From IMG/VR virus record IMGVR_UViG_3300045963_000139: 60,289 nucleotides of DNA. One strand, written 5' to 3'. Positions within the stretch are counted from its first letter, which is position 1, and each line of letters begins with the position of its first letter. Below, piece after piece: positions 1-60,289 of the stretch. A program made the position numbers and the translations under genes. This stretch comes from a virus. The notes beneath the pieces are model-generated. The model was not told the origin of the DNA. It saw nothing but the letters and a program-made list of their open reading frames with translations, and did no database searches.

Positions 1-127
1 AACCAGTTGAACCACGTTTTTAGCGTCGTGTCCCGAAGCTGCTGGCTGGTGTTTCGGATGACGGCCCAGCGACTGCGGCGCAGCCCGTCCTTGCATTTGG
101 GCATCTCTGCGCAGCGGCGAAACATCT
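1..127. repeat. Terminal direct repeat copy 1, identical to 60163-60289
   Basis: Read directly: the window starts aaccagttgaaccacg... and the same 127-nt string (...gcagcggcgaaacatct) ends it. The repeat lies inside the terL reading frame, so it is a circular-closure overlap. Confidence 0.95.
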
Positions 128-242
128 CCATGATGCATGTGACCGATTTGCCCGAGCCCACCGGCCCCATAAGCAAGCGAACCAGCGCGCTGGACTGCAT
201 AAACACGGCACCCGTGGGGGGTGCGACGTAGTTGACTTTCAT
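1..242 (-). CDS. terL: Terminase large subunit, N-terminal segment. Same gene as 58980-60289 once the 127-bp overlap is collapsed.
   Basis: Reverse translation from ATG at 242 gives MKVNYVAPPTGAVFMQSSALVRLLMGPVGSGKSVTCIMEMFRRCAEMPK..., with Walker A GPVGSGKS. It joins in frame to the MFRRCAEMPK start of ORF 58980-60287. The ATGA overlaps the stop of the upstream gene at 239-242. Confidence 0.88.
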   Translation of the reverse strand, partial: MKVNYVAPPTGAVFMQSSALVRLLMGPVGSGKSVTCIMEMFRRCAEMPKCKDGLRRSRWAVIRNTSQQLRDTTLKTWFNW

Positions 243-820
243 TCGGCTTGATTTTCTGCCATCTCGGCAAACAGTGTGGGGTCGATGAGGGGTGCAATCA
301 CGTAACCGCTTGTTTTATGGCCGGTATCTTCCATGTTGAACGTATTTTTGTCTGAAACGCCGGTTGTTTGGCCAGAAACGGTGGTCTGGTTGCCGTTCAT
401 GTTGATCGTCACGCTGAAACCCTCGCCCGCGTTGACCGATTTTTCCTCTTTGGGCTCCAATCCGGCCACGCGTGTGAAGAACTGGGTGGCTTGGAACTGC
501 TGGGCGAACGTGGCGTCGGGCCCCATAGCTCTCACGAAGGTCTTTTCGGCCAATTCCTCGGCCATGAACTTGGCTTTGATGCGGAATGTGTAGCCGGTTG
601 CGGCCAATTCGGTGCGGTGGGCTTCCACAGCGGCCAAAAACGGGGGCCAATTTTTGAGTTTTTCCCAGTTTTTCGGACTGATGTTGTGCTTTGCAGCCGC
701 TTCATCGGGGTCGACCAAGCCTTGGGCAAGGGTTACGACCAATTCGGGTGGGATTTGGAACTGGGTGGTGGGGACGTAGCCAATATCGATGGGCTCGTCT
801 TGGAAGTCTGGTAAATCCAT
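239..820 (-). CDS. Putative terminase small subunit
   Basis: ORF 239-868 trimmed to ATG 820 (MDLPDFQ...). It sits immediately upstream of terL and is translationally coupled to it (ATGA). The segment AAKHNISPKNWEKLKNWPPFLAAVEAHRTEL resembles the HTH region typical of small terminases. Assignment rests mainly on position. Confidence 0.55.
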   Translation of the reverse strand: MDLPDFQDEPIDIGYVPTTQFQIPPELVVTLAQGLVDPDEAAAKHNISPKNWEKLKNWPPFLAAVEAHRTELAATGYTFRIKAKFMAEELAEKTFVRAMGPDATFAQQFQATQFFTRVAGLEPKEEKSVNAGEGFSVTINMNGNQTTVSGQTTGVSDKNTFNMEDTGHKTSGYVIAPLIDPTLFAEMAENQAE

Positions 821-1538
821 GCTCAGTGTCCTTGGGCTATGAGATGGGGGGAGTGTAACCCGGTACATCGCCTTTCGGCGAGCACCGCTTTGCAGGTCCT
901 TTTTTATTCTGAAAAATTTTGAAAGATGTTTTGAGGGGGCGGGGGTGATTTTTCACTGAGTAGATTTACTCACGGCATAGCGCGGCGGGAATACTTGACT
1001 AATTTAGTCGGGTATTGGTTTTTAGGGACGGTGTGTGTGAGGGGGGTAAATACATCGCGAGGGGGCCCCCCTTGGCCATGTGGGTGGGGGTACTCTCGTT
1101 TTGCCATAGGTGGAAGGGGCATGGAATACAGCTAAGTCCCCGACCCGTTCGAGTATGGTGGTACGGCCGCGCTAAGCATAGGTGCGTCTGTTTGTAGCCG
1201 AGGAACGTCTGCACGGGGAGGGTGGCATTAGTCATCGAAGCGTGTGGTATCAAGGGTGCATAGGTCGGCCGGTAGTGCGACAGTGCCTGTACCCTGAGAG
1301 TGCACGGAAAACCCCTATGTGCATGAAGGCCCAGCGAAGTGTGACAGGCTAGCTGGCCGTGGACTGCAACGTAACGCAGTGGACGATCTGGGTCCGAATA
1401 GCGCAGGTATAGGTGCACCAAAGGGCGTGCATAACGGGGACCGTGGACCATAACACCCAAAAGCGAAAATTCCGATAGTACATTGCATGCAGTGTGCTAT
1501 CTGAGCATGTCGCTCGATAACTTTTAAAGGTGATTCAA
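821..1538. promoter_or_regulatory. ORF-free divergent control region between the leftward packaging arm and the rightward early arm
   Basis: No ORF with an RBS or plausible composition. The plus strand is G-rich with G-runs. There is a GGGGGCCCCC palindrome at 1061-1070 and four ATAGGT(G/C) copies at 1106, 1178, 1260 and 1409. Confidence 0.6.
952..964. repeat. 13-bp inverted-repeat motif copy (ttcact g agtaga), consensus TTCACT-N-AGTGAA
   Basis: Read directly. The left arm is perfect and the right arm matches 4 of 6. Confidence 0.5.
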
Positions 1539-2072
1539 ATGGAAAAAACACAAATACTCAAGGCCATCGGTTCGATTGGCAAAGCCAGCGCTAAGCTGAC
1601 CAAAGACGTGCAAGCGTGCGCCGTCGAATGCGTCATTCATGCGGTGTTGCATGGTGATGTGACACTGGCTGACCAGTTGGTTGATGCACTGGGCAAGCAG
1701 GGCCGTAAATCGAGTTTGCGGGCTTGGTTCGAGATCAACGGTTGCATGTTCATTGCAAAGGGCAAGAACGTGTTTTCATTCGACAAGACACATAAGCTGG
1801 GCAAGCAGGATACTCCTGAGCTGCGTGAGCGTCTAATGGCAAAGCCATGGGAAGATGCAATCCCCGAACCCGCTGCGATCAGCGTGCTTGAGATCAGCGC
1901 GAAGTTCGACAAGTTCATGGATACGCTGACCAAGCAGGCAACGGAGGTTGCGAATGCGGGCGGTGTGGTGCACGGCAAGGCCTTGCTTGAACACATGGCC
2001 AAAGCAGCGGCTGAGTTTCACGCTCGGGCTATCCTGAGCGAAAAGTTCGATCTGGTCGAAGAGAAGGAATAA
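1539..2072 (+). CDS. Hypothetical early protein, first gene of the rightward arm
   Basis: ORF 1530-2072. ATG 1539 lies 8 nt after AAGG and is preferred over GTG 1530. A strong terminator follows immediately. Confidence 0.8.
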   Translation: MEKTQILKAIGSIGKASAKLTKDVQACAVECVIHAVLHGDVTLADQLVDALGKQGRKSSLRAWFEINGCMFIAKGKNVFSFDKTHKLGKQDTPELRERLMAKPWEDAIPEPAAISVLEISAKFDKFMDTLTKQATEVANAGGVVHGKALLEHMAKAAAEFHARAILSEKFDLVEEKE

Positions 2073-2100
2073 GAGAAAGGGCTTCGGCCCTTTTCTTTTC
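2073..2100 (+). terminator. Rho-independent terminator
   Basis: aaagggc-ttcg-gcccttt hairpin (2076-2093) followed by tcttttc. Confidence 0.8.
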
Positions 2101-2135
2101 CGCGCAGCACTGGTCAACCCTGACAGACGCAACTT

Positions 2136-2372
2136 ATGTCATACCCAATCAACCGTGGCACAAAGCTGCCACCTAAGCGCGTTCACTCAGTGAATGTCGG
2201 CAACGCCAACCCATCCAACCTTGAGGCTATCTACGCGGGCGGTGACCCATGGGAAGCCGGTCGTACGTTCGGATGCGGTAACCCCAAGACTACAGGCAGC
2301 ACCGCAGGTGCTCGGGTCATAGTGTCGCGCCGCAATGTGTCCAAATTCACGGTCGCGGGGACTGCGAAGTAG
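2136..2372 (+). CDS. Hypothetical protein, weak call
   Basis: 78-aa ORF with no clear RBS and low-complexity G/N/A-rich sequence. It contains a perfect copy of the 13-bp IR motif. Confidence 0.35.
   Translation: MSYPINRGTKLPPKRVHSVNVGNANPSNLEAIYAGGDPWEAGRTFGCGNPKTTGSTAGARVIVSRRNVSKFTVAGTAK
2182..2194. repeat. 13-bp inverted-repeat motif, perfect copy ttcact c agtgaa
   Basis: Read directly. The 6-bp arms are exact reverse complements around one central base. Confidence 0.7.
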
Positions 2373-2373
2373 C

Positions 2374-2439
2374 TCGCTAAGTGACTTTTCAGGTTCACTC
2401 AGTGAGTTACTGAGTGACTTGGTTTACTCACTGAGTGAA
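2374..2439. repeat. Cluster of four 13-bp IR motif copies (2374-2386, 2394-2406, 2406-2418, 2427-2439)
   Basis: Sequence reads ctcgctaagtgac / ttcactcagtgag / gttactgagtgac / ctcactgagtgaa. Copies 2 and 3 abut and share one base. Confidence 0.7.
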
Positions 2440-2499
2440 TCCTATAGTCACTAGACGATTTTTGGGTGCCTTCTCGCGAGTCCAATCACTCCAAACCCA

Positions 2500-2560
2500 A
2501 TGAAATCAAGGCTTTGTTCTATATTGAGTACAAATATACAATAAGTAGTAGTAAAAAGCC
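2500..2560. other. Most AT-rich segment noticed by eye, candidate DNA-unwinding element
   Basis: Sequence tgaaatcaaggctttgttctatattgagtacaaatatacaataagtagtagtaaaaagcc, flanked by ctcgcgag and tctcgcgaga palindromes (2473-2480, 2564-2573) and by IR motif copies. Confidence 0.4.
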
Positions 2561-2609
2561 TCCTCTCGCGAGAGCGTGTTCGTGTGTTGGCGTACGTGGC
2601 GCGCGTGAA

Positions 2610-2622
2610 GTCACTAAGTAAC
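2610..2622. repeat. 13-bp IR motif copy gtcact a agtaac
   Basis: Read directly. It abuts the candidate -35 of the promoter below. Confidence 0.55.
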
Positions 2623-2623
2623 T

Positions 2624-2654
2624 TTATACGCAAAAAAAAACACACGCGTATAAT
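2624..2654 (+). promoter_or_regulatory. Candidate sigma70-type promoter for the 2763 operon
   Basis: Perfect TATAAT at 2649-2654. The best -35 is ttatac at 2624-2629 with a long 19-nt spacer. About 110 nt upstream of the 2763 start. Confidence 0.3.
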
Positions 2655-2762
2655 CCCTCACGATTCCCCCCTGAGCCTCCGGCATACCATCTAGTTGTCT
2701 TGATACCCGGAAACCCGCATGGATGCTCAGTTCTATTAAGCTCAACATAAGAGAGGATTTCT

Positions 2763-3209
2763 ATGGCCCTTACCATTTCATGCCCTGTGTCAGCCCAAAT
2801 GGTGCTGCGCGACCTCATATCCACACATCCGCCTCACTCAGTGGAAGCCTTGACTCGCACGTTTTTGGCAGACATACACATCACTGAGCAGAAAGTGCGC
2901 GAGCTTGCGCACACAAAGCGCATCACGTTGAGTGCAGTTGTGCGTGGTCTGATGTGCAACAAGTACCCGGAACTGAAGCAACATTGGCCACTCAGTAAGC
3001 AAACGCCTGCACAAATTGAAGGTATTGCCAAGCGTAGTCGCAGCCCGGACGGCGCAGAACTCAAGCGCGCATTGGAGTTACTGAGTGGGTTACTGAGTGA
3101 CCGGCACAACATGCGTACACACAACGCAGCACGTACATTTTTGGCCAAGCATGGCATCGCTGCGCCCGACTGGCGCGAAGAGTATTACAAGCAACCTAAA
3201 GGAGAATGA
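2763..3209 (+). CDS. Hypothetical protein, candidate DNA-binding or initiator protein
   Basis: 148-aa ORF with RBS gagagga 6 nt upstream. An HTH-like stretch reads ITEQKVRELAHTKRITLSAVVRGL. Its own coding sequence carries five IR motif copies. Confidence 0.6.
   Translation: MALTISCPVSAQMVLRDLISTHPPHSVEALTRTFLADIHITEQKVRELAHTKRITLSAVVRGLMCNKYPELKQHWPLSKQTPAQIEGIAKRSRSPDGAELKRALELLSGLLSDRHNMRTHNAARTFLAKHGIAAPDWREEYYKQPKGE
2833..2845. repeat. 13-bp IR motif copy ctcact c agtgga
   Basis: Read directly. Confidence 0.5.
2987..2999. repeat. 13-bp IR motif copy gccact c agtaag
   Basis: Read directly. Degenerate copy. Confidence 0.4.
3077..3101. repeat. Two abutting 13-bp IR motif copies (gttact g agtggg, gttact g agtgac)
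   Basis: Read directly. Same head-to-tail arrangement with a 12-bp step as at 2394-2418. Confidence 0.65.
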
Positions 3210-3211
3210 GC

Positions 3212-3376
3212 ATGTTCAATTGCTACAAGGTATTCGTTAATGGTCGTCTGTACGCCATCGTACACACCGAGAGCGCAGCGAAAGGACTGTCCTTTATGCT
3301 GTTCGAGAGCGATGGTGGTCAACGCGAAGAAGTGCGCATCGAAGGCGCATATATCCCCGGTGGCGTGGGGTTCTAG
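3212..3376 (+). CDS. Hypothetical small protein (54 aa), not in the ORF track
   Basis: Hand translation: MFNCYKVFVNGRLYAIVHTESAAKGLSFMLFESDGGQREEVRIEGAYIPGGVGF*. RBS aaaggaga lies 6 nt upstream. More protein-like than the overlapping S/R-rich 3240-3479 ORF. Confidence 0.5.
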   Translation: MFNCYKVFVNGRLYAIVHTESAAKGLSFMLFESDGGQREEVRIEGAYIPGGVGF

Positions 3377-3459
3377 CACGCGCAGCACTAGTCAGCCATC
3401 GCGTACGCAAAAAAACGGGGAGCCTGACCCCCTTAACAGGCGCAACTCAAGGAGCTACC

Positions 3460-3639
3460 ATGAGCCACGAATGGCCTGAAACTGTATTCATTGGAGACAC
3501 CATGAAGAAACCCACCCGACTGCCCACTCTGAAGCAAGCCCAGACCCGCGACGGACTGCGCACGGTGTTCTACTGGGCGCTGCTCTACATCATCGCAGTG
3601 GCCGTTGTGTTGGCGGACTGCATCGTATGGCGTCCGTAG
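3460..3639 (+). CDS. Hypothetical small membrane protein (59 aa), not in the ORF track
   Basis: Hand translation: MSHEWPETVFIGDTMKKPTRLPTLKQAQTRDGLRTVFYWALLYIIAVAVVLADCIVWRP*. RBS caaggag. C-terminal hydrophobic helix. Confidence 0.5.
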   Translation: MSHEWPETVFIGDTMKKPTRLPTLKQAQTRDGLRTVFYWALLYIIAVAVVLADCIVWRP

Positions 3640-3932
3640 CATCCGCAGTAGTCGGCTCTACGTTCAGGCTCACGGTTGGCAACATAGCAGTCGACCTGTT
3701 GGCTGTGACATCGTTCGATCGTTCACCACACGAAAACGTACGCGCAGAGTATGGTGGCTGCGAAGGGTGCATTGGACACACGGTACTGCACAACATACCG
3801 CCCGGACTGCGCCACTCTAGCATCTGCGCCCGCTTACCCCAAGGGTGCACATCAAATAACTCCATAATCATACGGGCCGAAGACTACGGCATTTACCTAT
3901 CCACATTCGCCTTGGGAGTAACAGATGATTAA
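3627..3932 (+). CDS. Hypothetical protein, weak call
   Basis: 101-aa ORF that fills the gap to the next gene. Weak RBS and unremarkable composition. Confidence 0.35.
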   Translation: MASVASAVVGSTFRLTVGNIAVDLLAVTSFDRSPHENVRAEYGGCEGCIGHTVLHNIPPGLRHSSICARLPQGCTSNNSIIIRAEDYGIYLSTFALGVTDD

Positions 3933-4173
3933 CAAAGAACTGCTCATGCGCTACCGCGCGTTGCACCAGCAGATCGACGGCATGGGCAAGGACTTGCTCA
4001 AGCTCATGCGCCACCCGGACAGCACACAGGAACAGATACTGCGTGGCCGGGACGCATACTTCCACTCATATGCCATGTGGGTGGAGGCGCGCATGATACT
4101 GCAGGAGAAACACCCACCACACCGCCGCTTCCTGCAGCCTGAGTTACCTTGGAACAAACCGGAGGACCTATGA
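3925..4173 (+). CDS. Hypothetical protein
   Basis: 82-aa ORF with RBS gggag 6 nt upstream. Confidence 0.7.
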   Translation: MINKELLMRYRALHQQIDGMGKDLLKLMRHPDSTQEQILRGRDAYFHSYAMWVEARMILQEKHPPHRRFLQPELPWNKPEDL

Positions 4174-4415
4174 ACATGCGCAAGGTGCGCCGCCTGCGGT
4201 CGCGGCGTTGGGACAGCGTGCACAAGAGCTGGAATGCCGTGCTGGATGGTGGGTCCATGTGGCCTATCCGTCACACCAAACCGTGCAAGTCGTATAGCGC
4301 ATGGTGCAGTGACTGCAACGCAGTCAGGTTCATATCGGACCACAACCGATTCCCTCACAACGTGGATGAGTTCTACGCGTTCGAGGATTACGTTCAAATA
4401 GGAGAGCAACCATGA
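4170..4415 (+). CDS. Hypothetical protein (Cys-containing)
   Basis: ORF 4149-4415 trimmed to ATG 4170. RBS ggagga and ATGA overlap with the upstream stop. Contains CKSYSAWCSDC. Confidence 0.7.
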   Translation: MNMRKVRRLRSRRWDSVHKSWNAVLDGGSMWPIRHTKPCKSYSAWCSDCNAVRFISDHNRFPHNVDEFYAFEDYVQIGEQP

Positions 4416-4654
4416 ACATCACAATGGAATCACCCGAAGAGCGCGAAGCGTTCGAGTCCATGCCAGCACACATGGAAGTCAAGCTCGAAGTGCGCGACCA
4501 GTACGGACGACAGACATACCACCCGGCCAACCAGAACGCTGACCTGTTTGCATCCCTTGCCGGGACCAAGACACTCACGCACCACGCCATCTCGGTCATC
4601 ATGCACCTTGGCTACACTGTGACGTACGTGCACAAAGCAGTGGGGATACCGTGA
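4412..4654 (+). CDS. Hypothetical protein
   Basis: ATGA overlap and RBS aggagag. Confidence 0.7.
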   Translation: MNITMESPEEREAFESMPAHMEVKLEVRDQYGRQTYHPANQNADLFASLAGTKTLTHHAISVIMHLGYTVTYVHKAVGIP

Positions 4655-4866
4655 GCACCCTCAAGTCGTGGACGCGTAGCACCACACACCCACACGCGGT
4701 GTTCGTGCTTCGTGAAGACCATGAGATCATTAATAGCGAATACGATGCCAAGGGATGCGCGCTGTGCGTATTCAGTGTTCGAGACAGCGGTTGCGCAACG
4801 CATAAATGTTCCGGTGGTGTGTGGCTCGATGAGACGCAAGCAGTCGTCCTGCGTTTGGAGTCATAG
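4651..4866 (+). CDS. Small Cys4 protein, paralogue family member 1
   Basis: GTGA overlap start. Motifs CALC...CATHKC..VWLDE...LRLES. Confidence 0.65.
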   Translation: MSTLKSWTRSTTHPHAVFVLREDHEIINSEYDAKGCALCVFSVRDSGCATHKCSGGVWLDETQAVVLRLES

Positions 4867-4867
4867 C

Positions 4868-5158
4868 ATGTGGCGGCGCATCACTGTCGATGACAAAGAG
4901 TACGCGCTTGTACCCACGACGCTGTTCATACACCACGAAGACTATGAGCTGGAGTGGGGTAGCCCGTGCCACCTGTGCCCGCACTTCGTGTTCAACCCGC
5001 AAACAAAGCACAGCAACTGCGCCTACCTGATACGTCCACTAATAAAAGACTTCAGTGACGCGCCGTGCCATGCAGACAATCGCCTCGTAGATAAACGCTC
5101 GGCTGTGTTCGTGCCTCTGCGACTAGCCGTCGAGCTGCGACTGGGGGGTGCACCATGA
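4868..5158 (+). CDS. Small Cys-rich protein, divergent family member 2
   Basis: ORF 4712-5158 trimmed to ATG 4868, after ggag. Motifs CHLC...C...C...LRLAVELRLGG. Confidence 0.6.
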   Translation: MWRRITVDDKEYALVPTTLFIHHEDYELEWGSPCHLCPHFVFNPQTKHSNCAYLIRPLIKDFSDAPCHADNRLVDKRSAVFVPLRLAVELRLGGAP

Positions 5159-5361
5159 ACCACGGCGACAAAGCACTGGTCAACGGTGAACCGTGCGTTC
5201 GAGTGGGTTTGCGATCGACCCGCGATTACGACTGGAATAACCCTTGCATAGAATGCCCACACTACGCAAGCGAAGCAGACGGTTGCAATTCGAGCTGCGG
5301 TAACTCATACGTGTGGGTGCGTGAGCATGTGTGGATAGCAATTCTGTTGGAGACACCATGA
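5155..5361 (+). CDS. Small Cys4 protein, family member 3
   Basis: ATGA overlap. Motifs EPCVRV, CIEC...CNSSC..YVWVRE...ILLE. Confidence 0.7.
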   Translation: MNHGDKALVNGEPCVRVGLRSTRDYDWNNPCIECPHYASEADGCNSSCGNSYVWVREHVWIAILLETP

Positions 5362-5573
5362 TCGAGCGACTACTTGTAAAGGACGAGCCATGCGTTCGTG
5401 CGAAGATGGGCAAAGGGTTTGCGACTGGAATCGGCTGCAACCACTGCCCGCTATATCAGCCAGTCATGGCTGGTAAGTCGTGCCACAACGCATGCGGCAC
5501 CGGATACCTGTTCATAAGGGAGCAAGCATACATCGAAGCACTGTTAGAAGAAGGCAACGACGCCAGCCTGTAA
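5358..5573 (+). CDS. Small Cys4 protein, family member 4
   Basis: ORF 5331-5573 trimmed to ATG 5358 (ATGA overlap, RBS ggaga). Motifs EPCVRA, CNHC...CHNAC..YLFIRE...ALLE. Confidence 0.7.
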   Translation: MIERLLVKDEPCVRAKMGKGFATGIGCNHCPLYQPVMAGKSCHNACGTGYLFIREQAYIEALLEEGNDASL

Positions 5574-5601
5574 TGGCGTCATATCACCCAAGGAAATCAA
5601 G

Positions 5602-6618
5602 ATGAAATACTCAGAAGTTAAACAATCGGTCGTCGCCCAGTTCAGCCAAGATCGCCCCGACGCCAACCAGACCGTGTTCGCTATCATGGGCCAGCCCGGT
5701 GGCGGCAAGTCAGCGTGTGCCCGTGACGCATTCAACGAGCTGGGCTTTATCCAAGGCGAGACACTGTTCGAGCTGACACTGTCCTCGCGTGACCCGGTCG
5801 ATCTGCTGGGCACACCTAACAACATCGGCGACTTCACCCGCTGGGTGCCGCCTGAGATGTTCTGGAAGATGCGCAAGGGCACAGGACGCGTAGCACTCTT
5901 GCTCGAAGAGTTCAGCGATGCACAACTGCCCATGTTCAACGCGGCATGCCGCATCATCTACGACCGCTTTGCCGGTGACATGGCTCTGTCCGACCATCTC
6001 CACATCGTGGCCACTGGCAACCGCACCGAAGACAAGTCTGGTGCCATGCGTGTTCCATCCAAGTTCGCAGGGCGCACGCGTCGTCTGGACTACACCGAGA
6101 ATCTGGACGAGTGGATTGCGTATGCACAGGACATGGACTTTCCCATCGAGCTGATTCAGTACCATCGCTTCATGAAGGGCGCAGCACTGGTCGACTTTGA
6201 CCCGAACCGCTACGCCAACGCAACGCCGCGTACATGGGAAGATGTTGCACGCATGCCGCGCACACTGCCAAAGCATATCGAGCGTGACAACGTGGCAGGC
6301 TCTGTTGGCCAAGGCCGTGCCATCGAGTACTGTACGTTCAAGGACCTGTTCGATGACTTGCCTAACATCGACACACTCATCGCCAACCCCACGACAGCGG
6401 CTATTCCCGCCAAGCTCGATGTGCGCTTTGCAGTCCTCGGAGCCCTTGCCCGGGCATCCACGGCGGACAACTTCGAGGCGGTGTGCACATACACCAACCG
6501 CTTCCAGCCTGAGATGCGCGTCATGTGCATCAAGGACGCGATCAAGGTCGAGCCCAAGATCAAGCGTACCCGTGCGTTCCAGACGTGGGCTGCCGAGAAT
6601 GCAGACGTTCTCATATAG
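5602..6618 (+). CDS. MoxR/CbbQ-type AAA+ ATPase
   Basis: Walker A GQPGGGKS, Walker B ALLLEEF, sensor-like VATGN. 338 aa. RBS aaggaa. Confidence 0.85.
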   Translation: MKYSEVKQSVVAQFSQDRPDANQTVFAIMGQPGGGKSACARDAFNELGFIQGETLFELTLSSRDPVDLLGTPNNIGDFTRWVPPEMFWKMRKGTGRVALLLEEFSDAQLPMFNAACRIIYDRFAGDMALSDHLHIVATGNRTEDKSGAMRVPSKFAGRTRRLDYTENLDEWIAYAQDMDFPIELIQYHRFMKGAALVDFDPNRYANATPRTWEDVARMPRTLPKHIERDNVAGSVGQGRAIEYCTFKDLFDDLPNIDTLIANPTTAAIPAKLDVRFAVLGALARASTADNFEAVCTYTNRFQPEMRVMCIKDAIKVEPKIKRTRAFQTWAAENADVLI

Positions 6619-6637
6619 AGGCAGGGCATACAAGCGT

Positions 6638-6856
6638 ATGCCTGAGCCCATCGCCTACACCAACGGCGACGATAACGAAGGGGAATTGATGTGCATGGGT
6701 TGCAGCTTCCGCAACGGCCACGAGACTATGCGCAGCCCGGGTTGTGCCGCCATCAAGGAAGCACTTGATGGTGACTGGTGTGGCTCGACCATCTGGATAC
6801 CTGACACCCCCGAAGGCTTGGCTGAATACATCGCACTCAAGCTGGAAGCATCATGA
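6638..6856 (+). CDS. Small Cys4 protein, family member 5
   Basis: ORF 6197-6856 trimmed to ATG 6638 after the ATPase stop. Motifs CMGC...C...WCGSTIWIPD...IALKLEAS. Confidence 0.6.
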   Translation: MPEPIAYTNGDDNEGELMCMGCSFRNGHETMRSPGCAAIKEALDGDWCGSTIWIPDTPEGLAEYIALKLEAS

Positions 6857-7062
6857 CCACATACATCCGCGTGCCAGAGATACACGACTGCGACGGGTGC
6901 GCAGTCAACCACAACGCCCAGACCGAGGGCGAAACATTCGAGGACCAGCGCTGCACCCAACTGAGCGACGCAATAGGAGGATGCTATACACACAAATGCA
7001 TTTGGATAGAAGACCACGAAGCCTCACGGCTTGCTTACATCACTCTGAAACTGGAGAACTGA
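6853..7062 (+). CDS. Small Cys4 protein, family member 6
   Basis: ATGA overlap. Motifs CDGC...CYTHKCIWIED...ITLKLEN. Confidence 0.7.
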   Translation: MTTYIRVPEIHDCDGCAVNHNAQTEGETFEDQRCTQLSDAIGGCYTHKCIWIEDHEASRLAYITLKLEN

Positions 7063-7063
7063 A

Positions 7064-7966
7064 ATGACAATGAACTGGACAAGCATCGACACATCCGTCG
7101 AACCCAAGATCGCGAAACTCAGCGACAAGGCCATCGAAGCCAAGCTGGTTATCCGCAGGACAACACTGGTCAAGCGCGACAACACGGCTACGGCCCTGCT
7201 GCGCAACTCAGACGCATCGGCCACCGCTTTTACCAAGCTGTTCCGCAAGGAAGGCACGCCGGTCTGGAAGCTCATGAAGGCAGTGTCTGAGGTATACGCC
7301 TACCACTGCGACAACACCGAGCGCTGCGGCGACAAGCGGCTGGTGCGCGGCGATAACATCTTCGAGTACACCAACGGGTTGCGCCAGTTGATCGCTGTGG
7401 TGGATACACACAAGACCCACGTACTGCCGGTTTACGACCAGTTGGTACTCGATGACATCGCCTACCGCAACTACGGCAAGGTGCACGGTGCAGCCGACCC
7501 GAGTCAGTATCCAAGCGCCATCGAGTTCGGCCAGCGCATCAGCTTTGACTTCCGCATGGTGCCACTGCCCAACGAGTCCCACCCGCTCTTTGACATGGAC
7601 GACGCCGATAAGGAAGCTGTGCGTGCCCAGTTCAGCGAGATGCTGGCGGATACCAACAACGCAACCATCGAGCGCATGTTGAAGCCCCTTGAGTACCTGA
7701 CCACACGGCTTGGCACCTACAAGGGCGAGAAGGGTGAGCGCTTCCATGCAAGCGTGCTGGAGAACGTGCTGGATGGATGCAAGCTGGCCCGCAAGCTGGC
7801 GATCGATGCCTCACCTGCCCTGCTGACTGAAATCGCTGAGATCGAGCGTATGGTCAAGGGCTACACGTTCAGCATCGACAGCATCAAGGGCGACGAAGAT
7901 GTGCGTGCAACGGCCAAGGCGAATCTGGAGGCGGCAACGAAGAAGTTGGCCGACTACTTTTCGTGA
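7064..7966 (+). CDS. Hypothetical 300-aa protein between the AAA ATPase and VWA genes
   Basis: Long clean ORF with the RBS ggagaa inside the upstream gene end. From memory, its length and context resemble the uncharacterised partner proteins of CobS/CobT-like pairs. Not verifiable here. Confidence 0.75.
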   Translation: MTMNWTSIDTSVEPKIAKLSDKAIEAKLVIRRTTLVKRDNTATALLRNSDASATAFTKLFRKEGTPVWKLMKAVSEVYAYHCDNTERCGDKRLVRGDNIFEYTNGLRQLIAVVDTHKTHVLPVYDQLVLDDIAYRNYGKVHGAADPSQYPSAIEFGQRISFDFRMVPLPNESHPLFDMDDADKEAVRAQFSEMLADTNNATIERMLKPLEYLTTRLGTYKGEKGERFHASVLENVLDGCKLARKLAIDASPALLTEIAEIERMVKGYTFSIDSIKGDEDVRATAKANLEAATKKLADYFS

Positions 7967-8154
7967 ATTGGGTGAAGTGCCCCAATGGCTGGCTACTGCG
8001 CGGTGACAAAGGCGGCACCATGGGCATGGTATTTCGGCACAGTAAGCGCGTCTGGATATGGGCTGCCGAGGGCTCACAACACCGCGTGCGTTACTGCAAG
8101 GACGCCAAAGCAGCACTGGTCGCACACTGGGTGGCAATCAAACTGGAGGCATGA
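7963..8154 (+). CDS. Hypothetical protein
   Basis: GTGA overlap start. 63 aa ending WVAIKLEA. Confidence 0.55.
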   Translation: MNWVKCPNGWLLRGDKGGTMGMVFRHSKRVWIWAAEGSQHRVRYCKDAKAALVAHWVAIKLEA

Positions 8155-8411
8155 TGATCTTTACCTGCGAGGAAGCACCCAACCCGTGGCTTAGCCACAC
8201 ACCGCGCCACCAGTACATCAAGGATGACAAGGGGTACATCATCGGCTCCGTGTACCCCGAGCCCCAAGGTGGGTGGACGTGGCAGAGCTGCCTGACCAAC
8301 GGACCCAAGGGCAACAGCGACTGGAGCAACCCGAGCATCAACCCGGAAGCTAACCGGATGGATGCCATCAACGCGGCGATAGCCGATTACATTGCAAGGA
8401 GAATGGAATGA
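8151..8411 (+). CDS. Hypothetical protein
   Basis: ORF 8058-8411 trimmed to ATG 8151 (RBS ggagg, ATGA overlap). Confidence 0.65.
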   Translation: MMIFTCEEAPNPWLSHTPRHQYIKDDKGYIIGSVYPEPQGGWTWQSCLTNGPKGNSDWSNPSINPEANRMDAINAAIADYIARRME

Positions 8412-8524
8412 GGGTCTACCTTAAACGACGACTCATCGTTGTCGAAACCAACGTGGGCTGGGCGCTGCCCTACTGGGTAAAGCGCCGTCGTTTCAACAAA
8501 GACATTACATGGGAGTTCACATGA
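8408..8524 (+). CDS. Micro-ORF (38 aa), basic, not in the ORF track
   Basis: Hand translation: MRVYLKRRLIVVETNVGWALPYWVKRRRFNKDITWEFT*. ATGA overlaps at both ends bridge the only apparent gap in this operon. Confidence 0.45.
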   Translation: MRVYLKRRLIVVETNVGWALPYWVKRRRFNKDITWEFT

Positions 8525-8730
8525 AACCTGAAGCATACGTTCAATTCGAGGGCACGTTCATGCTGCCCCTGCGCTTGGCCGAGGCCATAGCCGAGCTTGT
8601 GCCGCTGAAGGCTACCTACGAGTCGGGCCCGGGGTATGTCTACACGCTGGCACCCGACCAGAAGGTGTCGGTCAGCATGCTCAACAAGGACTACGTGGCG
8701 GGCATGATCGCCCAAGAGAAGATGAAGTGA
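8521..8730 (+). CDS. Hypothetical protein
   Basis: ORF 8509-8730 trimmed to ATG 8521 (RBS gggag). Confidence 0.6.
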   Translation: MKPEAYVQFEGTFMLPLRLAEAIAELVPLKATYESGPGYVYTLAPDQKVSVSMLNKDYVAGMIAQEKMK

Positions 8731-8975
8731 AACGCAAGCACCGACTGCAGCAAACCCGCAAGGATAGACGGCTGCGCTATGCAGGGCTCAAGGCTGAGTT
8801 TCTGCTGGCCGGTGGCCACAAGGATTGGTTGGTCCCGTTCAACCACGCATGGCTCAAAGAGCTAAGCGCCCAGATTCGCTCTATCGAAGAGGGCGACCCC
8901 CACTTTACTAAACCGAGGTATTACCGTGACCCAAGTCCTGCCAACCCACTCAACCAACGTACTCACCGCAAGTGA
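8727..8975 (+). CDS. Hypothetical basic protein
   Basis: GTGA overlap start. 82 aa. The 3' end overlaps the next gene by 50 nt. Confidence 0.45.
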   Translation: MKRKHRLQQTRKDRRLRYAGLKAEFLLAGGHKDWLVPFNHAWLKELSAQIRSIEEGDPHFTKPRYYRDPSPANPLNQRTHRK

Positions 8976-10083
8976 ACTCAAGGTCTTTGACTTCAACGTC
9001 AGCAAGGCCAAGACGCAGATCGTTCTGCAGCATCCGTTCTGGGCGGTCATCCTGCTCAAGCGCGAAGTCATATACGACTACAACGTGCCCACAGCCAGCA
9101 TCAACCGGCAAGGCCAGATCAAAGTCAACCCACGCTGGGCCAAAGACTTTACTGTGGGTAACCTGCAGTTTCTGCTGTGCCATGAGGTCGGTCACGAACT
9201 CTTCGACCACATCAACCGGCGCGGCCACCGCAAACCCGGGCGCTGGAATCGTGCAGGTGATGCAGTCATCAACGACACACTGATTCAATGCAAGGTCGGC
9301 GACTTTATCGACGGTGGCATCAACATGCCCGGGTCCATGGACCAGACCGCTGACCATATATACGACGGCTTCGGTGACGATGACGACGATAACCCGGGCG
9401 GTATCGGCGGTGACATCGACGAGTCCGGTGAGCCTCTGACTCCCGAGCAGATCGAAGAGCATACCCATGAGCTGCAGAACGAGATCGCTCAAGCAGCGCA
9501 GGCAGCCAAGATGCAGGGCAAGATGCCCAGTGTGCTGGAGAAGCTGGTGGCCCAGATACTTGCGGTCAAGACGCCATGGTATGAAATCCTTGAGCGCCAC
9601 ATGGTCAAGTTCATCCAGTCAGGCTACACGTGGGCTCGGCCGAACCGTCGCTACAGCGGCGCGGGTACTTACCTGCCCAGCACTGGTCAGGCGCAAACCA
9701 TGGGCACCATCGTGCTGGAAGTCGATGTGTCGGGCTCAGTGACCAAGAAGGAGATGAGCTACTACGCGGGCCACTTCGCGCGTATCGTGGAGATGTGCAA
9801 CCCCGAGCGCGTGCACGTCATCTACGTGGATACACGGGTGCAGAAGCACGTTGTGTTCGAGCAGGGCGAAGAGGTATCGCTGGAGTATGACGGCTGCGGC
9901 GGCACGGACATGACAGCGGGCTTTCGCTGGTGCGCGGCTGAGAACATCACCCCCGAGGTATTTGTCTGCCTGACCGATGGATACACCGGCTTTGGCACCG
10001 ACCCGGGCTACCCGGTTGTGTGGTGCATCAGCTCCGACAAAGTTGCATCGCACGGAGAGACAATTCACTTTGATATGGAATAA
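8926..10083 (+). CDS. Protein with an N-terminal putative metallopeptidase domain and a C-terminal VWA domain
   Basis: HExxH motif LLCHEVGHELFDH, acidic linker GDDDDDNPGGIGGDIDESGE, MIDAS-type motif VLEVDVSGSV. GTG start with RBS gaggt. Confidence 0.8.
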   Translation: MTQVLPTHSTNVLTASELKVFDFNVSKAKTQIVLQHPFWAVILLKREVIYDYNVPTASINRQGQIKVNPRWAKDFTVGNLQFLLCHEVGHELFDHINRRGHRKPGRWNRAGDAVINDTLIQCKVGDFIDGGINMPGSMDQTADHIYDGFGDDDDDNPGGIGGDIDESGEPLTPEQIEEHTHELQNEIAQAAQAAKMQGKMPSVLEKLVAQILAVKTPWYEILERHMVKFIQSGYTWARPNRRYSGAGTYLPSTGQAQTMGTIVLEVDVSGSVTKKEMSYYAGHFARIVEMCNPERVHVIYVDTRVQKHVVFEQGEEVSLEYDGCGGTDMTAGFRWCAAENITPEVFVCLTDGYTGFGTDPGYPVVWCISSDKVASHGETIHFDME

Positions 10084-10245
10084 CTGAGCCAAGGCGTCAT
10101 CTGAGCCCGCTCTTGATGGGTGCGTCTATGAGAGAGCGGGCCTTGCACCGTGGCCTTGGCAAGTGACTTTGCACGGGCAAGACCTGATACCACGCGGTGG
10201 GCGTGGAACGCATACCCCACCACATTTAACTCAAGGAGATATGAC

Positions 10246-10401
10246 ATGCAAACACTTGCATACGTAGGCATTTTTATTATGTACATAGTAATCGGCAATC
10301 TGTTGGGCGATCAAGCCACAGTACGCGAATGCCAGAAATACGGCAGCGCCGGTATGGTTGGCGGCGGTCGTATCGAGTGCAAAATCGTGGAGCCTAAGTA
10401 A
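10246..10401 (+). CDS. Small membrane protein (51 aa)
   Basis: ORF 10150-10401 trimmed to ATG 10246 behind a strong RBS, aaggaga. N-terminal hydrophobic helix LAYVGIFIMYIVIGNLL. Confidence 0.6.
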   Translation: MQTLAYVGIFIMYIVIGNLLGDQATVRECQKYGSAGMVGGGRIECKIVEPK

Positions 10402-10402
10402 C

Positions 10403-11137
10403 ATGGCATTCGGACTACAAACACGACACGCAAAGTACGCACGCAACTACGAAGAGTGCGCAGCGTTCTTTGACAAACCTCTAGGCACCCGGGCTAAGGC
10501 GTGGTACGAAAACATGCGCCCACTCGACAACCTGCGTAAGCCCCACATGTATGTTCTGCGCGGCAAGGATTACTATGACGTGGTGCTGTACTCCACATCG
10601 ATGGCACGCTACTACAAACCCGAGCAAATCGGCACCAGCGAGCAGCGTGAGGTCTGGTACAACGTGCATGGCAGCCAGAGTTCATCGAGCTTCCAGTGGG
10701 ATGTACTGGGCTTTGGTGCAGCCAACTACACCCGCAAGACTACCCACGGCAAAGAAGTTCTGATCGGCATGAACCCGGAGAAATCCGGCTTGGTGTTTCC
10801 GGTACAGCTACGCTTGGTAGACAACCTGTTGTATGTAGCCAAGTCACGCGACTGCCCAGCACGGTTAGGCGATATCACATCGCCCCAGCGTAAGGCCGAT
10901 CGCAAGGCATTCAAGCTGTGGCTGCGCCCGTTCGAGGCTATGTCCAAGGTCATGGAGCCCGGGGCTGTATATGTGAACTGGGACACTATACGCAACGCAT
11001 ATATAACTAATGAGTTGTTTGACCCGACCGGGTTGGCCTGCTATATTAAACAAAACGGCGCGAAGGCCGCAGTGGATAAGGTATATCCACTCGGTGACGT
11101 TCCTCAATATAACGAATCATTCAAGGAAATGCCATGA
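10403..11137 (+). CDS. Hypothetical protein (244 aa)
   Basis: ORF 10358-11137 trimmed to ATG 10403, just after the upstream stop. Confidence 0.7.
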   Translation: MAFGLQTRHAKYARNYEECAAFFDKPLGTRAKAWYENMRPLDNLRKPHMYVLRGKDYYDVVLYSTSMARYYKPEQIGTSEQREVWYNVHGSQSSSSFQWDVLGFGAANYTRKTTHGKEVLIGMNPEKSGLVFPVQLRLVDNLLYVAKSRDCPARLGDITSPQRKADRKAFKLWLRPFEAMSKVMEPGAVYVNWDTIRNAYITNELFDPTGLACYIKQNGAKAAVDKVYPLGDVPQYNESFKEMP

Positions 11138-11286
11138 AGTACTTACTCATCGTGCTCATGCTTGCTGGCTGCAGCACTGGTCAACCGGTCGCGCGGCTTC
11201 GCATCAAAGACTACATCGTAATGCAAGAGTTCACGGTGTGCTCAGCCGCTGACGAAACCAAGACGATTGTGTGGAGTTGCAAATGA
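11134..11286 (+). CDS. Small predicted lipoprotein (50 aa), not in the ORF track
   Basis: Hand translation: MKYLLIVLMLAGCSTGQPVARLRIKDYIVMQEFTVCSAADETKTIVWSCK*. Signal peptide plus canonical lipobox LAGC. ATGA overlaps at both ends. Confidence 0.6.
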   Translation: MKYLLIVLMLAGCSTGQPVARLRIKDYIVMQEFTVCSAADETKTIVWSCK

Positions 11287-11477
11287 AGTCATACACATTC
11301 GACGTGCGACTGACAGGCTATGAGCAGATAACCGTCAAAGCCAAAAACATCGACAAGGCGCGTGAGAAAGCACTACAACGCTTTGAAGATATTTACATCG
11401 CTACACCCGCGTGGGACTTGCGCAGCAAGGCTATCGAGTTGGAACCGCTGAGCGGCAACGCACAGGAGGAATCGTGA
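11283..11477 (+). CDS. Hypothetical protein
   Basis: ORF 11271-11477 trimmed to ATG 11283 (ATGA overlap). Confidence 0.65.
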   Translation: MKSYTFDVRLTGYEQITVKAKNIDKAREKALQRFEDIYIATPAWDLRSKAIELEPLSGNAQEES

Positions 11478-11698
11478 AAAAATTCGAGCGGGATGATTGC
11501 CTAAAAAGCATCGAGTGTCATCAGTGGCACTACCAGTACTTCATGGAAGCTGGTGCACCCAAGTGTGCCGCTGTCTATGAACGTGCGATTGCACGCCTTG
11601 AGCACTTCATGTGGCAACCGCGCATCGCAGTGTATGCACCCAAGCAAGTGTACCAACCAACCAAACGGGGGCACTACGCCCCAAGGAAGCAAGCATGA
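11474..11698 (+). CDS. Hypothetical protein
   Basis: GTG 11474 behind RBS aggagga. GTGA overlap. Confidence 0.6.
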   Translation: MKKFERDDCLKSIECHQWHYQYFMEAGAPKCAAVYERAIARLEHFMWQPRIAVYAPKQVYQPTKRGHYAPRKQA

Positions 11699-12018
11699 AA
11701 ACATCTGAATTGACAGGCGCTGCCCTTGACTGGGCGGTGAGCGAAGCACTGGGGCTGGACTGGTATCAGCCTGAGTACGGCGAGGCTCAAGCAGCCTATT
11801 CAACAGACTGGGCGCAGGGAGGCCCGATCATTGAGCGGGAGAAGATGACCGTTGGCAAGCAGGTTCACAAGAGCGATTGGTCTGCCGAATCCTTCAACGG
11901 AGAAGGCATCGACGTTGCACACATTGGCTTTGGCCCTACCCCACTCATCGCAGCCATGCGCTGTTACGTAGCGTCCAAGCTGGGCGACGAGGTAGAGATA
12001 CCGGAGGAACTGAAATGA
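11695..12018 (+). CDS. NinX-like (DUF2591-type) protein
   Basis: ATGA overlap start. The N-terminus MKTSELTGAALDWAVSEALG matches the hallmark start of this family as I recall it. Confidence 0.65.
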   Translation: MKTSELTGAALDWAVSEALGLDWYQPEYGEAQAAYSTDWAQGGPIIEREKMTVGKQVHKSDWSAESFNGEGIDVAHIGFGPTPLIAAMRCYVASKLGDEVEIPEELK

Positions 12019-12347
12019 ACGATCTTGAAATATCAAAGGCGCTGGCCTTGGCGATTGGGTGGAAGCTGGTAACTATCACCAGAGGAATTGACCCGCTTGC
12101 CGTTGTACACACAGGCAACCCCCGTGACAACGTGAAGTCTGGTGGTCTGTGGTTTTACGGCTATCGAATCTTCGACTACCGTGACTGGGCCGTAGCTGGC
12201 CCGATTGCGGAGAAGTACGAATGCTTTCCCGGCAAGAACGGCACAGCAGGCTGGTGGATGGCAAACACGCCTAACGGGTGGAGTCACGGCAGTGGCGACA
12301 CACCACAGAAAGCCATTGCGCTGGCGGTGATCGGGAGTGTGAAATGA
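12015..12347 (+). CDS. Second NinX-like paralogue
   Basis: ATGA overlap start. Motifs ISKALALAIGW..., DWAVAGPIAEKY, TPQKAIALAV. Confidence 0.55.
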   Translation: MNDLEISKALALAIGWKLVTITRGIDPLAVVHTGNPRDNVKSGGLWFYGYRIFDYRDWAVAGPIAEKYECFPGKNGTAGWWMANTPNGWSHGSGDTPQKAIALAVIGSVK

Positions 12348-12679
12348 GCCTAAAAGAAACCGTACTGCCGCTGATTGATAAGCTGATTGACGTAGCTGCA
12401 ACACACCAAGTCCACGCCAAGGGACGAGCCGCCCTGTGCGCTGCACTCGATGCCGCTGATGCAGCCCGAGAGTATCTGGCAGCACCGGAGCAGTCGGAGC
12501 CTATTGCAAAGCTATTTGGGACGTTGCCGGTTTTCGCTTCACCACAGCCCACCGAACTGACGGACGAGCAGATAAATGAGATTGGTGTGCGGTGTGCAGT
12601 TGTTGGTGAAGCGTTCTGGTCAGAGTCGCATATCGAATTCGCCCGAGCCATCCTCGCGGCACAGAAAGCAAAAGTATGA
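12344..12679 (+). CDS. Hypothetical protein
   Basis: ORF 12278-12679 trimmed to ATG 12344 (ATGA overlap). Confidence 0.65.
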   Translation: MSLKETVLPLIDKLIDVAATHQVHAKGRAALCAALDAADAAREYLAAPEQSEPIAKLFGTLPVFASPQPTELTDEQINEIGVRCAVVGEAFWSESHIEFARAILAAQKAKV

Positions 12680-13125
12680 CCACCGCACAAACCGCCGAGC
12701 AGTTGGCAGCAGAGATTGAAGAAACGTATCCCGACACTTACGCCTTTACGGACATTAAACACCCTGTTCACCAAGCAGCAGCAATGCTCAGGTCGCAGGC
12801 AGCGGAGATTGATGCACTGAGGACAGAGAATAAAGCACAGCTATCCGAGCTTGAGGCAATTAGTAGTTCTCTTGGAACCCGTGAGGGTCATAGCTCTGTG
12901 GTGCATATTGAGGCTATGAAAGCAGAGTACGACCTACTTGCCAAGAACATACGAGACGATGACAACTTGCGTGTCGATGCTGAACGGTATCGCGCAGTAC
13001 GCAAAGCAACGATCACTGAGGACGATGCATTCCTTGACGAGCTTGATAACCATGAATCGCCCAAAACAGAAGCAGAGTTTGACGCGATATTTGACGCTGC
13101 CCGTGCAGCATTGGAGAATCCATGA
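12676..13125 (+). CDS. Hypothetical coiled-coil protein
   Basis: ATGA overlap. 149 aa, E/A/L-rich. Confidence 0.7.
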   Translation: MTTAQTAEQLAAEIEETYPDTYAFTDIKHPVHQAAAMLRSQAAEIDALRTENKAQLSELEAISSSLGTREGHSSVVHIEAMKAEYDLLAKNIRDDDNLRVDAERYRAVRKATITEDDAFLDELDNHESPKTEAEFDAIFDAARAALENP

Positions 13126-13949
13126 TCAAAAATGTATTCGATCATCCAGAACATAACTGGAAGTGGACGCATCTTGAGATGGCGTTCATCAACAACCGGA
13201 CGCAAGCGCACCATGACTACACCCGCGCAGTTATCAGTGAGCGTGATGCGCTGAAGGCTGAATTGAAATCTCACTGCGCTTGCAAGTTTGATGGCGACAC
13301 CAACACCGAGCAATGCAAGCTGCACGGCGCATGGTGCGACACCTTGCATGAACAAGCGGACTATCGTAGGGAGCGTGACCTTGCTATTCAGCTTGGCAAA
13401 TCATTGGAAGAACAGCGTGACTCGCTACGCAAAGAACTCGCAGAACTAAAAGAAGCGGCATCCATGCAACAGAACAACGGTGCTGAACTCTTGGCACTAC
13501 GCAAAGAACTTGCAGAACTGCGGGAGGCCGAGCAAGTGGGGTTCATCACACCGCTCATGGAGCAGCAGATGTTCGATGACTGGTGCCCATACAAGGGCAG
13601 TCCAGACCCGCGAACTGTTTGGGCCGCAGCAATTGATTCTGTCAATGGACTGTTGCTTGATGCGGAGCCAAAGTCCGAGCCAGTGCAGGAGCCTGTGGCT
13701 TGGATGGGGTACTCGCCAACTAAAGGCAATGGCTACAAGGTGTTTCTGAATAAGCACTTGGCAGATGCTTACTCTATGGACGTAACCCCACTCTACGCCG
13801 CACCCCAAGACGGTCTACGCAAGGCAGCACAGATGGCGCTGGAGGCTATTGAGTTTGTACTGTCGGCTCATGGTGAACAGTTAACCAGTGCGTTTGAGGG
13901 TTGCCAAAACGCGATCTTGGAACTACGCAAGGAGTTAGGCCATGGTTAA
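13122..13949 (+). CDS. Hypothetical coiled-coil protein
   Basis: ATGA overlap. Internal duplicated LRKELAEL(K/R)EA. Confidence 0.7.
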   Translation: MIKNVFDHPEHNWKWTHLEMAFINNRTQAHHDYTRAVISERDALKAELKSHCACKFDGDTNTEQCKLHGAWCDTLHEQADYRRERDLAIQLGKSLEEQRDSLRKELAELKEAASMQQNNGAELLALRKELAELREAEQVGFITPLMEQQMFDDWCPYKGSPDPRTVWAAAIDSVNGLLLDAEPKSEPVQEPVAWMGYSPTKGNGYKVFLNKHLADAYSMDVTPLYAAPQDGLRKAAQMALEAIEFVLSAHGEQLTSAFEGCQNAILELRKELGHG

Positions 13950-14217
13950 GGCTGCGATCTCGCTTGAGCGGTATACCAAATGCGTGCGTGCGGTGTTTGA
14001 CACACTGTCCGCGTCCGACGATGGCATGACCGCGTACGACATTGCCAAGATTACAGGGTATCCACGTAGTACGGTGAACATCGTGGTGGAGGATAATCTG
14101 CTGTTCTACGTTGACCGCTGGAAACGCTCACGCGTTGGCGTACCCACCCGTATCTTCATGGCATCCAAGATAGAGCGTTTTGAAGATTGCCCACGACCGG
14201 ATGATATGAAAATATGA
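13942..14217 (+). CDS. Putative winged-helix DNA-binding protein
   Basis: HTH-like MTAYDIAKITGYPRSTVNIVV. 91 aa. Confidence 0.5.
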   Translation: MVKAAISLERYTKCVRAVFDTLSASDDGMTAYDIAKITGYPRSTVNIVVEDNLLFYVDRWKRSRVGVPTRIFMASKIERFEDCPRPDDMKI

Positions 14218-14429
14218 CGCACACTCTCAACACGGATAAGTCCGTCGCTGTGGCCGTCGATACGTTCTGGCTACCCATCGGCCCGGACACACCGCGCGGC
14301 GTGAAGATACAACTGCTTGGCCAAGGTGGTGTGGCTACCTACGGACACTACGACGGCAAGAACAATTTCTGGGTGTCATGGGCACCCTTACCTAAGAAAC
14401 CAACCCCACCAACCGAAAGGACAGTATGA
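14214..14429 (+). CDS. Hypothetical protein
   Basis: ATGA overlap. 71 aa. Confidence 0.65.
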   Translation: MTHTLNTDKSVAVAVDTFWLPIGPDTPRGVKIQLLGQGGVATYGHYDGKNNFWVSWAPLPKKPTPPTERTV

Positions 14430-14803
14430 GTACCGCAGATGAACAAAGCCTAAAAAACGCAGCGATGCGCCAGCAAATAGAAAATATGGCGATACGTGCA
14501 AACCCGCCGTTTGTTGATAAGCTGATGGCGCAAGACAAGTATGAATTTGCTGCAGCCACGCAGGGTACGTACGTTGGCCAGAACGGCGCAACAATTAGCG
14601 CAGGTGATGTCTGGGGCGGGCAAACCAAGTTGGCCAACATTGTCGGAGGGTTTCCAACGCGCCAAGTCATTCATATCGTCGTGAGTGAAGTGGAAAACGG
14701 TCGCACTGTTGCAGTGGGTGGGCGCATGTACGTCGTGCCGACCGGCACGTCATTACTTGAAACCATAGGCCAAGCACTGGTCGAAGCAAAACTGGAGAAC
14801 TAA
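14426..14803 (+). CDS. Hypothetical protein
   Basis: ATGA overlap and RBS aaagga. 125 aa. Confidence 0.7.
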   Translation: MSTADEQSLKNAAMRQQIENMAIRANPPFVDKLMAQDKYEFAAATQGTYVGQNGATISAGDVWGGQTKLANIVGGFPTRQVIHIVVSEVENGRTVAVGGRMYVVPTGTSLLETIGQALVEAKLEN

Positions 14804-15022
14804 ATGCGAGCAGACGACATGCAAGTGGGCGGTGACCATTACCGCTCAAAGAAAGTAACACCGTGGCAGACGATGGAATCTTGTCTGTCCAAGGAAGAGT
14901 TCGTGGGTTTTTTGCGCGGCAACGTCATCAAGTACACCATGCGCTGTAACGACAAAGGCGGCATTGAAGACCTGAAGAAAGCGCAGCACTACATGAGCAA
15001 GCTCTTGGAGGTACTGGCATGA
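14804..15022 (+). CDS. DUF3310-type phage protein
   Basis: QVGGDHY...GNVIKYTMRC...IEDLKKAQHY matches the family signature as I recall it. Confidence 0.75.
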   Translation: MRADDMQVGGDHYRSKKVTPWQTMESCLSKEEFVGFLRGNVIKYTMRCNDKGGIEDLKKAQHYMSKLLEVLA

Positions 15023-15297
15023 AAAACTGGATACTGCGCTGGCTGGGGCTAGGCCCTAAAGGCATCGATGCCCCTGTTGCAAGTTTTGTCGGCGGCGGTA
15101 ACCGGCTCATCGAAACGAAACGTCGCAACTTCTTCGAGATCATCGACGCAGTCAACGGCAAGATCGTTGTGTACACACGCAACGAGTACAACCAAAATGG
15201 ACCGGACAAGAACGACATGGAGGTATACCTTGTGCATGACGGCGACAACCTGATGGACACAATCACCACGGCGATTGTTTCTGCGGGGCTCAAGTAA
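15019..15297 (+). CDS. Hypothetical protein
   Basis: ATGA overlap. 92 aa. Confidence 0.65.
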   Translation: MKNWILRWLGLGPKGIDAPVASFVGGGNRLIETKRRNFFEIIDAVNGKIVVYTRNEYNQNGPDKNDMEVYLVHDGDNLMDTITTAIVSAGLK

Positions 15298-15545
15298 TGG
15301 CCAGCCCTTACACTCCCAACGTCGACCCCTACGAACGAATGGCGCAATCGGTACCGCGTATCGGCATCCCCATGACGTGCTCAGTAGTTATTAGCATAGG
15401 AAACGTCGAAGGTGGCTTTGTGTTGTGTGTCAACGCGCAGGGTGAACAGCTCGGCCACCCACGACTCTGCTTCGGTGCAGAGGCAATCGAACAAGGTGTG
15501 CAAGCCGTTATTACGCACCTTGTAACTCAAGGACTTGAAAAATGA
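15297..15545 (+). CDS. Hypothetical protein
   Basis: TAATG overlap. 82 aa. Confidence 0.6.
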   Translation: MASPYTPNVDPYERMAQSVPRIGIPMTCSVVISIGNVEGGFVLCVNAQGEQLGHPRLCFGAEAIEQGVQAVITHLVTQGLEK

Positions 15546-17509
15546 AAATCACACCGGTCTACATAGACTTTGAAACTTTCTGGAGCGTGACCCACACACT
15601 CTCGAAGATGACCAACATCGAGTACGTGATGCACCCGGAAACGGAAATCATCTCGATGTGCATGAAGGTCGGCATCAACGGCGCTGCCATGGTCTACTTC
15701 GGCGAGGATGAGATTCGCAAAGCGTTGGCCAGCGTTGCATGGGACAAGGGCATGGCCATTGGCCACAACATGTCGGGCTTCGATGCGCTCATCCTCGCGT
15801 GGCGCTTTGGCATCACACCAAAGATGTGGGGTTGCACGCTGGCTATGGCACGCTCCAAGTACAACGCGGACGTGGGCGGCTCACTGTCCAAGCTGGTCGC
15901 GCACTTCAAGTCTGAACTGGAAGCCATGGGCATCAGTGGCGTGAAGGACCAGTCAGCGCTCATCAACACCAAGGGGCGTCACTTGAAGGACTTCACCAAG
16001 GAAGAGATCAAGGCCATGGCGGTCTACAACAAGGACGACACCGAGCAATGCTGTGGGCTGTTCAAGTTACTGGCGCGCGACTTCCCATCCAAGGAGCTGC
16101 TGCAGATCGACCTGACCACGCGCATGCTGACGGAGCCCCAGTTCCTTGTTGACGGCGACCTTCTACGCAGCACCCTGCTGTCTGTTCAGGAAGAGAAGCT
16201 GCGCTCACTCAAGGAGCTTACAGACTTGCTGATGTCCAAGGTAGAACAGGTGGTCCACGTGCTGGAAACCGGCACGCAGCTTGCTGAGTTCACGCGCATG
16301 CAGCTCATGTCTGCGGCGAAGTTCGGTGAAATACTGACCAAGCGCGGCGTGCCTATCCCGATGAAGGCGTCTCCCACCAACCCGAACAAGCAGATACCGG
16401 CGCTGTCCAAGACAGATGAGGCCTTCCTTGCACTGGAAGAACACGACGACCCCGTAGTGGCCATGGCAGTGACCGCGCGGCTGGAGGCCAAGAGCACCCT
16501 GCTGGAAACGCGCATTGCCAAGTTCCTCGAAGCCTCGGGCCGCTTGAAGGGTAAGCTGCCCATGCCGTTGCGCTACGCAGGTGCGGCCACCACTGGTCGC
16601 TGGAGCGGTGAGATTTTCAACCCGCAGAACCTGCCACGCATCGACCCGACCAAACCGAAGCTCTCCGACTGCTTGCGTAACTCACTGATCGCACCCAGCG
16701 GCTACATGGTTGTGACTTCTGACCTTAGCGGTATCGAGCTGCGCATCAACCACTTCTTGTGGCAAGTGCGCTCCAGCATGAAGCTCTTTCATGCAAGCCC
16801 TGACAAGGCTGACCTGTACCGTGAGTTCGCGGCCAACCTGTACACGGTGCCCAGCGTAGCCGACGTGACCAAGAACCAGCGGCAGATCGGCAAGATCGCT
16901 CACTTGGGGCTGGGCTTCGGTGCGGGGGCTGCGACATTCCAGCGCATCGCCAAGATGATGGGCGGCGTGGACATCACGCTCGATGAAGCGCAAGAGATCA
17001 CGGACAAGTGGCGTGAAGAGTACAGCGAGATTTACGAGGGCTGGCGTACCTGCCACAACGCGCTGACCGACATCTACAACGGCAACGACGGAGCGATCGA
17101 CCCGTGGGGCTTGTGCAGGACCGGCAAGGACCACATCGCACTGCCAAGCGGACGCAAGATTTGGTACCCCGGGCTGCATCAGGAAATCGGCGACAAGGGC
17201 AAGAAGGAATGGTGGTATGGCACCGGCCGCAACCGGGCGCGCATCTACGCCGGGAAAGTCGACGAGAACATTGTCCAAGCGCTGGCAGCCGATGTGCTGC
17301 GCGATGTTGTGCGGGCTATGTACACACGCCACGGTATCAAGCCAGCGTTGCTGGTCCATGACGAATACGTTTGCATCGTGAAACTGCATGAGGCCGAGGC
17401 AGTACGCGACAAGCTGGATGCCATCATGCGTGAACCGACCACATGGTGGCCAGCGCTTATTAAATGGTCTGAATCAGGAATGGGGTACAGCTATGGTGAA
17501 GCCCACTAA
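15542..17509 (+). CDS. polA: Family A DNA polymerase with a 3'-5' exonuclease domain
   Basis: Exo I YIDFETFW, Exo II HNMSGFDALIL, motif A SDLSGIELRI, motif B RQIGKIAHLGLGFGAG, motif C LVHDEYV. Confidence 0.9.
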   Translation: MKITPVYIDFETFWSVTHTLSKMTNIEYVMHPETEIISMCMKVGINGAAMVYFGEDEIRKALASVAWDKGMAIGHNMSGFDALILAWRFGITPKMWGCTLAMARSKYNADVGGSLSKLVAHFKSELEAMGISGVKDQSALINTKGRHLKDFTKEEIKAMAVYNKDDTEQCCGLFKLLARDFPSKELLQIDLTTRMLTEPQFLVDGDLLRSTLLSVQEEKLRSLKELTDLLMSKVEQVVHVLETGTQLAEFTRMQLMSAAKFGEILTKRGVPIPMKASPTNPNKQIPALSKTDEAFLALEEHDDPVVAMAVTARLEAKSTLLETRIAKFLEASGRLKGKLPMPLRYAGAATTGRWSGEIFNPQNLPRIDPTKPKLSDCLRNSLIAPSGYMVVTSDLSGIELRINHFLWQVRSSMKLFHASPDKADLYREFAANLYTVPSVADVTKNQRQIGKIAHLGLGFGAGAATFQRIAKMMGGVDITLDEAQEITDKWREEYSEIYEGWRTCHNALTDIYNGNDGAIDPWGLCRTGKDHIALPSGRKIWYPGLHQEIGDKGKKEWWYGTGRNRARIYAGKVDENIVQALAADVLRDVVRAMYTRHGIKPALLVHDEYVCIVKLHEAEAVRDKLDAIMREPTTWWPALIKWSESGMGYSYGEAH

Positions 17510-17717
17510 CTTTACGGAGCAAGGGACGTTGGACGATTGCGCACTTACCCTGCGCGACGTTCTTCGTGATTACAAGTCGGAGCTTGTTGACATGCGTAGG
17601 CGAGGGAGCCTACCGAATCCGTCGGGATTTAACATCCTGAATCACGCTGGAGTGGAGCTGCATATATCCCAGCGTTTAATTAACCTCTTCCTAGTCGAAG
17701 AAGCACTGGAAAAATGA
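17493..17717 (+). CDS. Hypothetical protein
   Basis: ORF 17388-17717 trimmed to ATG 17493. 17-nt overlap with the polymerase end. Confidence 0.5.
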   Translation: MVKPTNFTEQGTLDDCALTLRDVLRDYKSELVDMRRRGSLPNPSGFNILNHAGVELHISQRLINLFLVEEALEK

Positions 17718-17944
17718 ACCGCACTGAGAACCTTGGGCACTACCACATAGCTACGGTGGGGCAGCTTAACGAACTGCCCTCCCAAGTAGTTCACATGCTT
17801 AGCATGGTAAAAAATGTAGTCCGCATCAAAGTGGAAGCGCACAAACCCGGCGACACAGTGGATTGCAATATGTGGGGGCAACCCGTAACAATGACGTATG
17901 AAGTAGCGCGGCATCTCGCCACCCTTCATGCACTGGAGAACTAA
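17714..17944 (+). CDS. Hypothetical protein
   Basis: ATGA overlap. 76 aa. Confidence 0.65.
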   Translation: MNRTENLGHYHIATVGQLNELPSQVVHMLSMVKNVVRIKVEAHKPGDTVDCNMWGQPVTMTYEVARHLATLHALEN

Positions 17945-18250
17945 ATGATTGGATACAAACTTTTTCGCAAGCGCAAGGACGGCAGCTACGGCCCCTTGTT
18001 TATTAACCGCAGACTGCGGCTGGAGAAGGGCATCAGCTACCCTGCAGAAGATCACCCAACCAAGGGCTACGCGCATCGCCCCGGCTGGCATGTGTGCAAT
18101 GAACCTCTGGCACCCCATCTGCGCCAAGGTGGGGACCGTGTGTGGTGCAAGGTGTCTATCAAGGTACTCGACGCCATTCACCGCCCGGCATCCCAAGGTG
18201 GCCTCTGGTATCTGGGTAGCAGCATGATGATTTTGGAAGAACTCTCATGA
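17945..18250 (+). CDS. Hypothetical protein
   Basis: RBS ggagaa inside the upstream gene end. 101 aa, MIGYKLFRKRKDGSYGPLFI... Confidence 0.7.
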   Translation: MIGYKLFRKRKDGSYGPLFINRRLRLEKGISYPAEDHPTKGYAHRPGWHVCNEPLAPHLRQGGDRVWCKVSIKVLDAIHRPASQGGLWYLGSSMMILEELS

Positions 18251-18903
18251 AAAAAATGAGTAGCTGGACATACTCGCGACTGTCTGCCTTCGAGACGTGC
18301 GCCAAGCAGTTCTACCACACCAAAGTGCTCAAGGACATAGTCGAGGGCGATACGGCTGCAACACTGTGGGGCAAGAAGGTGCACACCGCATTTGAGAACG
18401 TGATGATTCACAACGAGCCCTTACCCGAGGGCATGCAACACTGGCAAAGCATCGCAGATAAGTTTGCGCGGCTGCCCGGTGAGAAGCTGGTGGAGTACAA
18501 GTTTGCTATCGACAAGAACTTTGAGCCCGCACCGTGGGATGCATCATGGAGTCGCGGCATCGCTGACTTGGTTGTGCGCCACAAGAAACGCGTGCTCATC
18601 GCTGACTGGAAGACAGGCAAGAAGAAACCCACTGAGCAGTTGGACCTGTACGCTGGCTACATCATGGCGCAGTGGCCTGACACCGAAGTCATCCAGACAG
18701 CATTCGTGTGGCTTAAAGAATCCAAGATGACCAAGAAGACGATGGGTGCGGATGCTGTGCCAGTTATCTGGCAACAGTTTGTGCCCCGGGTGCGCCGCAT
18801 GGAGCGCGCCTACGAGCAGGACTCATGGCCTGCTAAACCATCGGGCCTATGCCGAGGCTGGTGCCCCTGTAAAACCTGCCAACACTACAAGGAGAAAACG
18901 TAA
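18247..18903 (+). CDS. Cas4/RecB-like PD-(D/E)XK nuclease with a Cys cluster
   Basis: N-terminal Cys (FETCAKQFYH), core GIADLV...ADWKTGK, C-terminal CRGWCPCKTC consistent with an Fe-S cluster. Confidence 0.8.
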   Translation: MKKMSSWTYSRLSAFETCAKQFYHTKVLKDIVEGDTAATLWGKKVHTAFENVMIHNEPLPEGMQHWQSIADKFARLPGEKLVEYKFAIDKNFEPAPWDASWSRGIADLVVRHKKRVLIADWKTGKKKPTEQLDLYAGYIMAQWPDTEVIQTAFVWLKESKMTKKTMGADAVPVIWQQFVPRVRRMERAYEQDSWPAKPSGLCRGWCPCKTCQHYKEKT

Positions 18904-19154
18904 TGCTTACCATTGACGTAAAGATTGACCCTGCAAGTATGAAAAAGTATGTTGAAGATTACGTGGCCAAGGAGTGCCTGAAAACCATCAAAGTTACCGT
19001 CGACTACTACACAGGCAAAGAACTGCGGCTCTACATCGAGCATGAGGTCAAGGCCGCAATGAAAAGCGAAAAGTTTGTCGCTAACCTGCAAGCCATAGTA
19101 GGTGCCCAAGTCGTAGACCGTTTGGGCAAAAAGATCGCAAAGGAGAAAACGTAA
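18903..19154 (+). CDS. Hypothetical protein
   Basis: TAATG overlap behind aaggagaaaacg. 83 aa. Confidence 0.65.
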   Translation: MLTIDVKIDPASMKKYVEDYVAKECLKTIKVTVDYYTGKELRLYIEHEVKAAMKSEKFVANLQAIVGAQVVDRLGKKIAKEKT

Positions 19155-19390
19155 TGGACGAAGCAGTCGTAATCAACAAGCCACAATTGGTGGCAGCCAT
19201 CAAAGCCGGTGCGCAAGCATCGTTTGAACTGGCCAAGCAACACCCCTTCAAGGTAACGCTTGGCACCCTGACACTCACCTTCAAGGAGGGACTGCATGAA
19301 CGAAGAGCCAAAGTCATCGTTAGGAATATCCATAGAACACCTGCTTCTGCATTTAATACGGGCGAAGCAAGGGGGTTACTTGGTGCGTAG
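19154..19390 (+). CDS. Hypothetical protein
   Basis: TAATG overlap behind the same aaggagaaaacg junction. The last 95 nt overlap the next ORF. Confidence 0.5.
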   Translation: MDEAVVINKPQLVAAIKAGAQASFELAKQHPFKVTLGTLTLTFKEGLHERRAKVIVRNIHRTPASAFNTGEARGLLGA

Positions 19391-19538
19391 TCAACTCGAT
19401 TATGTAACTACGCTACTTAAGATCGGCGTGCCGGAAGAGCAAGTAGTTGTTCTCAACAGCTTGTGGTTGCGCATGGGGTTAACGCATGTAGTTATTGCAG
19501 GGCGCAGTCATCAACTTCGTGAAATGGAGCCATCGTGA
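19296..19538 (+). CDS. Hypothetical protein
   Basis: Strong RBS aaggaggg 5 nt upstream of ATG. The end is GTGA-coupled to the VRR-NUC gene. Confidence 0.6.
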   Translation: MNEEPKSSLGISIEHLLLHLIRAKQGGYLVRSQLDYVTTLLKIGVPEEQVVVLNSLWLRMGLTHVVIAGRSHQLREMEPS

Positions 19539-19828
19539 CACCTGAAGGAAAGGTCAAAGAAAAAGTCAAGGCCATACTTAAAAGCGAGGGCTGGTGGTTC
19601 TACATTGCAGTAGCTGGCCCCTTTTCAACGCACGGCATACCTGACATAATGTGCTGCAAGAACGGCCAGCTTCTTGGTGTGGAAGTGAAGGCAAAAGGTA
19701 AGCGAAACAACACCACCGCAAATCAAGATCGTGTCATACGAGAGATGGTTGCGGCCGGGGCTTGGGCTATCGTCGTTGACGACGCTCAGCAATTGATGGA
19801 CTTTTTATTGGAGAAAGAACTTGGCTAA
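19535..19828 (+). CDS. VRR-NUC domain nuclease
   Basis: Motifs HGIPDIMC...LLGVEVKAKG. 97 aa. Confidence 0.75.
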   Translation: MTPEGKVKEKVKAILKSEGWWFYIAVAGPFSTHGIPDIMCCKNGQLLGVEVKAKGKRNNTTANQDRVIREMVAAGAWAIVVDDAQQLMDFLLEKELG

Positions 19829-20108
19829 ATCAACTGCAGAAAAGCTGGCCTACCAAAAGGCCTATAACTCGCAACCCGCCCAGAAAGAAGCTGGTGTCGA
19901 ACGTCGCCGCGAACGTCGCCATGAGATCGCTGCGGGCAAGGTAGCAATTGGCGATGGCAAAGATATTGCCCACGTCAAACCCCTGTCAGGTGGTGGCAAG
20001 ACGGTGGCCAGTAACCTGAAGGTCGAGCCCGCTACCAAGAACCGTGGATGGCGCGAAGGCGAAGCTGGATACAAGGTGCCGGTGGACAAGAAAGGTGGTT
20101 CCAAATGA
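19821..20108 (+). CDS. Hypothetical basic protein with a weak HNH-like pattern
   Basis: TTG start behind ggagaaag. DIAHVKPLSGGG...SNLKV...KNRG resembles a degenerate HNH core. Confidence 0.5.
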   Translation: MAKSTAEKLAYQKAYNSQPAQKEAGVERRRERRHEIAAGKVAIGDGKDIAHVKPLSGGGKTVASNLKVEPATKNRGWREGEAGYKVPVDKKGGSK

Positions 20109-20422
20109 AGTTCGCTAAAATTGAGGACGGGGACCTGCAGTGCCCATGCTGCCCCGGAAATAACCTTCATCAAATATCGGTTACCGCATTCTTCCGTGCA
20201 GAAGACGCTGAACGGGGTGTTGCTGGGATGATCTCAGACGAAGGTGGCGGCGTTTTTACAAAAGCCACCATGGAAGATAACCCGAGCGCGCGCAGAGATG
20301 GACTTTCTATTGCGTTTACTTGTGAAAACTGCCACGGTGACCCTACCGAAACAGACAGGATTCCCCACGTCCTTAACGTCGTTCAGCATAAAGGTTTTAC
20401 CCTGATGTACTGGGTAGAGTAA
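20105..20422 (+). CDS. Hypothetical zinc-ribbon-like protein
   Basis: ORF 20048-20422 trimmed to ATG 20105 (ATGA overlap). Motifs CPCC...CENC. Confidence 0.65.
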   Translation: MKFAKIEDGDLQCPCCPGNNLHQISVTAFFRAEDAERGVAGMISDEGGGVFTKATMEDNPSARRDGLSIAFTCENCHGDPTETDRIPHVLNVVQHKGFTLMYWVE

Positions 20423-20423
20423 C

Positions 20424-21992
20424 GTGTACATCCACAAAAGAAAAAAAGCCGTGGTCTTGAAGCTGCGGCACCCCTCAAGGATAACGTCGGTGATACCCAC
20501 AGCGCGCATGGTGAACAGCCATGTGGTAGCTCTACCTCACCGGCCCGACGAGACGCGGGTGCTGCGCAACTTGGGGTTCGACATACCGGACCCGATGCCA
20601 CTGCACTACGACTATCCGTTGGCCAACGGACGGTTCAATCCGTTTGAAGTGCAACGCACGACGGCTAGTTTTCTTTCCATGAGCAGGCGTGCTTTTTGTC
20701 TCAACGACATGGGCACTGGGAAAACCAACTCAGCGCTGTGGGCCTATGACTACCTAAGAACAGTCAAGCAGGCCAAACGCATGCTGGTTGTGTGCCCGCT
20801 GTCTACCATGGAGCGCACGTGGGGGGACGCGGTGTTCTCCACGTTCCCGCATCTGGATGCCGTCGTACTCTATGGCTCCCGCGAACGTCGACTAAAACTG
20901 CTGGACCAGAAAGCCGACATATACATCATCAACATTGATGGCATCAGCATCATCAAAAAGGAGTTAGCCAAACGCCCGGACATCGATCTTGTTGTGGTGG
21001 ATGAACTAGCTATGGCCCGCAACGCACAGACCGACCGATGGACAATACTCAACGAAATATGCAACAAGCAAGCGCCCCGGCGCGTGTGGGGAATGACTGG
21101 CTCACCTACGCCCAACTCCCCTACCGACGCGTGGGCTCAGTGCCGCCTTATCACACCAGACAACCCGGAAGTGCCTCGGTACTTCGGCCGCTTCAAAGAT
21201 TCCGTGATGCGGCAATTGACGCCCTTCAAGTGGATTGCGCGACCGACTGCGAATGACACCGTGTTCAAGTGCATGCAGCCAGCCATCCGGTATGCGCTGG
21301 ACGACTGTGTCGATCTGCCAGAACAGATCGTGCTCTCCCGGGAAGTGGAACTAACCAAGGAGCAAGACAAGGCCTACAAAGACATGATGACCCGCCTGTC
21401 GACGGAAGCCGCAGGTGGCCAAATACTCGCTGTCAACGAAGCTGTCAAGGCCAATAAACTGATACAAATTGCATGTGGCGTTGCGTACGGAACGAATGGC
21501 GAAAACATAATTATTCCATCTAAGCCGAGGGTTGATTTAGTCAAAGAAATCATTGAAGAGTCGGAAGGAAAGGTGATAGTATTTGTCCCCTTGACCGGGG
21601 CGTTGAACGCAATCAAGACAGAATTAGACAAGGACACAACAGTGGAAGTAGTCAATGGCGAGACTAGCAAGTCTGAGCGTGATCGCATTTTTGGTGAGTT
21701 CCAAAACCAAGTCGAACCGCGCGTCTTGTTGGCCAATGCGCAGACCATGAGCCACGGGCTTACCCTAACTGCTGCCACGACGATTGTCTGGTACGCTCCG
21801 GTTCACTCGAACGAAATTTATGAGCAAGCGTGTGCTCGGGTTCGTCGCCCGGGGCAGACAAAGAAAACTGTAATTGTGCATATTGCAGGCACAGCTATGG
21901 AGCGAACGATATATAAAAGACTGGCAGCCAAGCAGTCTATGCAAGGCGTTCTTCTGGACATGGTCAAGGAGAACAATGGTGTTGAAGCGTAA
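20424..21992 (+). CDS. SNF2-family helicase
   Basis: Motif I DMGTGKT, motif II VVVDELAMARN, motif VI ARVRRPGQTK. 522 aa. Confidence 0.85.
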   Translation: MYIHKRKKAVVLKLRHPSRITSVIPTARMVNSHVVALPHRPDETRVLRNLGFDIPDPMPLHYDYPLANGRFNPFEVQRTTASFLSMSRRAFCLNDMGTGKTNSALWAYDYLRTVKQAKRMLVVCPLSTMERTWGDAVFSTFPHLDAVVLYGSRERRLKLLDQKADIYIINIDGISIIKKELAKRPDIDLVVVDELAMARNAQTDRWTILNEICNKQAPRRVWGMTGSPTPNSPTDAWAQCRLITPDNPEVPRYFGRFKDSVMRQLTPFKWIARPTANDTVFKCMQPAIRYALDDCVDLPEQIVLSREVELTKEQDKAYKDMMTRLSTEAAGGQILAVNEAVKANKLIQIACGVAYGTNGENIIIPSKPRVDLVKEIIEESEGKVIVFVPLTGALNAIKTELDKDTTVEVVNGETSKSERDRIFGEFQNQVEPRVLLANAQTMSHGLTLTAATTIVWYAPVHSNEIYEQACARVRRPGQTKKTVIVHIAGTAMERTIYKRLAAKQSMQGVLLDMVKENNGVEA

Positions 21993-22007
21993 CTCAAGGA
22001 ATCCAAA

Positions 22008-22391
22008 ATGAAGCTCTCTGAAGCAGTGGAAATCTACATCGCCATGCGCGATAAAAAGGCTGAGATCGACAAGGCCCGCAAAGCCGAGATCGCAGTCATC
22101 CAAGACAAAATGGACAAGCTCGAAGGCCAGCTCATGGTGGCTCTCGACAAGCTCGGTGGGGAGGGAATGCGTACCGCTGCCGGTACTGCGTACATCAGCT
22201 CTCGCACCAGCGCAACGATCGCCGACAAGGATGCCTTCATGGGCCACGTCAAATCTAATTTGGCATGGGACCTCATGGAAGTCCGAGTCAGCAAACTCGC
22301 AGTGGATGCCTATGCTGCTGAGCACGGTGATGTGCCACCGGGTGTGAACTATCGCACCGAACGCACAGTGTCAATTCGTCGTAACGCTTAA
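22008..22391 (+). CDS. Hypothetical protein with an N-terminal coiled coil
   Basis: RBS aaggaa. 127 aa. Precedes the SSB-like gene. Confidence 0.7.
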   Translation: MKLSEAVEIYIAMRDKKAEIDKARKAEIAVIQDKMDKLEGQLMVALDKLGGEGMRTAAGTAYISSRTSATIADKDAFMGHVKSNLAWDLMEVRVSKLAVDAYAAEHGDVPPGVNYRTERTVSIRRNA

Positions 22392-22410
22392 TCTCAAGGA
22401 AAAGCAAATC

Positions 22411-23367
22411 ATGGCTACATCTCTCATTCCGTTTGAATCCGCCCAACTACCCGCCCACTTGGCTGGCATCGATGTCAAGGCATTTAACTCTGACCTGACT
22501 GCCCACGCAGGTGCGGGCTTTCCTGTCATCTCCATCAAGGGCAAGGTCTTTGCTGTGGTGCGTGACGGCGAACGTGTGGTTCTGCCCAACCCCAAGGACC
22601 CGGATTCTCCTGCCACCAGCATCGAGGTCGTTCTGGTTAAGGCCAACAAGGACAAGTCCAAGGTCTACTACATCGAGAAGTACGACCCCAACTCCAGCGA
22701 CAAGGCCAAGAAGCCCGACTGCTACTCTGCCAACGGTACGCACCCAGCGGCCGACTCCGAGCACAAGCAAGCTACAAGCTGCGCGGTGTGCAAGTGGAAC
22801 GCATGGGGCTCAGCCGTCAACGAGAAGGGCGTGGCCACCAAGGGCAAGGCTTGCCAAGACTCCGTGCGTATTGCCGTGGTGCCCAACGGCACACTGAACG
22901 ACCCGCATCTGATTCGCGTTCCCCCGGCGTCGATCGCAGCCCTTGGCGAGTACGGCCAGATGTTGGCCAAACGCGGTGTGGCGTACAACATGGTGGTCAC
23001 TAAGATCGTCTTCGATCAGGAAGCCGAGAGCCCCAAGCTGATGTTTAAGCCCATGGGTTTCCTGTCGGCCGAAGACTACGCGATCGTCAAAGAGACGCTG
23101 GAATCCAAGACCGTTGAGTCCATCATCGGTGTGGCCGGTCTGTACGATGGCGCTGACGCTGAGGCACCTGCTCAAGAAACGCCAAAACCTGTGCAAGAGA
23201 CACCCCCACCTGCTCAAGAACCTGAGAAACCTAAAGCCGAGAAGCCCAAGGCAGTCAAGCCCAAGGCCGAACCCAAACCCGAGCCGGTCCCAGAACCTGT
23301 TAAGGTAGTGCCGGTTGTGGATGAAGACCCTGACCTCGACATCGACGGCATCGACTTCGACGACTAA
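22411..23367 (+). CDS. Putative ssDNA-binding protein
   Basis: Cys cluster C-x(20)-C-x2-C-x(21)-C, a long P/E/K linker and an acidic tail DEDPDLDIDGIDFDD typical of SSB C-termini. The function is inferred. Confidence 0.5.
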   Translation: MATSLIPFESAQLPAHLAGIDVKAFNSDLTAHAGAGFPVISIKGKVFAVVRDGERVVLPNPKDPDSPATSIEVVLVKANKDKSKVYYIEKYDPNSSDKAKKPDCYSANGTHPAADSEHKQATSCAVCKWNAWGSAVNEKGVATKGKACQDSVRIAVVPNGTLNDPHLIRVPPASIAALGEYGQMLAKRGVAYNMVVTKIVFDQEAESPKLMFKPMGFLSAEDYAIVKETLESKTVESIIGVAGLYDGADAEAPAQETPKPVQETPPPAQEPEKPKAEKPKAVKPKAEPKPEPVPEPVKVVPVVDEDPDLDIDGIDFDD

Positions 23368-23477
23368 ACCCCCCGGAATCGGACGGGTCATGCCCGTCGC
23401 CGGAACCGTAACCGGCACATCCAATAAAACTTTTTTCTTACCGGGGGCGGTATGCAAGTATCTCAAGGGGGTGTCAC

Positions 23478-26456
23478 GTGGACACCCTGACATTTCTCCA
23501 GACGATTCTGCCCGAGTCAGGATTCAAATTCGTGGTGCTGTTCAAGACCACGTTTCCTTACCCCATACACCGCAGCTTCCAAGACTTGGAAGATATGGTC
23601 GAGGCTATAGCCAACTACAACCGTGACCCGCAGGTTACTGCTGTGTACCACGCATGTTCCAGCTACAAGCTCCCATACGTCGAAGTGGAAAAGGGCGGCA
23701 GGCTCAAGAAGCAGTACCGCAAACCTAACAACTGGCGCTCGGCCAAGTCCTTCTGGCTTGACCTTGACTGCGGCCAAGAGAAGTTCGATGCGGGACAAGG
23801 CTACCTGACCAAGAAAGACGCTGCCGTGGCAGTGTCCAAGTTCGCCGTGGCTGTGGGCTGGCCTCTACCCATGCTGGTATCGAGCGGCAACGGCTTGCAC
23901 GCTTATTGGCCCCTTGTCAGTGCGGTGAACCACACAAGCTGGACCAAGTGCGCTGAACTGCTCAAGGCTGCTGCCAACCTGTATGGCTTGATCGCGGACC
24001 CCACGCGCACGGCAGACTTTGCATCCATCCTGCGACCGGCCGGTACAAGCAACCGCAAGGACCCATCAAACCCGCTCAAGGTCAAGGTCATCCGCGAGTG
24101 CGCGGCCCAAGACGCCAAGACCCTGTACACGGCCATCAAACTGTACGCAGAGACGCACGATGTGGTGATGCCCAAGGCCTCCACGGACGCGCTCGGCGAC
24201 ATGCCAGATTACCTTAAGGGCGAAGCGGTTTCCACTGATCTAGCTGCGCATGCTCCATACGCGAACGCACCTGTGGATGCTGACATCATGGCGAACAAGT
24301 GCCGCCAAGTCGGTGCGGTGCGTAACACAGCCGGGGACGTACCCTACGATCACTGGCGTTATGTAGTCGGGCTACTGACGTTCTGCGAAGATGGGCGCTC
24401 CAAGGCTCAAGACTGGTCCAGCGAACGCGCCAGCACTGGTCACGACAACACCGACTGGGAAACGCGCTACGACTCATGGGAGGGCGGCCCATCCCTGTGC
24501 ACGTCCATCGCCAAATGCAGCCCCAACGGTTGCGTAGGCTGTGAGTTCAAGGACAAGGTAAACACGCCTCTGGTACTTGGTCGCGTCATTCCCATCACAG
24601 TGGAACAGGAAGTCGAAGTGGCCACGGCCACCGAGGCGGTCGAAGTTGTCACTATACCGGCGTACCCACCGGGCTATCAATGGAACAACGGCCTGCTCTC
24701 GCGCATCCTCCCAGACAAGGACGGCATCAACCAAGTCCACAGCTTCACGCCCCACCAGTTCTACCCCACCATGCGTATTCGCGGCGAAGATGGGGCCTAC
24801 AAAATCGGTCTGCGCATGCACCTGCATAACAACCGAATCCGCGATTTTCAAATGCCTTTCGAGGCCATGGCGTCATCCACTGACATCCTTAAATCTTTGG
24901 CGAAATATGAACTCATGCAAACAAATCACCCCAATGCAGGGACGCACCTTACTGCGTACCTTCGAGACTCACTGGAACAGCTTAAGCGGCGTGTTGAAGA
25001 AACAAATACGCTCACGTCTTTCGGTTGGAAGGACGAGATGCGCGGCTTCCTCATCGGTGACCGCTATTACGCAACTGATGGCTCAGTCAAACGAGTTTTA
25101 CTGGGAGGTTACGCGGCACAAAAGCAAGCTGCTCTTACCGCTCCACAGGGCACCTTGGCTGGATACGCAAAGCCGCTCAATTACGTCTATGCCCGCGATG
25201 GCATGGAAAGCCTACAGTACGCTATTTGCTCGGGCTGGGGCTCAATCCTCAACCCCTTCTGTGAAGAGCTGTACTGCGGGCTCCTGCTGGCAATCACGGG
25301 CGGCGATTCCGGCAAGGGTAAGTCGACGGTCGCTTACGCCTCGGTTTACGCGTTTGGAGACTCCAATGCCATGGCGCTCAAGTCGGATGATGCAGGCACA
25401 CGTAACGCGCTTTGGGCGACGGTGGGTGCTTTCAACAATCTCCCGCTCATATTCGATGAGCTTACGGGAGTTGAGGCTGAATGGTTCTCCAACTTCACGT
25501 ACACCCTTTCGCTCGGCGAAGAGCGCGCACGGCTTCAGTCGACTGGCTCGGGTGTAAAGTTTGCCAACCAATCCACGTGGCGCATGAGTCCCTTCGGCAC
25601 GGCCAACAAGGACTTGCACGGGGTGCTGGCAGCCACACAGGCTAACTCCCAAGCGGAAGCCGTTCGCATGGTCCAGATTCACGTGGACAGCTACCCAATC
25701 CCCAAGCTGGAAGAAACCGAAGTCCAGACAGCGCTGGCCCAGATGAAAGCCAATCGCGGTACAGCAGGCGCGGCGTTAATTCAGTACGCTGTCACACATA
25801 CCGAGCAGATTTTTCAGCGTATTCAGGCCAAGGTATCCGAGTTTGTGAAGCACGTGCCGGGGACCAAGTACCGCTTCTACCGCAGCCATGCCGCATGTAC
25901 GCTGGTCGCCGCCGAGATCGCCTTCGAGCTTGGGTTCTCCGAGTTCAGCGTGGAAAAGCTCAACGAGTTTGCGATCGGCCTTATGCAAAAACTAGCTAAA
26001 GAAATCACAGTTAATAACACAGTGTCATCAGACGACGCGTTCAACCGGCTGGTGGCATCGCTCACTGGCGGCATCGTGGTCACGTCAGAGTACCGGGATT
26101 CGCGCAGCTTGTCTGGGGTGGAGAGCCCACGCAACACCCTCAAGGGACCAATTGTTGGGCGCTACGTGCTTGGTACCAAGCATGAGCCAGCGTTCGCCGG
26201 TCGGCTGTTTCTCTGCCAGAAGGCAATGCGTGAATGGTGCATGAAGAACCGCACGGACTTCCAGAACGTGCTGGACCATCTGAGACAGGCAGGTGCCCTT
26301 ATAACGGAAGACGAGCGGGTTACGTTGACGCGCGGTACGGACCTTCCACGGGTGCAACAACGCTGCGTGGTGATCGATCTGCCACAGCTTGAAGCCCATG
26401 GGCCGGTGCTGGTCGTCGACAACACGGCTTTGCCGGGAGCCCAGACTGGTGTATAG
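23478..26456 (+). CDS. Primase-polymerase (AEP) fused to an SF3-type helicase
   Basis: AEP motifs FWLDLDCG and SSGNGLHAYW. Walker A GGDSGKGKST, Walker B LPLIFDELTG. 992 aa. GTG start behind aaggggg. Confidence 0.85.
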   Translation: MDTLTFLQTILPESGFKFVVLFKTTFPYPIHRSFQDLEDMVEAIANYNRDPQVTAVYHACSSYKLPYVEVEKGGRLKKQYRKPNNWRSAKSFWLDLDCGQEKFDAGQGYLTKKDAAVAVSKFAVAVGWPLPMLVSSGNGLHAYWPLVSAVNHTSWTKCAELLKAAANLYGLIADPTRTADFASILRPAGTSNRKDPSNPLKVKVIRECAAQDAKTLYTAIKLYAETHDVVMPKASTDALGDMPDYLKGEAVSTDLAAHAPYANAPVDADIMANKCRQVGAVRNTAGDVPYDHWRYVVGLLTFCEDGRSKAQDWSSERASTGHDNTDWETRYDSWEGGPSLCTSIAKCSPNGCVGCEFKDKVNTPLVLGRVIPITVEQEVEVATATEAVEVVTIPAYPPGYQWNNGLLSRILPDKDGINQVHSFTPHQFYPTMRIRGEDGAYKIGLRMHLHNNRIRDFQMPFEAMASSTDILKSLAKYELMQTNHPNAGTHLTAYLRDSLEQLKRRVEETNTLTSFGWKDEMRGFLIGDRYYATDGSVKRVLLGGYAAQKQAALTAPQGTLAGYAKPLNYVYARDGMESLQYAICSGWGSILNPFCEELYCGLLLAITGGDSGKGKSTVAYASVYAFGDSNAMALKSDDAGTRNALWATVGAFNNLPLIFDELTGVEAEWFSNFTYTLSLGEERARLQSTGSGVKFANQSTWRMSPFGTANKDLHGVLAATQANSQAEAVRMVQIHVDSYPIPKLEETEVQTALAQMKANRGTAGAALIQYAVTHTEQIFQRIQAKVSEFVKHVPGTKYRFYRSHAACTLVAAEIAFELGFSEFSVEKLNEFAIGLMQKLAKEITVNNTVSSDDAFNRLVASLTGGIVVTSEYRDSRSLSGVESPRNTLKGPIVGRYVLGTKHEPAFAGRLFLCQKAMREWCMKNRTDFQNVLDHLRQAGALITEDERVTLTRGTDLPRVQQRCVVIDLPQLEAHGPVLVVDNTALPGAQTGV

Positions 26457-26505
26457 TGCGCGCTGACAGGTGCCTCCCTCCTGTCTCCTTGAGTGATAGC
26501 GATTC

Positions 26506-26533
26506 GCCCCCGGCTTACCCCGGGGGCTTTTTT
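26506..26533 (+). terminator. Rho-independent terminator at the convergence point of the two arms
   Basis: gcccccgg-(cttacc)-ccgggggc hairpin followed by ttttttc. The T-tract overlaps the stop codon of the leftward giant gene. Confidence 0.8.
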
Positions 26534-29500
26534 CATTTTGGAAGCTGATCGATCGCGCGACCGGTTTGCTTTGGCTGGTACTGCACACCGCCCGGGGTCG
26601 TGAACATCTGACGCTTGAGCTGTTCTATCGGCGTCTTCAGGATGTCGGCCAGAGGGGTCGGCCGGTAGCCGCGCTCGACCATTTCCTTGCGTAGATCGTT
26701 CATCTCCTTGATCGCCGTGGACGTGCCCGCTGAACCGCTGCGCGCGTCGTTGTTGTAGCGCTCCTTCAGAATCTCCAGACGGTTCTTGAAGTCTTCCGTG
26801 GACTTAATCATGGCACCGGTTTCCGACTGCATCATGGCCTTGCTGGATGGCTCGAACCCGAAGGCTTCCAGCAGCGCTTCGCCAGCGTTGATGTCCATCA
26901 GCTTGTCGTTCTTGGTGTTGGTTACACCGCCAAGTGTTGGGGCAAAGCCGCCTTCACGCGCACCCTTCATGATGTTGGCAATACCTTGGGGCATCAACCC
27001 TTCGAGGCCCTTGTAATAGTTGCCCACGAACATGTGGTGCAGCGACTGCGCCGCGCGGCCAACGAGCCCGCCGAACGGGCCTGCGGTAACTTGGCCAATG
27101 GCATCTTGCACGCTCTTGCGATCTGTCGGGTCCACGTCGGTGTAAGGCGCAATACCCAGCATGTCGCCGTAGCCGACCTTCTTGGACAGGTCCACACCCA
27201 GCAGTCCGGGCACGCCGCGAAGCAGCAGTTGCGCAATGTGGCGATCACCAACGGCCTTTTCGATCTTGGTTTCCCAGTCTTGGCCATCCACGCCGGTCAG
27301 CCACTTCTGCAGGGTCTGAGACGCGGCGCTGAACGTACCGAACCCGGGCATTCCCAGCGCGCCGCCCAGCACACCGACGTGGGCCAAGGTGTACACCAAG
27401 TGGCGTACAGCGATCGAGCGCTCGGCCGGGTCAGCGTTCTTCAGGTTGCCCATCATTTTGACCATCTGAGTGAGCTGCACCAACTGGAACTTGCGGAACT
27501 GCAATGCCACCTTGCCAAAGCCGTTGTTGAACACCCGGGGCGCATTGGCGCGGCTGTGGTCACCGTGAGTCTCAGCCACCACGTCACCCGCGTAGTGCAG
27601 AGCGCGCTCAGCATCTCCATGCTTGGCAAACTCCAGCCGGTAAGCGGCTGCAGCGCTGGCCAACCGGTTCAAAGATTCCATCTTCAACGAGGCTTGGGCA
27701 ACGCGATCGGCTGCCGCTTGCGCTGCGCGAGTCGCCATGTTCTTGGGCCGCAGCTCCATGGAGCCGTACTCAGTGTTCATGCCGATGTCCAGACGACCCA
27801 GCTCCAGCAAACGCTGCATGGGTGCCCGCACGTCAGCAGGCATGTCTGACACCTTCAGGGTGTCGAGCAAACCAGTTTTGCCAAGGATGTCACCGATCTC
27901 TTTGTATGCCTTGAAGAACTCACTGGTTGCCTTACCGTACCCATGGTGCGCTTGCAAGTAGGGCAGCGTCATCGTCCACGGCTGCATCAAGTTGCCAATG
28001 AAGTGCGCTGGGCTTGTTGCGATCTGCCAGAGGGCAGTTGCCTTGGTGATCTTGTTGGCCCAAGGGGTTGGCACCGCGTTGACACTACCTTCGTGGCGTA
28101 GCATGAACTCGTCGTATATGTGCAACTTTGTCGTGCGATCTTCACCCTCACCGCTGTCAGCCTGCTTGTAGGCCTTCTTCAACTGGGTAAGCATGGCATC
28201 GTTGTGCGTGATGCCAGCGATAAAGTGCGCGTCACCCTTGGCTTGCTGCTTGAACGAGCCCACCATATCCATGGTGCCGTGAACACCCATGCGGCGCATC
28301 TCGGCTTTGCGGGACGACGACTGACTCAGCGCATCCAACCACATATTGGTCAGCAAGCGGGCCGAGGTTTTGTACTTCATCCGGTCAGCTTCAGCCGGGG
28401 CTTCTTGGCTTAGCTTTTCCAGTTGGTGACGCAGCCGCGACATACCGGCCAGCACACCCTTGCCGCCGTTCAGTTCGGTTTGCCAGTCTTCCTTTGGCTT
28501 GTAGTAGGTGTGGTCCTTCGTGGCGGGAAAGCCCGCATCGCGCATGTTCTGACGCAACGCCTTGGACTCTTGCTCACTCTGGGCTTCCGACACAAGGTAG
28601 TGCTGCGGGTCCGTCACCAGATCGTACAGCGCCTTCTTGTCTTCGCGGGTTGCGCCGTCGCGGCTTGCACGCTCTTCAGCACGCAGGTAAGCGTCCGACT
28701 TGCCCACGACAACCCAGTCACCGTGGCGGCGCGCGGGCACGTAGGGTTTACCCTCGCCAATCTGCATGAGGGTGTTGTACTTCTTCATGAAGCCGTTCTT
28801 CTCGGCCAGAATCTCTTCGCGCTCTGCGCCGGTCGTACCCTTGAGCATGTCGTCGTACAGCTCGGCAGCCTTTTTCTCGATGACGGCTTTCTTCTCTTTG
28901 AGAATTTCATCGCCGTGGGCGAACATGGCCTTGGCCACCGACTGGGCTCGATCGGATAGCTGGTCGAACATCACCTTGGCTTTGCCGGTCGCCTTGGGTC
29001 CGTAGCCCCACTCACCGTTCAGGGTGCTGTGCTGCAGGAACGCGCTCAAACCCGTCTTCTCTTCCTGTGTGAACTTGCGCACCGGCTCGATCGCATTGAA
29101 CGCCATCTTCTGGAAGTGACCGGCCAGCGCATCACGGGCTTCGCGTAGCGTGTCGTAGTGCTCCAGTGCAGTGAGCCCCTTGGCCACGCCTCGCGCCACC
29201 AGATCGCGGGTAAATACCACGTGGTTCAGCGCATCCCCGGCCCAGCGGTTCAGACGGTCGGTGATCGTGCGCGCGGGCTCTTGCAGATGGTCGGGCAGCC
29301 GGGAGATGTTAGCGGCAACGGTTTTGCCAAACTTCACGCCATGCAAGTCTTGCTCGACGTCGCCGCCCGGATGGGATGCAACACGCAGGATGTTCCTGTC
29401 ATTGAAAATGATGGTGTTGTGCGTACGCTCGCGCTTGACTATTTGGTAATCGCTCGGCTTAGCTTGGTTAAGCTCTTCCAAACGCATTCTTGCGTCAGAG

Positions 29501-32500
29501 ACCGAAGCGCTATTGGGGCCGTCAGATGCCTCCAGATGTTTTATGTCTTTGCGCAGCCCGGCCATTGCAATCTTGCGAGCGGGTTCAAACTGGATACCGC
29601 TCATTAGTCGCTGCATGAGAAAATAGTCCGGGCGGTCATTACCCACATAATTCACCGCCGAAATATCCGGCCCACGACTTTGGCTGTCGTAGAACTTGGT
29701 GCCCTTCACGCCCAGCGAGTTCAGATATTCAGCAGCGGCTCGTTTGGCGTGCCCATGGTCAGGGGCGTCGTCAAATATGCCGTCTTCGATAGCGCGAGCC
29801 AGCAGCCCGTCTTTACCAAAGTGCGAGTCTGGGCTACCAACAAAATCGTGGCCAGTGATTTCATCACGGTCAATGTTTGCTTGGTCCAGCATGTCGTCAA
29901 GGTAAGACGTCACTTCCCCGGGTAGCTTCTTGTCCATCTTGTCCAGCAACTCATTCAGCACATTGCGCACGTGCTCATGCTGCTTGGCTACGGGCAAGTC
30001 TGACATCATCATGGCGTTGTCGGGGACCGTGTGGTCTACGCGCATCAAATTGCCAATGCTGCGCTGATTGAAATTCAGCCGTTCAATTTCCCCGGTGTCG
30101 TGGTTCACGACGTCGATGTAATCAACTCCGGCTTCCAGCAGTTTCTTTGCGAGTTTGCCGGGGTTAAAGTCACCCAACTGCGCGTCTTTTGGAATCAACT
30201 CTGAGCGGTTTACGGGGTGCAAGATTTCATCCTTGGGGTACCAGTCGGCGTATTTTTCCAACTGGTCAGTGACGGATTTTTTCCACTTGGCCATCACGTC
30301 GCGCACGTGGTAATCCGAGCCGATGCCTTGGCGCTTTGCTATGTACGCCGCGCCCCAGCCGTAGGCTTGCGCACCCTCGCCGGTACCAACAAACTTACTG
30401 TTGAACTTGCGAAAAGCTGCAGCGGTGCCATGCCAGTTGCCTGCCACTTCCAGCCGCGCTGCGCCGTAGGCCATATTGACCATATCCTCGGCGGTCAACT
30501 TGTTGATGTCCTTGCCCCGCATAACCCGGCGGATGGCATCTTTGAACGCTGCGTAAATCTGGCGAATGAGGCTGGCAAACCGGCCGTCGTACCCTTTAAG
30601 TGCAGTCGGTTCCACACCGCGCTTCAACGCTACTTGTACAAAATACGCTACTGCTTCGTTGGCTTCTTGGTGGGGCTTTGTCCCCGCCATAAACACGTGG
30701 GATAGGGCTTCCCGCGCGATTTCTGACTCTTTGGAGCCATCAGTCCGAGCTGCCCACTCCTTGATAGCTTCATGGATGCGGTCAATCTTCTCTTTGCCCA
30801 GAATGCGGTCCAGCCCCAAGTGAGAGCCTACTTCGTGGAGAAATGCCCCCTTGCCGTCACCCCGAGAAATGCGGTCGGCAATCATAACGACACGGCCATC
30901 TTTGGCCCACCCAAACGGGCTGCCCTTGCTAAACGCGTAGCCAAGGTCTTGCAAATCTGTCAGGTCGGTGGCGGTGTCCACGATCTTGATGTGGCGTGGA
31001 AGTTCCTCAACGTTCATCCATGCGGCTATCTCGTCGTGCAGTTCTTTACCAGACTTGTATGGGTCCGTGACCGCATCGCCTTTGCCGTACGCAACGTCAT
31101 CCGAGTTACCGGCCAACTTATCGTCGCGAACAAGTGCTTCACCGTCGTCAGGCGCATCCAGACCGTCACGCTTGTCGTACAGGGCTTGGCGCTCGGCTTC
31201 CAGCTTGGTAACTTGCTTGGCGTTACCTGCCTCTTCGGCATCGTTGATCTTGTCGTTCAGAGCTTCGATCTGGTCGTCGATTGAAACTTCATCGGCGGCT
31301 TCCTTTTCTTTCTGCTCTTTGTCCGCGTCCTTCTTGACGGACTCATCCAGACGCTTCTTGTACACGCGCTCCAACGCATGTATCTGGTCGGTCAGCTCGT
31401 CGAATAGCTTGGTGTTGCCAGCTTTCTGAGCCTTGTTGCGCTCCATTTCAAGGCGGCTGCCTTCTTTCAGGATTTCCAAATCTGTCGAGTGGATGTCGAT
31501 GCCGCGCGTCTCGGCGCGACCTTGTTTCTTGGCCTTCTCTTCGGCGTCCTTCTTTTCAGCCGCAGCGGCGTCGGCGGCGATCGCCTTGGATTGCTGGCCT
31601 TCCGCTTCGGCTTCAGCTTTGGTCTTGACGCCCATGTTGTCCGCGCCATGCACTTGCATGCCACCACCGGCCATCAGTTCCTGCTTTTCACCAGCCGACA
31701 AGTTGTCATCCATGGCAGACGACACGCCACCGTCTTGGGCGATGGCCGCTTCGGTCTTGCGCTGCACCGCTTTACCTTGGGCAATGTCCAAGGCTTCCTT
31801 CATGGCACGGGCTTCGTCGGGTGTGATCTTGCCATCGTTCATCGCAGCGTCGATGCGTTCGGCCTTGATCTTGTTGATGTACTTCTGCGGCGTGGTGTGG
31901 TGCACACCCTCACGTGTGGCCATAGCTTGCCAGTTTTCACCATTCGCGGCTGCATGCAGGCGTGTACCGGCCAGCTCACCGAGGGCGGCGATGAAGCGCT
32001 CCACAGGTGGAATCTTGGTTGTCTCAGCGGCCGTCTGCTTCGCTTCGGCAGCACGCTGTTCAGGGGTCTTGGCAGCTTCGGCAGCGGCTTCTTCCTCTTG
32101 GCGTTTGCGCGACTTCTTGGCGTCTTCAGCCGTTTCGATGACCGGGGCCGCGTGTTCACCTACCTGCTCGATGGGTACGCCTTGGTTGACCGCAGCCTGC
32201 GCCGGGGCCAGTTCTTCGGCTTTCACTACGCGCTTCGGAGCTTCGCCGGTCTTGGGTAGCTCACCACGTGCGCCCATGGGGAACAGGTGCTTCTGGCCCG
32301 TCTCTTTGCCAAGGTTCGGGCGCATGTTGTCCGTCTGCTCGGGCGCGGCGGGCTCTTCCGGCAGGTGCCACTCAGGATGTGGAACACCGCTTGGGTGTTC
32401 CAAGTGGAAGTCGGGGCGCGGCGCTTCGGGCGGGCGCACGGGTGCCGTGGGTATCGGGGCAACGGCCGGTTTCTGGCCGACCTCGACAGGGGCGAGCTTG

Positions 32501-34554
32501 CCCGTGTTTTCGTGGCCGGTCGCAGTGCGCGAAGCTACTGGAGCCTTGGGAACACCGGCATTTCCGCCAGCCACAGGCGGCTGCACGCTGGGTGCAGGCT
32601 CTCCGGTGCCAGTACGAACTCCCCCGGATTCGCCAGAGACAGGTACTCCAGCTCCCACGCTTCCTGCTGGCTTATTACCCCCAGCTCCACCCACTCCTGC
32701 ATTTCCGGCTGCAGCCAATCCAGATGTGCCGTCATTTGAGCCTTTCAGTCGGTCAATTTCCAGTTGTGCTGCGCCTAGTTTACCGGACTTAAGCGCTTTA
32801 ACTAAAGTCTCGGCTTCCGCACTTTCGAGGTCAATACCGGCAGCAACAGCTTGCTCAGCCAGCGGGCGCACTGAGGCTTGCTTTTTCTTGCCGATACCGA
32901 TCGCTTTGAGAGTGTCGTCCAACTTCAGACCTGACAGCTCTTGCTCGGGCGTTACGACCGGCGCAACGGGAGGCGGTGGGGGCGGTGTCTCGACCGCAGG
33001 AGGCGGTGCAGTTTCTGCTGCACGCTGAGCCAAGAAACGCTGCTGGTTCGCATCTCCCAGCAACTTGTCGGAACGGACTTGCTGCCCTTCCATCCACTTT
33101 TGCGCGGGTGCGGCACCAACCAATGCGCCAACTTCTGGTTGCACAGCTTTGGCAGCGTCTTCCATTTGCGTTGCGCGTAGCAAATCAACTGGCTGAGTAG
33201 GGTCGCTCAAGTGTCGGCCCAGTTGCGCGCGACGGCCCGAGTCCTGCAACTGGTGGTAACCAGCAAGCGGAGCCATCATGGCACCCATGTACAAACCGGC
33301 TTGCGCACCGCCCAGAGCGGCGTCGCCCACATCTTCTGGAGCTCCACCGGCCGCGTTATTGTTGGCTGCAGACAGCGCGCCTTGAGCGGCCATACCTGTG
33401 GCTTGCGTTGCTTGGTTGACGCCTTCGTTGGTCGCAAAGCGCTTCATGAACTGCGGGTTCGTAACCATCTGGGCAGCTTGGTCGGCCGTCAGCTCTCCAC
33501 CGGACACTGCTTGGCGCAAACGTTGAATACCGGCGTAGGCACCCCCGTTCGCCATAATGCGACCACCGGCAAAGCCGAGGGCGGCTTGCGTGCCGCCGCT
33601 GATAAAGAACTGCCGCCAGCCAGCTTGATTGGCTTGGTCCTGTGGAACGCCTTGCTTAATCAGGGACTCGTACGTGTTCTGTGCGTCAGACGCGCCAAAT
33701 AAGGGAGCCACGACGCCCACATCCATGGCAGCGGCGACTTCCGGCATACCGGCTGCGGTGAGCCCCACGTTGGCAGCGGCGATCGGAACGGCAAGTCCAG
33801 CGGAACGCGCGTTGTTGATAAATCCAGACGCAACGGTACCGTGGCCGAGGGTGTCGGCTGGCTGGTCAGTACCGAGAAACCGGTCTGCTGCGCCGCCAGC
33901 ATTTTGCAAAGACTGACCAATCCCGGGAGCACCGGCCCACGTTGCTGCTTTACCGAGGGTATCGAGCCCACCACCGGCTACGCCGCCGAGGAACTGTTTG
34001 CCGGTTTCGTACGCCGCATGGCCCGCGCCACGGTCAATACTTGACAGGTACTGCTGCACATCAGACGCGTTGACCATCCGAAAACCGGGTTTTAGGTTTG
34101 TCGGCGAAACACTCTGGTGCCCGTTGGTTTGCAATAGGTTGGCAGCCATCGTGGGGTTATCCCCCATCGGCACAACCGTGTCGCCCACTTGAAGCTCGTT
34201 ATTCGGCCCGATGCCGTAGGTCGGCTGCGTGGATGGCGTTGTCGGCTGCTGCCCATACTGGGCTTGCATCTGCTGCAGCATCTGTGCATTGTGCTGAGCG
34301 ATCTGTGTTGCGTAGTCAGGCGGCGCGTCGGCTGTCGGGCCGGGAGTGCCGGGGCTCACCGTATTCCAGAACTGAGGCCCCATGGCTTGGTTGTTCTGCT
34401 GCGCCAGCGGAGTGAGGCCAGCGCTGGTAGGCTGCGGGCCGCGAGGTATCGAAGGGTTCTGCGGAACGCCAAGGATGGCGTTGTTTGCACTCCCGCCACT
34501 CAGGTTACTGGATGCGAAAGCGTTTGAATCCTTCGCGGCGGGGTTCATGGCCAT
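26533..34554 (-). CDS. Giant multidomain virion-associated (polyvalent-type) protein, 2673 aa
   Basis: Uninterrupted 8-kb ORF, the last gene of the structural arm, with RBS aaggac. Carries low-complexity G/A/Q, poly-Pro and K/E coiled-coil segments, an HEVGSH motif (30820-30837), the module NWHGTAAAFRKFNSKFVGTGEGAQAYGWG...FYDSQSRG...IIFNDRNILRV (about 29395-30438), and a helical C-terminal region. Confidence 0.85.
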   Translation of the reverse strand: MAMNPAAKDSNAFASSNLSGGSANNAILGVPQNPSIPRGPQPTSAGLTPLAQQNNQAMGPQFWNTVSPGTPGPTADAPPDYATQIAQHNAQMLQQMQAQYGQQPTTPSTQPTYGIGPNNELQVGDTVVPMGDNPTMAANLLQTNGHQSVSPTNLKPGFRMVNASDVQQYLSSIDRGAGHAAYETGKQFLGGVAGGGLDTLGKAATWAGAPGIGQSLQNAGGAADRFLGTDQPADTLGHGTVASGFINNARSAGLAVPIAAANVGLTAAGMPEVAAAMDVGVVAPLFGASDAQNTYESLIKQGVPQDQANQAGWRQFFISGGTQAALGFAGGRIMANGGAYAGIQRLRQAVSGGELTADQAAQMVTNPQFMKRFATNEGVNQATQATGMAAQGALSAANNNAAGGAPEDVGDAALGGAQAGLYMGAMMAPLAGYHQLQDSGRRAQLGRHLSDPTQPVDLLRATQMEDAAKAVQPEVGALVGAAPAQKWMEGQQVRSDKLLGDANQQRFLAQRAAETAPPPAVETPPPPPPVAPVVTPEQELSGLKLDDTLKAIGIGKKKQASVRPLAEQAVAAGIDLESAEAETLVKALKSGKLGAAQLEIDRLKGSNDGTSGLAAAGNAGVGGAGGNKPAGSVGAGVPVSGESGGVRTGTGEPAPSVQPPVAGGNAGVPKAPVASRTATGHENTGKLAPVEVGQKPAVAPIPTAPVRPPEAPRPDFHLEHPSGVPHPEWHLPEEPAAPEQTDNMRPNLGKETGQKHLFPMGARGELPKTGEAPKRVVKAEELAPAQAAVNQGVPIEQVGEHAAPVIETAEDAKKSRKRQEEEAAAEAAKTPEQRAAEAKQTAAETTKIPPVERFIAALGELAGTRLHAAANGENWQAMATREGVHHTTPQKYINKIKAERIDAAMNDGKITPDEARAMKEALDIAQGKAVQRKTEAAIAQDGGVSSAMDDNLSAGEKQELMAGGGMQVHGADNMGVKTKAEAEAEGQQSKAIAADAAAAEKKDAEEKAKKQGRAETRGIDIHSTDLEILKEGSRLEMERNKAQKAGNTKLFDELTDQIHALERVYKKRLDESVKKDADKEQKEKEAADEVSIDDQIEALNDKINDAEEAGNAKQVTKLEAERQALYDKRDGLDAPDDGEALVRDDKLAGNSDDVAYGKGDAVTDPYKSGKELHDEIAAWMNVEELPRHIKIVDTATDLTDLQDLGYAFSKGSPFGWAKDGRVVMIADRISRGDGKGAFLHEVGSHLGLDRILGKEKIDRIHEAIKEWAARTDGSKESEIAREALSHVFMAGTKPHQEANEAVAYFVQVALKRGVEPTALKGYDGRFASLIRQIYAAFKDAIRRVMRGKDINKLTAEDMVNMAYGAARLEVAGNWHGTAAAFRKFNSKFVGTGEGAQAYGWGAAYIAKRQGIGSDYHVRDVMAKWKKSVTDQLEKYADWYPKDEILHPVNRSELIPKDAQLGDFNPGKLAKKLLEAGVDYIDVVNHDTGEIERLNFNQRSIGNLMRVDHTVPDNAMMMSDLPVAKQHEHVRNVLNELLDKMDKKLPGEVTSYLDDMLDQANIDRDEITGHDFVGSPDSHFGKDGLLARAIEDGIFDDAPDHGHAKRAAAEYLNSLGVKGTKFYDSQSRGPDISAVNYVGNDRPDYFLMQRLMSGIQFEPARKIAMAGLRKDIKHLEASDGPNSASVSDARMRLEELNQAKPSDYQIVKRERTHNTIIFNDRNILRVASHPGGDVEQDLHGVKFGKTVAANISRLPDHLQEPARTITDRLNRWAGDALNHVVFTRDLVARGVAKGLTALEHYDTLREARDALAGHFQKMAFNAIEPVRKFTQEEKTGLSAFLQHSTLNGEWGYGPKATGKAKVMFDQLSDRAQSVAKAMFAHGDEILKEKKAVIEKKAAELYDDMLKGTTGAEREEILAEKNGFMKKYNTLMQIGEGKPYVPARRHGDWVVVGKSDAYLRAEERASRDGATREDKKALYDLVTDPQHYLVSEAQSEQESKALRQNMRDAGFPATKDHTYYKPKEDWQTELNGGKGVLAGMSRLRHQLEKLSQEAPAEADRMKYKTSARLLTNMWLDALSQSSSRKAEMRRMGVHGTMDMVGSFKQQAKGDAHFIAGITHNDAMLTQLKKAYKQADSGEGEDRTTKLHIYDEFMLRHEGSVNAVPTPWANKITKATALWQIATSPAHFIGNLMQPWTMTLPYLQAHHGYGKATSEFFKAYKEIGDILGKTGLLDTLKVSDMPADVRAPMQRLLELGRLDIGMNTEYGSMELRPKNMATRAAQAAADRVAQASLKMESLNRLASAAAAYRLEFAKHGDAERALHYAGDVVAETHGDHSRANAPRVFNNGFGKVALQFRKFQLVQLTQMVKMMGNLKNADPAERSIAVRHLVYTLAHVGVLGGALGMPGFGTFSAASQTLQKWLTGVDGQDWETKIEKAVGDRHIAQLLLRGVPGLLGVDLSKKVGYGDMLGIAPYTDVDPTDRKSVQDAIGQVTAGPFGGLVGRAAQSLHHMFVGNYYKGLEGLMPQGIANIMKGAREGGFAPTLGGVTNTKNDKLMDINAGEALLEAFGFEPSSKAMMQSETGAMIKSTEDFKNRLEILKERYNNDARSGSAGTSTAIKEMNDLRKEMVERGYRPTPLADILKTPIEQLKRQMFTTPGGVQYQPKQTGRAIDQLPK

Positions 34555-34563
34555 ATCAAGTCC

Positions 34564-36246
34564 TTATTGGGGAATCCCTTGCTTGGGTATCGATTTGAAG
34601 TCTAACCCAACTTGAGGCTTGCCGCCCGCATTTGTGGGGATGAACATCATGGTGGAGCGATCGGGCGAGTAGACATACATGCCAGTGCCCATCGGGTCGG
34701 AAACGGCTTTGAGGCCGTGCTGTTCGAGCGTTGCCTTCATGAGTTCCATGTTGCTTGACACCAGCGCTTTGCTGATCTCACCTTGGATTTCCATGTTCTT
34801 CAGGCGCTCGGCTGGGCCCGCCTTGGCATTTGCTTCGGCTGCAGCAGCTTGGAACGCTTGGTTGTACGCCATGGCATTCTTCATAGTCAAGTCGCGACCG
34901 GCCGGTGCTACCTTGGCATACAGCATGTGTGCAAGATCGACAGGCGTGCCGGGTTGGGCCACCATCTGCCCTTGGGGTGTGTACAGAGCGTACTGCCCGT
35001 TGCCTACAGTGTGGATGACCAGTGGTGTTTGAGTGTTCTGGGCCATGGACTGAACCATCTGGCCAAGGGCTCCCATGTTGCCGTTTTCCACGGCGCGCGT
35101 AGCCTGCAGCATGTTGTTGCTGAAAATCTGCTGGTGCACTTGCTGGCCGGTGGATTGAACTTGTTGCAGTTGAGCAAAGGCTTGGTCGCGCTCTTGTGGC
35201 GTAGCTGCGTTGTTGGCCTTGAACTGCAGCAGCTTGTACTGTTGCTGGAGTTGCAGCAGTTGCAGATGCGCCGCGTCCGAGTCGAAGTTGTAGTCCGCAC
35301 CTTGGGTGCCGTCAAACGTTTGGCCCGGTCCTTGCGGGGTGACGGGCGCTGGCTGGGGTGCCGCAGCTTGTTGGGGCGCAGCGCCTTGTGGAACGGAGGC
35401 AGCTTGTGGTGTTTGCGCAGTTTGTGACGTGCCAGATGTGGAAGCGCCGCCCGCAGCAGCCAAGCGCGCCTGAATGTTCTTCATCTCGCTGTTAAGGATT
35501 AACAGTTGGTCCGCTTTGGCTTTGCTATCCGGCGACTTGTTTGCGCGCGCTATTTCTCGCTGAATGCCTTCAAGGTCGCCTTGCAGACGAGTTACGTCTG
35601 AGTTTCCCGCTGCCGGTTGAGATGGAGCAGAAGCAGTTGCCTCGGGGCCAACAACGGATGGGTTATTCGCAGCGTTTTTATCGGCTTGCCCGCGTACGGA
35701 CGCAGATTGGTCGCTACGAAGCGCCGCGAGGCGTTTTGCCGATGCAGCTAAAGCAGCACTCCCGACACGGGGTGACGATTTGAGTTTGTCGTAGACAGCT
35801 TGCTCGGCCGCTACTTTTGCGTTCCATTTATCAGCAGGCTGGGCAGTGCTTCCAGCCCACGCGCCATTGGGGTTCGGGGGTTTAACTTCTTGGTCACCTT
35901 GAGCACCACCGCTGCGTCCACCCCATGTGGGTGTAGCAGGCTGGGCAGGAACTCCGTTGACGGGGTCACCGGGACCGGCCAAGGTTTGACGCCCGCTGGT
36001 GGGTTCCGCTGGTGCACTAGCTCCACTACCGCTTGTTGCATCAGAAGTGGGGGACGCATCAAGGCCAGCAGAAGATGCTGGCGGCAGATCGGTATTCGCC
36101 GTGGGGAAGCCGCTGGCCGTGCGGTCTTGCATGTTCGAGGCGCGGTCAGCAAGGTACTGACGCTGTTGGTCATCCAGCGTTTTCAGGTTCTGCATGCCCT
36201 TGGTGAAGGCATCGCTCGAAGACTGGTTGGCGTATTGAAGGTCCAT
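34564..36246 (-). CDS. Low-complexity Q/A/P/G-rich virion protein, putative internal or ejection protein
   Basis: 560-aa ORF with tight spacing to its neighbours. Function inferred from position. Confidence 0.6.
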   Translation of the reverse strand: MDLQYANQSSSDAFTKGMQNLKTLDDQQRQYLADRASNMQDRTASGFPTANTDLPPASSAGLDASPTSDATSGSGASAPAEPTSGRQTLAGPGDPVNGVPAQPATPTWGGRSGGAQGDQEVKPPNPNGAWAGSTAQPADKWNAKVAAEQAVYDKLKSSPRVGSAALAASAKRLAALRSDQSASVRGQADKNAANNPSVVGPEATASAPSQPAAGNSDVTRLQGDLEGIQREIARANKSPDSKAKADQLLILNSEMKNIQARLAAAGGASTSGTSQTAQTPQAASVPQGAAPQQAAAPQPAPVTPQGPGQTFDGTQGADYNFDSDAAHLQLLQLQQQYKLLQFKANNAATPQERDQAFAQLQQVQSTGQQVHQQIFSNNMLQATRAVENGNMGALGQMVQSMAQNTQTPLVIHTVGNGQYALYTPQGQMVAQPGTPVDLAHMLYAKVAPAGRDLTMKNAMAYNQAFQAAAAEANAKAGPAERLKNMEIQGEISKALVSSNMELMKATLEQHGLKAVSDPMGTGMYVYSPDRSTMMFIPTNAGGKPQVGLDFKSIPKQGIPQ

Positions 36247-36254
36247 GGTCAGTC

Positions 36255-37169
36255 CTAAGCAGGTGCGTTGGCTGGTTGTTTCGTGCCCGACCAGATGTCA
36301 AAAGCCTTGGTCGCAGCGCTTCCCAGATCGGCGTTCGTCTGATTGTCGGAAGTCTGTTTGGCGTTCTGGTCACTGCCGAGGGAGTCATACGCATCCAAGT
36401 TTTTCGGGGTGAGTAGTCCAGCGCCAAGGCCTTCTTGGCTTGCCATCTGACCTTGACCGGCAGCATAAGCTGTCGTCTCGGCGTTGCGGTTGCCAAAGCT
36501 CTGCTGTTGCATGGCCGAGTCGTACATCGGGTCGCCGGGTTTGTAGCCTTGCTGCTGAAGTGTCTGTTGCAAGTGCGACGTGGCATTGGCGCTGGCACCC
36601 TTGGCTGCCGCCTCGGCGTTGTTGGCAAGGAACGGAGCTTGGTTAATCAGCGAGTTACCCACAGCCGCGTTACCGGCGTTTCCTGCGACGGCCGCGTTGT
36701 ATCCGGCCGACTTGGCAGCCGAAGGCGCATTTTGCTTGGTGAGGGCGAGCCCTGCTTGCACCATGGGGTTAATAAACGACGGGTTTTTCTTAAGGTAGTC
36801 CGCACCTTGGCTTAGCAAACCTGCACCGCCCGAGTCAGCCGCGCCAGAGCCCACCGCAGAGCCGATACTGGCCCCATTCGTTAACCCGCCATAGTCGCTA
36901 CCAAGCCCTGCAGATGCAGCGTTGATACCATCCAGCGAAGTCGTGGACATCGGCATGAGCCCCGCGCTTGCTTGGTTGACGCCGTCCAGCGTAGTCGTGT
37001 TGAACGGTATTCCGCCAGAGTAGGACGCCAGCCCGGGCGAGCTACCGTCACCAGTAAACAAACTGCCAAGGGCAGAACCGGCGTTGCTTGCCGTTTGCCC
37101 AAGCACATCCCCAACACTTGAACCGGAGTCGCCTGTAAACCAATCAACAAAAGGGTCCCACCAAGACAT
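36255..37169 (-). CDS. Low-complexity G/A/S/N-rich virion protein
   Basis: 304-aa ORF with RBS aaggaaa. Confidence 0.6.
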   Translation of the reverse strand: MSWWDPFVDWFTGDSGSSVGDVLGQTASNAGSALGSLFTGDGSSPGLASYSGGIPFNTTTLDGVNQASAGLMPMSTTSLDGINAASAGLGSDYGGLTNGASIGSAVGSGAADSGGAGLLSQGADYLKKNPSFINPMVQAGLALTKQNAPSAAKSAGYNAAVAGNAGNAAVGNSLINQAPFLANNAEAAAKGASANATSHLQQTLQQQGYKPGDPMYDSAMQQQSFGNRNAETTAYAAGQGQMASQEGLGAGLLTPKNLDAYDSLGSDQNAKQTSDNQTNADLGSAATKAFDIWSGTKQPANAPA

Positions 37170-37178
37170 AATTTTTCC

Positions 37179-39014
37179 TTATCGCTGCATGGCAGCAGGC
37201 GTGTGATATTTGCGCACGATGTTGTCGAAAAACTCTTTGCCTTTCGTGGCCACCACATCGGCAGGGATGACGTACTCGCCGTTGCTGACGTTTACTGGCT
37301 GCCCATTGCTGGAGTTCTTGGTGTGGATAGAGTCGCTGGTTCCGGTGCCCGGGCCATGCAACATGCCGCCGTTGGCAAACGCGCCCGGGCGATCGCCGTG
37401 CTGAGAGGCTTGAGCCGCACCCATGAGAGCCATGCAGATGCGCTGATCGAATTGCATCGGCAACTGCTGCGCATCCGGCAGGTTGGCTTGGATAGCGAAC
37501 TGGCGCAACTTGGGCCAGAGTTCGGGGTGCTGCATAGCCGACTGCGCAAGTTGACCCATCATCTGGAGCTGCTGCGGATTGAGTTGCCCGGACTGGATGG
37601 CTTGGGTTATGTGCGCCTGCATGGCCTGCATCACTTGCGGGTTTGCCATAGTGTTCTGGACGTGGAGCTGCGCAAGGGCGGGGTGCATGGGTGTAGGTGC
37701 TTGTGCCATAGGTTGTCCTTGCGGAAGTTGGAGCCCCGGGGCTTGTGAGAAACCTTGATCGGTAGCCATGCCGCCGTCGGCTGCTGAAGCGGACGAGCCG
37801 AAACCGCCCGTGGACTGGTCGCCACCAGAAGTTGTTTCGGTGTGCTGCATCTGCGAGTTGTTTGAGCTACCGCCAAAGCTCCCACCGCTACTTCCGCCAG
37901 AGGTACCAAAAGTAGGTGACTCAGAATAGTACCCCCCCTGCGGCTGGTAATACTGCCCAGTTGGGTTGTGGTTCATATCGTACGCAGCGCCGGTAGCAGT
38001 GTCGTAGTAACCTTCAATTCTTTGCCCGTTTCGGCCACCGACTTCAATGTTTGCGAAGTTAACCGGCGTAGGCGCGGGAGTAGGCGCGGGAGTAGGCGCG
38101 GGAGTCGGGGCAACGGTCGGAGCTTGCGTGATGGCGGCAGCCTGTTGCGCTTGGGCTGGGTCCGTCGACATCGGGTTTGCCGCGATGCTGGCACCAGTCG
38201 GAGTTGTAGTAGGAGCGCCCGGGTCTGTGTTTCCTGCGTTGTAGCCACCACCGAACAGGCCTGCAGCGCCGGGAGTGTCCAGCGTCTTCTGCATGGTAGT
38301 TTTCGACGGGCCTCGGTCAGAGCCGTCAGGGGCTGTATTGCTCAGTCCTTGGTATGCGTTCGACGCTTCGGTAGGTGTGTCGTACCCGCTTGTGGGGCCG
38401 TTGATAATACCTTGTGCTTGCGCGTTGTTGATCGCGTTATTAAGAAGCCCATACCCTACCGCACCTAAAAGCCCCTTGGGGTTCCAATTTAGCGGGTTTT
38501 GCGCGGCATTTTCTAACGAATCCGTGATCGAGGGCACTAAATTTGCATCGGTCACCGGGCCCGCCATTGTGTCAACGTACCCGCCTTGGGGGGAAAGGTT
38601 TTCGCCAACGTCCGTTCCGCTGTACTGAGGGTTGCCGTTGGCATCAGTTCCGTTTTTCTGGATGTCGAGCGGCGCGCCGGTCGTCGGGCTCATACCGAAC
38701 TGGTCTTTGGCAGGGCCGACGTTATTGCTAGAAGGTGGTGGTGAAATATCAGGAGCTTGTATGATGGAGCCCATCTGAGCACCAAAATTCATCGGGCCAA
38801 GGTTGACGCCACGCAACCAGTCGTCGCGGTAGGTGGTCGTGTTGGGGTCTACGTCAGCGCTCCATATACTTTTTGCCTGTCGGTCAGAGGCTTGAGAATC
38901 AACCCCGTCGCGCGCTTCTCGGATGTTGCCGCCGTCAGCGTATGAAAGCCCGAGCACGGGACCGCCGTCAGCGTACCGACGTGATGCATTGGTGTTTTGT
39001 TGGGTACGTGCCAT
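37179..39014 (-). CDS. Low-complexity virion protein with a conserved-looking C-terminal motif
   Basis: 611-aa ORF with RBS ggag. (PTPA)n run. C-terminus reads GPGTGTSDSIHTKNSSNGQPVNVSNGEYVIPADVV. Confidence 0.6.
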   Translation of the reverse strand: MARTQQNTNASRRYADGGPVLGLSYADGGNIREARDGVDSQASDRQAKSIWSADVDPNTTTYRDDWLRGVNLGPMNFGAQMGSIIQAPDISPPPSSNNVGPAKDQFGMSPTTGAPLDIQKNGTDANGNPQYSGTDVGENLSPQGGYVDTMAGPVTDANLVPSITDSLENAAQNPLNWNPKGLLGAVGYGLLNNAINNAQAQGIINGPTSGYDTPTEASNAYQGLSNTAPDGSDRGPSKTTMQKTLDTPGAAGLFGGGYNAGNTDPGAPTTTPTGASIAANPMSTDPAQAQQAAAITQAPTVAPTPAPTPAPTPAPTPVNFANIEVGGRNGQRIEGYYDTATGAAYDMNHNPTGQYYQPQGGYYSESPTFGTSGGSSGGSFGGSSNNSQMQHTETTSGGDQSTGGFGSSASAADGGMATDQGFSQAPGLQLPQGQPMAQAPTPMHPALAQLHVQNTMANPQVMQAMQAHITQAIQSGQLNPQQLQMMGQLAQSAMQHPELWPKLRQFAIQANLPDAQQLPMQFDQRICMALMGAAQASQHGDRPGAFANGGMLHGPGTGTSDSIHTKNSSNGQPVNVSNGEYVIPADVVATKGKEFFDNIVRKYHTPAAMQR

Positions 39015-39015
39015 G

Positions 39016-39381
39016 TTAGCTCCGTAGCTGCTGCAGAAGTGAGTTTACAACATTCTGCAGTCTCGCCAAGTCATTCATGACGTTCTGCACGTCCGAAACG
39101 AGAGCGGCATAGTCCGTAGCGCTCACAATGACAAGAGGGTAGACGACAGAAGCGGAGTTTGGATAGGAAGTAGCATAGCCGGTAGCGCCTGCGTTTGTGC
39201 GTTTGGCTTGCTGAACGTCGCTTGGTACGACGGTGATTGAGTCGTTGGTCAGCGCTCGGATGCCGCTGATACGCGCGCCCGACAGAATTTCTACGTTCTC
39301 TTTGAGCGCGCGGAACAACCCGGACTCAGCAAGGTTGAGCCCTTCCATGGGTACGTCGGGTACGGGCGAAAATGACGGCAT
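39016..39381 (-). CDS. Hypothetical virion protein
   Basis: 121-aa ORF directly abutting both neighbours. Confidence 0.65.
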   Translation of the reverse strand: MPSFSPVPDVPMEGLNLAESGLFRALKENVEILSGARISGIRALTNDSITVVPSDVQQAKRTNAGATGYATSYPNSASVVYPLVIVSATDYAALVSDVQNVMNDLARLQNVVNSLLQQLRS

Positions 39382-41718
39382 TTAGACCTTCTTTAGACCT
39401 TGCATAGTCTCAGCGAGTTGAATAGCGCGCACGGGCGCATTGCCAGTGATGCGGACCTCGAACTTGTCCGTGCGGTAGCCGGTGGGCAGCCGAAAGGCAG
39501 AGTCATCCGTCACCGTGTGGGTCGCAGCCAGCGTCCCGTTGGTGTACAGGTAGAAGTAAAGCGCCACGTTGGAAGTAAGCAGCGGTTTTAGTCTGCTGCC
39601 TGCTACACGTACTCCAGCCAGCGCGCCGCCGATGTCAAGTTGGGTATTGGTCGGGCTCGGGCCAAACCGATTTCCGTTGCCCGCGATCGGACCCCCCGTT
39701 AGTCGCCCGCTCATAAGCGTGGAGTTGGTGGCGGTGATCGCTGCGTTGGTGTTGGTGATATTTGACACGCTGCTGAAGTCAGCGATCACCCGGGCCGCGC
39801 CAAAGTTTTGAAACTCTTCGGTGCGGATAACACGCGATTTCCACTCGAAGTTCTGATACGGGTAGCCGCTGTCATCCCAGAGGTACAACGTAGCGATCGT
39901 GTTGACTGCATAGTACAGCTTGGCCGTGTTCGGGTTGTAGTAAACCGCCGTGAAACTTTGGTTTGTTTCGGTCAGGAAACCGCCTGTGTGCTGGTCTTTC
40001 TCGAAGATGAAGTTACCCACCGAGTGGCTGGCCATGTACTTGTTGTTGTACCGGGTCGCTGTAATCGTTGTGGGGTCCACCTGCGTGCGAAAGTTGTCCC
40101 AGTCGTACACGTAGTTGGTCACCAGCGATGCGCCTTGCAGCAGCGAGAACACAGCAATACCGCCGCGTGTGGGGAAGTACAGGCCATCGTCCATGTTGAC
40201 CATGCCGCGCTTGGATACACAAGGCATGTTGGAGTCCATGCGGACTTTCTGCATGGCGGTCGGCGTGTTGCCCTGAATAATCCACGGGTTAGCGTCGGTC
40301 AGCACGATAACGGTGGTGCCCACAGAGCCCACGGCCACAACAGTGCGTCCGATTTCTTGATAATACTTGGTTGGCCAGCTATGCGGTTGCCCGGGCTCTG
40401 AGAAACAGACGGTCGTGCCGGTGAAGCCCACCAGCATGTTGTTGTGGATGGCGCGGATACCTGTCAGGCCGACCGGTGGCGGAAACCACGTGGCGCTGGG
40501 CAAAGTAGTAGTCAGACTGGTCAGCGGCTGGGTGTCGACAAAACCCGTTACGGTGAGAGCCCCGACACCAGAAGTGGTGCTCGAAACAGCGTCGGTGATG
40601 ACAAACACGTTGGCATTCGTCACGGAAGTTACCGTGTAGGCTCCCGGCGTGGCCGTTCCCAAGGTCACAGTGATACTTATCGACTGCCCCGCGACAAGCC
40701 CGTGGTTGTTGAGTGTTATGGTATTGGCCGTTCCGACTTTGGAATAAGTGTAGTTGCGCGTGCCAAGCGGCACCTGACCGGCAAGGTAATACGTGGTGCC
40801 TGTAGTGGATGTAACCGTGCGGTACACGTTCACCAGCATGCCGGTCGTTTGGTACACACCACCAGCGTACGCGCCGGTCGTTGGAAACGTGGGGATGCCG
40901 GTAATGGTTGCTGTCGTTCCTTCATACAGATAAACCGAATTAGAAACAGGCGAGGGTGCAGACTCTTCTCCCCATGCGGTGAGCCACGTGTAAACGTAGG
41001 TGCGCGCGAGTTGCAAACCGGTCAGGTCCAGCGTCATGGACGTGAATGTCGGGGCCGGTGAAGCAGTGCCATTGGCAAAATATGTGAACATCGTGGTGCT
41101 TGTAACCGTGATCTGCGCATTGGTGACGTTGAACGCGGTGTTGACCGTGACCCCAGAAATGGTGATGTACGCGCCGGTATTGAGCCCGTGTGGATTCGCA
41201 GTCGTCACCGTGACCGTGCTGCCCGAGACGTAGGCTAGATTGGTAATGACCGTCGCGATGCCCGGGTTTACCAAACGCAGGGCGGCACCGGCAGTCACGG
41301 TTGATGCGGTCAAAGGTGCGGGAAGCCCTAGCGTGTAGTAGGTGTAGGGGTACGCCGTGCTGGCACCGGTTGTGGCCAGCGAGTATGTGGTCGCCTTGGG
41401 TTCTCCGTTACCGGCAGTGTCGCCTGTGTAGTAAACCCGCTGAGTGGAAGCATTGTTGGGTACCGGCGCGCGCACCACGTCGACATCGGAGGCCCAGTGC
41501 AGCCACTTGAAACCACCCACGCCGTCGTCCATGGGGTAAATCGTCTGAATAGGTCCTGTTTTAACCAGATTAGCTTGGTATGACGACGCGTTGTAGGGAA
41601 GGAGGTTGCCCGAGTACAGCTTGACGTTCGTGGCAATCTGAGCCGCGCTGGTCGGCAGTAGTTCCGGGGAGAGCTTCGGAGCTTCCCCAAGGAACTTGTT
41701 GATCTGGATTGCGGGCAT
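39382..41718 (-). CDS. Putative tail (nozzle/tubular-B-like) protein
   Basis: 778-aa T/G/Y-rich beta-type protein. TAATG coupling. Function inferred from size and position. Confidence 0.5.
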   Translation of the reverse strand: MPAIQINKFLGEAPKLSPELLPTSAAQIATNVKLYSGNLLPYNASSYQANLVKTGPIQTIYPMDDGVGGFKWLHWASDVDVVRAPVPNNASTQRVYYTGDTAGNGEPKATTYSLATTGASTAYPYTYYTLGLPAPLTASTVTAGAALRLVNPGIATVITNLAYVSGSTVTVTTANPHGLNTGAYITISGVTVNTAFNVTNAQITVTSTTMFTYFANGTASPAPTFTSMTLDLTGLQLARTYVYTWLTAWGEESAPSPVSNSVYLYEGTTATITGIPTFPTTGAYAGGVYQTTGMLVNVYRTVTSTTGTTYYLAGQVPLGTRNYTYSKVGTANTITLNNHGLVAGQSISITVTLGTATPGAYTVTSVTNANVFVITDAVSSTTSGVGALTVTGFVDTQPLTSLTTTLPSATWFPPPVGLTGIRAIHNNMLVGFTGTTVCFSEPGQPHSWPTKYYQEIGRTVVAVGSVGTTVIVLTDANPWIIQGNTPTAMQKVRMDSNMPCVSKRGMVNMDDGLYFPTRGGIAVFSLLQGASLVTNYVYDWDNFRTQVDPTTITATRYNNKYMASHSVGNFIFEKDQHTGGFLTETNQSFTAVYYNPNTAKLYYAVNTIATLYLWDDSGYPYQNFEWKSRVIRTEEFQNFGAARVIADFSSVSNITNTNAAITATNSTLMSGRLTGGPIAGNGNRFGPSPTNTQLDIGGALAGVRVAGSRLKPLLTSNVALYFYLYTNGTLAATHTVTDDSAFRLPTGYRTDKFEVRITGNAPVRAIQLAETMQGLKKV

Positions 41719-42188
41719 TATTTAGGCCAAGCGCTCATTAAGGTTTGCTCGTCGGTAGCGTGTCCGTCAGCGTTTTTCGCCATTTCTCGATAAGCGCTTG
41801 TGCACTCAGTGAGTACGGTTGCGAGGGCAGCGGTGTACTTGCGATTGGCATCGACGGAATCACTGCCGCTTCGGGCAAGGATGGTTTCGATGGTGGACTG
41901 CAGCACGCGCCCAGACTGAGTAGCACTGGCAGCAGCAGCAGCAGATACTTGAGCGGATTTGGCAGCTTGGGCAATGGCATCGTCTTTCTCCTTCTGGAAC
42001 TGAATCTCACGTTGACGTTGGGCGTCCTTCGCTAAGATGACTGCTTTGTCCCACTGGTCTTGGACTCTGGCAGCTCCGATGTCTTGCTGGTACGCATTGT
42101 ACTTGTGGACTCCAAAAGCGGCAATGCCGACCAGAGCGGCAATAACCAGAAAATCCACCACATATTTATACGGTCCTAAAAGGTTCAT
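41718..42188 (-). CDS. Rz-like inner-membrane spanin subunit
   Basis: N-terminal TM helix VVDFLVIAALVGIAAFGV followed by a coiled coil. Contains an embedded lipoprotein ORF. Last gene of the lysis cassette. Confidence 0.75.
   Translation of the reverse strand: MNLLGPYKYVVDFLVIAALVGIAAFGVHKYNAYQQDIGAARVQDQWDKAVILAKDAQRQREIQFQKEKDDAIAQAAKSAQVSAAAAASATQSGRVLQSTIETILARSGSDSVDANRKYTAALATVLTECTSAYREMAKNADGHATDEQTLMSAWPK
41738..41980 (-). CDS. Rz1-like outer-membrane lipoprotein spanin subunit, fully embedded in the Rz-like gene
   Basis: ORF 41738-42010 trimmed to ATG 41980 behind a strong RBS, aaggaga. MPLPKLPNPLKYLLLLLPVLLSLGAC gives a lipobox Cys followed by a Pro-rich mature part. Confidence 0.7.
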   Translation of the reverse strand: MPLPKLPNPLKYLLLLLPVLLSLGACCSPPSKPSLPEAAVIPSMPIASTPLPSQPYSLSAQALIEKWRKTLTDTLPTSKP

Positions 42189-42403
42189 TTTGGCTCCGTG
42201 TTGGCCTTAAGACCGAGGGATGCACCATGCGTTAGCACTACGCCAGAGATGGCGGTGCCAAATGCAATGAGGTCAATTGGGCCGTGCCACGCTGAATGAA
42301 GCCCTGCGGCTATCACCGCGCCAAGGCTCACCGCCCAGCTAACACGGCCAATGTCATAAGTTACGCCATCAGCGCAAGTGAAGATGTGCCGAATGAAATT
42401 CAT
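42185..42403 (-). CDS. Putative holin (two hydrophobic helices)
   Basis: 72 aa. Segments WAVSLGAVIAAGL and LIAFGTAISGVVL. ATGA coupling on both sides. Confidence 0.5.
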   Translation of the reverse strand: MNFIRHIFTCADGVTYDIGRVSWAVSLGAVIAAGLHSAWHGPIDLIAFGTAISGVVLTHGASLGLKANTEPK

Positions 42404-42615
42404 AGTTCACCCCATCCTGTATCTATATCTGACTGCTCCATAAACGACTGCCACATAATGCGAACGATCGAGCGCGCGCCCTGCGCTTCTTTGACTTGAC
42501 CCTTGGCAACATAGTGTTCCACCTTGTTCTTACCGAGGGCTAGAGCTACGCTCTGACTCTTGATTAGTGAGGGGTGGAAGGGGTCAATGTCATTGAGGTC
42601 AATACCATGGCTCAT
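42400..42615 (-). CDS. Hypothetical protein in the lysis cassette
   Basis: 71 aa. TAATG and ATGA coupling. Confidence 0.6.
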   Translation of the reverse strand: MSHGIDLNDIDPFHPSLIKSQSVALALGKNKVEHYVAKGQVKEAQGARSIVRIMWQSFMEQSDIDTGWGEL

Positions 42616-43016
42616 TAGATGTACTCAATGGTGACTTCTTCACCCGCGTCGAGGGCATCCCGTATTTTGGGGAAGAGGGCGTCGAAGGCGAGTCTTGATC
42701 GGGCGATGGAATCGTCTGATCGCTCATGCCCCACAAGTAGACACCCTTCTGTATCGGCGGCGGTGTTTCCGGGGTGTATGCGAACGCCTTCAAAGTTAGG
42801 TACACCACCAAGCAAAGGCAGATCACGGTCAAAATGAGGACTATGAGTAATGGTGACATCGTAGACTCCGTAGGGAATTGCGGTTTGGCCAAAAACTTTT
42901 TCACCGTCAAGACGCACTTCGTCTTCAAGCGTGAAGCACTCGAACTCGTCATTGACGTACAGCTTACCCAGCGTGCAGTCTTCTTTCAGACCATCGCGTA
43001 CAACTTTGAGTTTCAT
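42615..43016 (-). CDS. DUF5675-type protein, candidate non-canonical endolysin
   Basis: GTLxxxxFxCxTLED...AIPxGxYxV...SPxF...VPxFxGVRIHPGNTAADTEGCLLVG matches the family pattern as recalled. The H...GC arrangement resembles YkuD-type catalytic sites. Sits in the lysis cassette. Confidence 0.55.
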   Translation of the reverse strand: MKLKVVRDGLKEDCTLGKLYVNDEFECFTLEDEVRLDGEKVFGQTAIPYGVYDVTITHSPHFDRDLPLLGGVPNFEGVRIHPGNTAADTEGCLLVGHERSDDSIARSRLAFDALFPKIRDALDAGEEVTIEYI

Positions 43017-43348
43017 TTCACGGTCCTTTCTATAAGGCGGTCCAGCTTGGCATCAAGGAGCCGGTACTGGTCGGTAAAATTTTTTACAACGTTGTTGAGC
43101 GAATCAATGTTTTGGCTATCCCGCACGTGCAGCGCGGCGGCATCTTGCTTCAATAGCTCTACGTCTTTTTTGAGGTCGGCAAAAAACCAAATGACGCTAA
43201 CTGTTTGGACGATTAACGCAAAGATAAAACCGATGGGTACTTTCTTGTCCAAATGCCAGCTCTCTGGTTGTGGTGGTTGAATTTGATTGACGGCGCGACG
43301 CTCGCCACCGCGTCGGTCAAAACCAGAAGGACGAAACTCATCGCTCAT
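43013..43348 (-). CDS. Membrane protein with a coiled coil, possible holin or lysis regulator
   Basis: ORF 43013-43369 trimmed to ATG 43348 (ATGA overlap). TM helix VPIGFIFALIVQTVSVIWFFA. Confidence 0.55.
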   Translation of the reverse strand: MSDEFRPSGFDRRGGERRAVNQIQPPQPESWHLDKKVPIGFIFALIVQTVSVIWFFADLKKDVELLKQDAAALHVRDSQNIDSLNNVVKNFTDQYRLLDAKLDRLIERTVK

Positions 43349-44334
43349 GCCACACCCACTTTCTTCCATGCGCCGTTGTAGGCGTAGAGCCGGTTATTTG
43401 TTGTGTCGAAGTATAGGGGAACTTGCCCCGTAACTGCAGTTGGAACGCCAGTTGGTGGACCGCCGCTTGCGGGTATTCGGATGAAACCGTCAACCATCGA
43501 AGTCGTACCGGCTGCGGTGGTCAGATTGCCAGTACGCGTGAAAGAACCGTCAGCGTTCAGGATATTGACGCCGTCGCTAAACTGGTTGCCGAGGGGAGTT
43601 GCCCCCAGACCACTGCGACCGTCTGCGTAAATGCGCCAGTGTTCGGATGAGTCGTTGTACAGCCGGATATTATCGTTGTGACTGCTGGCTGAACTTTGCG
43701 TAGTAATAGTAGTAAAGTTGGCAGAAAAACTTACGCCAAAACCACCAGCACGTGTGAACAATCCACCGGCGTAACTGCCACCTGTGTACAGGTACCAAGC
43801 AGCGCCGGTCCAGCCATCAGCCCCTACAGCTTTGTTATACGCTAAATTAAAGTTTATGGAGTTGGAAGTAACTGGGTTTGTCACTAAGCCCGTTTTTATG
43901 TTCCACACACCGTTGACTTTTAACGCAGTAGTCGTGGCAGCAGTTGGTACAAAACTTCCCGTACTAGGAAACGTAGCGCCAATCGGGGTGTTGTTGATCG
44001 AACCCCCTACCGTTACCAGCGCAGGCAGCACAGACAAATCAGAAAGACCTTCGGCTGTCAATCGAAGGTCTATCGATGCCCCTGATACGAAGGCCCGAGC
44101 TGTGTATCCTCCGATACCGCGAACAACAGTCCACACAGTGCCGACAATGTTTGTGACTTTGACAATTTCTGTGTTGGCAAAAGTGTCTTGCAAGCATGCG
44201 TAGAACCAGTTACTGCCCGTCAAAACAGGCGGAAAGCCGAGGGATGATGTAACCGTAAGTGTGGTGTCGGCAGCGCTACAGCCAACAGACAGCGTCGTTG
44301 CCGCGTTGTTTGTAAACTGAACGCGGCTGCTCAT
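43345..44334 (-). CDS. Tail fibre/spike protein, paralogue B
   Basis: ORF trimmed to ATG 44334 (ATGA overlap). N-terminus NWFYACLQD..EIVKVT and C-terminus LYAYNGAWKKV are shared with paralogue A. Confidence 0.7.
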   Translation of the reverse strand: MSSRVQFTNNAATTLSVGCSAADTTLTVTSSLGFPPVLTGSNWFYACLQDTFANTEIVKVTNIVGTVWTVVRGIGGYTARAFVSGASIDLRLTAEGLSDLSVLPALVTVGGSINNTPIGATFPSTGSFVPTAATTTALKVNGVWNIKTGLVTNPVTSNSINFNLAYNKAVGADGWTGAAWYLYTGGSYAGGLFTRAGGFGVSFSANFTTITTQSSASSHNDNIRLYNDSSEHWRIYADGRSGLGATPLGNQFSDGVNILNADGSFTRTGNLTTAAGTTSMVDGFIRIPASGGPPTGVPTAVTGQVPLYFDTTNNRLYAYNGAWKKVGVA

Positions 44335-45290
44335 GTCAGCGTCACTTTCTTCCAAGCGCCGTTGTATGCGTAGAAGTTATTCGTGGCTGTATCGTAGTAG
44401 AGCGCCACGTGCCCAGCCAACGACGATGGAACACCTGTGGGCGCTCCAGACGCGGACGAAATATACAGAAAGCCGGAAGTCATGCTGGTCGTACCGGCTG
44501 GGCCAGTCAGATTGCCGGAAATAGTCACAGGTCCGTTGGCCTGCAAAATGTTGACGCCGTCATCCGCAAGCGAACCTCCCAGCACCAGATTGCCAGTCGC
44601 GGACAACCGAACGTGCTCGACGTTTGCATTGTAAAAACCGATGGTGTTGTCGAGCCCCGCACCCAGCCCGGTGCCGCGAGTAACGACTTTCGTGCCGGTG
44701 GACGACGACATCGTAACGGAGTAGGCATTCGCATCCGCCTGAAAAAACCCGGCAAACGTCCCGTTGTTGTAAAAATTCAAGCGACCGCCTGAGTCGGAAT
44801 TGATGCCGACAGCGTTTGCTGCGTTGAGGTTAATGTCGTCAGAGATCGACGGTGTGGTAACTGTACCGACCGTTACAAGCGTGTACCCGTTAACCGTCAA
44901 TGTACTAAATACCCCCGAGCTTGGGGTTGTGGCACCGATCGGGGTGTTGTCAATCGAGCCGCCAGTAATTGTTTGCCCGGGCACCGTCAAGATGTCGGAG
45001 ATCGTCTCGGCCGTGACCCGCAGTTCAACCACTGAGCCCGACGCAAACGCTTGCGCCGTAGTGCCTCCGACCGCACGGGTGATAGTCCACGTGGTGCCGG
45101 TCACATCCGTTACCTTAACAATTTCCAGATTGCCGGAAACGTCTTGGAAGCATGCGTAAAACCAGTTGGTGGAAGCGGTAGTTACCGCAGGAAACGCGGC
45201 CGATGACGTAACCGATACAGTCGTGGCAATAGCCGTGCAACCAGTGGCCAGTGTGGTGTACGCGTTGTTGGCGAGTTTTACTTGTCCCAT
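44331..45290 (-). CDS. Tail fibre/spike protein, paralogue A
   Basis: RBS aaggaa. N-terminus NWFYACFQD..EIVKVT, C-terminus FYAYNGAWKKV. Confidence 0.7.
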   Translation of the reverse strand: MGQVKLANNAYTTLATGCTAIATTVSVTSSAAFPAVTTASTNWFYACFQDVSGNLEIVKVTDVTGTTWTITRAVGGTTAQAFASGSVVELRVTAETISDILTVPGQTITGGSIDNTPIGATTPSSGVFSTLTVNGYTLVTVGTVTTPSISDDINLNAANAVGINSDSGGRLNFYNNGTFAGFFQADANAYSVTMSSSTGTKVVTRGTGLGAGLDNTIGFYNANVEHVRLSATGNLVLGGSLADDGVNILQANGPVTISGNLTGPAGTTSMTSGFLYISSASGAPTGVPSSLAGHVALYYDTATNNFYAYNGAWKKVTLT

Positions 45291-45299
45291 GTCATTCCT

Positions 45300-46004
45300 T
45301 TACGCCCACGGCGATGGCACCACAGATATGTTGGCGCGGCTGAAACTCTTGTTTGCGCGGGCCCGGGCCAGATTGACCATGTATTCCCACTGCTTGCCGT
45401 GGTACTGCGCGCGTTTTTCATCGGTCCATGGGCGCTTGGGCATAGACATCAGTTCGTGCAGCGTGCCGTGGTAAATTGCGCGCCGGTTGGACTCGTAAAC
45501 GATAGGGTCCACAAATGTCGAGCTCACCGTTGGACGTATCGCCACGAAGAGGTACAGCGTAAACGTGTCCGCGTTGCTGACTGCGGGGACAATCGAGATG
45601 TACTGTTCGTCTTTTTGCGTAACGGCCGAAGGTTGTCCGGGGTTGAGGTAGTTTGGCCAGTCAGGCTGAGTGGCAAAAATCTGCTCAGTGGTAAGACTGG
45701 GTATGTCGTACCATTTCTGCGCATTTGTCATGTAAATCTTGGCAGACAAAATAGCCGAGATGGTGCAGTATGCTTGGGGCAGTATCGGCGCATAGTCGAT
45801 TTGCCCAAGCGCGGTCGGCGCGCCGTTTACATAGGTGCAAGGTACGAGTGAAACTGGCAGCGCTGACACCCGAGCGACTTTGGCGCGATCACATAAGTCG
45901 ATCATCACCTTGTTCATATAGAACCCAAGAACAGCGTCTGGGACACCCGGCACGTTAGGCGAAATATCGCCAAAGTAGGTAGCGTAGGGGACAGGAAAAG
46001 ACAT
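45300..46004 (-). CDS. Hypothetical virion protein, connector/adaptor region
   Basis: 234 aa. TAATG coupling. Function inferred from position only. Confidence 0.6.
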   Translation of the reverse strand: MSFPVPYATYFGDISPNVPGVPDAVLGFYMNKVMIDLCDRAKVARVSALPVSLVPCTYVNGAPTALGQIDYAPILPQAYCTISAILSAKIYMTNAQKWYDIPSLTTEQIFATQPDWPNYLNPGQPSAVTQKDEQYISIVPAVSNADTFTLYLFVAIRPTVSSTFVDPIVYESNRRAIYHGTLHELMSMPKRPWTDEKRAQYHGKQWEYMVNLARARANKSFSRANISVVPSPWA

Positions 46005-46669
46005 TACACAACTCCCGGGTTAGTTCCGGGCGGCATGCCCGCGCCTTCGCCGTCGGTAGTTGCGCGCGAATCGGCGCTACTCTTCAGCAACGACGTAAAG
46101 TTGTCGTAGCAGAGCTTGGCTCGACCGTCGTTAACCGCTTCGTTGTCTGTCATCTCCAGCAATGCAACAGTGCCGTCAAGCAAGACGGGGTAGTACGCAT
46201 CCGGCAATAAGGCCGGTGACTGGTTCAGCGCGTACCGAGCAGGTGATTGCACGTACTCTATCTGCAGAGAAATGCCAGCAGTCGCTGGCGGGTAGACAAA
46301 AAAGTTATTAGCGTTGCGCGGGTGGCGCATCCAGTTGGTCGGGCTGCTGGGGGTACCGATCTGCCACGTTGACACCATCAGATCGAGGGCTTCCCGGTTG
46401 ATCTCATTGAGATTCTGTACGCCAACGACGGTCAGTGCTTCCATGAAACGCATGCTGTCTGCAGGTGCTGTTTGCAAGGCACCGGCTGCCGTTGGCATGG
46501 TTGTAATAAGTGCAAACAAGTCGGGGCGAATGAGCGCCATGCGCTTGAGCGTTTGGTTGGCAAACGACAGGTACTGAGCGTCAGTAAAACGCTGAGCAGT
46601 CAGTACACCTAAGTCCTGAACGGCCAACCGCGCATCCGCGACAACGTCGGACATCAGGAAGGTGGCCAT
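46004..46669 (-). CDS. Hypothetical virion protein, connector/adaptor region
   Basis: 221 aa. TAATG coupling. Confidence 0.6.
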   Translation of the reverse strand: MATFLMSDVVADARLAVQDLGVLTAQRFTDAQYLSFANQTLKRMALIRPDLFALITTMPTAAGALQTAPADSMRFMEALTVVGVQNLNEINREALDLMVSTWQIGTPSSPTNWMRHPRNANNFFVYPPATAGISLQIEYVQSPARYALNQSPALLPDAYYPVLLDGTVALLEMTDNEAVNDGRAKLCYDNFTSLLKSSADSRATTDGEGAGMPPGTNPGVV

Positions 46670-46905
46670 TACAGTCCTTGGGCGGCAAGGCCGCGTGAAG
46701 CATCAGCCGACAAAGCGGCGTCATCCACGGGCGCGTCGGCGTTTTTCTTGCGGCGCGCGGGTGCGGGGTTGACGATAGCTTCGGGGTCGGGAAGGGGGTC
46801 GCCTGCTGGATTGGCAACTTCCACGAAGTCCTCATGCCCAATCCATGGGGGTGCGTAGATGAACACTTGGCCGGATGGGATGTGCTTGGTATAACGATCT
46901 GCCAT
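46669..46905 (-). CDS. Hypothetical protein
   Basis: 78 aa. RBS aggag. Confidence 0.6.
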   Translation of the reverse strand: MADRYTKHIPSGQVFIYAPPWIGHEDFVEVANPAGDPLPDPEAIVNPAPARRKKNADAPVDDAALSADASRGLAAQGL

Positions 46906-46938
46906 TGCGCGTTACTCCTGAAGTCGAGTGAATATAAC

Positions 46939-46966
46939 AGAAAAAAGGCCCCGTAAGGGGCCTTCC
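46939..46966 (-). terminator. Rho-independent terminator after the capsid gene pair
   Basis: On the minus strand: aaggcccc-ttac-ggggcctt followed by ttttttctg. Confidence 0.8.
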
Positions 46967-46982
46967 GTACAGACGTGGTCGG

Positions 46983-47618
46983 TTAGACCGCGTATGCAAT
47001 GCCGCCGACGCGGATGCGGAACTTACCAGCCTTGATGCCGGTAGACGAGCCGCCCGTCAGCGCAGCGATTGCCACGCGCAGGACGTACACAGCAGGCAAC
47101 GTGGTCAGGGAACCAGATGCTGCAGGTGTTGCCCATGGCAGGAACGCTGTTGCAGTCGTGTAAGTCAGCGCCGAAGCGTTGGAAAACACGGTTTGGCCAG
47201 AGGCAAACACGGTGGCCGATGGTGTGAAACCAGAGATGGTTGCCACGGTCGAACGGTCAGAGGTCAGCACAGCTTGGTGGCCGATGTTAACGGTCAAGTT
47301 GGTCAGGCCGGTCAAGTTACCTGCGGGCACCACGTCCGGGGTCGGAGCATTGGTATCCACAATTACTTGGACGGACTGGACTTGGAAGTTGTACGGCAGG
47401 GTAGCCACGTCGATCGTGTCAGTCGCGATCACGCCAACACCGGCATTGGGAAAACCGGACTGCACGCCGAGGGCGGTCAGACTGGTACCCGTGCCGATCT
47501 GGGACAGATCAACGGTGACTTCGATGACTTCTTGGCCACCGATAGAAGCATCGCCACGGTATGCAGGAAACACCGTGGAGAGCAGACGACCCTTTTGGTC
47601 GGTGATGTAATTTGCCAT
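46983..47618 (-). CDS. Abundant-looking virion protein downstream of coat, possible decoration protein
   Basis: 211-aa T/G/A/V-rich beta-type protein with RBS aggag. Lies between the coat gene and a strong terminator. Confidence 0.5.
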   Translation of the reverse strand: MANYITDQKGRLLSTVFPAYRGDASIGGQEVIEVTVDLSQIGTGTSLTALGVQSGFPNAGVGVIATDTIDVATLPYNFQVQSVQVIVDTNAPTPDVVPAGNLTGLTNLTVNIGHQAVLTSDRSTVATISGFTPSATVFASGQTVFSNASALTYTTATAFLPWATPAASGSLTTLPAVYVLRVAIAALTGGSSTGIKAGKFRIRVGGIAYAV

Positions 47619-47644
47619 TTCAGATTACTCCTTTTTCGGCGGGT

Positions 47645-48562
47645 TTATTGACGCACGTACAAACGGGCCAGAGCTTCGGGTTTCACAACCGCGTAGCCGT
47701 AGACCTGCAAGCCGCGAACGATGCTGCCGAAAGTGGACTCAGCACGAATGGACTCCATGTTGGTCATCTGGGTAGCGAAAGTCAGGCCCATCTTGTGTCC
47801 AGCAAGGATGCTGAAGCACTGGTTACCGGAGTCAATCACGCGGTTCAAGTTGTGGCTGACATACACGGTATAGCGGTCGATGGTGCCGAGGCGACCATTG
47901 CGCAGAGGGGTTTGGCTGTCACCGGTCAAGCTGGCGTCTTTCACGTCAGATTTCTTAATCATGGCAGCGACCCATGCGGGAATCACGATGAAGCGATCGG
48001 ACTCAGGAGCGTTGGCTTCGTCCAGAACCGCGCCAGAGTCAACGATGTAGTCGATGACGTTGGTCTTGGTCAACTGAACGGGTGCACCGGTTGCGCCCAA
48101 GTTGATGTTGCCCGAGATACGGCCAGCAGCAGCACCAGAGTTCAGCGCCGAAATGCTGGGGATGATACCGGTCAGCACTTTGGCGTCGATCTTGATCTTC
48201 ATCTTTTCAGACGCGTCACGGGTCCACGCGTCCATCAGGTTCACGTCGGCCTGAATGCGGTCCACGTCATCTTCCACGGCAGCGAAGTAGTCGCCTTGGT
48301 CGATATTCAGTGTCAGCTTCGGTTTGTCCGGGCGTTCCACCTGCAGTTGCATACCCTTCTGATAATCACGGATGGTGAGTTCAGGGGTTGTGCGGATGTT
48401 GACTTTGTCGCCAAAGCCTGTGATTTCACCGTTGTAGTCGGTATTGGCGATGGCCGCGCAAACGGTTGCATCGTAAAAATTGGCGATCAGCTTGCTAGAC
48501 CAGATTTCAGGGATGAAATTGCCGGTGTAGTTTGCGCCGCCGCCTGCGACTGGAAATGCCAT
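47645..48562 (-). CDS. Major capsid protein (P22-coat-like)
   Basis: N-terminal NFIPEIWS motif as recalled for this coat family. 305 aa. Strong RBS taggag. Immediately follows the scaffold-like gene. Confidence 0.8.
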   Translation of the reverse strand: MAFPVAGGGANYTGNFIPEIWSSKLIANFYDATVCAAIANTDYNGEITGFGDKVNIRTTPELTIRDYQKGMQLQVERPDKPKLTLNIDQGDYFAAVEDDVDRIQADVNLMDAWTRDASEKMKIKIDAKVLTGIIPSISALNSGAAAGRISGNINLGATGAPVQLTKTNVIDYIVDSGAVLDEANAPESDRFIVIPAWVAAMIKKSDVKDASLTGDSQTPLRNGRLGTIDRYTVYVSHNLNRVIDSGNQCFSILAGHKMGLTFATQMTNMESIRAESTFGSIVRGLQVYGYAVVKPEALARLYVRQ

Positions 48563-48588
48563 AGTAGTGCTCCTAAAGAATCAAAAGT

Positions 48589-49566
48589 TTATGCAGCCTT
48601 GCGAACAATGCGTCCGTCTTGCTGCGCCTTGAAAATGTCTTGCTCAAGCGCCTTAAACTCGGCTTCCTTACCAGCATACTTGCCACGACGTTTATCTTCG
48701 TAGAGAGCAGTAATCTCGCGGGGGTCCCAGATACGTCCGGTGCTATCCGTTGGTGTGACTGAGAGGTTTCGCCCGGGGGCTTGCTGCCGTTCAAGTTCTT
48801 GCTTGGCAGAGGAACGAGCGTTCGTCTGACCTTGAGTTCCAGAGAGAGATTTCCAAGTGTTAAAGATGGTTGCCACGCGTCCTGCGTCACCTGCACGCTG
48901 CGCATCGACCAAATATGTCTGACGAAGAATGCCAGTCATGGGGTCGGGCGTCAGCAGCCATTGATGGAACTGCGCGTTTGCGTTAACCTGCTCATAGTCC
49001 GGTACAGCGGTTCCCAGTGCAGCAAAGAATTTCTCCTGCGCCGACTGCTGGTTGTCTTGCGTCAAACGCTGGACTGCTGGCACGACCTGACGCAAAGCGT
49101 CAACGTCCTGCTTGACGGCACCGATGGCACCGGCAAAGTCCTTGAGTTCTTCACGCGCCGCGCGCCGCATCACATCCACCATGTCAGAACCATAGTCCGT
49201 CGTATCCTGATCGGTCAGGAACTGGGCTGTGGCCATCTTGGCGACTGGAGCGGTCTGCAACGTAGACACAAGCTGCTGCAAATGCTGGACCTGAGCCTCC
49301 AACTGTGAACTGCGCTGCTTTTCAGAGTTCACGATACCCTGCAAAGAGCGCCACCGTTGGGCGTAGGTTAAGCTATTTTCATCTTCCTCTTGGCTGTTCC
49401 CCTGCGCTTTGACAGGCGCTACAACTTCTTTGGCGGGTTTCGGTTCCACGTCAGTCACGTTGGACTCTGTACTTGGTTCGGCGGGTTTGCCGGTACCGTA
49501 CTGAGCGTCAACTAACGACTGCGCAGCTTCAATCTGCTTACGAATTTGCTCTGGGATGTTTGCCAT
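48589..49566 (-). CDS. Putative scaffolding protein
   Basis: ORF trimmed to ATG 49566 behind aaggcaaggaa. Q/E/A-rich helical 325-aa protein directly upstream of the coat gene. Confidence 0.6.
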   Translation of the reverse strand: MANIPEQIRKQIEAAQSLVDAQYGTGKPAEPSTESNVTDVEPKPAKEVVAPVKAQGNSQEEDENSLTYAQRWRSLQGIVNSEKQRSSQLEAQVQHLQQLVSTLQTAPVAKMATAQFLTDQDTTDYGSDMVDVMRRAAREELKDFAGAIGAVKQDVDALRQVVPAVQRLTQDNQQSAQEKFFAALGTAVPDYEQVNANAQFHQWLLTPDPMTGILRQTYLVDAQRAGDAGRVATIFNTWKSLSGTQGQTNARSSAKQELERQQAPGRNLSVTPTDSTGRIWDPREITALYEDKRRGKYAGKEAEFKALEQDIFKAQQDGRIVRKAA

Positions 49567-49584
49567 TTCCTTGCCTTTCAATTG

Positions 49585-49794
49585 CTAAGGAGAAATACCA
49601 CGGCCAAAAAGTCCCTGCGAAAGTTCCGTCAGGGTCTGGACGCGACCGCGAAGTACGTCCAAATTCTCTTTCGTGGCGTGCACCATAGCTTCAAGCTCTT
49701 GTTGCCGCCACTCGCGCAAAAACTCCCCAAACTCAGGATACTGCCGTGAGAGCGTGTCAAACGACTGTTTCTGTTCCGGGGAGAACTTGCGCAT
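49585..49794 (-). CDS. Hypothetical protein
   Basis: 69 aa, helical and charged. Confidence 0.55.
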   Translation of the reverse strand: MRKFSPEQKQSFDTLSRQYPEFGEFLREWRQQELEAMVHATKENLDVLRGRVQTLTELSQGLFGRGISP

Positions 49795-49795
49795 G

Positions 49796-50149
49796 TTACT
49801 GGGTCTTGATAATCAAGAACGTGTACGCGCCAGAAGTCGGGGTGCCACCGGTTGCGTTGGACGCAAAAGTGATGGCCAGTGAGTTCGTGGCGTTGGGAGT
49901 GCACTTGGTAATCCAAGTGTTGACGTTGGTCGGATAGCGCACAGCGATCACGATGTCGTTCAACTCGACACCCGGGATACCGGTCAGCGTCTGGTCCACG
50001 TTGGACGACGCGGCGACAGCGGCGGGAGTCAAAGTAACGGTCACCAGCGAGCTGGGGGCTTTTTCAGTTGCCGCAAAGCGACCGGCTGCGGGTACGCCTC
50101 GGCCTTCGCCGATACGCAAGAGGTTGGTGCTGAAGTCTTCGTAACGCAT
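49796..50149 (-). CDS. Hypothetical small beta-rich protein
   Basis: 117 aa. RBS aaaggaaa. Confidence 0.6.
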   Translation of the reverse strand: MRYEDFSTNLLRIGEGRGVPAAGRFAATEKAPSSLVTVTLTPAAVAASSNVDQTLTGIPGVELNDIVIAVRYPTNVNTWITKCTPNATNSLAITFASNATGGTPTSGAYTFLIIKTQ

Positions 50150-50218
50150 GATGTTTCCTTTTGACGGTGACTGGCTTGCGGTTTGCTACCAGAATACGCC
50201 GACATCCGATTTATACCA

Positions 50219-50548
50219 CTAACCCACCGTGTCACCAAGGCCCAGCGTGACGTAAACGTCCGTGGCTGCGCCTGAAGCGATCATGCTGAGCTGAGTGGAG
50301 TTGCCTTTTTCCAGCAAAAGTGGAATCGAGCCTGCGCCGCCAGCCAGTGGCATGGAGCCTGAAGCACCGTTGGCAACAGGAACAGTCGCTACCGCGCCAC
50401 CGATCTCGATGTACACGATGTTGGCTGGGGTCGCGTTGAAAATGCGAATCGTGCCCGGGCGCGCGGGCAGCGTAATTGCCGTAGCTGCGACACCGATGGT
50501 GTACCGCAGCGTGCCGGTGTTGTTTTGAAGTGGGGAAAAGGCAGCCAT
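50219..50548 (-). CDS. Hypothetical small beta-rich protein
   Basis: 109 aa. RBS aaggaag. Confidence 0.6.
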   Translation of the reverse strand: MAAFSPLQNNTGTLRYTIGVAATAITLPARPGTIRIFNATPANIVYIEIGGAVATVPVANGASGSMPLAGGAGSIPLLLEKGNSTQLSMIASGAATDVYVTLGLGDTVG

Positions 50549-50557
50549 GGTTCTTCC

Positions 50558-50755
50558 TTACAGGTTAAACAGAGCGCGCATTTCTTCCAGAAGCTGGTGC
50601 AGTCGGCCGGTGGCGTAGCCTCCGATTGCTTCGATCTCGGCGGTAAGAGCCGCGTGCAGGGGATGGTCTGCAAAATCGGCCTTTGCGGGAGCGGCAACAG
50701 GTGCCTCTGCCATCACAACGCCATCGGGGTTCTCAGGGTTAACGTCATCGGTCAT
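50558..50755 (-). CDS. Hypothetical acidic protein
   Basis: 65 aa. RBS ggagaa. Confidence 0.55.
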   Translation of the reverse strand: MTDDVNPENPDGVVMAEAPVAAPAKADFADHPLHAALTAEIEAIGGYATGRLHQLLEEMRALFNL

Positions 50756-50766
50756 GGTTTTCTCCG

Positions 50767-53028
50767 TTAGTCGATAAGCTCAAGCATTGTAGCCCACAAG
50801 TCTTCGTCGTCGTCAACTTGTTCAGCCCACACATCGTCTGGTTCGTGCACTTGCATGGTGAGTCGCAGGTGCGGAGCCCGCGTCTGAATACCGGCAGTTG
50901 TCGTCACTGAGCGCGTCTCCGGGGCCGGGGCTACTGCGCGCGGTCGTATCGAAGCGCATGCGCTGGCACTGACTGCAACGCACCGGGCTTGTAACGCTGA
51001 GCGGGCTTGTCCGAGGGTAGCGCGCGCCGGAATTTCCGGCTCAACGTACGGCACTTCCACAACCACCGGGGCGACAAACAATTCCAAAATGTCATGCAGC
51101 GCGGGAGGCGGTTCGGGGTTTGTGACACGTGCAACCAGTGGGCGGGCCAAAGTCTGGACGCTGCGCCCGGGAGCGATCGCGCGCTCGTCGCGGATGAACC
51201 GGAGGTTTTGCTTCTGGTTGCGGCGCGGCCGGATGGTAACCACTTCTTCCGGCACCACGATGACATCGGGGCCTTCATACGAATCACCGCCAAGTGATAC
51301 CGCAAAGCCGATCACTGTCCCTGATGCGTCCGAGAGGTCCTGTCCATCTGTAGTTGCTGAAGTGAATGCAGCAAGGACATCGCCAGCAGCCAAGCTGCGG
51401 TCAGCTCCGTCAGTTGCGGATGACTGCGCCGCTATGGTCGAGGTCCCGGCAGCCGCGCTAATGTCTGCGCCGTCAGCCGCGTCGGCGGTAACCGCTATCG
51501 GATTTGCGATAACGGCGCTGCTTGCATCCGGGCCGTCCGTTGCTGCGCTGGTTGCTGTCGAAGCATTGACCGTGCTGCCGGAAGCCACACTGATGTCCTG
51601 CCCGTCAGCAACCGCAGACGTTGCTGCGGATACCGCGTCGAGGGTAGTGGCTGCCGTGTCTTGTCCGTCTGTTGTCGCGCCGGTCAGCGCCAGAACAGAA
51701 GCAACCGTTGCGCTGGAGAGGTCCGCACCGTCAGTTGTCGAAGCCGTAGCGGCCGATACCACGGAAACTGCTGCCGTAGAAGTGTCGGCACCGTCAGTTG
51801 TCGAAGCCGTACTGGCGGTTATCGCGGCAAGGGTGGCAGTGCTAGTGTCTTGGTCATCCGTCGTTGCACTGCTGGCGGTAGACACGTTGCCCACACTGAC
51901 AGCGAAGTTTGCTATATCCTGACCGTCTGTCGCCGCAGAGGTTGTGGCGTTGATGACAGAGACGCTGGCCGCACTAACATCCTGACCATCTGTAGCAGAT
52001 GACGTGCTTGCTACGGTCGTAGCTATTGTGGCAACACCTGTGTCTTGCCCGTCTGTCGTTGCGCTACTTGCGGCCGAAATGGCTGCTAGGGTAGCCGCAC
52101 TCGTATCCTGACCGTCCGTCGTGGCGGCGCTGACCGAAGTTCCACCACTGAGTGAGGCAGCTCCGATGTCTTGGCCATCCGTGGTAGCCGATGTACTCGA
52201 CACAACTGGCGCAACGGCGGCGCTGGATAGGTCTTGCCCATCCGTAGATGTTGAAGATGCTGCGACTACGACAGATACTGTCGCACTGCTTACATCACTG
52301 CCGTCAGTCGTCGCAGAGGACGCATTTGAAACGTTTGTGAGCGAGAGCGACGCAACACTTAAATCCTGACCGTCTGTAGTGGCCGAAGAGCCCGCAGCGA
52401 TTGCAGCGACCGAAGCCGCGCTTAAATCCTGACCGTCTGTAGTGGCCGAAGAGCCCGCAGCGATTGCAGCGACCGAAGCCGCGCTTAAATCCTGACCGTC
52501 CGTAGTGGCCGAAGAGCCCGCAGCGATTGCAGCGACCGAAGCCGCACTTAGGTCCTGACCGTCTGTAGTGGCCGAAGAGCCCGCAGCGATTGCAGCGACC
52601 GAAGCCGCGCTTAAATCCTGACCGTCCGTAGTGGTCGAAGAGCCCGCAGCGATTGCAGCGACCGAAGCCGCACTTAGGTCCTTACCGTCCGTAGTGGTCG
52701 AAGAGCCCGCAGTGATTGCAGCGACCGAAGCCGCGCTTAGGTCCTGACCGTCCGTAGTGGTCGAAGAGCCCGCAGTGATTGCAGCGACCGAAGCCGCGCT
52801 TAGGTCCTGACCGTCCGTAGGGGCCGAAGAGCCCGCAGCGATTGCAGCGACCGAAGCCGCGCTTAAATCCTGACCGTCCGTAGTGGCCGAAGAGCCCGCA
52901 GCGATTGCAGCGACCGAAGCCGCGCTTAGGTCCTGACCGTCCGTTGTACCGGATGAAGCGTTAGAAGACGAAACTACTAACGGGCTATCTGCAATAGACC
53001 CATCTGCAATTGCGCCAAAGCCGAGCAT
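50767..53028 (-). CDS. Repeat protein with 26 copies of a roughly 21-aa TDGxD unit and a unique 230-aa C-terminal domain
   Basis: 753-aa ORF. Unit SSATTDGQDLSAASVAAIAAG is repeated, near-identical in the first 9-10 copies and diverging afterwards. Confidence 0.8.
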   Translation of the reverse strand: MLGFGAIADGSIADSPLVVSSSNASSGTTDGQDLSAASVAAIAAGSSATTDGQDLSAASVAAIAAGSSAPTDGQDLSAASVAAITAGSSTTTDGQDLSAASVAAITAGSSTTTDGKDLSAASVAAIAAGSSTTTDGQDLSAASVAAIAAGSSATTDGQDLSAASVAAIAAGSSATTDGQDLSAASVAAIAAGSSATTDGQDLSAASVAAIAAGSSATTDGQDLSVASLSLTNVSNASSATTDGSDVSSATVSVVVAASSTSTDGQDLSSAAVAPVVSSTSATTDGQDIGAASLSGGTSVSAATTDGQDTSAATLAAISAASSATTDGQDTGVATIATTVASTSSATDGQDVSAASVSVINATTSAATDGQDIANFAVSVGNVSTASSATTDDQDTSTATLAAITASTASTTDGADTSTAAVSVVSAATASTTDGADLSSATVASVLALTGATTDGQDTAATTLDAVSAATSAVADGQDISVASGSTVNASTATSAATDGPDASSAVIANPIAVTADAADGADISAAAGTSTIAAQSSATDGADRSLAAGDVLAAFTSATTDGQDLSDASGTVIGFAVSLGGDSYEGPDVIVVPEEVVTIRPRRNQKQNLRFIRDERAIAPGRSVQTLARPLVARVTNPEPPPALHDILELFVAPVVVEVPYVEPEIPARATLGQARSALQARCVAVSASACASIRPRAVAPAPETRSVTTTAGIQTRAPHLRLTMQVHEPDDVWAEQVDDDEDLWATMLELID
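52358..52945. repeat. Nine near-identical 63-bp tandem repeats plus a partial tenth
   Basis: Unit cttaaatcctgaccgtctgtagtggccgaagagcccgcagcgattgcagcgaccgaagccgcg starts at 52358, 52421, 52484, 52547, 52610, 52673, 52736, 52799 and 52862, with a partial unit at 52925. Only a few substitutions per unit. Confidence 0.95.
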
Positions 53029-53035
53029 TGTTTAC

Positions 53036-53938
53036 TTACCAACAAGCAACTATAACAAACCCAGGACCTCCTAGACCACCAACCCCTGGAGTTTGACCCG
53101 TTACCGCCCCGCCACCGCCACCGCCACCGCTACCCGGTGCCCCACGACCCCCATTACCGCCAGCGGACGCTGTAGCTGTTGGGAACCCTGAGCCTCCACC
53201 GCCACCACCTATGGATAGGTACAGGTAGGTTGTGGGAAAACTTCCGTTTGCACCAGCGCCGCCAGCTACACCTGACGTACCTGCCGCACCCCCAACAGAC
53301 GCTGTTATATTTGCTCCAGAAAAAACTGACGCAGAATTGCCGCCAGCTGTACTTGCTGCTGCTGACATACCGCCGCCGCCGCCGCCGCCTTGGGTGATTA
53401 TCCCCGATGTTGTTAGACCTGGGGAGCCGCCTGCAGTTGGTGTAACGGCACCACCCGTACCGCCAGCCACGCCGGATATATATGTAGCCACCCCTCGACC
53501 GGCAATTAAATTATTGCCTACACTACCTACCGTACCTGGGGTGGTGGCATTACCAATTGCACCTGGAGCCGACAGTATTATATCACCCACTGCTGGCGCT
53601 AAATTAGAACCAGACCTAGCCGCAAACATACTAGCAACTGCAGTCCCAGTTCCCCCACCACCTCCCCCAACGTAGCATACATCTGGTAGGAACATTGCCG
53701 GTATAAGGAGTGTTGCCTGAGAGCCGCTTCCCCCACCACCTCCCCCAGCAGACGTAGCCCCTGCCACTGCATCAACACCTTTGCCACCCTGCCCAACGGC
53801 AAGTATGTAAACCATGGTAATACCCCGTGGCTTTATCCACGTTTGATGTAGCCCACCTACAGCTGTCATATCACCGTAGAAAATCTGGATATCGCCAGCG
53901 CCAGCAAAAGGTTTAGGCAGATGGTTGAGGTCAAGCAT
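53036..53938 (-). CDS. Glycine-rich protein with poly-Gly runs
   Basis: ORF trimmed to ATG 53938 (TAATG overlap). Five runs of 5-7 consecutive Gly separated by G/A/T/S segments. Ends GPGFVIVACW. Confidence 0.7.
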   Translation of the reverse strand: MLDLNHLPKPFAGAGDIQIFYGDMTAVGGLHQTWIKPRGITMVYILAVGQGGKGVDAVAGATSAGGGGGGSGSQATLLIPAMFLPDVCYVGGGGGGTGTAVASMFAARSGSNLAPAVGDIILSAPGAIGNATTPGTVGSVGNNLIAGRGVATYISGVAGGTGGAVTPTAGGSPGLTTSGIITQGGGGGGGMSAAASTAGGNSASVFSGANITASVGGAAGTSGVAGGAGANGSFPTTYLYLSIGGGGGGSGFPTATASAGGNGGRGAPGSGGGGGGGAVTGQTPGVGGLGGPGFVIVACW

Positions 53939-54402
53939 TAGTATTTGCCCCCTATTGCTACAACTGCCCAACCAGTGGTACCAGCGCCCGTACTTGTACC
54001 AAAAGATACACTTATACGATAACCCGGAGGTAGAGCCATACTAAGGGGTACATCTATATGTACCGCAGCGGTAAGCTGAGACACTGTTACAGCATTTAAC
54101 GTGACCTCGGCTATCTTCCAAGTATTCAATGATGTATTACTTACAAGCGCACCCGAAGTAACTGTAGGCACAGTGTTGGATACATACACCCGCATCACTG
54201 TTAAGACTGGTGATGAGATACTCTCGCACGACAACCTTTGAATATACCCACCGTTGGTCGCATCAGCAGTGAAGATTGGGTAAATCGTACCAGTACCATC
54301 TTGTGCGGTATTAGCAGTTGGGCCAAGCAATGTTGCCGCTGCAAGCGTGGTGCTTTGGATGTCGCCAACTTTGCTGTAGATTGGGTCGTTATTTCCAGCC
54401 AT
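53938..54402 (-). CDS. Hypothetical beta-rich protein
   Basis: 154 aa. RBS aaggaa. Confidence 0.65.
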   Translation of the reverse strand: MAGNNDPIYSKVGDIQSTTLAAATLLGPTANTAQDGTGTIYPIFTADATNGGYIQRLSCESISSPVLTVMRVYVSNTVPTVTSGALVSNTSLNTWKIAEVTLNAVTVSQLTAAVHIDVPLSMALPPGYRISVSFGTSTGAGTTGWAVVAIGGKY

Positions 54403-54411
54403 GATCGTTCC

Positions 54412-54762
54412 TTATGGCATAGCCAAGCCGCGACTCATCGCAACTTGCATACCGACGTTTGCATTATCCAAAAGTTCTGCCGCTGCAGTGCAGAACACGT
54501 TACTGGTGCCGCTCAGGGTTATCAGCGCACCACCGGCGCTACTTGAGCGCACAAAGTCGCGTGTGAGTCCTGTGGTACCATTGAACGTGCCTTTGCCTAC
54601 TTCCCATGCCGAACCGCTAACGATTAGGTACTGGACGATCAACGAGGCACTGCCAAATGCCGTGGCAAAGCTCTGATACCCCGCCACCGCGCCAGCAAGA
54701 GTAACCGCCCCAGTGCCGGTGGTGGCGGTAGTCTCCTGAACACGGTCTGCGATGTACGGCAT
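54412..54762 (-). CDS. Hypothetical protein
   Basis: 116 aa. TAATG coupling. Confidence 0.65.
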   Translation of the reverse strand: MPYIADRVQETTATTGTGAVTLAGAVAGYQSFATAFGSASLIVQYLIVSGSAWEVGKGTFNGTTGLTRDFVRSSSAGGALITLSGTSNVFCTAAAELLDNANVGMQVAMSRGLAMP

Positions 54763-55364
54763 TAAGCACCGTAAGCGGTGATCGTCTGCGAAGTAAAGTT
54801 AACTGTCTGACCGGACACGATGCTGGTGTTGGTCAAGTTCATGTCGCCGCCGAACGTGATGGTCACGCCAGAACCGACACCAGCGGTAGATGACAGACTC
54901 AGCGTTACTGTGGTGCCTGTCGTGGCAATAACGGTTGTACCAGTGAGGATACCGGTGCCGGATACGGTCTGACCCACCGAGATGCCGGATACGGCCGCAA
55001 AGGTCAGCACATTGCTATTAGCCGCTGAAGTAGCGCTGGTTACTATCGTAGACGACTGGAACACGGTGCCTTGAATAACGGCATTGGTCGTGGTGGCCGC
55101 AGCAGGATACCAGCGGAAGTAACCCGCCGTGCCGGTGCCTGCCGCAGTAACGCCAGTGATCGCGTTAAGCGTGTAAACACCGGTAGTGGCAGAACCGAAC
55201 GTCGCATTACCTGCAAATGTCGCCAGTAGTGTGCCGGTATCGGCCGTGGCGCACGTGGCAGGGGCCGCACCGGTAAAGATTTTGCATACGCCGGTAGCGC
55301 CGACATCAGTGGTCAGAGTGCCAATGGCATTTGTACGGTGGGTAACAGAATACTGAAGTGCCAT
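54762..55364 (-). CDS. Hypothetical T/G/A-rich beta-type protein
   Basis: 200 aa. RBS aggag. Confidence 0.65.
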   Translation of the reverse strand: MALQYSVTHRTNAIGTLTTDVGATGVCKIFTGAAPATCATADTGTLLATFAGNATFGSATTGVYTLNAITGVTAAGTGTAGYFRWYPAAATTTNAVIQGTVFQSSTIVTSATSAANSNVLTFAAVSGISVGQTVSGTGILTGTTVIATTGTTVTLSLSSTAGVGSGVTITFGGDMNLTNTSIVSGQTVNFTSQTITAYGA

Positions 55365-55373
55365 GGTGGGCTC

Positions 55374-55787
55374 CTATACGATAACAACGAAGGCGCTGTT
55401 GGGGGTTGGTAGGGGAAATTCTAGCTCGAATAGACCGTTTGATGGTCGTTTGATCGCATCGAACTCAAAAGTAGCCAATACGGCACCGTTGCGGGATGCG
55501 TTGTACACCATTGCACCCGACGCCTCAAACGAGCAACGCTCTACCTTCACGTCGTTAAACGCAAGGCACGCTACACCATCGATTAAGATTGCGCGACGGT
55601 TCACCAGATGAAAGCCGCCCTTGACATATCCGGGGCCGGAAACTTCATTCTTGGTGGAGTACTTGGTTGTCTTGGGGCCGAGATCGGCCTGCTCCGTAAA
55701 AAGGGCAAGGCGATAGTCATCCCCGGGCTGGTGCACGCCGTTCATCATGTCCAGCTTGGCTTGTTCGCAGATGGCTGTGACGATCAT
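55374..55787 (-). CDS. Hypothetical protein coupled to portal
   Basis: 137 aa. ATGA overlap with the portal stop. Confidence 0.65.
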   Translation of the reverse strand: MIVTAICEQAKLDMMNGVHQPGDDYRLALFTEQADLGPKTTKYSTKNEVSGPGYVKGGFHLVNRRAILIDGVACLAFNDVKVERCSFEASGAMVYNASRNGAVLATFEFDAIKRPSNGLFELEFPLPTPNSAFVVIV

Positions 55788-57898
55788 GCTGCTTTCCCTG
55801 TGGTTTGGTTGCTGACGGTGTTAGCGTCCTGCCCGCCTTTCGGAGCCCCACCGGGAAACGTCGGGGCGGGTGCTGGTGCGCCGGGTGCGCCACCTTTGGA
55901 GATCACCACGTTGCGCGGGGCATTAGCTTGCTGCTGCGCTTGCATCTGGGCCTGCTGCTGAGCTTCTTGCTGCGCCTTTTGCTCTTCCTGCATCTGTTCC
56001 AGCTTTTCTTTGCTAGGGATGATGTCGTCCACCGGCATGTTGAGCCCCTTGGCCACTTCGCGCAAGATTGCCGCGCGCCCGGGGATGCCAACGATCTGCA
56101 TGTCGGCCGGATTCGCTGTGGCTTGCAGAAACTCCATGCGGCGCACGTTTTCCTGTTCCTTGGTGGCCAACTGGATGGCACCCTTGGGCTCGACTTGCGA
56201 GTCGCCCTTGATGGTGTCGTCATCCACATAGCGCATGTTCCAGTCGTACTGGGCGCGCACGGCCTTGCCGATCACATCCATGTCCAGATGCATGATGACT
56301 TGGCGGATACCCTTACCGGCTGAGCCCATCAGCATGGACAGGCCCGACGCGGTGCGACCGGCACCAGCCACGTTCATGTCGCCGTAGACGTACGCCGGAA
56401 TGCCTGACTGGTCGTCGGCGAGCTTGGTGAAGTGGGTGTACACCATCATCAGCTCTTGCGCATTGCTTTGCGGCTGGTTAAAGCGGATGGCGGGCTGGCC
56501 AGAGCCCAGCGGGTCGTTGGTGACTTGGAAAATGCGCCACGGGGTGAGCGTGGTAATTTCTTCGTCCTGTGGCATGCGGTCGATGTTGATTTCCACCATG
56601 GGGCCAGAGGCCAGTCCCATGTTGTTGACCAACGAGCGGGCTGCCGCGTTGCACATATTCTGGATGTCTTCGATCAGCTCGGGGATACCGGTGCCCCAGA
56701 ACGCGCCGGGGCGCTTGACGAACGAAGACGTGTAGTAGTTGTTGCGACCCAGCGGGTCGTAGTTCATAGTGGCCTTGATGACCCAGCGGTCGATCAGCCA
56801 CGCATTGCAGTCGTATTCTTTGTCCGGGTCAGGCACTTCATCTGAAGTCATGCCCCACTCAATTAGTTTGCTGCCGGGGACCTTGCCGGTGAACTCCAGA
56901 GCATCCACACTGGCCGTGGGCCGGTCCCAGATGTTGTACTTCTGCTCCAGCGTGGACTTCATCTGCTCGTTCGGATTGAGCCATGTGCCAGCGCTGCTGG
57001 CGGGCATGTTCTCCAAGACGTGGCTGATGGCGGCATCGTCGTACCCGGGCAGGCCTTTGAGGGCTGCAAGGTCTGGGCGGCTGAGCCGGTGGTGCTCAAA
57101 CATGAAGCCTTCGTTGATGTCGGTGACACCCGGCTCCGGGTAGATGCGGTACGGGTCCACGCGGGTGTACGTCGGTACCAGTTCTTCGGTCACATCAGGC
57201 GCGTACTTGCCGTCAGGCCCCTGCACCCACGCCATGCGGCGTTGCTTGCGTACGGTGGGTCCTTTGAGGAAGGCGTTGGGGTATGTGGCCAAGTCGGAAA
57301 TAAACGCGTTGAAGCCCTCGATCATGCCGCCTTCGGCAAACTGGTCTTCGATCTTGGTCTGCATGTTGCCCGCAGTCTCTTGGGCTTCTTCCATGACCTC
57401 GTTGCGAATTTCCTGCTTCGCAAGGTCCTTCATGTCGTCCTGCGTGTCCGGGTCCAGCGGCTGGCCCGACTGCATGGCTTGCATCACCTTCTGGCCGAAC
57501 CGCTCAGTGATTTGCTGCTGCAGGTCCGGGTTGATGCTGGGCTGGGGTGTGGGTGACACCAGAAACGGAATTTTGCCGTCTTCCAGCAGGATGTCGCGTA
57601 GCCATGACTCAGCGCCACGGCATTTTGTCTCGGTGACCATCATGTACACCTGAGAGCCGCCTTGGGCTGCGATGGCCTTGGCGATGTCTGTCTCGTACTC
57701 GCCGTTGCGCTGGCGCAAGGCTTTGAACATTTTGCGCTCTATGGGCAGCTTGGCGCGTTTAGCGGGCTCCCATAGAGCTTTCAGGTGGGCTGCCAGCCCG
57801 AGAATGAGAGGGTCGTTCTGACGCTCCTGCGCCGACTGCTCTGCCTGCTGGCGAGCGTCGAGCTGCGCATTGTTCTCGATGCGGACGAGCCCTGCCAT
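55784..57898 (-). CDS. Putative portal protein
   Basis: 704-aa ORF, the first large gene after terL. Q/E-rich C-terminal tail. Assignment by size and position. Confidence 0.7.
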   Translation of the reverse strand: MAGLVRIENNAQLDARQQAEQSAQERQNDPLILGLAAHLKALWEPAKRAKLPIERKMFKALRQRNGEYETDIAKAIAAQGGSQVYMMVTETKCRGAESWLRDILLEDGKIPFLVSPTPQPSINPDLQQQITERFGQKVMQAMQSGQPLDPDTQDDMKDLAKQEIRNEVMEEAQETAGNMQTKIEDQFAEGGMIEGFNAFISDLATYPNAFLKGPTVRKQRRMAWVQGPDGKYAPDVTEELVPTYTRVDPYRIYPEPGVTDINEGFMFEHHRLSRPDLAALKGLPGYDDAAISHVLENMPASSAGTWLNPNEQMKSTLEQKYNIWDRPTASVDALEFTGKVPGSKLIEWGMTSDEVPDPDKEYDCNAWLIDRWVIKATMNYDPLGRNNYYTSSFVKRPGAFWGTGIPELIEDIQNMCNAAARSLVNNMGLASGPMVEINIDRMPQDEEITTLTPWRIFQVTNDPLGSGQPAIRFNQPQSNAQELMMVYTHFTKLADDQSGIPAYVYGDMNVAGAGRTASGLSMLMGSAGKGIRQVIMHLDMDVIGKAVRAQYDWNMRYVDDDTIKGDSQVEPKGAIQLATKEQENVRRMEFLQATANPADMQIVGIPGRAAILREVAKGLNMPVDDIIPSKEKLEQMQEEQKAQQEAQQQAQMQAQQQANAPRNVVISKGGAPGAPAPAPTFPGGAPKGGQDANTVSNQTTGKAA

Positions 57899-58290
57899 TA
57901 TTTTGTCGTCGCAGCGTATTCGTCACCTTGGGCGTAACCAGAACCACCGGGAGCTTGGTCTGGACCACCGGGGAACGCGCCGTTGAGCGCGTTGCCGCCC
58001 TTTTTTACACCGCCCAAACCCACTGCTTTGCCATCACCGGCAGAAGCTGCGAACGAGTCGCCTTGGTTGTAGCCGCTCGCTGCGTTGGCTGCGCCGGTCG
58101 TGGGGCCAAAATGACCGCCTACCATGGCATTACCACCGGACTTGGGACTACCGGCCATCTGGGGGCTGGAGTCGCCGCGTGCGTGCACGCCAGCGATCTG
58201 GTTGCCTTGGTTGTAGCCGCCAGCGGTAGCTGTGCCGCCCATGCCGCCGACAGAACCGAGGGTCTTGTACTGTTGAGAGTTAGTTTCCAT
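57898..58290 (-). CDS. Gly-rich small protein with three GY(N/A)QG(N/D) repeats
   Basis: ORF trimmed to ATG 58290 behind ggaga. The stop overlaps the portal start (TAATG). Confidence 0.6.
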   Translation of the reverse strand: METNSQQYKTLGSVGGMGGTATAGGYNQGNQIAGVHARGDSSPQMAGSPKSGGNAMVGGHFGPTTGAANAASGYNQGDSFAASAGDGKAVGLGGVKKGGNALNGAFPGGPDQAPGGSGYAQGDEYAATTK

Positions 58291-58336
58291 AAATTTCTCC
58301 AAAAGACCCACGGCGGGTCGGTGACACTATACCAGA

Positions 58337-58957
58337 TCAGGATGGCATTGCGGGGGGTTTGCTACCGAACGGGTTGATGTGGGGGTTGGGCTTTTTCGGA
58401 AACGAGTTTGTCATACCTTTGGCCTGCATGGCGTCGTGCGCCTCTTCGCGCTTGGAGCCCTCGGCACCGAAGGGGTTGCCCGCTGGTTCTTTGTCTTTTG
58501 CAGAGTTCTCGAATCGGTTGGGCGCGCGACCAACAACACCGCCGGTGGCGTACCCGGTCTGCATGGAGTGTGGGCTGACATCAGCGGGATTCGACTGGCC
58601 ACGGTTGATGGATGTCACCATGGAACCGATGGGGTCCACGGATGAGTTTGCCCAGTCCACGGCGTCCTCCCGGCTTTTGCCGGTCAGGGCCTTACCAAAC
58701 TCGGCAGGGACCGGTGTGGTATCGCGGGGCATGGTGGATGGCTTACTGTATGGGGAGGGGGGAGGTGTAGAGTTACCGGTAGCGGATGGGTTAATTTTGC
58801 CGCGACCTCCGCCGATGCCCGGATAACCGCCGGATGATGTACTAGGAGCGGCAGGAGAGTCGTCTGCCTGCGCGGTGGTGTAACTCTTGCCGCCAAACTC
58901 AAAAGTTTTAACGCCGCTTGCGCGGGCTGCCTTAAATGCGTCTCCGAAAGCTGACAT
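58337..58957 (-). CDS. G/P/S-rich low-complexity protein
   Basis: ORF 58337-59050 trimmed to ATG 58957 (RBS ggag), 22 nt after the terL stop. N-terminus MSAFGDAFKAARASGVKTFEFGGKSYTT. Confidence 0.6.
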   Translation of the reverse strand: MSAFGDAFKAARASGVKTFEFGGKSYTTAQADDSPAAPSTSSGGYPGIGGGRGKINPSATGNSTPPPSPYSKPSTMPRDTTPVPAEFGKALTGKSREDAVDWANSSVDPIGSMVTSINRGQSNPADVSPHSMQTGYATGGVVGRAPNRFENSAKDKEPAGNPFGAEGSKREEAHDAMQAKGMTNSFPKKPNPHINPFGSKPPAMPS

Positions 58958-58979
58958 GGTGTGCTCCAAAAATGATAGT

Positions 58980-60289
58980 TTACGTCCAGCCGTAGGCGTT
59001 CGCAACCCGCACTTGGCGGCGCTTGGCTCCGAAGGCTGCCGCTGCTCCACCGGAGTTTATACACAAGCAGCCGTACTGTAAAGCGTCCGAACAGTGGCTC
59101 CATTCGTCCTTCAGGGGCTCGGTTTCGTAGGAGCCGTCTTTCTTGCGCCGGTACTTGTAGCCGCCGTACATCGCTTGGACCAGATGCTTCATGCCGTCGG
59201 ACGTTTCCGGTGCGCTAAAGAGTAGTGCCGCCCCGCCGTTGACTTGGGATGCCAGAAGCTGCTCGACGGCTGCGATGCGTTTAGTGGGGTCGTTTGTGGG
59301 TGCGCGTATCGAGCGCAGCCCCTCGGACTTGAACACGTCCTCGACGTTTTCCTCGCTGAGCTGGCTTTTAGCCCAACCGGCCGGGTCACCGCTGATGAGG
59401 AACTTATTAGCCGCGAATTTGCGGCTGAGCAGCGGTTTGACGTACTCCCGCAGGAATCCTTGCAGTCCGATATTTTCCACGTAGATCGCATCCAGCACCA
59501 GCACGCGCCCGCGCGCATCGCGCTGCAGGAACACCGCCGCTGGCGTGCGCCCGAAGTCCATGCCGATGATGATGGGGTACTGGTCGTACTCGATGTGGCG
59601 CAGCACCGTGGGGGCCACGTGGTATTCCCGCACGAAACTTTTCTCGTATACCGGTTTGCCAACGAGGGAGCGGCCGTATTCGCCGTGCACGTGCACGCGG
59701 ATAAAGTCTTCCGTGGCACCCTCCATCATGTCCTCGTAGTACGTCTCGCCCAGATTTTCCCGGTTCTCTGCCAGCGGCGAGAGGCCCGAGGGCTGCCGAA
59801 AGTGCGCCCACCCGGCCGGTTTAACGACCTCGAACTGCTCGTAGAGCCAACTGTCTTCGGAGGGCGGGTTCGTGTCCATGATGAGCCCGGACCAGTATTT
59901 AGCGGGCTTTCCCGTGCGGGGGTCATCGGCCAGCATGCTTTTTGACGGGTATCGCGTAAGGCGCGACCGCGCGGCAATTATCAGGTCCGGGTGGACTTCC
60001 CGGGCCTCGTTGATAAAAACTCCAGTCAACTCCAGCGACAGGAGTTTGCGCTGGTCGTCCGGGGTGTCCAAGGGCAGGAACAGGATTTCCGCGCGGATGT
60101 CTCCGACGTTTATCAGGAACACTTTGTCGCCCACGCGCCAGTCACCGGCCACACCGTCTGGAAACCAGTTGAACCACGTTTTTAGCGTCGTGTCCCGAAG
60201 CTGCTGGCTGGTGTTTCGGATGACGGCCCAGCGACTGCGGCGCAGCCCGTCCTTGCATTTGGGCATCTCTGCGCAGCGGCGAAACATCT
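58980..60289 (-). CDS. terL: Terminase large subunit, main part. The frame runs off the right window edge and resumes at 242-128.
   Basis: Walker-B-like GVFINEARE. Nuclease motifs IIIGMDFGRTPA, LISGDPAG, HCSDALQYG. The 5' end is open at the window edge. Confidence 0.88.
   Translation of the reverse strand, partial: MFRRCAEMPKCKDGLRRSRWAVIRNTSQQLRDTTLKTWFNWFPDGVAGDWRVGDKVFLINVGDIRAEILFLPLDTPDDQRKLLSLELTGVFINEAREVHPDLIIAARSRLTRYPSKSMLADDPRTGKPAKYWSGLIMDTNPPSEDSWLYEQFEVVKPAGWAHFRQPSGLSPLAENRENLGETYYEDMMEGATEDFIRVHVHGEYGRSLVGKPVYEKSFVREYHVAPTVLRHIEYDQYPIIIGMDFGRTPAAVFLQRDARGRVLVLDAIYVENIGLQGFLREYVKPLLSRKFAANKFLISGDPAGWAKSQLSEENVEDVFKSEGLRSIRAPTNDPTKRIAAVEQLLASQVNGGAALLFSAPETSDGMKHLVQAMYGGYKYRRKKDGSYETEPLKDEWSHCSDALQYGCLCINSGGAAAAFGAKRRQVRVANAYGWT
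60163..60289. repeat. Terminal direct repeat copy 2, identical to 1-127
   Basis: Same 127-nt string as the window start. Confidence 0.95.

Follow-up and report, generated by a model that had tools for sequence, protein, structure and literature searches.

A clustered array of putative protein-binding palindromes brackets the most AT-rich segment of a 60-kb podovirus genome

Repeats that lie inside the gene of the initiator are the pattern of the lambdoid O gene and its ori. RHH operators typically have a 7-bp palindromic core repeated at 12-bp steps, and in the RHH arrays ParR-parC of R1, omega of pSM19035 and Arc/Mnt of P22 a short core is present in many copies, with abutting sites of about one helical turn. 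In phi29, several sites for the small phage protein p4 lie between divergent early and late units. We describe here a clustered array of inverted repeats in a stretch of viral DNA of 60,289 nucleotides, which was analysed at its whole length and is referred to as the window. The evidence supports the array as a functional set of putative protein-binding sites bracketing an AT-rich segment, a description common to origin and operator readings. The array would be the main cis-regulatory or origin hub of an undescribed clade of 60-kb podoviruses. This clade is known from metagenomes alone, mostly from lakes and streams.

A symmetrised PWM was trained solely on 29 intergenic sites from six type-A loci, and matches of at least 12 bits were accepted. 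Types A to E denote lineage-specific palindromes, and R-type denotes relatives that have a homologue of the 148-aa protein described below and no array. The PWM consensus is ATTCACTCAGTGAAT, in which ACT-N-AGT is invariant; the initial annotation had correctly seen a palindrome, but the consensus is nearer to (G/T)TYACT-N-AGTRA(C/A) than to the letters it gave, TTCACT-N-AGTGAA. The window holds 13 matches, of which 12 fall at 951-3102 (951, 2181, 2372, 2393, 2405, 2422, 2426, 2609, 2832, 2986, 3076 and 3088), which confirms the proposed cluster near the AT-rich segment; the sole match outside the array region is at 41800. An independent repeat search found the same families, among them a double-site module of 22 nt that occurs at 2397-2418 and 3080-3101, and the abutting pairs with a 12-bp step noted earlier are present at 2393/2405 and 3076/3088.

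Window counts point the same way. CACTNAGTG has 6 copies against 1.04 expected, and YACTNAGTR has 13 against 2.43, a number that 0 of 100 shuffles reached; ten of these 13 copies fall at 954-3099. Against the 8.05 copies of the ACTNAGT core that a Markov-2 model predicts, 14 were observed, ten of them inside 2.2 kb (binomial scan P ~2e-10; simulated maximum, 5). The genome-wide scan suggested by the initial annotation gave a divided answer: the exact 13-mer with 3 mismatches allowed is not enriched (24 versus 19 expected), but the core and its clustering are, so that the signal resides in these. A stray core match that had been placed near 17746 is absent, and one exists at 27767. The central base is unconstrained and differs freely among orthologous sites, and position +/-4 is Y/R for each half independently, T..G and C..A combinations both being seen. 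This pattern fits a dimer that recognises duplex DNA and does not fit an RNA hairpin. The palindrome sites have no strand asymmetry and show the form of operators, being dyad-symmetric over about 13-17 bp with an unconstrained centre and a duplex-type recognition pattern; they resemble targets in double-stranded DNA of a dimeric protein encoded by the phage. The features of the region are as follows.

951 to 973, no strand: outpost site TTTCACTGAGTAGAT with adjoining half-site TTTACTCAC (PWM, 15.7 bits; repeat family D9)
2136 to 2372, plus strand: small conserved ORF of 78 aa, which precedes the array in every lineage
2181 to 2195, no strand: perfect site GTTCACTCAGTGAAT (21.7 bits), within the small conserved ORF, encoding V-H-S-V-N
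2372 to 2440, no strand: upstream cluster of five PWM matches (2372, 2393, 2405, 2422, 2426)
2443 to 2455, no strand: half-site-like element TATAGTCACTAGA (alignment)
2491 to 2574, plus strand: most AT-rich segment, candidate early promoter P1 and 5' end of the leader (alignment, GC scan)
2609 to 2623, no strand: leader site AGTCACTAAGTAACT (20.4 bits), about 70 bp downstream of P1
2763 to 3209, plus strand: 148-aa ORF of an orphan family, candidate cognate DNA-binding protein
2832 to 2846, no strand: in-gene site CCTCACTCAGTGGAA (12.8 bits), encoding P-H-S-V-E
2986 to 3000, no strand: in-gene site GGCCACTCAGTAAGC (15.9 bits), encoding W-P-L-S-K, in which Ser has the rare codon AGT
3076 to 3102, no strand: in-gene abutting pair AGTTACTGAGTGGGT / GGTTACTGAGTGACC (17.6 and 18.5 bits; repeat families D6 and I1)

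On one side of the outpost the leftward late (terminase) operon starts, and on the other lies the early region. An equivalent of the perfect site at 2181 is present at the same position in relatives L003, L011 and L013. The upstream cluster begins where the small ORF ends in its stop codon, and the site centres of the cluster step by 21, 12 and 21 bp; the member originally given as 2374 is real but better placed at 2373-2385. In the same region seven sites are found in L007, spaced at 20-24 bp, and two to three in each of L003, L009, L011 and L013. The GTCACTAG portion of the half-site-like element is conserved solely in type-A relatives. The leader site has one counterpart each in L007 and L011 and two in L003.

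Five sites had been placed within the 148-aa gene. Four are supported; the fifth, the one called 'weak' (2880-2892), stays under 8 bits and is explained by conserved T-E-Q codons. The four PWM matches of at least 12 bits in this gene compare with 0.02 expected from synonymous codon resampling, and six related genes of the family hold 17 sites where the same resampling predicts 0.20. In the homologous gene of L005 the type-B motif was observed twice (0.006 expected). Rare codons, TTA and AGT, are used in the pair at 3076..3102 for L-L-S-G-L-L-S-D, and the homologous position in L005 is occupied by that relative's own motif, GTATCTTTATTAGAC. Orthologues of site 2986 in L007, L009, L011 and L013 differ in the central base alone. 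Site 2832 is the least secure in-gene site, since in L007 it was lost via synonymous changes that keep the amino acids. As judged from these sequence comparisons, selection acts on the sites as DNA and the in-gene copies are maintained by rare codons, which makes the array a clean example of codon choice in a gene shaped by DNA-level selection.

Conservation among related phages, named as a check at the outset, was found: an array stands at the same place in six type-A loci. At the array position other relatives have palindromes of different sequence, namely GTATC-N5-GATAC in L005, the sole type-B relative (site GTATCCAAAAGATAC), GGTGTGTATACACACA in L028 and about eight other loci, a GAATATTC-type palindrome in L043/L044 and CACTA-N5-TAGTG in L056. 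That relatives keep the array but exchange the palindrome sequence indicates real protein-binding sites. Four of 6 type-A and all 6 type-C loci have a counterpart of the outpost, built on the locus's own motif, at 440-580 bp before the first early gene. The arrays of types C and E also contain short boxes of a second family, the TTATCCAA boxes of type C being replaced by TTAGACAA boxes in type E. One contig in the sample of relatives is near full length. No close relative was found in INPHARED, either by DNA or by the 148-aa protein, and a literature search on distant cultured relatives found nothing relevant.

Array and 148-aa gene do not always travel together. Types C, D and E have the array and lack the 148-aa homologue, and R-type relatives have the homologue and lack the array, no hidden array being recognisable in them. 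L002 has 86% identity in a neighbouring gene, yet is without an array, which points to mosaic exchange; the array-less L002 and L014 have the same terminase module. In the same slot, array-less relatives contain an RHH-looking gene with sigma-70-like promoters (ParD match below threshold, E=0.059), and this gene may be of RHH type by its sequence. In some array-less relatives the slot is instead taken by one 20-bp palindrome that overlies a TTGACA-17-TAAAGT promoter. Either content suggests that the slot is regulatory.

The AT-rich stretch reported beside the array was verified, the 60 bp from 2501 having the lowest GC content of the genome (28%), as were two CTCGCGAG palindromes, at 2473 and 2565. 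A conserved -10-like hexamer, TACAAT, at 2537-2542 is followed by a conserved hairpin, CTCTCGCGAGAG, at 2563-2574, whose arms co-vary between loci. From these elements we infer a candidate early promoter, P1, and a 5' leader at 2491..2574; the 18-mer GCGCAGCACTGGTCAACC is a candidate transcript start. The AT-rich block and leader are conserved in all A, B and R-type relatives, array-less ones included, and the arrays therefore look like add-ons around a conserved promoter. The conserved -10-like element lies between the two sets of sites. A TATAAT promoter had also been proposed beside the site at 2609-2623. This hexamer exists at 2649-2654 and its -35 position abuts site 2609, but it is specific to the window and unconserved in relatives, which weakens an operator argument built on it. 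Rfam covariance models gave no match in the window at the gathering threshold and a chance-level match (E=0.54) at a terminator at 2074-2101.

The product of the 148-aa ORF, for which the public gene call begins at M13 (position 2799), is the best local candidate for the binder. AlphaFold2 predicts a compact helical domain for its N-terminal 75 residues, with no strand by DSSP. No sequence match was found in Pfam, PHROG, NCBIfam or PDB, so the HTH-like segment first described in this product receives no backing from any family search. Foldseek searches of the 148-aa models against PDB and BFVD were without a significant match, the best PDB match being single-chain Arc (E=1.6, TM 0.51, not significant). 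The L005 homologue matches RHH family PF07704 at E=0.006, below the cut-off, and a Pfam scan of 22 family members yielded no RHH match at E<=1 and no consistent RHH or HTH family. A tandem RHH arising through internal duplication of the N-domain was considered, and hhalign found none. From these models and sub-significant hints the protein is possibly a small RHH-like binder. Three of its columns are type-A-specific (E47, R93 and S94). Two other proteins were rejected as specificity determinants, the product of the 78-aa small ORF (one type-A column) and the PHROG 1448 protein (none), whose similarity does not track motif type. A TerS-like protein gained no support in this role, being 59% identical to that of type-A L003 and 57% to that of type-B L005. 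With arrays lacking the gene in C, D and E and the gene lacking arrays in R-type relatives, the identity of the binder does not follow from synteny.

We tentatively favour an operator array that brackets the conserved AT-rich promoter and controls early transcription, with a rough probability of 45%, over origin iterons of the lambda kind. About five sites lie upstream of P1 (2181, 2372-2440) and about five downstream (2609, 2832, 2986, 3076-3102), and the outpost at 951 marks the junction with the divergent late operon. Once accumulated, a regulator would bind cooperatively at sites phased by 12 or about 21 bp and bridge both flanking sets, possibly with the outpost as well; P1 would then be enclosed in a repressive nucleoprotein complex, and the early transcription unit shut off or autoregulated. 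The likely regulator in this lineage would be the 148-aa protein, encoded by the first gene downstream of P1. We infer the promoter role of P1, repression by binding and the identity of the binder from the arrangement of these elements. The outpost recurs in types A and C, which suits a regulator of transcription and is something an origin would not need. However, twelve sites over 0.9 kb, several of them in coding sequence, are unusual for a simple operator; no site squarely overlaps a conserved -35 or -10, and a promoter consensus scan made no call in this region. A pseudo-dimeric single-chain RHH fold alone would also not explain an exact palindrome.

A replication origin of the lambda O or SPP1 G38P type is somewhat unlikely by comparison. 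In such an origin the palindromes would be iterons for a 148-aa replisome organiser and the AT-rich segment the unwinding element; the protein would recruit the phage primase-helicase (23478-26456), and its gene would hold part of its own origin. The sites flank the 60 bp of lowest GC in the genome and are regularly phased at 12 and 20-24 bp, in two specificity types (one of the two at a homologous position) rare codons preserve the copies that lie within the candidate initiator gene, and the second short-box family of types C and E gives an origin-like two-motif layout. The phage encodes a DNA polymerase, a helicase and a primase-helicase, with no recognised initiator. Retention of the AT-rich element and leader in array-less relatives, however, means that the element is not an array-dependent unwinding element or that replication starts elsewhere in those phages. 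Types C, D and E have arrays without the 148-aa gene, the 148-aa family lacks similarity to O, Rep or DnaA-type proteins, and outposts at the late-operon junction have no obvious role in an origin. The likeness to lambda ori drawn initially thus holds for the in-gene sites and their homologous placement in a relative, and falls short on the conserved promoter-like block, the outposts and the want of a known initiator family. A cluster of DnaA boxes (TTATCCACA-like) was rejected, only one 1-mismatch box occurring in 2100-3300; the short boxes of C and E differ between lineages and are therefore not host DnaA boxes. GC skew is dominated by gene orientation. We consider decidedly improbable another kind of cis-acting nucleoprotein site near the leading genome end, for pac/cosB-like TerS recognition, a pause in genome entry, or partition or condensation. 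Such a site would be bound by a protein from another part of the genome, such as the TerS-like 209-aa protein (239-868) or a weak HTH protein (13942-14217), and the persistence of arrays without the 148-aa gene makes this plausible. The terminase operon begins 1.3-2.3 kb from the array, and its TerS-like gene probably starts at 820, about 130 bp from the outpost; in Autographiviridae phages the left end is marked by the PHROG 1448 early gene. Weighing on the other side, similarity of the TerS-like protein fails to follow motif type, the main array has its centre at the promoter-like element and not at the terminase gene, and the close relatives L002 and L014 keep their terminase module without an array. 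No ParA/ParB-type match was found among about 55 predicted products, each searched against Pfam, PHROGs or both, with several small early ORFs outside the search. Very improbable, finally, are hairpins acting as single-stranded DNA or RNA, either as promoters of an N4-like virion RNA polymerase or as boxB-like sites for an antiterminator or other RNA-binding protein. All sites lie in early-transcribed DNA, every type can form a 5-bp stem with a loop of 3-5 nt, and a 2673-aa virion protein has 2000 N-terminal residues of unknown function; that protein was rejected as an N4-like polymerase, having no RNA polymerase family match or catalytic motif, and twelve symmetric copies with abutting pairs and in-ORF positions do not fit such promoters. 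RNA hairpins were rejected on the mixed C..A/T..G at +/-4, which breaks the stem in the RNA of either strand; the ACT/AGT core does not co-vary but is invariant, and stems range in strength from weak ones in types A and B to ones of 9-10 bp in type E.

Beyond the favoured operator reading, an unlikely extension is that the arrays are interchangeable specificity cassettes of uncultured, apparently virulent podoviruses. Each would pair an orphan binder, possibly single-chain and RHH-like, with about 10-12 cognate palindromes and would fold the first early unit, including a structured RNA of about 480 nt, into a switchable loop; on this view the swapping among types A to E would stem from co-infecting lytic phages competing with or excluding one another, which would amount to immunity-like behaviour without lysogeny. 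Some palindromes are written with rare codons in coding sequence, and one outpost lies 1.5-2 kb away. A precise 15-bp motif with natural specificity variants makes the question of the binder directly testable. If the 148-aa orphan is the binder it would define a new DNA-binding family, and if the array is an origin it would supply the missing initiator and origin for phages with their own replication enzymes.

The array can be set beside four described arrangements. As in lambda ori within gene O and SPP1 oriL within gene 38, several dyad sites lie in the gene of a small early protein by an AT-rich stretch, and relatives change the sequence of the sites while keeping their place in the gene. 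The 148-aa protein, however, shows no detectable likeness to O or G38P. Of the roughly 12 sites, only 4 fall within the gene, where they spread over 270 bp; the others reach up to 600 bp upstream, with one 1.8 kb away. The AT-rich element is also retained in relatives that lack the array. With phi29 p4 the likeness is one of position, since the outpost at 951 and the main array would play the part of the sites between divergent units, but the site structure and protein differ, the span is much larger, and there is no sign that a late promoter is activated.

The RHH arrays likewise have a 7-bp core, many copies and abutting sites of about one turn, and two sets of sites flank a putative promoter region as in parC. 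The present array differs in having exact 13-15 bp palindromes and not direct repeats of 7-11 bp, in running through coding sequence, in the sub-significant RHH membership of the 148-aa protein and in lacking a ParM/ParA-type partner among the products searched. The lambdoid OL/OR-cI systems and the stoperators of Cluster A mycobacteriophages are distinguished by lysogeny, no integrase or other lysogeny gene being present here among the products searched, and by sites at two operators or genome-wide and not within about 1 kb; in them, as in this clade, close phages share the same architecture and have different cognate sites.

The early control region of the window carries about a dozen copies of a palindrome with an ACT-N-AGT core, which we favour, at a probability of roughly 0.45, as an operator array around a conserved early promoter. 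Assembled as a circle, the window represents a complete phage genome; an exact 127-bp overlap (bases 1-127 = 60163-60289) leaves a true length of 60,162 bp once removed, and the large-terminase gene spans the circular junction. The phage is podovirus-like, with a T7-type internal virion protein, portal/adaptor, family-A DNA polymerase, primase-helicase and a 2673-aa virion protein; deposited phages include no close relative. The main features are as follows.

1539 to 26456, + strand, early and replication genes
1539-2072, first early gene, PHROG 1448, an early left-end gene in many Autographiviridae phages
2136-2372, + strand, small ORF of 78 aa
2763-3209, + strand, 148-aa gene
From 868 leftwards over the junction down to 26533, - strand, late genes
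26533-34554, - strand, late protein of 2673 aa, with C-terminal 500 residues matching PHROG giant-virion-protein families

This layout places the array in the control region heading the early genes, beside the divergent late operon. One of the families matching the 2673-aa protein is annotated as DarB-like, the match being confined to those 500 residues, and the protein has no PDB match or RNA polymerase motif. Lysogeny genes were absent among the ~55 predicted products searched with Pfam or PHROGs, a set that takes in only part of the small early ORFs.

In the window, CACTNAGTG occurs six times (1.0 expected) and YACTNAGTR 13 times (2.4 expected), with 10 of the 13 within 954-3099. A symmetrised position weight matrix (PWM), trained only on 29 intergenic sites from six related loci, gave the consensus ATTCACTCAGTGAAT, in which ACT-N-AGT is invariant, with Y/R at +/-4 and T/A at +/-5. 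It scored at least 12 bits at 951, 2181, 2372, 2393, 2405, 2422, 2426, 2609, 2832, 2986, 3076 and 3088, and beyond this early-region set at a single position, 41800. The same families were recovered independently by a repeat finder, along with a 22-nt double-site module flanking the AT-rich segment (2397-2418 and 3080-3101). That segment contains the lowest-GC 60 bp in the genome (2501-2560). The cluster of inverted repeats beside the most AT-rich DNA, proposed in the initial annotation, is borne out. The genome-wide scan it called for upheld the clustering but did not find the 7-bp palindromic core over-represented as a whole: ACTNAGT has 14 copies (8 expected), of which 10 fall inside 2.2 kb (simulated maximum 5; P about 2e-10), and outside the cluster the core is depleted if anything (4 vs 7.8 expected). 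Two of its entries are not upheld: the weak site at 2880, whose bases are simply the codons of a conserved T-E-Q, stays under 8 bits, and the stray core near 17746 is absent from the sequence.

The sites within the 148-aa gene are written with the rarest codons (Ser AGT, 6% of Ser codons; TTA, the rarest Leu codon). When synonymous codons were resampled 1000 times for unchanged protein sequences, 0.20 sites of at least 12 bits were expected in the six genes of loci sharing the window's motif (type A), with a maximum of 2; 17 were observed. Between orthologous in-gene sites the sole difference is the free central base, which comes third in a Leu codon. The homolog in L005, a locus with a different palindrome (type B), carries type-B sites at two places, scoring 17.5 and 17.4 bits (0.006 expected); one of them sits at the position homologous to the window pair at 3076-3102, so the site's place in the gene outlived a complete change of site sequence. 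Because the small upstream ORF also holds a site (2181), and type-C loci have sites inside unrelated small ORFs, the array is a regional feature of ~0.9 kb and not a property of one gene.

Relatives were found through homologs of the PHROG 1448 gene and the 148-aa ORF. These gave ~50 loci, one in a MAG and the others on viral or metagenome contigs. Conservation of the sites in related phages, which the initial annotation had proposed to check, was confirmed in six loci.

Type A (L003, L007, L009, L011, L013, L019): same motif at the same places as in the window
Type B (L005): array at the same position, GTATC-N5-GATAC
Type C (L028 and about eight other loci): array at the same position, GGTGTGTATACACACA
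Type D (L043, L044): array at the same position, GAATATTC-type
Type E (L056): array at the same position, CACTA-N5-TAGTG
No array: R-type L002, L006 and L014; also L058 and L059

In L007, seven sites directly follow the small ORF at a spacing of 20-24 bp. A second, lineage-specific short box is interleaved with the long palindromes in type C (AATTATCCAA; L028 4838-5160) and type E (AATTAGACA; L056 5030-5390); these boxes occur in both orientations and also in tandem, and a small acidic ORF comes after them. Relative to identity of the neighbouring PHROG 1448 protein, array presence appears mosaic: the window protein shares 86% identity with its counterpart in array-less L002, 81% with type-A L003 and 80% with type-B L005. 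In array-less loci the slot holds either a lone 20-bp palindrome or an extra ribbon-helix-helix (RHH)-looking gene that comes with sigma-70-like promoters. The extra gene lies just upstream of the 148-aa homolog (L002 4544-4774; L014 2210-2437; L006 3536-4021), and we read its product as having an RHH-like N-terminus and an acidic tail, with a sub-threshold ParD match in L014 only (E=0.059). The perfect palindrome, AAAGTCTGCATGCAGACTTT (L058 888-907; L059 2503-2522), overlaps a TTGACA-17-TAAAGT promoter in L058; L059 has the same module inverted.

Alignment of the intergenic region across the A, B and R lineages defined a common backbone: the end of the small ORF, followed by the conserved block CAAACCCAATGAAATCAAGG; an AT-rich stretch in which a -10-like hexamer is conserved (TACAAT, 2537-2542 in the window); and a hairpin with arms co-varying among loci, a conserved leader of ~200 nt and the 148-aa gene. 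The hairpin lies directly 3' of the promoter-like element (window 2563-2574; L002 4311-4328; L009 about 2772-2790), and its arms differ while the stem is kept (CTCTCGCGAGAG, GCCTCCTC..GAGGC, GCCTC..GAGGC), which points to a conserved stem-loop at the leader RNA's 5' end. The palindromes occupy variable segments flanking this backbone, about five on its upstream side (2181, 2372-2440) and five on the downstream side (2609, 2832, 2986, 3076, 3088). At the late-operon junction, 4 of the 6 type-A loci and all 6 type-C loci have an outpost site, which lies 440-580 bp ahead of the first early gene and has its own motif in each type.

Other elements were noted in this region. The ~480-nt ORF-poor stretch from the late-operon start to the first early gene (1020-1535, + strand) is kept in relatives; RNAalifold predicted 67 pairs, of which 20 show compensatory double changes, and Rfam gave no match, making it a candidate large structured early RNA. 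At its start, a palindrome, GACTAATTTAGTC within cTTGACTAATTTAGTCggg (993-1012), is conserved in A, B and R relatives; it may serve as the early promoter or be an element close to the end of the genome. An 18-mer, GCGCAGCACTGGTCAACC, is present in five copies with up to three mismatches (0.11 expected), all on the + strand (2102-2119, 3380-3397, 6179-6196, 9675-9692, 11169-11186). In the window and relatives it lies directly 3' of terminators and precedes start codons by 17-60 nt. It may act as a promoter specific to the phage or as a processing signal, but a phage RNA polymerase gene was not found.

The invariant ACT/AGT core, which shows no co-variation, the independence of the half-sites at +/-4 and stem strengths differing widely among array types argue for recognition of the sites as duplex DNA by a symmetric dimer, rather than as RNA or single-strand hairpins. 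Since T..G and C..A combinations both occur at +/-4, neither strand's transcript would hold the stem; hairpin models are very improbable. N4-type hairpin promoters are further excluded by the absence of an RNA polymerase signature; DnaA boxes were likewise excluded as the identity of the sites. An operator array is favoured because the AT-rich element exists without arrays, because the slot in sister lineages holds classical repressor/operator cassettes, and because outpost sites mark the divergent late/early junction. The initial annotation had left origin or operator open, and a lambda-O-like replication origin is a close rival, if on balance unlikely: in-gene sites that persist through a specificity swap, regular phasing and a position on both sides of the most AT-rich DNA fit such an origin, but no initiator-like protein was found and array-less relatives exist. 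Other cis-acting roles seem distinctly less likely than either.

The 148-aa protein is a tentative candidate for the binder, somewhat short of even odds. It belongs to an orphan family: a set of 1.8 billion proteins contains 27 cluster representatives of it (50% identity), and the members fetched are all from this phage clade. Pfam, PHROG, NCBIfam and PDB sequence searches gave no match. In the AlphaFold2 model, residues 1-75 form a helical N-terminal domain predicted with confidence (pLDDT 83-90), and the C-terminal half is poorly defined. Compared with PDB structures, the N-domain matched best to a permuted single-chain Arc, though at E=1.6 and TM 0.51, and one homolog had a sub-threshold match to the RHH family PF07704 (E=0.006); these hints fail to recur across the family. 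Alone among three local conserved proteins it has type-A-specific residues (E47, R93, S94). Against its being the binder, arrays without the gene and the gene without arrays both occur. An 81-aa early protein (4170-4415, + strand) common to type-A and type-C phages, with a basic N-terminus, the conserved motif KPCKSYSxWCSDCNA...RFPH and no family match, may be a zinc-ribbon nucleic-acid-binding protein.

The type-specificity variants form an unusually clean, directly testable pair. The array could define a new DNA-binding family or, alternatively, supply the missing origin and initiator for this phage group. Arrays of dyad-symmetric, lineage-specific sites, some within coding sequence, are a known kind, represented by lambdoid ori/O, RHH operator or centromere arrays, and immunity-type operator swaps. 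New here are the motif, the phage clade and the orphan candidate binder.

Follow-up and report, generated by a model that had tools for sequence, protein, structure and literature searches.

What do three large genes in the pre-replicative arm of an uncultivated phage genome contribute to infection, and do they belong together? The window, by which we mean the whole 60,289-nucleotide stretch that was analysed (IMG/VR record IMGVR_UViG_3300045963_000139), encodes a putative AAA+ ATPase (A), a 300-residue protein of the DUF3150 superfamily (D), and a peptidase/VWA protein (V). A sequence-only reading of this DNA had named the three open reading frames (ORFs), together with the motifs GQPGGGKS, LLLEEF, HEVGH, and DVSGS and an acidic linker. 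The ORFs match its coordinates exactly, all on the + strand, and each motif could be located in the translations (Table 1).

Table 1. Positions of genes, motifs, and small ORFs in the A-D-V locus of the window
Feature	Nucleotides	Strand	Residues	Remarks
A	5602-6618	+	338 aa	ATG start; ORF list
Walker A of A, GQPGGGKS	5689-5712	+	30-37	G30, P32-S37 invariant in 25 homologues
DPVDLLGT motif of A	5791-5814	+		D64-D67, G70 invariant in 25 homologues
Walker B of A, LLLEEF	5896-5913	+	99-104	located in translation
Sensor-1 ATGNRTED and arginine cluster GRTRR of A	6010-6084	+		located in translation
Small ORF, Cys4	6638-6856	+		matches in L003/L004 (1e-10), weakly in viral contig L126 (7e-05, 9e-04)
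Small ORF, Cys4	6853-7062	+		match in window only
D	7064-7966	+	300 aa	ATG start; ORF list
Small ORF	7963-8154	+		lineage-specific
Small ORF	8151-8411	+		lineage-specific
Small ORF	8509-8730	+		lineage-specific
Small ORF	8727-8975	+		lineage-specific; 50-nt overlap with annotated GTG start of V
V	8926-10083	+	385 aa	GTG start; ORF list
HEVGH of V	9181-9195	+	86-90	zinc-binding and catalytic motif
Acidic linker of V, GDDDDDNPGGIGGDIDESGE	9373-9432	+	150-169	located in translation
MIDAS DxSxS of V, DVSGS	9724-9738	+	267-271	located in translation

A consists of an AAA+ core followed by a helical, family-specific C-terminal half with a TPRTW motif. Residues T138-N140, E143-A148, R158, and T159-R161 are also invariant among the 25 homologues, and the GRTRR cluster is a candidate arginine finger. 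The Walker B motif has E-E in place of the usual D-E, which is found in the homologues from phages N4 and Bas54. In the AF2 model (pLDDT 79), the DPVDLLGT motif opens a β-hairpin formed by model strands 71-73 and 80-82. The hairpin is an insertion between core strands β2 and β3, where MoxR-clade AAA+ proteins carry their helix-2 insert; the motif also aligns, as DPxDLxG, in the Bas54 homologue bas54_0063. The earlier label "MoxR-type" holds by way of homologues and predicted structure, although the window protein itself has no Pfam AAA match at E≤0.01. It matches PHROG 1297 "ATPase" (3e-59), N4 gp24 (tblastn, 5e-14), and bas54_0063 (BLASTP, 1e-12; HMM, 2.6e-64), and a family HMM joins it (E≤1e-80) to ATPases scoring above the AAA_5 gathering score. 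The best PDB matches of the model are to NorQ (9qhd_A, 8.5e-5; also 9qh4), followed by CbbQ2 (6l1q, 7.3e-4), with RFC, MCM, and ClpB scoring nearly as high as NorQ. By this transitive assignment, A is an AAA_5/MoxR-clade ATPase.

V has two domains: the N-terminal one is a zincin-like metallopeptidase, the C-terminal one a VWA domain whose MIDAS is complete, and between them runs an acidic linker rich in Gly and Asp. It exceeds the Pfam gathering thresholds of both DUF2201_N (6e-36) and the VWA-like DUF2201 (1.6e-19), its homologues, which include N4 gp25 and bas54_0055, also yield matches to Peptidase_M48. V also matches PHROG 1314 (3e-78), whose name, "HNH endonuclease", is a misnomer. In an alignment of V with N4 gp25, the cyanophage MinM2 protein, and one plasmid homologue, the invariant residues include H86, E87, H90, and H95 (nt 9208-9210), the last lying five residues past HEVGH, and all MIDAS residues, which comprise T327 (in GGTD, nt 9898-9909) and D351 (in LTDG, nt 9970-9981) besides the DxSxS motif. 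The glycine-rich linker (alignment columns 190-240) differs in length among homologues.

D on its own falls below every Pfam threshold and has no PHROG match. However, a profile built on 21 relatives reaches 4009 cluster representatives at E≤1e-3, and 6 of 51 diverse members match Pfam DUF3150 (PF11348; best 6.8e-7), a family found in plasmid and phage proteins; no other Pfam family recurs among the 51. In the AF2 model of D (pLDDT 84), N-terminal residues 1-17 are disordered and are followed by a small β-sheet and long helical bundles. The PDB offers no structural match for this model; BFVD, which collects structures predicted for viral proteins, does so in phage DUF3150 proteins (E 2e-12, TM 0.71-0.73). 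The DUF3150 hallmark T-L-P-W-x-D-x-G-x-R-L-L-P is gone from the sub-clade of D and reads NTERCGDKRLV in the window. The fold is common to both, and the sequence relationship is distant. Profile and predicted fold together identify D as a divergent member of the DUF3150 superfamily.

The three genes were then traced elsewhere, with censuses run in both directions. Among 87 V-bearing loci, 80 have an adjoining A homologue, and of 80 IMG/VR viral contigs picked by a D-like gene alone, 73 have A, D, and V together on one strand, while contig ends cut the remaining seven. Every testable locus (84/84) links D with A and V. These 84 trios, from phages, plasmids, and metagenome-assembled genomes, are all co-directional; their median span is 3.4 kb, and they come in three gene orders (A-D-V, D-A-V, and A-V-D). 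When 160 V proteins are placed in one tree, the D-linked ones form three near-pure clades. Cyanophage MinM2, whose D homologue is annotated as DUF3150, has the A-D-V order of the window. The trio also occurs on conjugative Burkholderiales plasmids. Its neighbours on plasmids are either a PRTRC cassette on one side and type IV secretion (T4SS) genes on the other, or orphan methyltransferases together with an addiction toxin; on a Rhodovastum plasmid it lies near DUF3991/Toprim and ParB. A, D, and V are thus a real, conserved, and co-inherited three-gene module, widespread in phages and conjugative plasmids. Both the proposed ATPase-VWA pairing and the inclusion of the 300-residue protein are borne out, and the gene-neighbourhood survey that had been suggested, with absence of co-occurrence elsewhere as the refuting outcome, decisively gave the opposite result.

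The small ORFs between the three genes fared differently. Seven had been counted, two of them Cys4 proteins; the two Cys4 ORFs are there, as weak paralogues (2e-4), but only six plausible + strand ORFs lie between A and V. Nor are the small zinc-ribbon proteins part of the machine, as had been supposed, since they are kept in the closest relatives only. In 34 of the 84 trios they could not fit, both intergenic gaps being shorter than 150 nt. The intervening ORFs are lineage-specific and lie outside the module.

Within the window, the module lies in the + strand pre-replicative arm, upstream of the genes for DNA polymerase, helicase, and primase, and the structural genes are found at a distance on the opposite strand. 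RHph_TM29 and MinM2 share this arrangement, with the module in the early or replication arm and, in MinM2, next to the primase. A scan of the interval 3461-10775 for promoter and terminator signals on the + strand gave none above chance, and the status of the module as an early operon is one that we infer. The portal of the window phage is closest to Rhizobium phages RHph_TM27A/TM29 and its 2673-aa ORF is DarB-like rather than a virion RNA polymerase; the phage is not N4-like.

To the earlier statement that the role of such genes in phage infection is not established, it should be added that relatives are known. N4 gp24 (AAA ATPase) and gp25 (vWFA) both belong to the 14-gene core shared by N4-like phages and, as middle genes, are expressed together with replication functions (PMC4193335). 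These Schitoviridae proteins are distant homologues of A and V (22-25% identity), and gp25 has DUF2201_N and DUF2201 as in V, with HExxH and MIDAS invariant. As in the window, the genes lie in a same-strand, pre-replicative block; however, gp24 and gp25 are adjacent, and the 11-kb N4 locus has no DUF3150-like gene. A MoxR AAA+/metallopeptidase-vWA pair has also been described in group 2.2 jumbo phages, with no third component noted (Iyer et al. 2021; PMC7824862), and K64-1 and a PA5oct-like phage are among the carriers of A homologues.

The only members of these families with a phenotype come from the Vequintavirus (rV5-like) phage Bas54/MaxBurger, whose MoxR ATPase bas54_0063 (394 aa) and "putative metallopeptidase" bas54_0055 (486 aa) belong to the families of A and V but are longer; both the homology and the phage identity were verified here. 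In a 2025 transposon-sequencing preprint (10.1101/2025.11.20.689424), both genes are non-essential on E. coli K-12, with 60/64 and 81/86 TA sites hit, and deletion of bas54_0063 makes Bas54 sensitive to the cloned defence system DS-28. Resampling of K-12 versus CFE311 gives a log2FC of -7.23 for bas54_0063 and a far weaker -2.20 (adjusted p 0.009) for bas54_0055, in a supplement sheet labelled CFE303 whose command line names the 311 sample; the bas54_0055 depletion was observed with the clinical isolate CFE311 as a whole, which carries DS-28, and not with cloned DS-28. The counter-defence link thus comes from one preprint and a ~25%-identical ATPase homologue, in a phage without a D gene whose pair, dispersed as in the window, lies 3.6 kb apart on opposite strands.

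Several alternatives to a counter-defence role were weighed. One that we consider unlikely is a conflict or defence cassette for the element's own benefit, acting in superinfection exclusion or competitor killing with D as sensor or effector. The vWA-MoxR ternary conflict systems (VMAP, FtsH, iSTAND, and β-propeller types) similarly join MoxR and vWA, sometimes fused to a peptidase as in V, with a system-specific third protein (Kaur et al. 2020; PMC7159879), and the variable neighbourhoods of bacterial A-V cassettes and the two copies on some contigs (L046, L082) would fit. However, those systems occupy chromosomes of multicellular bacteria, whereas A-D-V is found in phages and plasmids, without effector arrays and with a DUF3150-like third protein that matches none of the Pfam VMAP domains. 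Moreover, no PADLOC defence model was matched, an exclusion gene would not usually be strictly core across a whole family of virulent phages, and the Bas54 phenotype is a fitness loss on a defended host, which is counter-defence and not defence.

It is improbable, too, that the module is a virion-assembly chaperone with a processing protease, in which the AAA+/VWA proteins fold or assemble structural proteins that the zincin trims. This was proposed for the jumbo-phage pair by analogy to the p618/p892 tail-development system of Acidianus two-tailed virus (PMC7824862), and in N4-like phages the pair is core alongside structural genes (PMC4193335). Against it stand the distance from the structural modules and the presence of the module on conjugative plasmids and bacterial chromosomes, which make no virions; furthermore, because the Bas54 pair tolerates insertions on K-12, it is not needed for infectious particles.

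We give less credence still to a replication or nucleoid-remodelling accessory that strips or cleaves DNA-bound host or phage proteins to set up replication. The constant place beside replication genes in the window, MinM2, and the Rhodovastum plasmid would be explained, as would the middle-gene timing of N4 gp24/gp25. The A-V pair is also common in bacterial chromosomes (Actinobacteria, Campylobacterales), where SF1 helicase domains are its sole recurrent neighbour (6/148 ORFs). Yet A, D, and V all lack a nucleic-acid-binding domain, their pI values are acidic to near-neutral (5.2-6.3), and the homologues are dispensable on K-12.

A CobS/CobT-type chelatase-like auxiliary metabolic module, inserting metal into a cofactor or enzyme, is very improbable: the AAA+, VWA, and acidic linker resemble CobS/CobT and BchI/BchD, and plasmid homologues are loosely named "cobT" or cobalamin genes (10.1101/285403), but V has a zincin domain and matches DUF2201 rather than CobT, no locus examined has a CobN- or BchH-like substrate subunit nearby, and no metabolic genes recur beside the cassette. 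The earlier view that this is not a stray metabolic gene is supported by the lack of CobT or CobN features and of conserved metabolic neighbours of the bacterial A-V cassettes.

The reading that we prefer, at a probability of roughly 45%, is that A-D-V is an ATP-driven machine that remodels and cuts host proteins, most probably neutralising immune proteins or other host factors. In its favour stand the linkage of the three genes, their place ahead of the replication genes, the core and middle-gene status of N4 gp24/gp25, the plasmid surroundings, and the Bas54 phenotypes; bacterial A-V cassettes, having no conserved neighbours, behave as self-contained units. The catalytic and binding sites (Walker A and B, the arginine cluster, HExxH with the further histidine, and the full MIDAS) are invariant across very distant members. 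NorQ/NorD, CbbQ/CbbO, and RavA/ViaA share the logic of an AAA+ ring with a MIDAS-bearing VWA adaptor, and NorD, CbbO, and ViaA dock on their MoxR partners as adaptors. Sequence similarity of these cellular pairs to A-V is marginal, and to our knowledge the three adaptors have no peptidase domain and no DUF3150 partner, their substrates being known metalloenzymes. Phages and conjugative plasmids would make the machine before or during replication; A, judging by its family, would form an AAA+ ring on which V, by analogy with those adaptors, would dock. The intact MIDAS of V may grip the target by an acidic residue or an extended peptide; ATP hydrolysis would then unfold or pry the target, and the zincin domain, its motif intact, would cleave it. 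D, by its linkage a dedicated third subunit of the phage and plasmid versions, most likely serves, as a guess, in target recognition or regulation of the machine, and may offer an invariant aspartate to the MIDAS of V. Given the core status of the A-V pair and its presence in bacterial chromosomes, a general housekeeping or remodelling function fits at least as well as host-specific counter-defence. The A-V pair is already known; of an obligate DUF3150-like third subunit we found no description in the literature.

The window encodes, on one strand, an AAA+ ATPase (A), a 300-residue protein (D), and a protein with a HExxH peptidase-like domain and a MIDAS-bearing VWA domain (V). The ORF listing bears out all three reading frames, and each motif that the sequence-only reading had quoted for them (Walker A, Walker B, HEVGH, MIDAS, and the acidic linker) is found within them.

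Coordinates of the features discussed, in nucleotides of the window
Feature	Position	Strand	Description
Cys-rich small ORFs	4712-5158, 5155-5361, 5331-5573, 6638-6856, 6853-7062	+	CxxC...C...C pattern
A	5602-6618	+	338 aa, AAA+ ATPase
A, Walker A GQPGGGKS	5689-5712	+	motif located in ORF
A, Walker B LLLEEF	5896-5913	+	motif located in ORF
D	7064-7966	+	300 aa, divergent DUF3150-superfamily protein
V	8926-10083	+	385 aa, DUF2201_N + DUF2201
V, HEVGH zinc motif	9181-9195	+	motif located in ORF
V, acidic linker	9373-9432	+	located in ORF
V, MIDAS DVSGS	9724-9738	+	motif located in ORF
Giant 2673-aa ORF	26533-34554	-	start of minus-strand arm

Judged by its sequence, V is securely a putative metallopeptidase of the DUF2201_N type joined to a VWA-like domain, DUF2201. 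Pfam finds, in N-to-C order, DUF2201_N (6e-36, 124.9 bits with a cut-off of 23.2) and DUF2201 (1.6e-19, 70.6 bits with a cut-off of 26.4), and many V homologues also touch Peptidase_M48. When the window protein is aligned with its homologues from coliphage N4 (gp25), cyanophage MinM2, a Rhodovastum plasmid, and metagenomic relatives, residues H86, E87, H90, and H95, the RPxRR motif, and the complete MIDAS set (D267, S269, S271, T327, D351) are invariant. A sequence search against PDB chains gave only stromelysin HExxH-type matches at E ~0.3. The annotated GTG start of V (8926) is overlapped by 50 nt by the last small ORF upstream (8727-8975). Sequence conservation among the relatives sets in at about residue 14 (LTASELK), which places the true start close to the annotated one, though this is not certain. 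PHROG 1314 and many GenBank phage records, including N4 gp25 and the Vibrio phage D4xx series, label this DUF2201 metallopeptidase-VWA family "HNH endonuclease", a misnomer that has spread through many phage annotations and has no support in the domain content of the family.

The ATPase carries Walker A, Walker B, sensor-1, and a candidate arginine finger in an AAA+ fold, and these motifs are invariant among its homologues. In the Walker B motif of the window clade (LLLEEF), the E-E pair is invariant in 25 relatives, whereas the homologues in N4 and Bas54 retain D-E, the canonical pair. The sequence-only reading had called the protein a MoxR-type ATPase. A itself has no AAA-family match in Pfam at E<=0.01, AAA_5 and AAA_3 included, and AAA_22 (E 0.22) is the sole match at E<=1; a search against PDB chains returned nothing meaningful, and a profile of 25 homologues found only weak NtrC/FleQ matches among PDB sequences (best 5e-3). 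Support for the MoxR label comes from the family and, less distinctly, from a predicted structure. The A-family HMM gives 5e-98 for the window protein and 1e-80 to 1e-133 for its counterparts in bacteria and plasmids. AAA_5 is matched by seven of nine scanned ATPases encoded beside DUF2201 genes in bacteria and plasmids, all above the 22-bit cut-off (23-35 bits), and some of those scanned also match AAA_3, Mg_chelatase, or bpMoxR. At E<=1e-3, an AF2 model (pLDDT 79) finds 57 matches in the PDB, and the best 50 of them are all AAA+ ATPases. The list is headed by NorQ (8.5e-5), with CbbQ2 further down (7e-4), at low TM-scores of 0.2-0.4 and with RFC, MCM, ClpB, and NtrC within a factor of ten of the NorQ score. 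The model also places a predicted β-hairpin (strands 71-73 and 80-82) at the position expected for the MoxR helix-2 insert. Because the family HMM ties A to partners that pass AAA_5, we accept it as a likely member of the MoxR/AAA_5 clade, a placement established only transitively; the hairpin and the NorQ/CbbQ2 fold matches agree with it but do not set A clearly apart from other AAA+ clades.

For D, direct family searches were empty. The protein has no match in Pfam, PHROG, or NCBIfam (the last having no model for A or V either), and DUF3150 (PF11348; gathering threshold 24.9 bits) fails to match it even at E<=1. Among its 20 close relatives just one matches DUF3150, and weakly (0.036). A profile built from 21 D relatives retrieves 4009 cluster representatives, however, and six of 51 diverse proteins from that profile (E<1e-25) match DUF3150 (best 6.8e-7), which is the sole recurrent Pfam family. 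The predicted model of D (pLDDT 84) combines long helical bundles with a small sheet and a disordered N-terminus. Foldseek, which the sequence-only reading had suggested for the large proteins, matches this model to predicted phage DUF3150 structures (E 2e-12, TM 0.71-0.73); from the PDB it returned only generic helical bundles (BRIL fusions, spectrin) at E>=0.13. By tblastn, D also matches the DUF3150 protein of MinM2 (2e-8). D is therefore a divergent DUF3150-superfamily protein, given that its profile relatives match the family and that its fold matches phage DUF3150 models. The hallmark TLPWxDxGxRLLP motif has been lost in the sub-clade to which the window protein belongs.

The sequence-only reading had staked its three-gene set on recurrence in other genomes, and a neighborhood survey run in both directions finds that the trio recurs. 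In the forward direction, a V alignment scanned against 185,579 species-representative genomes gave 80 loci, or 87 with the phage and plasmid loci added. A adjoins V without D in 69, all three genes are present in 11, V stands alone in six, and A stands alone in one; the ATPase is thus beside V in 80 of the 87 loci. Several of the six V-only loci have contigs or flanks too short for a partner gene. In the reverse direction, IMG/VR was searched with a sub-alignment of D-like proteins alone (~20-25% identical to the window D), and 73 of the 80 loci selected in this way contain the full trio. In the remaining seven, a contig end cuts the side on which the absent gene would fall. The genes are co-directional in all 84 trios, with the order A-D-V in 61, D-A-V in 20, and A-V-D in three, a median span of 3.4 kb, and both gaps below 150 nt in 34. 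The window trio, whose gaps measure 445 and 959 nt, is indeed "dispersed", as had been proposed, but this layout is just the loose end of the range. A tree of 160 V sequences places the D-linked ones in three nearly pure clades; the ternary form is thus a coherent branch in evolutionary terms. The A-D-V linkage is obligate in a large mobile-element branch of the family, and the core intuition that the three genes form a real unit was right.

The only cultured phages with a detectable D are Synechococcus phage MinM2 and two Planktothrix phages, again in the order A-D-V. In RHph_TM29, the nearest cultured relative of the window phage, three small ORFs separate A from V, and D is absent. Hidden D homologues were sought in the N4 and RHph_TM29 loci and in the 325-aa "anti-sigma factor" beside the Bas54/Bas59 peptidase, and were rejected (best E 0.49). 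A similarly placed 257-aa ORF of RHph_TM29 is likewise no homologue of the 259-aa ORF that follows V in the window (10358-11137; E=17). The cassette can also occur in two neighboring copies: an Acidobacteria MAG contig (L082) has an A-V pair at 2228-4612 beside an A-D-V trio at 6029-9197, and an Arcobacteraceae MAG (L046) has two tandem A-V pairs (4033-6256 and 6889-9140).

The A-V pair has matches in 528-613 cultured phage records, and its carriers span rV5-like phages, jumbo phages, cyanophages, the uncultivated ~60-kb clade of the window phage, and many bacteria. The A-type ATPase gene also appears in 16 records labeled as Campylobacter jejuni phages (MG065659, MG065635, MG065655, MG065662, and others; "Campylobacter phage C5, C12, C2, A142..."). 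In the six of these that are listed, the gene is 97-98% identical to that of E. coli rV5-like phages, which suggests that the records are mislabeled or contaminated and inflate the apparent host range of the pair. In bacteria, A-V cassettes have no conserved neighbors except an occasional SF1 helicase (6 of 148 flanking ORFs), which fits a self-contained module. D-like genes are present on 62 PLSDB plasmids, mostly from Burkholderiales, 29 of them typed as conjugative. In Burkholderia cenocepacia pBcn842-1, the genes form a closely packed A-D-V operon, flanked by a PRTRC cassette and the VirB type IV secretion genes. The trio of a Simplicispira plasmid has an orphan cytosine methyltransferase, a DUF4942 protein, and an addiction toxin as neighbors; in a Rhodovastum plasmid the neighbors are a DUF3991/Toprim primase, ParB, and a zeta toxin.

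Between A and V in the window, we count six credible plus-strand small ORFs where the sequence-only reading had seven; the first two (6638-6856 and 6853-7062) are Cys4 paralogues, as it had said. Its proposal that such zinc-ribbon proteins are components of the machine did not survive comparison. The gap-filling ORFs are kept in the two closest relatives of the window locus (L003 and L004), and beyond these a single Cys4 ORF is weakly matched in one other locus (L126). These ORFs do not belong to the A-D-V module. The five Cys-rich ORFs have no Pfam or PHROG match. Pairwise comparison supports paralogy (5155 vs 5331, 4e-8; 6638 vs 6853, 2e-4), and most of the proteins end in a hydrophobic-L-(K/L)-L-E tail (LKLEAS, LKLEN, LLETP, LLEEG). 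The ORF at 7963-8154 lacks the Cys4 pattern yet has a similar tail, IKLEA.

An identical V protein is on record from a contig of 60,364 bp, so the window amounts to nearly an entire metagenomic contig. When the region was compared by megablast with 50,697 phage records, nothing matched, indicating a phage without a close cultured relative; its portal shares 35% identity with that of the Rhizobium RHph_TM27A/TM29 group. The trio lies in a plus-strand arm that runs on into DNA polymerase, helicase, and primase genes, with the structural genes on the opposite strand. No promoter-like or terminator-like signal above chance was found on the plus strand of 3461-10775, so co-transcription is plausible. 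At ~26000-26600, the AT skew flips from ~+0.13 to ~-0.15 and gene orientation reverses in the same place, which puts the convergence of the plus-strand replication arm and the minus-strand structural arm near 26.5 kb. The giant ORF there probably encodes a large ejected or internal virion protein. Only its C-terminal ~600 residues match cultured phages (roughly 60-kb phages, 22-25% identity), while the N-terminal 1900 residues have no match among them. The matching proteins are annotated as DarB-like antirestriction protein, DNA methylase, or transglycosylase, and none of those listed is a virion RNA polymerase. An N4-like phage, suspected from this ORF, was rejected, the ORF being DarB-like and the portal nearest to RHph_TM27A/TM29.

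The A-V pair is an already known, uncharacterized phage gene pair. Its N4 homologues, gp24 and gp25, count among the 14 core genes of N4-like phages, belong to middle transcription, and are listed with function "unknown" (PMC2784036; PMC4193335). Iyer et al. (2021) noted a MoxR AAA+/metallopeptidase-vWA pair in group 2.2 jumbo phages and proposed a role in virion assembly with proteolytic processing, by analogy to the chaperones of Acidianus two-tailed virus (PMC7824862). Kaur et al. (2020) formulated the MoxR-vWA logic, in which a peptide is captured by the MIDAS and then remodeled by the AAA+ partner, and reported ternary conflict systems whose third subunits are other proteins (PMC7159879). 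D differs from the third component of the VMAP type of these systems: no VMAP family occurs in the Pfam results for D or 71 relatives. A search of the literature on DUF2201, DUF3150, COG3864, and Schitoviridae von Willebrand proteins found nothing functional; the sole mention of DUF3150 found links it to "cobT/vWF" genes of enterobacterial plasmids (10.1101/285403), and the module is absent from the polyvalent-protein paper. We found no prior description of an obligate three-gene mobile-element branch with a DUF3150-like subunit, nor of a host-specific fitness signal for both partners of the pair in published transposon data.

That signal comes from Vequintavirus Bas54 (Escherichia phage MaxBurger). 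The HIDEN-SEQ preprint reports that bas54_0063 (57234-58418), annotated "MoxR ATPase", is specifically needed against DS-28, a two-gene defense system from E. coli isolate CFE311 (10.1101/2025.11.20.689424). DS-n names follow the DefensePredictor numbering of validated systems, and DS-28 is absent from the DefensePredictor main text. bas54_0063 is a homologue of A (BLASTP 1e-12 over 266 residues; family HMM 2.6e-64) with the same Walker, DPxDLxG, GNR, and TPRxW motifs. On the opposite strand, 3.6 kb away, bas54_0055 ("putative metallopeptidase") matches the V-family HMM at 4.5e-62 and has the DUF2201_N + DUF2201 architecture (Pfam scan on the Bas59 orthologue). According to the supplement, both genes are non-essential in K-12, with 60/64 and 81/86 TA sites hit, and resampling of K-12 vs "311" gives log2FC -7.23 (adjusted p 0) for the ATPase and -2.20 (adjusted p 0.009) for the peptidase-VWA gene; the text of the preprint does not discuss these paired partner data (10.1101/2025.11.20.689424). 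The resampling sheet is titled K-12_vs_CFE303, yet its command line and data are those of the "311" sample (supplement file 9, Data S6/S7). Identical rows recur further down that file, and sheet labels may have been swapped or duplicated. Within this one dataset, both Bas54 partners share a host-specific requirement.

We give a probability of about 45% to a role of A-D-V in counter-defense or host takeover. We favor it because of the linkage of the genes, their intact motifs (nucleotide-binding and hydrolysis motifs in A, zinc motif and MIDAS site in V), their carriage by mobile elements that must establish in a new cell, and the homologues being dispensable on a laboratory host yet needed on a defended one. 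By analogy with the NorQD, CbbQO, and RavA-ViaA pairs, A would assemble as a ring. As in MoxR-VWA pairs generally, V would dock on this ring, its MIDAS would seize an acidic residue of the target, and ATP hydrolysis would remodel that target. In a step specific to this family, the zincin domain of V may then cut the exposed chain. In the branch carried by phages and plasmids, D could, at a guess, recognize the target or exert control.

A replication-linked remodeling machine would suit the gene neighborhood, and it is only the neighborhood that speaks for it. Were the trio a defense or exclusion cassette, one would not expect the core-gene status of the pair or the direction of the Bas54 phenotype; A, D, and V are also all unmatched by the defense models of PADLOC-DB v2, whose matches to the ATPase partners from bacteria are weak and of a generic AAA kind, so this explanation is weakened. 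The same holds for the virion-assembly machine of Iyer et al., given the position of the genes, their carriage on plasmids and chromosomes, and their non-essentiality on K-12. A chelatase role, as in CobS-CobT-CobN or BchI-BchD-BchH, is contradicted by domain content, V matching DUF2201 families only and not CobT/BchD, and no large CobN-like gene being present in any annotated trio or pair locus.

Counter-defense or takeover also has a bolder form, which we consider unlikely: the trio would be an undescribed class of broad counter-immunity unfoldase-protease, common to virulent phages and conjugative plasmids, that dismantles and cleaves assembled host defense complexes with the power of ATP and uses the DUF3150-like subunit as an exchangeable target-recognition adaptor. 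Such a machine would explain why the A-V pair is core in whole phage families. The pair is among the most widely conserved phage gene pairs without a known function, and the obligate third subunit, together with the host-specific fitness phenotype common to the two Bas54 partners and the tie of the ATPase to a defined defense system, makes this old question directly testable in tractable models, namely Bas54 and N4 in E. coli and, for the trio, Burkholderia conjugative plasmids. If the machine degrades immune proteins, it would represent a new enzymatic mode of counter-defense, which, if true, bears on the host range of phages in therapy and on the spread of plasmids.

Follow-up and report, generated by a model that had tools for sequence, protein, structure and literature searches.

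The window analysed here, a stretch of 60,289 nucleotides of viral DNA, carries an exact terminal direct repeat of 127 bp, which makes a complete genome of ~60.16 kb the most likely reading. Its minus-strand structural operon runs from terminase, portal, and major head protein through tail fibres, a phrog_511 internal virion protein, and three unknown genes to a giant gene, the final gene on that strand, and converges on the replication genes. The giant gene is one unbroken frame of 2,673 codons with an ATG start, a length far above chance expectation, and the identical protein is called as a single gene on independent public contigs. It occupies 13.3% of the genome, in line with a sequence-only reading of the same DNA, which had placed a single giant ORF taking up 13% of the genome at the distal end of the structural operon; the motifs quoted in that reading are likewise all found at their claimed positions. 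The gene shares the orientation of the virion genes and is tightly coupled to them, beginning 9 nt past the stop codon of the preceding gene (34564-34566). On its other side, a 76-nt spacer with a hairpin separates it from the convergent primase gene. Four related ~60-kb contigs keep this convergent arrangement, as does Rhizobium phage RHph_TM3_14A. The features of the gene and its protein are collected in Table 1.

Table 1. Features of the giant gene and its flanks (window coordinates)
Feature	Residues (aa)	Position (nt)	Strand	Remark
Ribosome-binding site AAGGA		34561..34565	-	6 nt before the giant-gene ATG; read from sequence
Giant ORF, complete	1-2673	26533..34554	-	2,673 aa plus stop codon
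Q/N/P/S/T-rich N-terminus	1-150	34105..34554	-	Nearly without charged residues
G/A-rich N-terminal domain	~150-520	32995..34107	-	Common to 10/214 related giants
Moderately hydrophobic G/A-rich stretch	252-291	33682..33801	-	Maximum Kyte-Doolittle 1.47
Poly-proline hinge	517-533	32956..33006	-	
Small helical stretch, then G/P/V-rich linker	534-800	32155..32955	-	
A/E/K-rich charged region	801-1150	31105..32154	-	Composition
Zincin-like metallopeptidase module, HExGxH (HEXXXH) type	~1160-1345	30520..31077	-	
ART-PolyVal-related module	~1370-1735 (~360 aa)	29350..30447	-	Two large inserts
LPD39-like region	1758-1905	28840..29283	-	Alignable to LPD39 in gp30 of phage POI1126
PLxRFG "tail-700" domain (NF032893)	1988-2613	26716..28593	-	Predicted almost wholly alpha-helical
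Conserved hydrophobic helices (G/A-rich) of the PLxRFG domain	2381-2411	27322..27414	-	
G+C-rich hairpin between convergent giant and primase genes		26506..26527	.	T-run on + strand

The N-terminal ~1,150 residues match no described domain, and the first 150 are probably disordered. Whereas the N-terminal region had been read as G/A/Q-rich low-complexity sequence, and its composition in 100-aa blocks bears this out, the part following the disordered stretch is shared as a domain with a minority of the related giants. A hydrophobic stretch within this domain is a candidate membrane-active segment, and most relatives have an analogous one ~200 aa from the N-terminus. Beyond the poly-proline hinge, the helical stretch and linker have homologues only in the closest relatives, P0035 and P0121. 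The G/P/V-rich and A/E/K-rich segments marked out earlier, the second of them a putative coiled coil, agree with the composition in the same 100-aa blocks.

The conserved portion of the protein spans aa ~1170-2673. A query covering the metallopeptidase and ART-like modules retrieves more than 150 cluster representatives below 1e-30, mostly 2,300-3,000 aa long, of which ~120 keep the block as far as the C-terminus; many relatives lie on 56-62-kb contigs. The build is modular: LPD39 comes straight after the peptidase in POI1126, and the ART cassette is missing or substituted in the giant of an Aromatoleum prophage. HExGxH, ART-like, LPD39-like, and PLxRFG domains are combined in one polypeptide, and judged from its sequence the protein belongs with the giant "polyvalent" proteins of phages, an established class. 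The polyvalent-type label of the sequence-only reading is upheld in every family-level test run (PLxRFG cut-off passed, HExxxH variant, ART-PolyVal-related module), and domain-model searches find no lysozyme or transglycosylase, as that reading had also reported.

In the metallopeptidase module, the motif HEVGSH occupies aa 1240-1245 (H1240-E1241-x-G1243-x-H1245; nt 30820-30837) inside a helix predicted by AF2 at aa 1234-1251. It had been described as HExxxH, not canonical HExxH, and this proves to be a recognized form: HEXXXH is a metallopeptidase variant of polyvalent proteins (Iyer et al. 2017, PMC5512222), and HExGxH is present in 113/113 long representatives of the family. In POI1126 the motif has the canonical form HEAFH, and a gap of one residue brings HEVGSH into register with it. 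Two further residues, E1300 and Y1304, are invariant in all 239 sequences; E1300 sits in a later predicted helix (aa 1294-1311) and is a candidate third zinc ligand. The AF2 order of elements (N-terminal helix, three strands, motif helix, inserted helices, and the E1300 helix) agrees with the zincin core of polyvalent proteins, which comprises a three-stranded sheet, a helix at the N-terminus, and a pair of core helices (PMC5512222). The HExGxH region matches no Pfam or NCBIfam peptidase model.

In the C-terminal part, the PLxRFG domain scores 234 bits against a cut-off of 100 (NF032893, E 3e-69, model positions 26-632 of 681). The domain terminates 60 aa short of the stop codon, a C-terminal placement likewise seen in relatives from phages and phage-plasmids, and the model marks giant proteins of Bcep22-, PEp14-, and POI1126-like podophages. 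Its predicted helicity and hydrophobic helices fit the helical C-terminal part of ~900 aa with hydrophobic stretches that had been proposed, one of which, beginning HLVYTLAHVGVLGG..., spans aa 2385-2406. The sequence ALQFRKF, upstream of these helices, is taken to be the putative counterpart of the PLxRFG name motif. The LPD39 assignment is transitive: aa 1740-2000 give no match to Pfam LPD39 (PF18858) at E values up to 10, and the link runs through 21% identity between aa 1758-1905 and the LPD39 domain of POI1126 gp30, which itself scores 201 bits. With the giant protein as query, tblastn and PHROGs match only the C-termini of giants from 55-63-kb podophages. With a family HMM, an alignment of ~900 aa is obtained both to POI1126 gp30 (E 3e-139) and to the giant of RHph_TM3_14A (E 1e-112).

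Between the peptidase and the LPD39-like region lies the recurrent ~350-aa module that the sequence-only reading had left unnamed. Relatives with the same module give sub-threshold matches at E 1e-5 to 1e-6 to ART-PolyVal (22-28 bits) and to DUF3990, two families that we take to belong to the same ADP-ribosyl clan, whereas the window protein's own match to ART-PolyVal (PF18760, of the Tox-ART-HYD2 clade) covers aa 1374-1417 only and, at 13.3 bits (E 0.15), stays below the gathering score of 31.2. From these similarities the module appears related to ART-PolyVal, and its membership among the ADP-ribosyltransferases (ARTs) is partly supported. Its conserved positions are H1375-G-T, G1392-E-G, Y1404, D1623-x-x-S-R, N1713, and F1717, contained in part in the motif NWHGT...YGWG (aa 1373-1401), KGTKFYDSQSRG (aa 1617-1628), and NTIIFNDRNILRV (aa 1713-1725); the inserts are at aa ~1406-1520 and aa 1630-1707. 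H1375 (230/235, in a predicted strand), Y1404 (231/237, in the following strand of the AF2 model), D1623 (225/238), and N1713 (227/237) are kept in 94-98% of 239 sequences at an overall identity of just ~30-40%. The first two fit the ART-PolyVal arrangement of a His in strand 1 and a Tyr in strand 2. For its strand-5 Asp the candidates are D1623 and N1713, which our own alignment with H-Y-E enzymes puts just ahead of the hydrophobic strand, the AF2 model being too weak here to choose between the two. In its pattern H-G-[ST]...F...G-x-G-x-x-Y-x-A, after which come strands ending in a polar residue and a hydrophobic strand, the module resembles what we take to be the H-Y-E/D ART core. The two AF2 models have no significant neighbour in the PDB (best E 0.046 and 0.57), which leaves motifs and secondary structure as the basis of the fold assignments.

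A different identity for aa 1370-1735, for example a NADase or a nucleotide-binding/processing domain with only the N-terminal strand-helix-strand-helix in common with ARTs, has to be weighed at this point. The ART-PolyVal similarity is limited to model positions ~8-98 of 140 in the relatives, and when profiles are compared, one canonical ART-PolyVal domain aligns over the N-terminal 48 columns only (probability 24%). Invariant motifs of a separate kind, D-x-x-S-R and N-x-[VI]-[VI]-F, mark the C-terminal half, and a PDB fold search returned no ART structure among its matches. We nevertheless consider such an enzyme unlikely, as the H-Y-E/D-like motif pattern and the Pfam matches to two families of what is presumably one clan argue for an ART, and Foldseek neighbours in BFVD are named ART-PolyVal-like (E 1e-7, with TM-scores of only ~0.2).

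Taken as a whole, the gene is best explained as coding, in an uncultured podophage of ~60 kb, for the large internal virion (ejection) protein, polyvalent in build and at the T7 gp16 / N4 gp50 position, a reading to which we assign a probability of roughly 0.6. The protein is probably packaged in the phage head and enters the host together with the DNA. We infer packaging because of the gene position, because the Bcep22-like PLxRFG giant JC1 gp69 was detected by mass spectrometry in CsCl-purified virions (51 unique peptides; PMC9144972), and because the same cassette occurs in a protein at the gp16 position.

Rather less probable is a protein with a structural role only, in the ejectosome or internal core, whose enzyme-like modules have degenerated into pseudo-enzymes and persist just as folded spacers or as surfaces for interaction. 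It would fit a protein that is mostly helical or disordered, as are T7 gp15/gp16 and N4 gp51, in which no enzyme model rises above its curated threshold and the most conserved part of the ART motif region, aa 1346-1401, is modelled at a pLDDT below 50. In our own alignment with PARP1, the invariant N1713 also falls at what we take to be the catalytic Glu/Asp site of H-Y-E/D transferases, so that the chemistry of the module may differ or be weak. However, the invariance of HExGxH and E1300 and the retention of the four ART-like residues are typical of active sites, not of spacers, and the cassette is exchanged as one unit, as expected for cargo.

A far more remote prospect is an effector or toxin that is expressed late and stays in the cytoplasm unpackaged, acting for example in superinfection exclusion or host shut-off. 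HYD2-type ARTs, it has been suggested, could also be toxins or virulence factors (Iyer et al. 2022), but the gene is co-oriented and tightly coupled with virion genes, its C-terminal domain is of the type of a protein seen in virions by mass spectrometry, and its cassette recurs in an internal virion protein. Least credible of all is a DarB-like antirestriction protein shielding the incoming DNA by methylation and helicase activity: although the best PHROG match is phrog_10089 ("DarB-like antirestriction") and many tblastn matches carry that label, the match covers profile positions 4053-4571 of 4647 only, the PLxRFG tail, and methyltransferase, SNF2, and helicase domains are absent from the giant protein at E values up to 10, whereas POI1126 gp30 has Eco57I and SNF2 domains and the window phage encodes its SNF2 helicase as a separate gene (20424-21992). 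With no methylase or helicase match in Pfam, NCBIfam, or PHROG, the label, which implies a protein of the P1 DarB type, is unfitting.

As an ejection protein, the giant would be organized around its C-terminal ~900 aa, an alpha-helical, conserved "chassis" of LPD39-like and PLxRFG parts with a hydrophobic helix pair, which would bring the protein into the capsid and later join a trans-envelope ejection complex. The variable N-terminal ~1,150 aa may serve as a long, flexible, and partly membrane-active leader, made up of the disordered Q/N/P-rich stretch, the G/A-rich domain with its hydrophobic segment, the proline/glycine linkers, and the charged helical region. Two enzyme modules would be placed between leader and chassis. 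After delivery, the HExGxH zinc metallopeptidase would most likely cut the polyprotein itself (or a host protein), while the ART-related module, in the manner of T4 Alt, would use NAD+ to alter some macromolecule of the host within minutes of the start of infection. ADP-ribosylation with its target, autoprocessing, ejection, and any role against host defences are, like packaging, what we infer.

Among named systems, the T7 gp16-type internal virion protein D offers a positional parallel, as the window gene is similarly the largest and last, after the phrog_511 internal virion protein and three genes. T7 gp16 gives no tblastn match to the window and no transglycosylase model matches the giant protein; more broadly, no similarity is detected to T7 gp14-16 or N4 gp50-52. 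The N4 gp50 ejection protein, built as beads on a string, offers a parallel in architecture, being a giant whose gene is the distal one of the structural genes, convergent on replication genes, with a membrane-active N-terminal region, cargo, a zincin-motif domain, and a large alpha-helical C-terminal domain without known fold relatives, in much the same order. Unlike gp50, the window protein lacks an RNA polymerase module (no polymerase model matches) and carries HExxxH in place of HExxH; residues 2100-3500 of gp50 reach an hhalign probability of only 0.3% with it, and the family HMM also misses gp50.

Polyvalent proteins use a zincin-like peptidase as a hub and an ART as their commonest protein-modifying cargo (Iyer, Burroughs, Anand, de Souza, and Aravind 2017, PMC5512222). 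Like the window protein, they are large, join unrelated enzymatic domains, and are encoded beside virion genes, whereas the ART-like module of the window protein falls under the Pfam threshold and has two large inserts, and its ~1,150 N-terminal residues lack a described domain. The PLxRFG or "DarB-like" giants of Bcep22-like, PEp14-like, and Namazuvirus podophages (Bcep22 gp75, JC1 gp69, POI1126 gp30, and Pavtok gp27) are likewise encoded by the last structural-module gene of 55-63-kb podophages and share the C-terminal ~900 aa (LPD39 plus PLxRFG) after a zincin-like peptidase, at only ~22% identity. They differ in being 3,700-5,000 aa long as opposed to 2,673 aa, in having HExxH in place of HExxxH, in carrying a cell-wall hydrolase, pyrophosphatase, methylase, and SNF2 helicase, and in having no ART-like cassette between peptidase and LPD39.

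That cassette has its counterpart in gp40 of Burkholderia phage Bp-AMP1, encoded at the T7 gp16 position behind two internal virion protein genes and grouped with related internal virion proteins of Autographiviridae at that position (phrog_873). In gp40, HEVGVH precedes an ART-like module just as the peptidase motif does in the window protein (hhalign probability 99.2%, E 6e-20), and the two proteins also have in common a hydrophobic, G/A-rich stretch upstream and a C-terminus that is long and helical. In contrast, gp40 has 1,665 aa, an N-terminal part labelled endolysin (sister records call it a putative transglycosylase), a compact ART-like module of ~165 aa without the inserts, and a C-terminus that fails the PLxRFG model. 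For function, the model is T4 Alt, a head-packaged ADP-ribosyltransferase that is injected with the DNA and alters host proteins as infection starts; whereas Alt is a small stand-alone myovirus protein of the R-S-E clade, the window module would be a capsid-delivered counterpart of H-Y type inside a giant protein.

As the sequence-only reading had it, the giant gene is a single ORF; its 2673 uninterrupted codons start with ATG. The motifs quoted in that reading all lie at the amino acid and nucleotide positions claimed for them, its description of composition fits each 100-aa block of the protein, and its estimate that the gene takes up 13% of the genome agrees with the 13.3% of ~60.16 kb found here. 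An AAGGA box lies 6 nt 5' of the ATG, and the gene starts 9 nt past the stop codon of the upstream gene, with which it shares an operon. Three public contigs carry the identical 2673-aa protein, each time called as one gene. A 124-aa ORF overlapping the giant's stop codon (26162-26536, minus strand) was considered as a downstream coupled gene and rejected, as it runs antisense to the end of the primase gene (3'), has an R/S/T/C-rich, non-coding-looking translation, and is omitted from the public gene call. Between the giant's stop codon and the convergent primase gene is a 76-nt spacer. It holds an 8-bp, all-G+C hairpin (26506-26527), with a T-run on the plus strand and an A-run before the hairpin, which is likely the shared terminator of the convergent replication and structural operons. 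Because the first 127 bases recur exactly at the far end (1-127 and 60163-60289), the window is very probably a complete genome of ~60.16 kb, in which the direct repeat would be terminal or would stem from the overlap of a circular assembly. The large terminase gene begins within the repeat.

Genes of the window and giant proteins compared with the giant (domains from N to C terminus)
Gene or protein	Location	Strand	Length (aa)	Annotation or domain order
Large terminase	58980-60287	minus		
Portal-like protein	55784-57898	minus		
Major head protein	47645-48562	minus		
Tail-fibre paralogue	44331-45290	minus		
Tail-fibre paralogue	43345-44355	minus		
Internal virion protein	39382-41718	minus	778	phrog_511
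Three genes between the phrog_511 protein and the giant	34564-39014	minus	611, 304, 560	
Giant gene (window protein), last of the minus-strand genes	26533-34554	minus	2673	HExGxH peptidase, ART-like module, LPD39-like region, PLxRFG
Replication module	15542-26456	plus		Family A DNA polymerase, exonuclease, SNF2 helicase, 992-aa DUF927 primase-like protein
385-aa protein	8926-10083	plus	385	HNH endonuclease phrog_1314 (strong PHROG match, E 3e-78)
POI1126 gp30			4841	Cell-wall hydrolase, M15 peptidase, pyrophosphatase, Eco57I methylase, SNF2 helicase, LPD3, HExxH peptidase, directly LPD39, PLxRFG
RHph_TM3_14A giant			2307	Pyrophosphatase, HEATH motif at aa 1141, tail block from aa 1310
Aromatoleum anaerobium LuFRes1 giant	L011 (contig carrying a relative; NZ_WTVG02000039.1) 6410-13510		2366	HEVGEH and PLxRFG tail, no ART module between

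The nearest cultured relatives are the Rhizobium phages RHph_TM3_14A, TM27A/B, and TM29, with 35% identity in the portal and 33% in the polymerase; a nucleotide search with the giant gene and the left 25 kb against 50,697 phage records gave no match. The layout, with replication genes converging on the giant at the far structural end, is conserved in the Rhizobium phage as well as in four related metagenomic contigs of ~60 kb. The order of primase, 318-aa protein, and SNF2 helicase beside the giant gene is likewise kept in relatives, and the RHph_TM3_14A homologue of the primase, labelled "putative integrase," looks misannotated. On one 64-kb contig from an Alteromonadaceae metagenome-assembled genome, a mere ~7 kb separates the middle of the giant from the major head protein upstream, so that its structural module is ordered differently from the one in the window. 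The adjacent tail-fibre genes have a common N-terminal domain of ~100 aa (phrog_8469 and phrog_6427) and diverge downstream, a pattern that points to one adaptor with two receptor-binding specificities. The 778-aa internal virion protein has homologues in POI1126 (gp21, "virion-associated component") and in RHph_TM3_14A (a protein of 593 aa), and it has a weak, subthreshold match to the ubiquitin-E1 FCCH domain at aa 167 to 212. The 611-, 304-, and 560-aa proteins, which are candidates for smaller ejection proteins, have no Pfam match and no conservation detectable in related contigs; their sole PHROG match is a short tape-measure-like stretch at the C terminus of the 611-aa protein.

When aa 1150 to 1760 were scanned against the full set of 1.84 billion cluster representatives, 1,959 matches were obtained, 158 of them below 1e-30. 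Most of the matched proteins are 2,300 to 3,000 aa long and carry the module near residues 1000 to 1600. By BLAST coverage, aa ~1170 to 2673 are common to ~120 of these representatives and the N-terminal 1,150 aa are matched in only a handful, to which phmmer adds the close relatives P0035 and P0121, with matches over most of this region. A second search with a family profile recovered 476 proteins below 1e-10, many on contigs of 56 to 62 kb and almost none bearing a Pfam annotation. This pattern of coverage indicates that the giant consists of a variable leader and a conserved body of 1,500 aa. The leader begins with a Q/N/P/S/T-rich, nearly charge-free stretch (aa 1 to 150), followed by a G/A-rich segment (aa ~150 to 520) that is a real domain, common to 10 of 214 related giants; iterated HMM searches with it did not grow beyond these 10. 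Within this domain lies the giant's most hydrophobic stretch (aa 252 to 291), and a comparable G/A-rich hydrophobic stretch occurs in 161 of the 214 relatives, a median of 203 residues from the N terminus. The leader then continues through a hinge of poly-proline and a linker rich in G/P/V to a charged, A/E/K-rich region that may form a coiled coil; searches of Pfam, PHROGs, and NCBIfam found no match to any part of it. Pfam searches with the whole giant and seven segments (E up to 10) returned noise except for a weak ART-PolyVal match, and searches of the PDB by sequence found nothing with either the single sequence or the family profile.

The conserved body opens with a putative peptidase (aa ~1160 to 1345). 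Its HExGxH motif is present in all 113 representatives longer than 2,000 aa, and W1267, E1276, E1300, and Y1304 are invariant or nearly so among 239 sequences. In the AF2 model (pLDDT 75 to 90), the motif helix comes after a first helix and three short strands, and two inserted helices lead from it to the E1300 helix. This order appears to be that of the zincin core described by Iyer et al. (PMC5512222), who also report HEXXXH in a subset of polyvalent-protein peptidases, and the region would adopt this fold. In the family HMM alignment, it pairs with the part of POI1126 gp30 that bears the canonical HEAFH, and a gap of one residue falls within the motif. Neither a curated peptidase model nor a PDB structure matched the module. 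Because Foldseek searches of the PDB with both AF2 models (the peptidase/ART-like region and the tail) returned nothing significant, the zincin and ART assignments draw on motifs and topology.

The ART-like module (aa ~1370 to 1735) shows four conserved elements with variable inserts between them: HG[ST]..F..F....G.GEGAQAYG.G.Y.A, G.L.RVD.......LDWD.P...Q, YL...GI.GI.F.D..SRG, and T.N.V.FND.NI.RV. In the giant, these correspond to landmarks at H1375, Y1404, N1522-D1527 (NLMRVD), D1623, and N1713, and an extra insert of 78 aa (aa 1630 to 1707) is seen relative to the family member P0003. In the definition of Iyer et al. (PMC5512222), polyvalent ARTs carry H in strand 1, Y in strand 2, and D in strand 5. 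The H and Y are clearly present in the giant, and the acid could be D1623; among the 239 sequences, conservation is 98% for H1375, 97% for Y1404, 95% for D1623, 96% for N1713, and 95% for D/E1719. Alternatively, by our own alignment with H-Y-E enzymes, the invariant N1713 could be the catalytic position. A relationship to ADP-ribosyltransferases is suggested by Pfam ART-PolyVal, which scores weakly on the giant (13 bits, E 0.15) and at 22 to 28 bits on relatives with the same module; these also have weak DUF3990 matches. Precomputed PF18760 (ART-PolyVal) annotation is found in 12 of 33 first-round homologues, and Foldseek against BFVD retrieves proteins named ART-PolyVal-like (E 1e-7). The claim is limited by the extent of all these matches, which reach across no more than the N-terminal half of the Pfam model, and comparing profiles with one canonical domain brought just 48 columns, at the N-terminal end, into alignment at 24% probability. 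The AF2 model falls below a pLDDT of 50 exactly at the conserved ART motif, and a fold search of the PDB gave no ART structure. We give the module roughly an even chance of true ADP-ribosyltransferase chemistry.

In the tail (aa ~1740 to 2673), NF032893 (PLxRFG, "tail-700") matches aa 1988 to 2613 with 234 bits against a cutoff of 100. PHROGs and tblastn matches to it are confined to the C-terminal ends of giants in podophages of 55 to 63 kb, namely Parlo, POI1126, PEp14, Pavtok, Skulduggery, Itty13, LASTA, and the Rhizobium phages. A plasmid collection yielded seven matches, all typed nonmobilizable; four are phage-plasmid-like at 59 to 87 kb, one is of 425 kb, and two are Neisseria records of 2.17 Mb, apparently chromosomes. 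The family HMM aligns ~900 aa with POI1126 gp30 and the Rhizobium giant. The first part of the tail (aa 1758 to 1905) corresponds to the Pfam LPD39 domain of POI1126 with 21% identity, and the Pfam LPD39 model itself has no match on the giant. AF2 models the tail as almost purely helical with one small three-stranded sheet (pLDDT 71, pTM 0.59) and no PDB neighbor, and a G/A-rich hydrophobic helix pair at aa 2381 to 2411 is conserved.

Comparison of the three HMM-aligned peptidase proteins (the window protein, POI1126 gp30, and the Aromatoleum giant) shows that peptidase and tail are constant and that the region upstream of the peptidase and that between peptidase and tail are exchangeable. The Aromatoleum giant is probably a prophage gene, since it lies on a 716-kb contig of a cultured isolate, and LuFRes1 is a possible experimental system. 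A DarB-like reading draws on the PHROG label of that name, which derives only from the shared tail and so should not apply to the giant; the window protein has no methylase or helicase, and the reading was rejected for want of a supporting domain. The same lack dismisses a tape-measure reading. The widespread "DarB-like antirestriction" label is thus transferred via the PLxRFG tail alone and is wrong for such proteins.

A link to ejection proteins comes from T7-like phages. tblastn with aa 1150 to 1760 matches 42-kb Autographiviridae (Bp-AMP1 to Bp-AMP4, RS-PI-1, and RS-PII-1) in genes annotated as internal virion protein, structural protein P5, or transglycosylase. In Bp-AMP1, tail tubular protein B is followed by two internal virion proteins and then gp40 (1,665 aa), which occupies the position of T7 gene 16. 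The N-terminal region of gp40 has the annotation endolysin (sister records give putative transglycosylase); after it come a hydrophobic stretch rich in G/A, HEVGVH, an ART-like module in a compact form of ~165 aa, and a long helical C terminus. hhalign of the family profile with gp40 gives 99.2% probability (E 6e-20) over 306 columns. The middle segment also matches phrog_873, a "head and packaging" family. For the tail domain, direct virion evidence is provided by gp69 (4,515 aa) of the Bcep22-like phage JC1, the second-best-scoring protein in CsCl-purified virions, with 51 unique peptides (PMC9144972), and Casjens and colleagues list such giants among putative ejection proteins. tblastn of T7 gp13 to gp16 and N4 gp50 to gp52 found no match in the window.

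We therefore read the giant as a packaged or ejected polyvalent protein, with a probability of about 0.6 to 0.7. It would be made late, packed into the capsid via its conserved tail, and expelled through the phage tail after the smaller internal proteins, with the leader and hydrophobic helices aiding passage across, or anchoring in, the inner membrane. As motif invariance suggests, the putative zinc peptidase may then free modules or process a target, and the ART-like module, in the manner of T4 Alt, may draw on NAD+ to modify a macromolecule of the host at the very onset of infection.

Polyvalent proteins, the HEXXXH variant, ARTs as the commonest cargo, LPD39, the PLxRFG tail, and giant virion proteins of ~60-kb podophages have already been described. 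New are the architecture of leader, HExGxH peptidase, long ART-like module, LPD39-like region, and PLxRFG, found in well over a hundred metagenome cluster representatives; the absence of DarB-type domains from the giant; and the occurrence of the same peptidase and ART-like pair in gp16-position proteins of T7-like phages. Few parts of podophage infection are as little understood as its giant ejection proteins. Many members of this family come from uncultured phages, and none has a curated annotation; in them, the peptidase and ART-like pair, compact and strictly conserved, separates a variable leader from a helical tail that is conserved. As cultured, 42-kb Bp-AMP1 also carries the pair in gp40, the role of these presumably injected enzymes becomes testable in a tractable system.

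The closest mechanistic picture is N4 gp50, in which a membrane-active N-terminal domain and cargo precede C1, which bears HExxH, and C2, which is large, helical, and without known relatives; gp50 is ejected like beads on a string. Neither hhalign nor the family HMM found homology between the C-terminal block of the giant and the gp50 C-terminal domain, in a comparison of low power with a single-sequence template. A bolder joint reading, which we consider unlikely as a whole, is that podophage ejection proteins have a general chassis for delivery, made up of the HExxxH peptidase, insertion site, LPD39, and PLxRFG helices, with the same function as the C1-C2 domain has in N4 gp50 and the helical body in T7 gp16. 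One cargo cassette would replace another at a single fixed site (an ART-like one here, none in POI1126, something else in the Aromatoleum prophage), and the cargo here would be a separate, undescribed NAD+-using branch with an H-Y-N center and a D-x-x-S-R loop that differs from known ARTs in chemistry or in target (host RNA polymerase, NAD+-dependent defense, or nucleic acid). The likeness to N4 extends to the genome, where gp50 holds a position equivalent to that of the giant gene.
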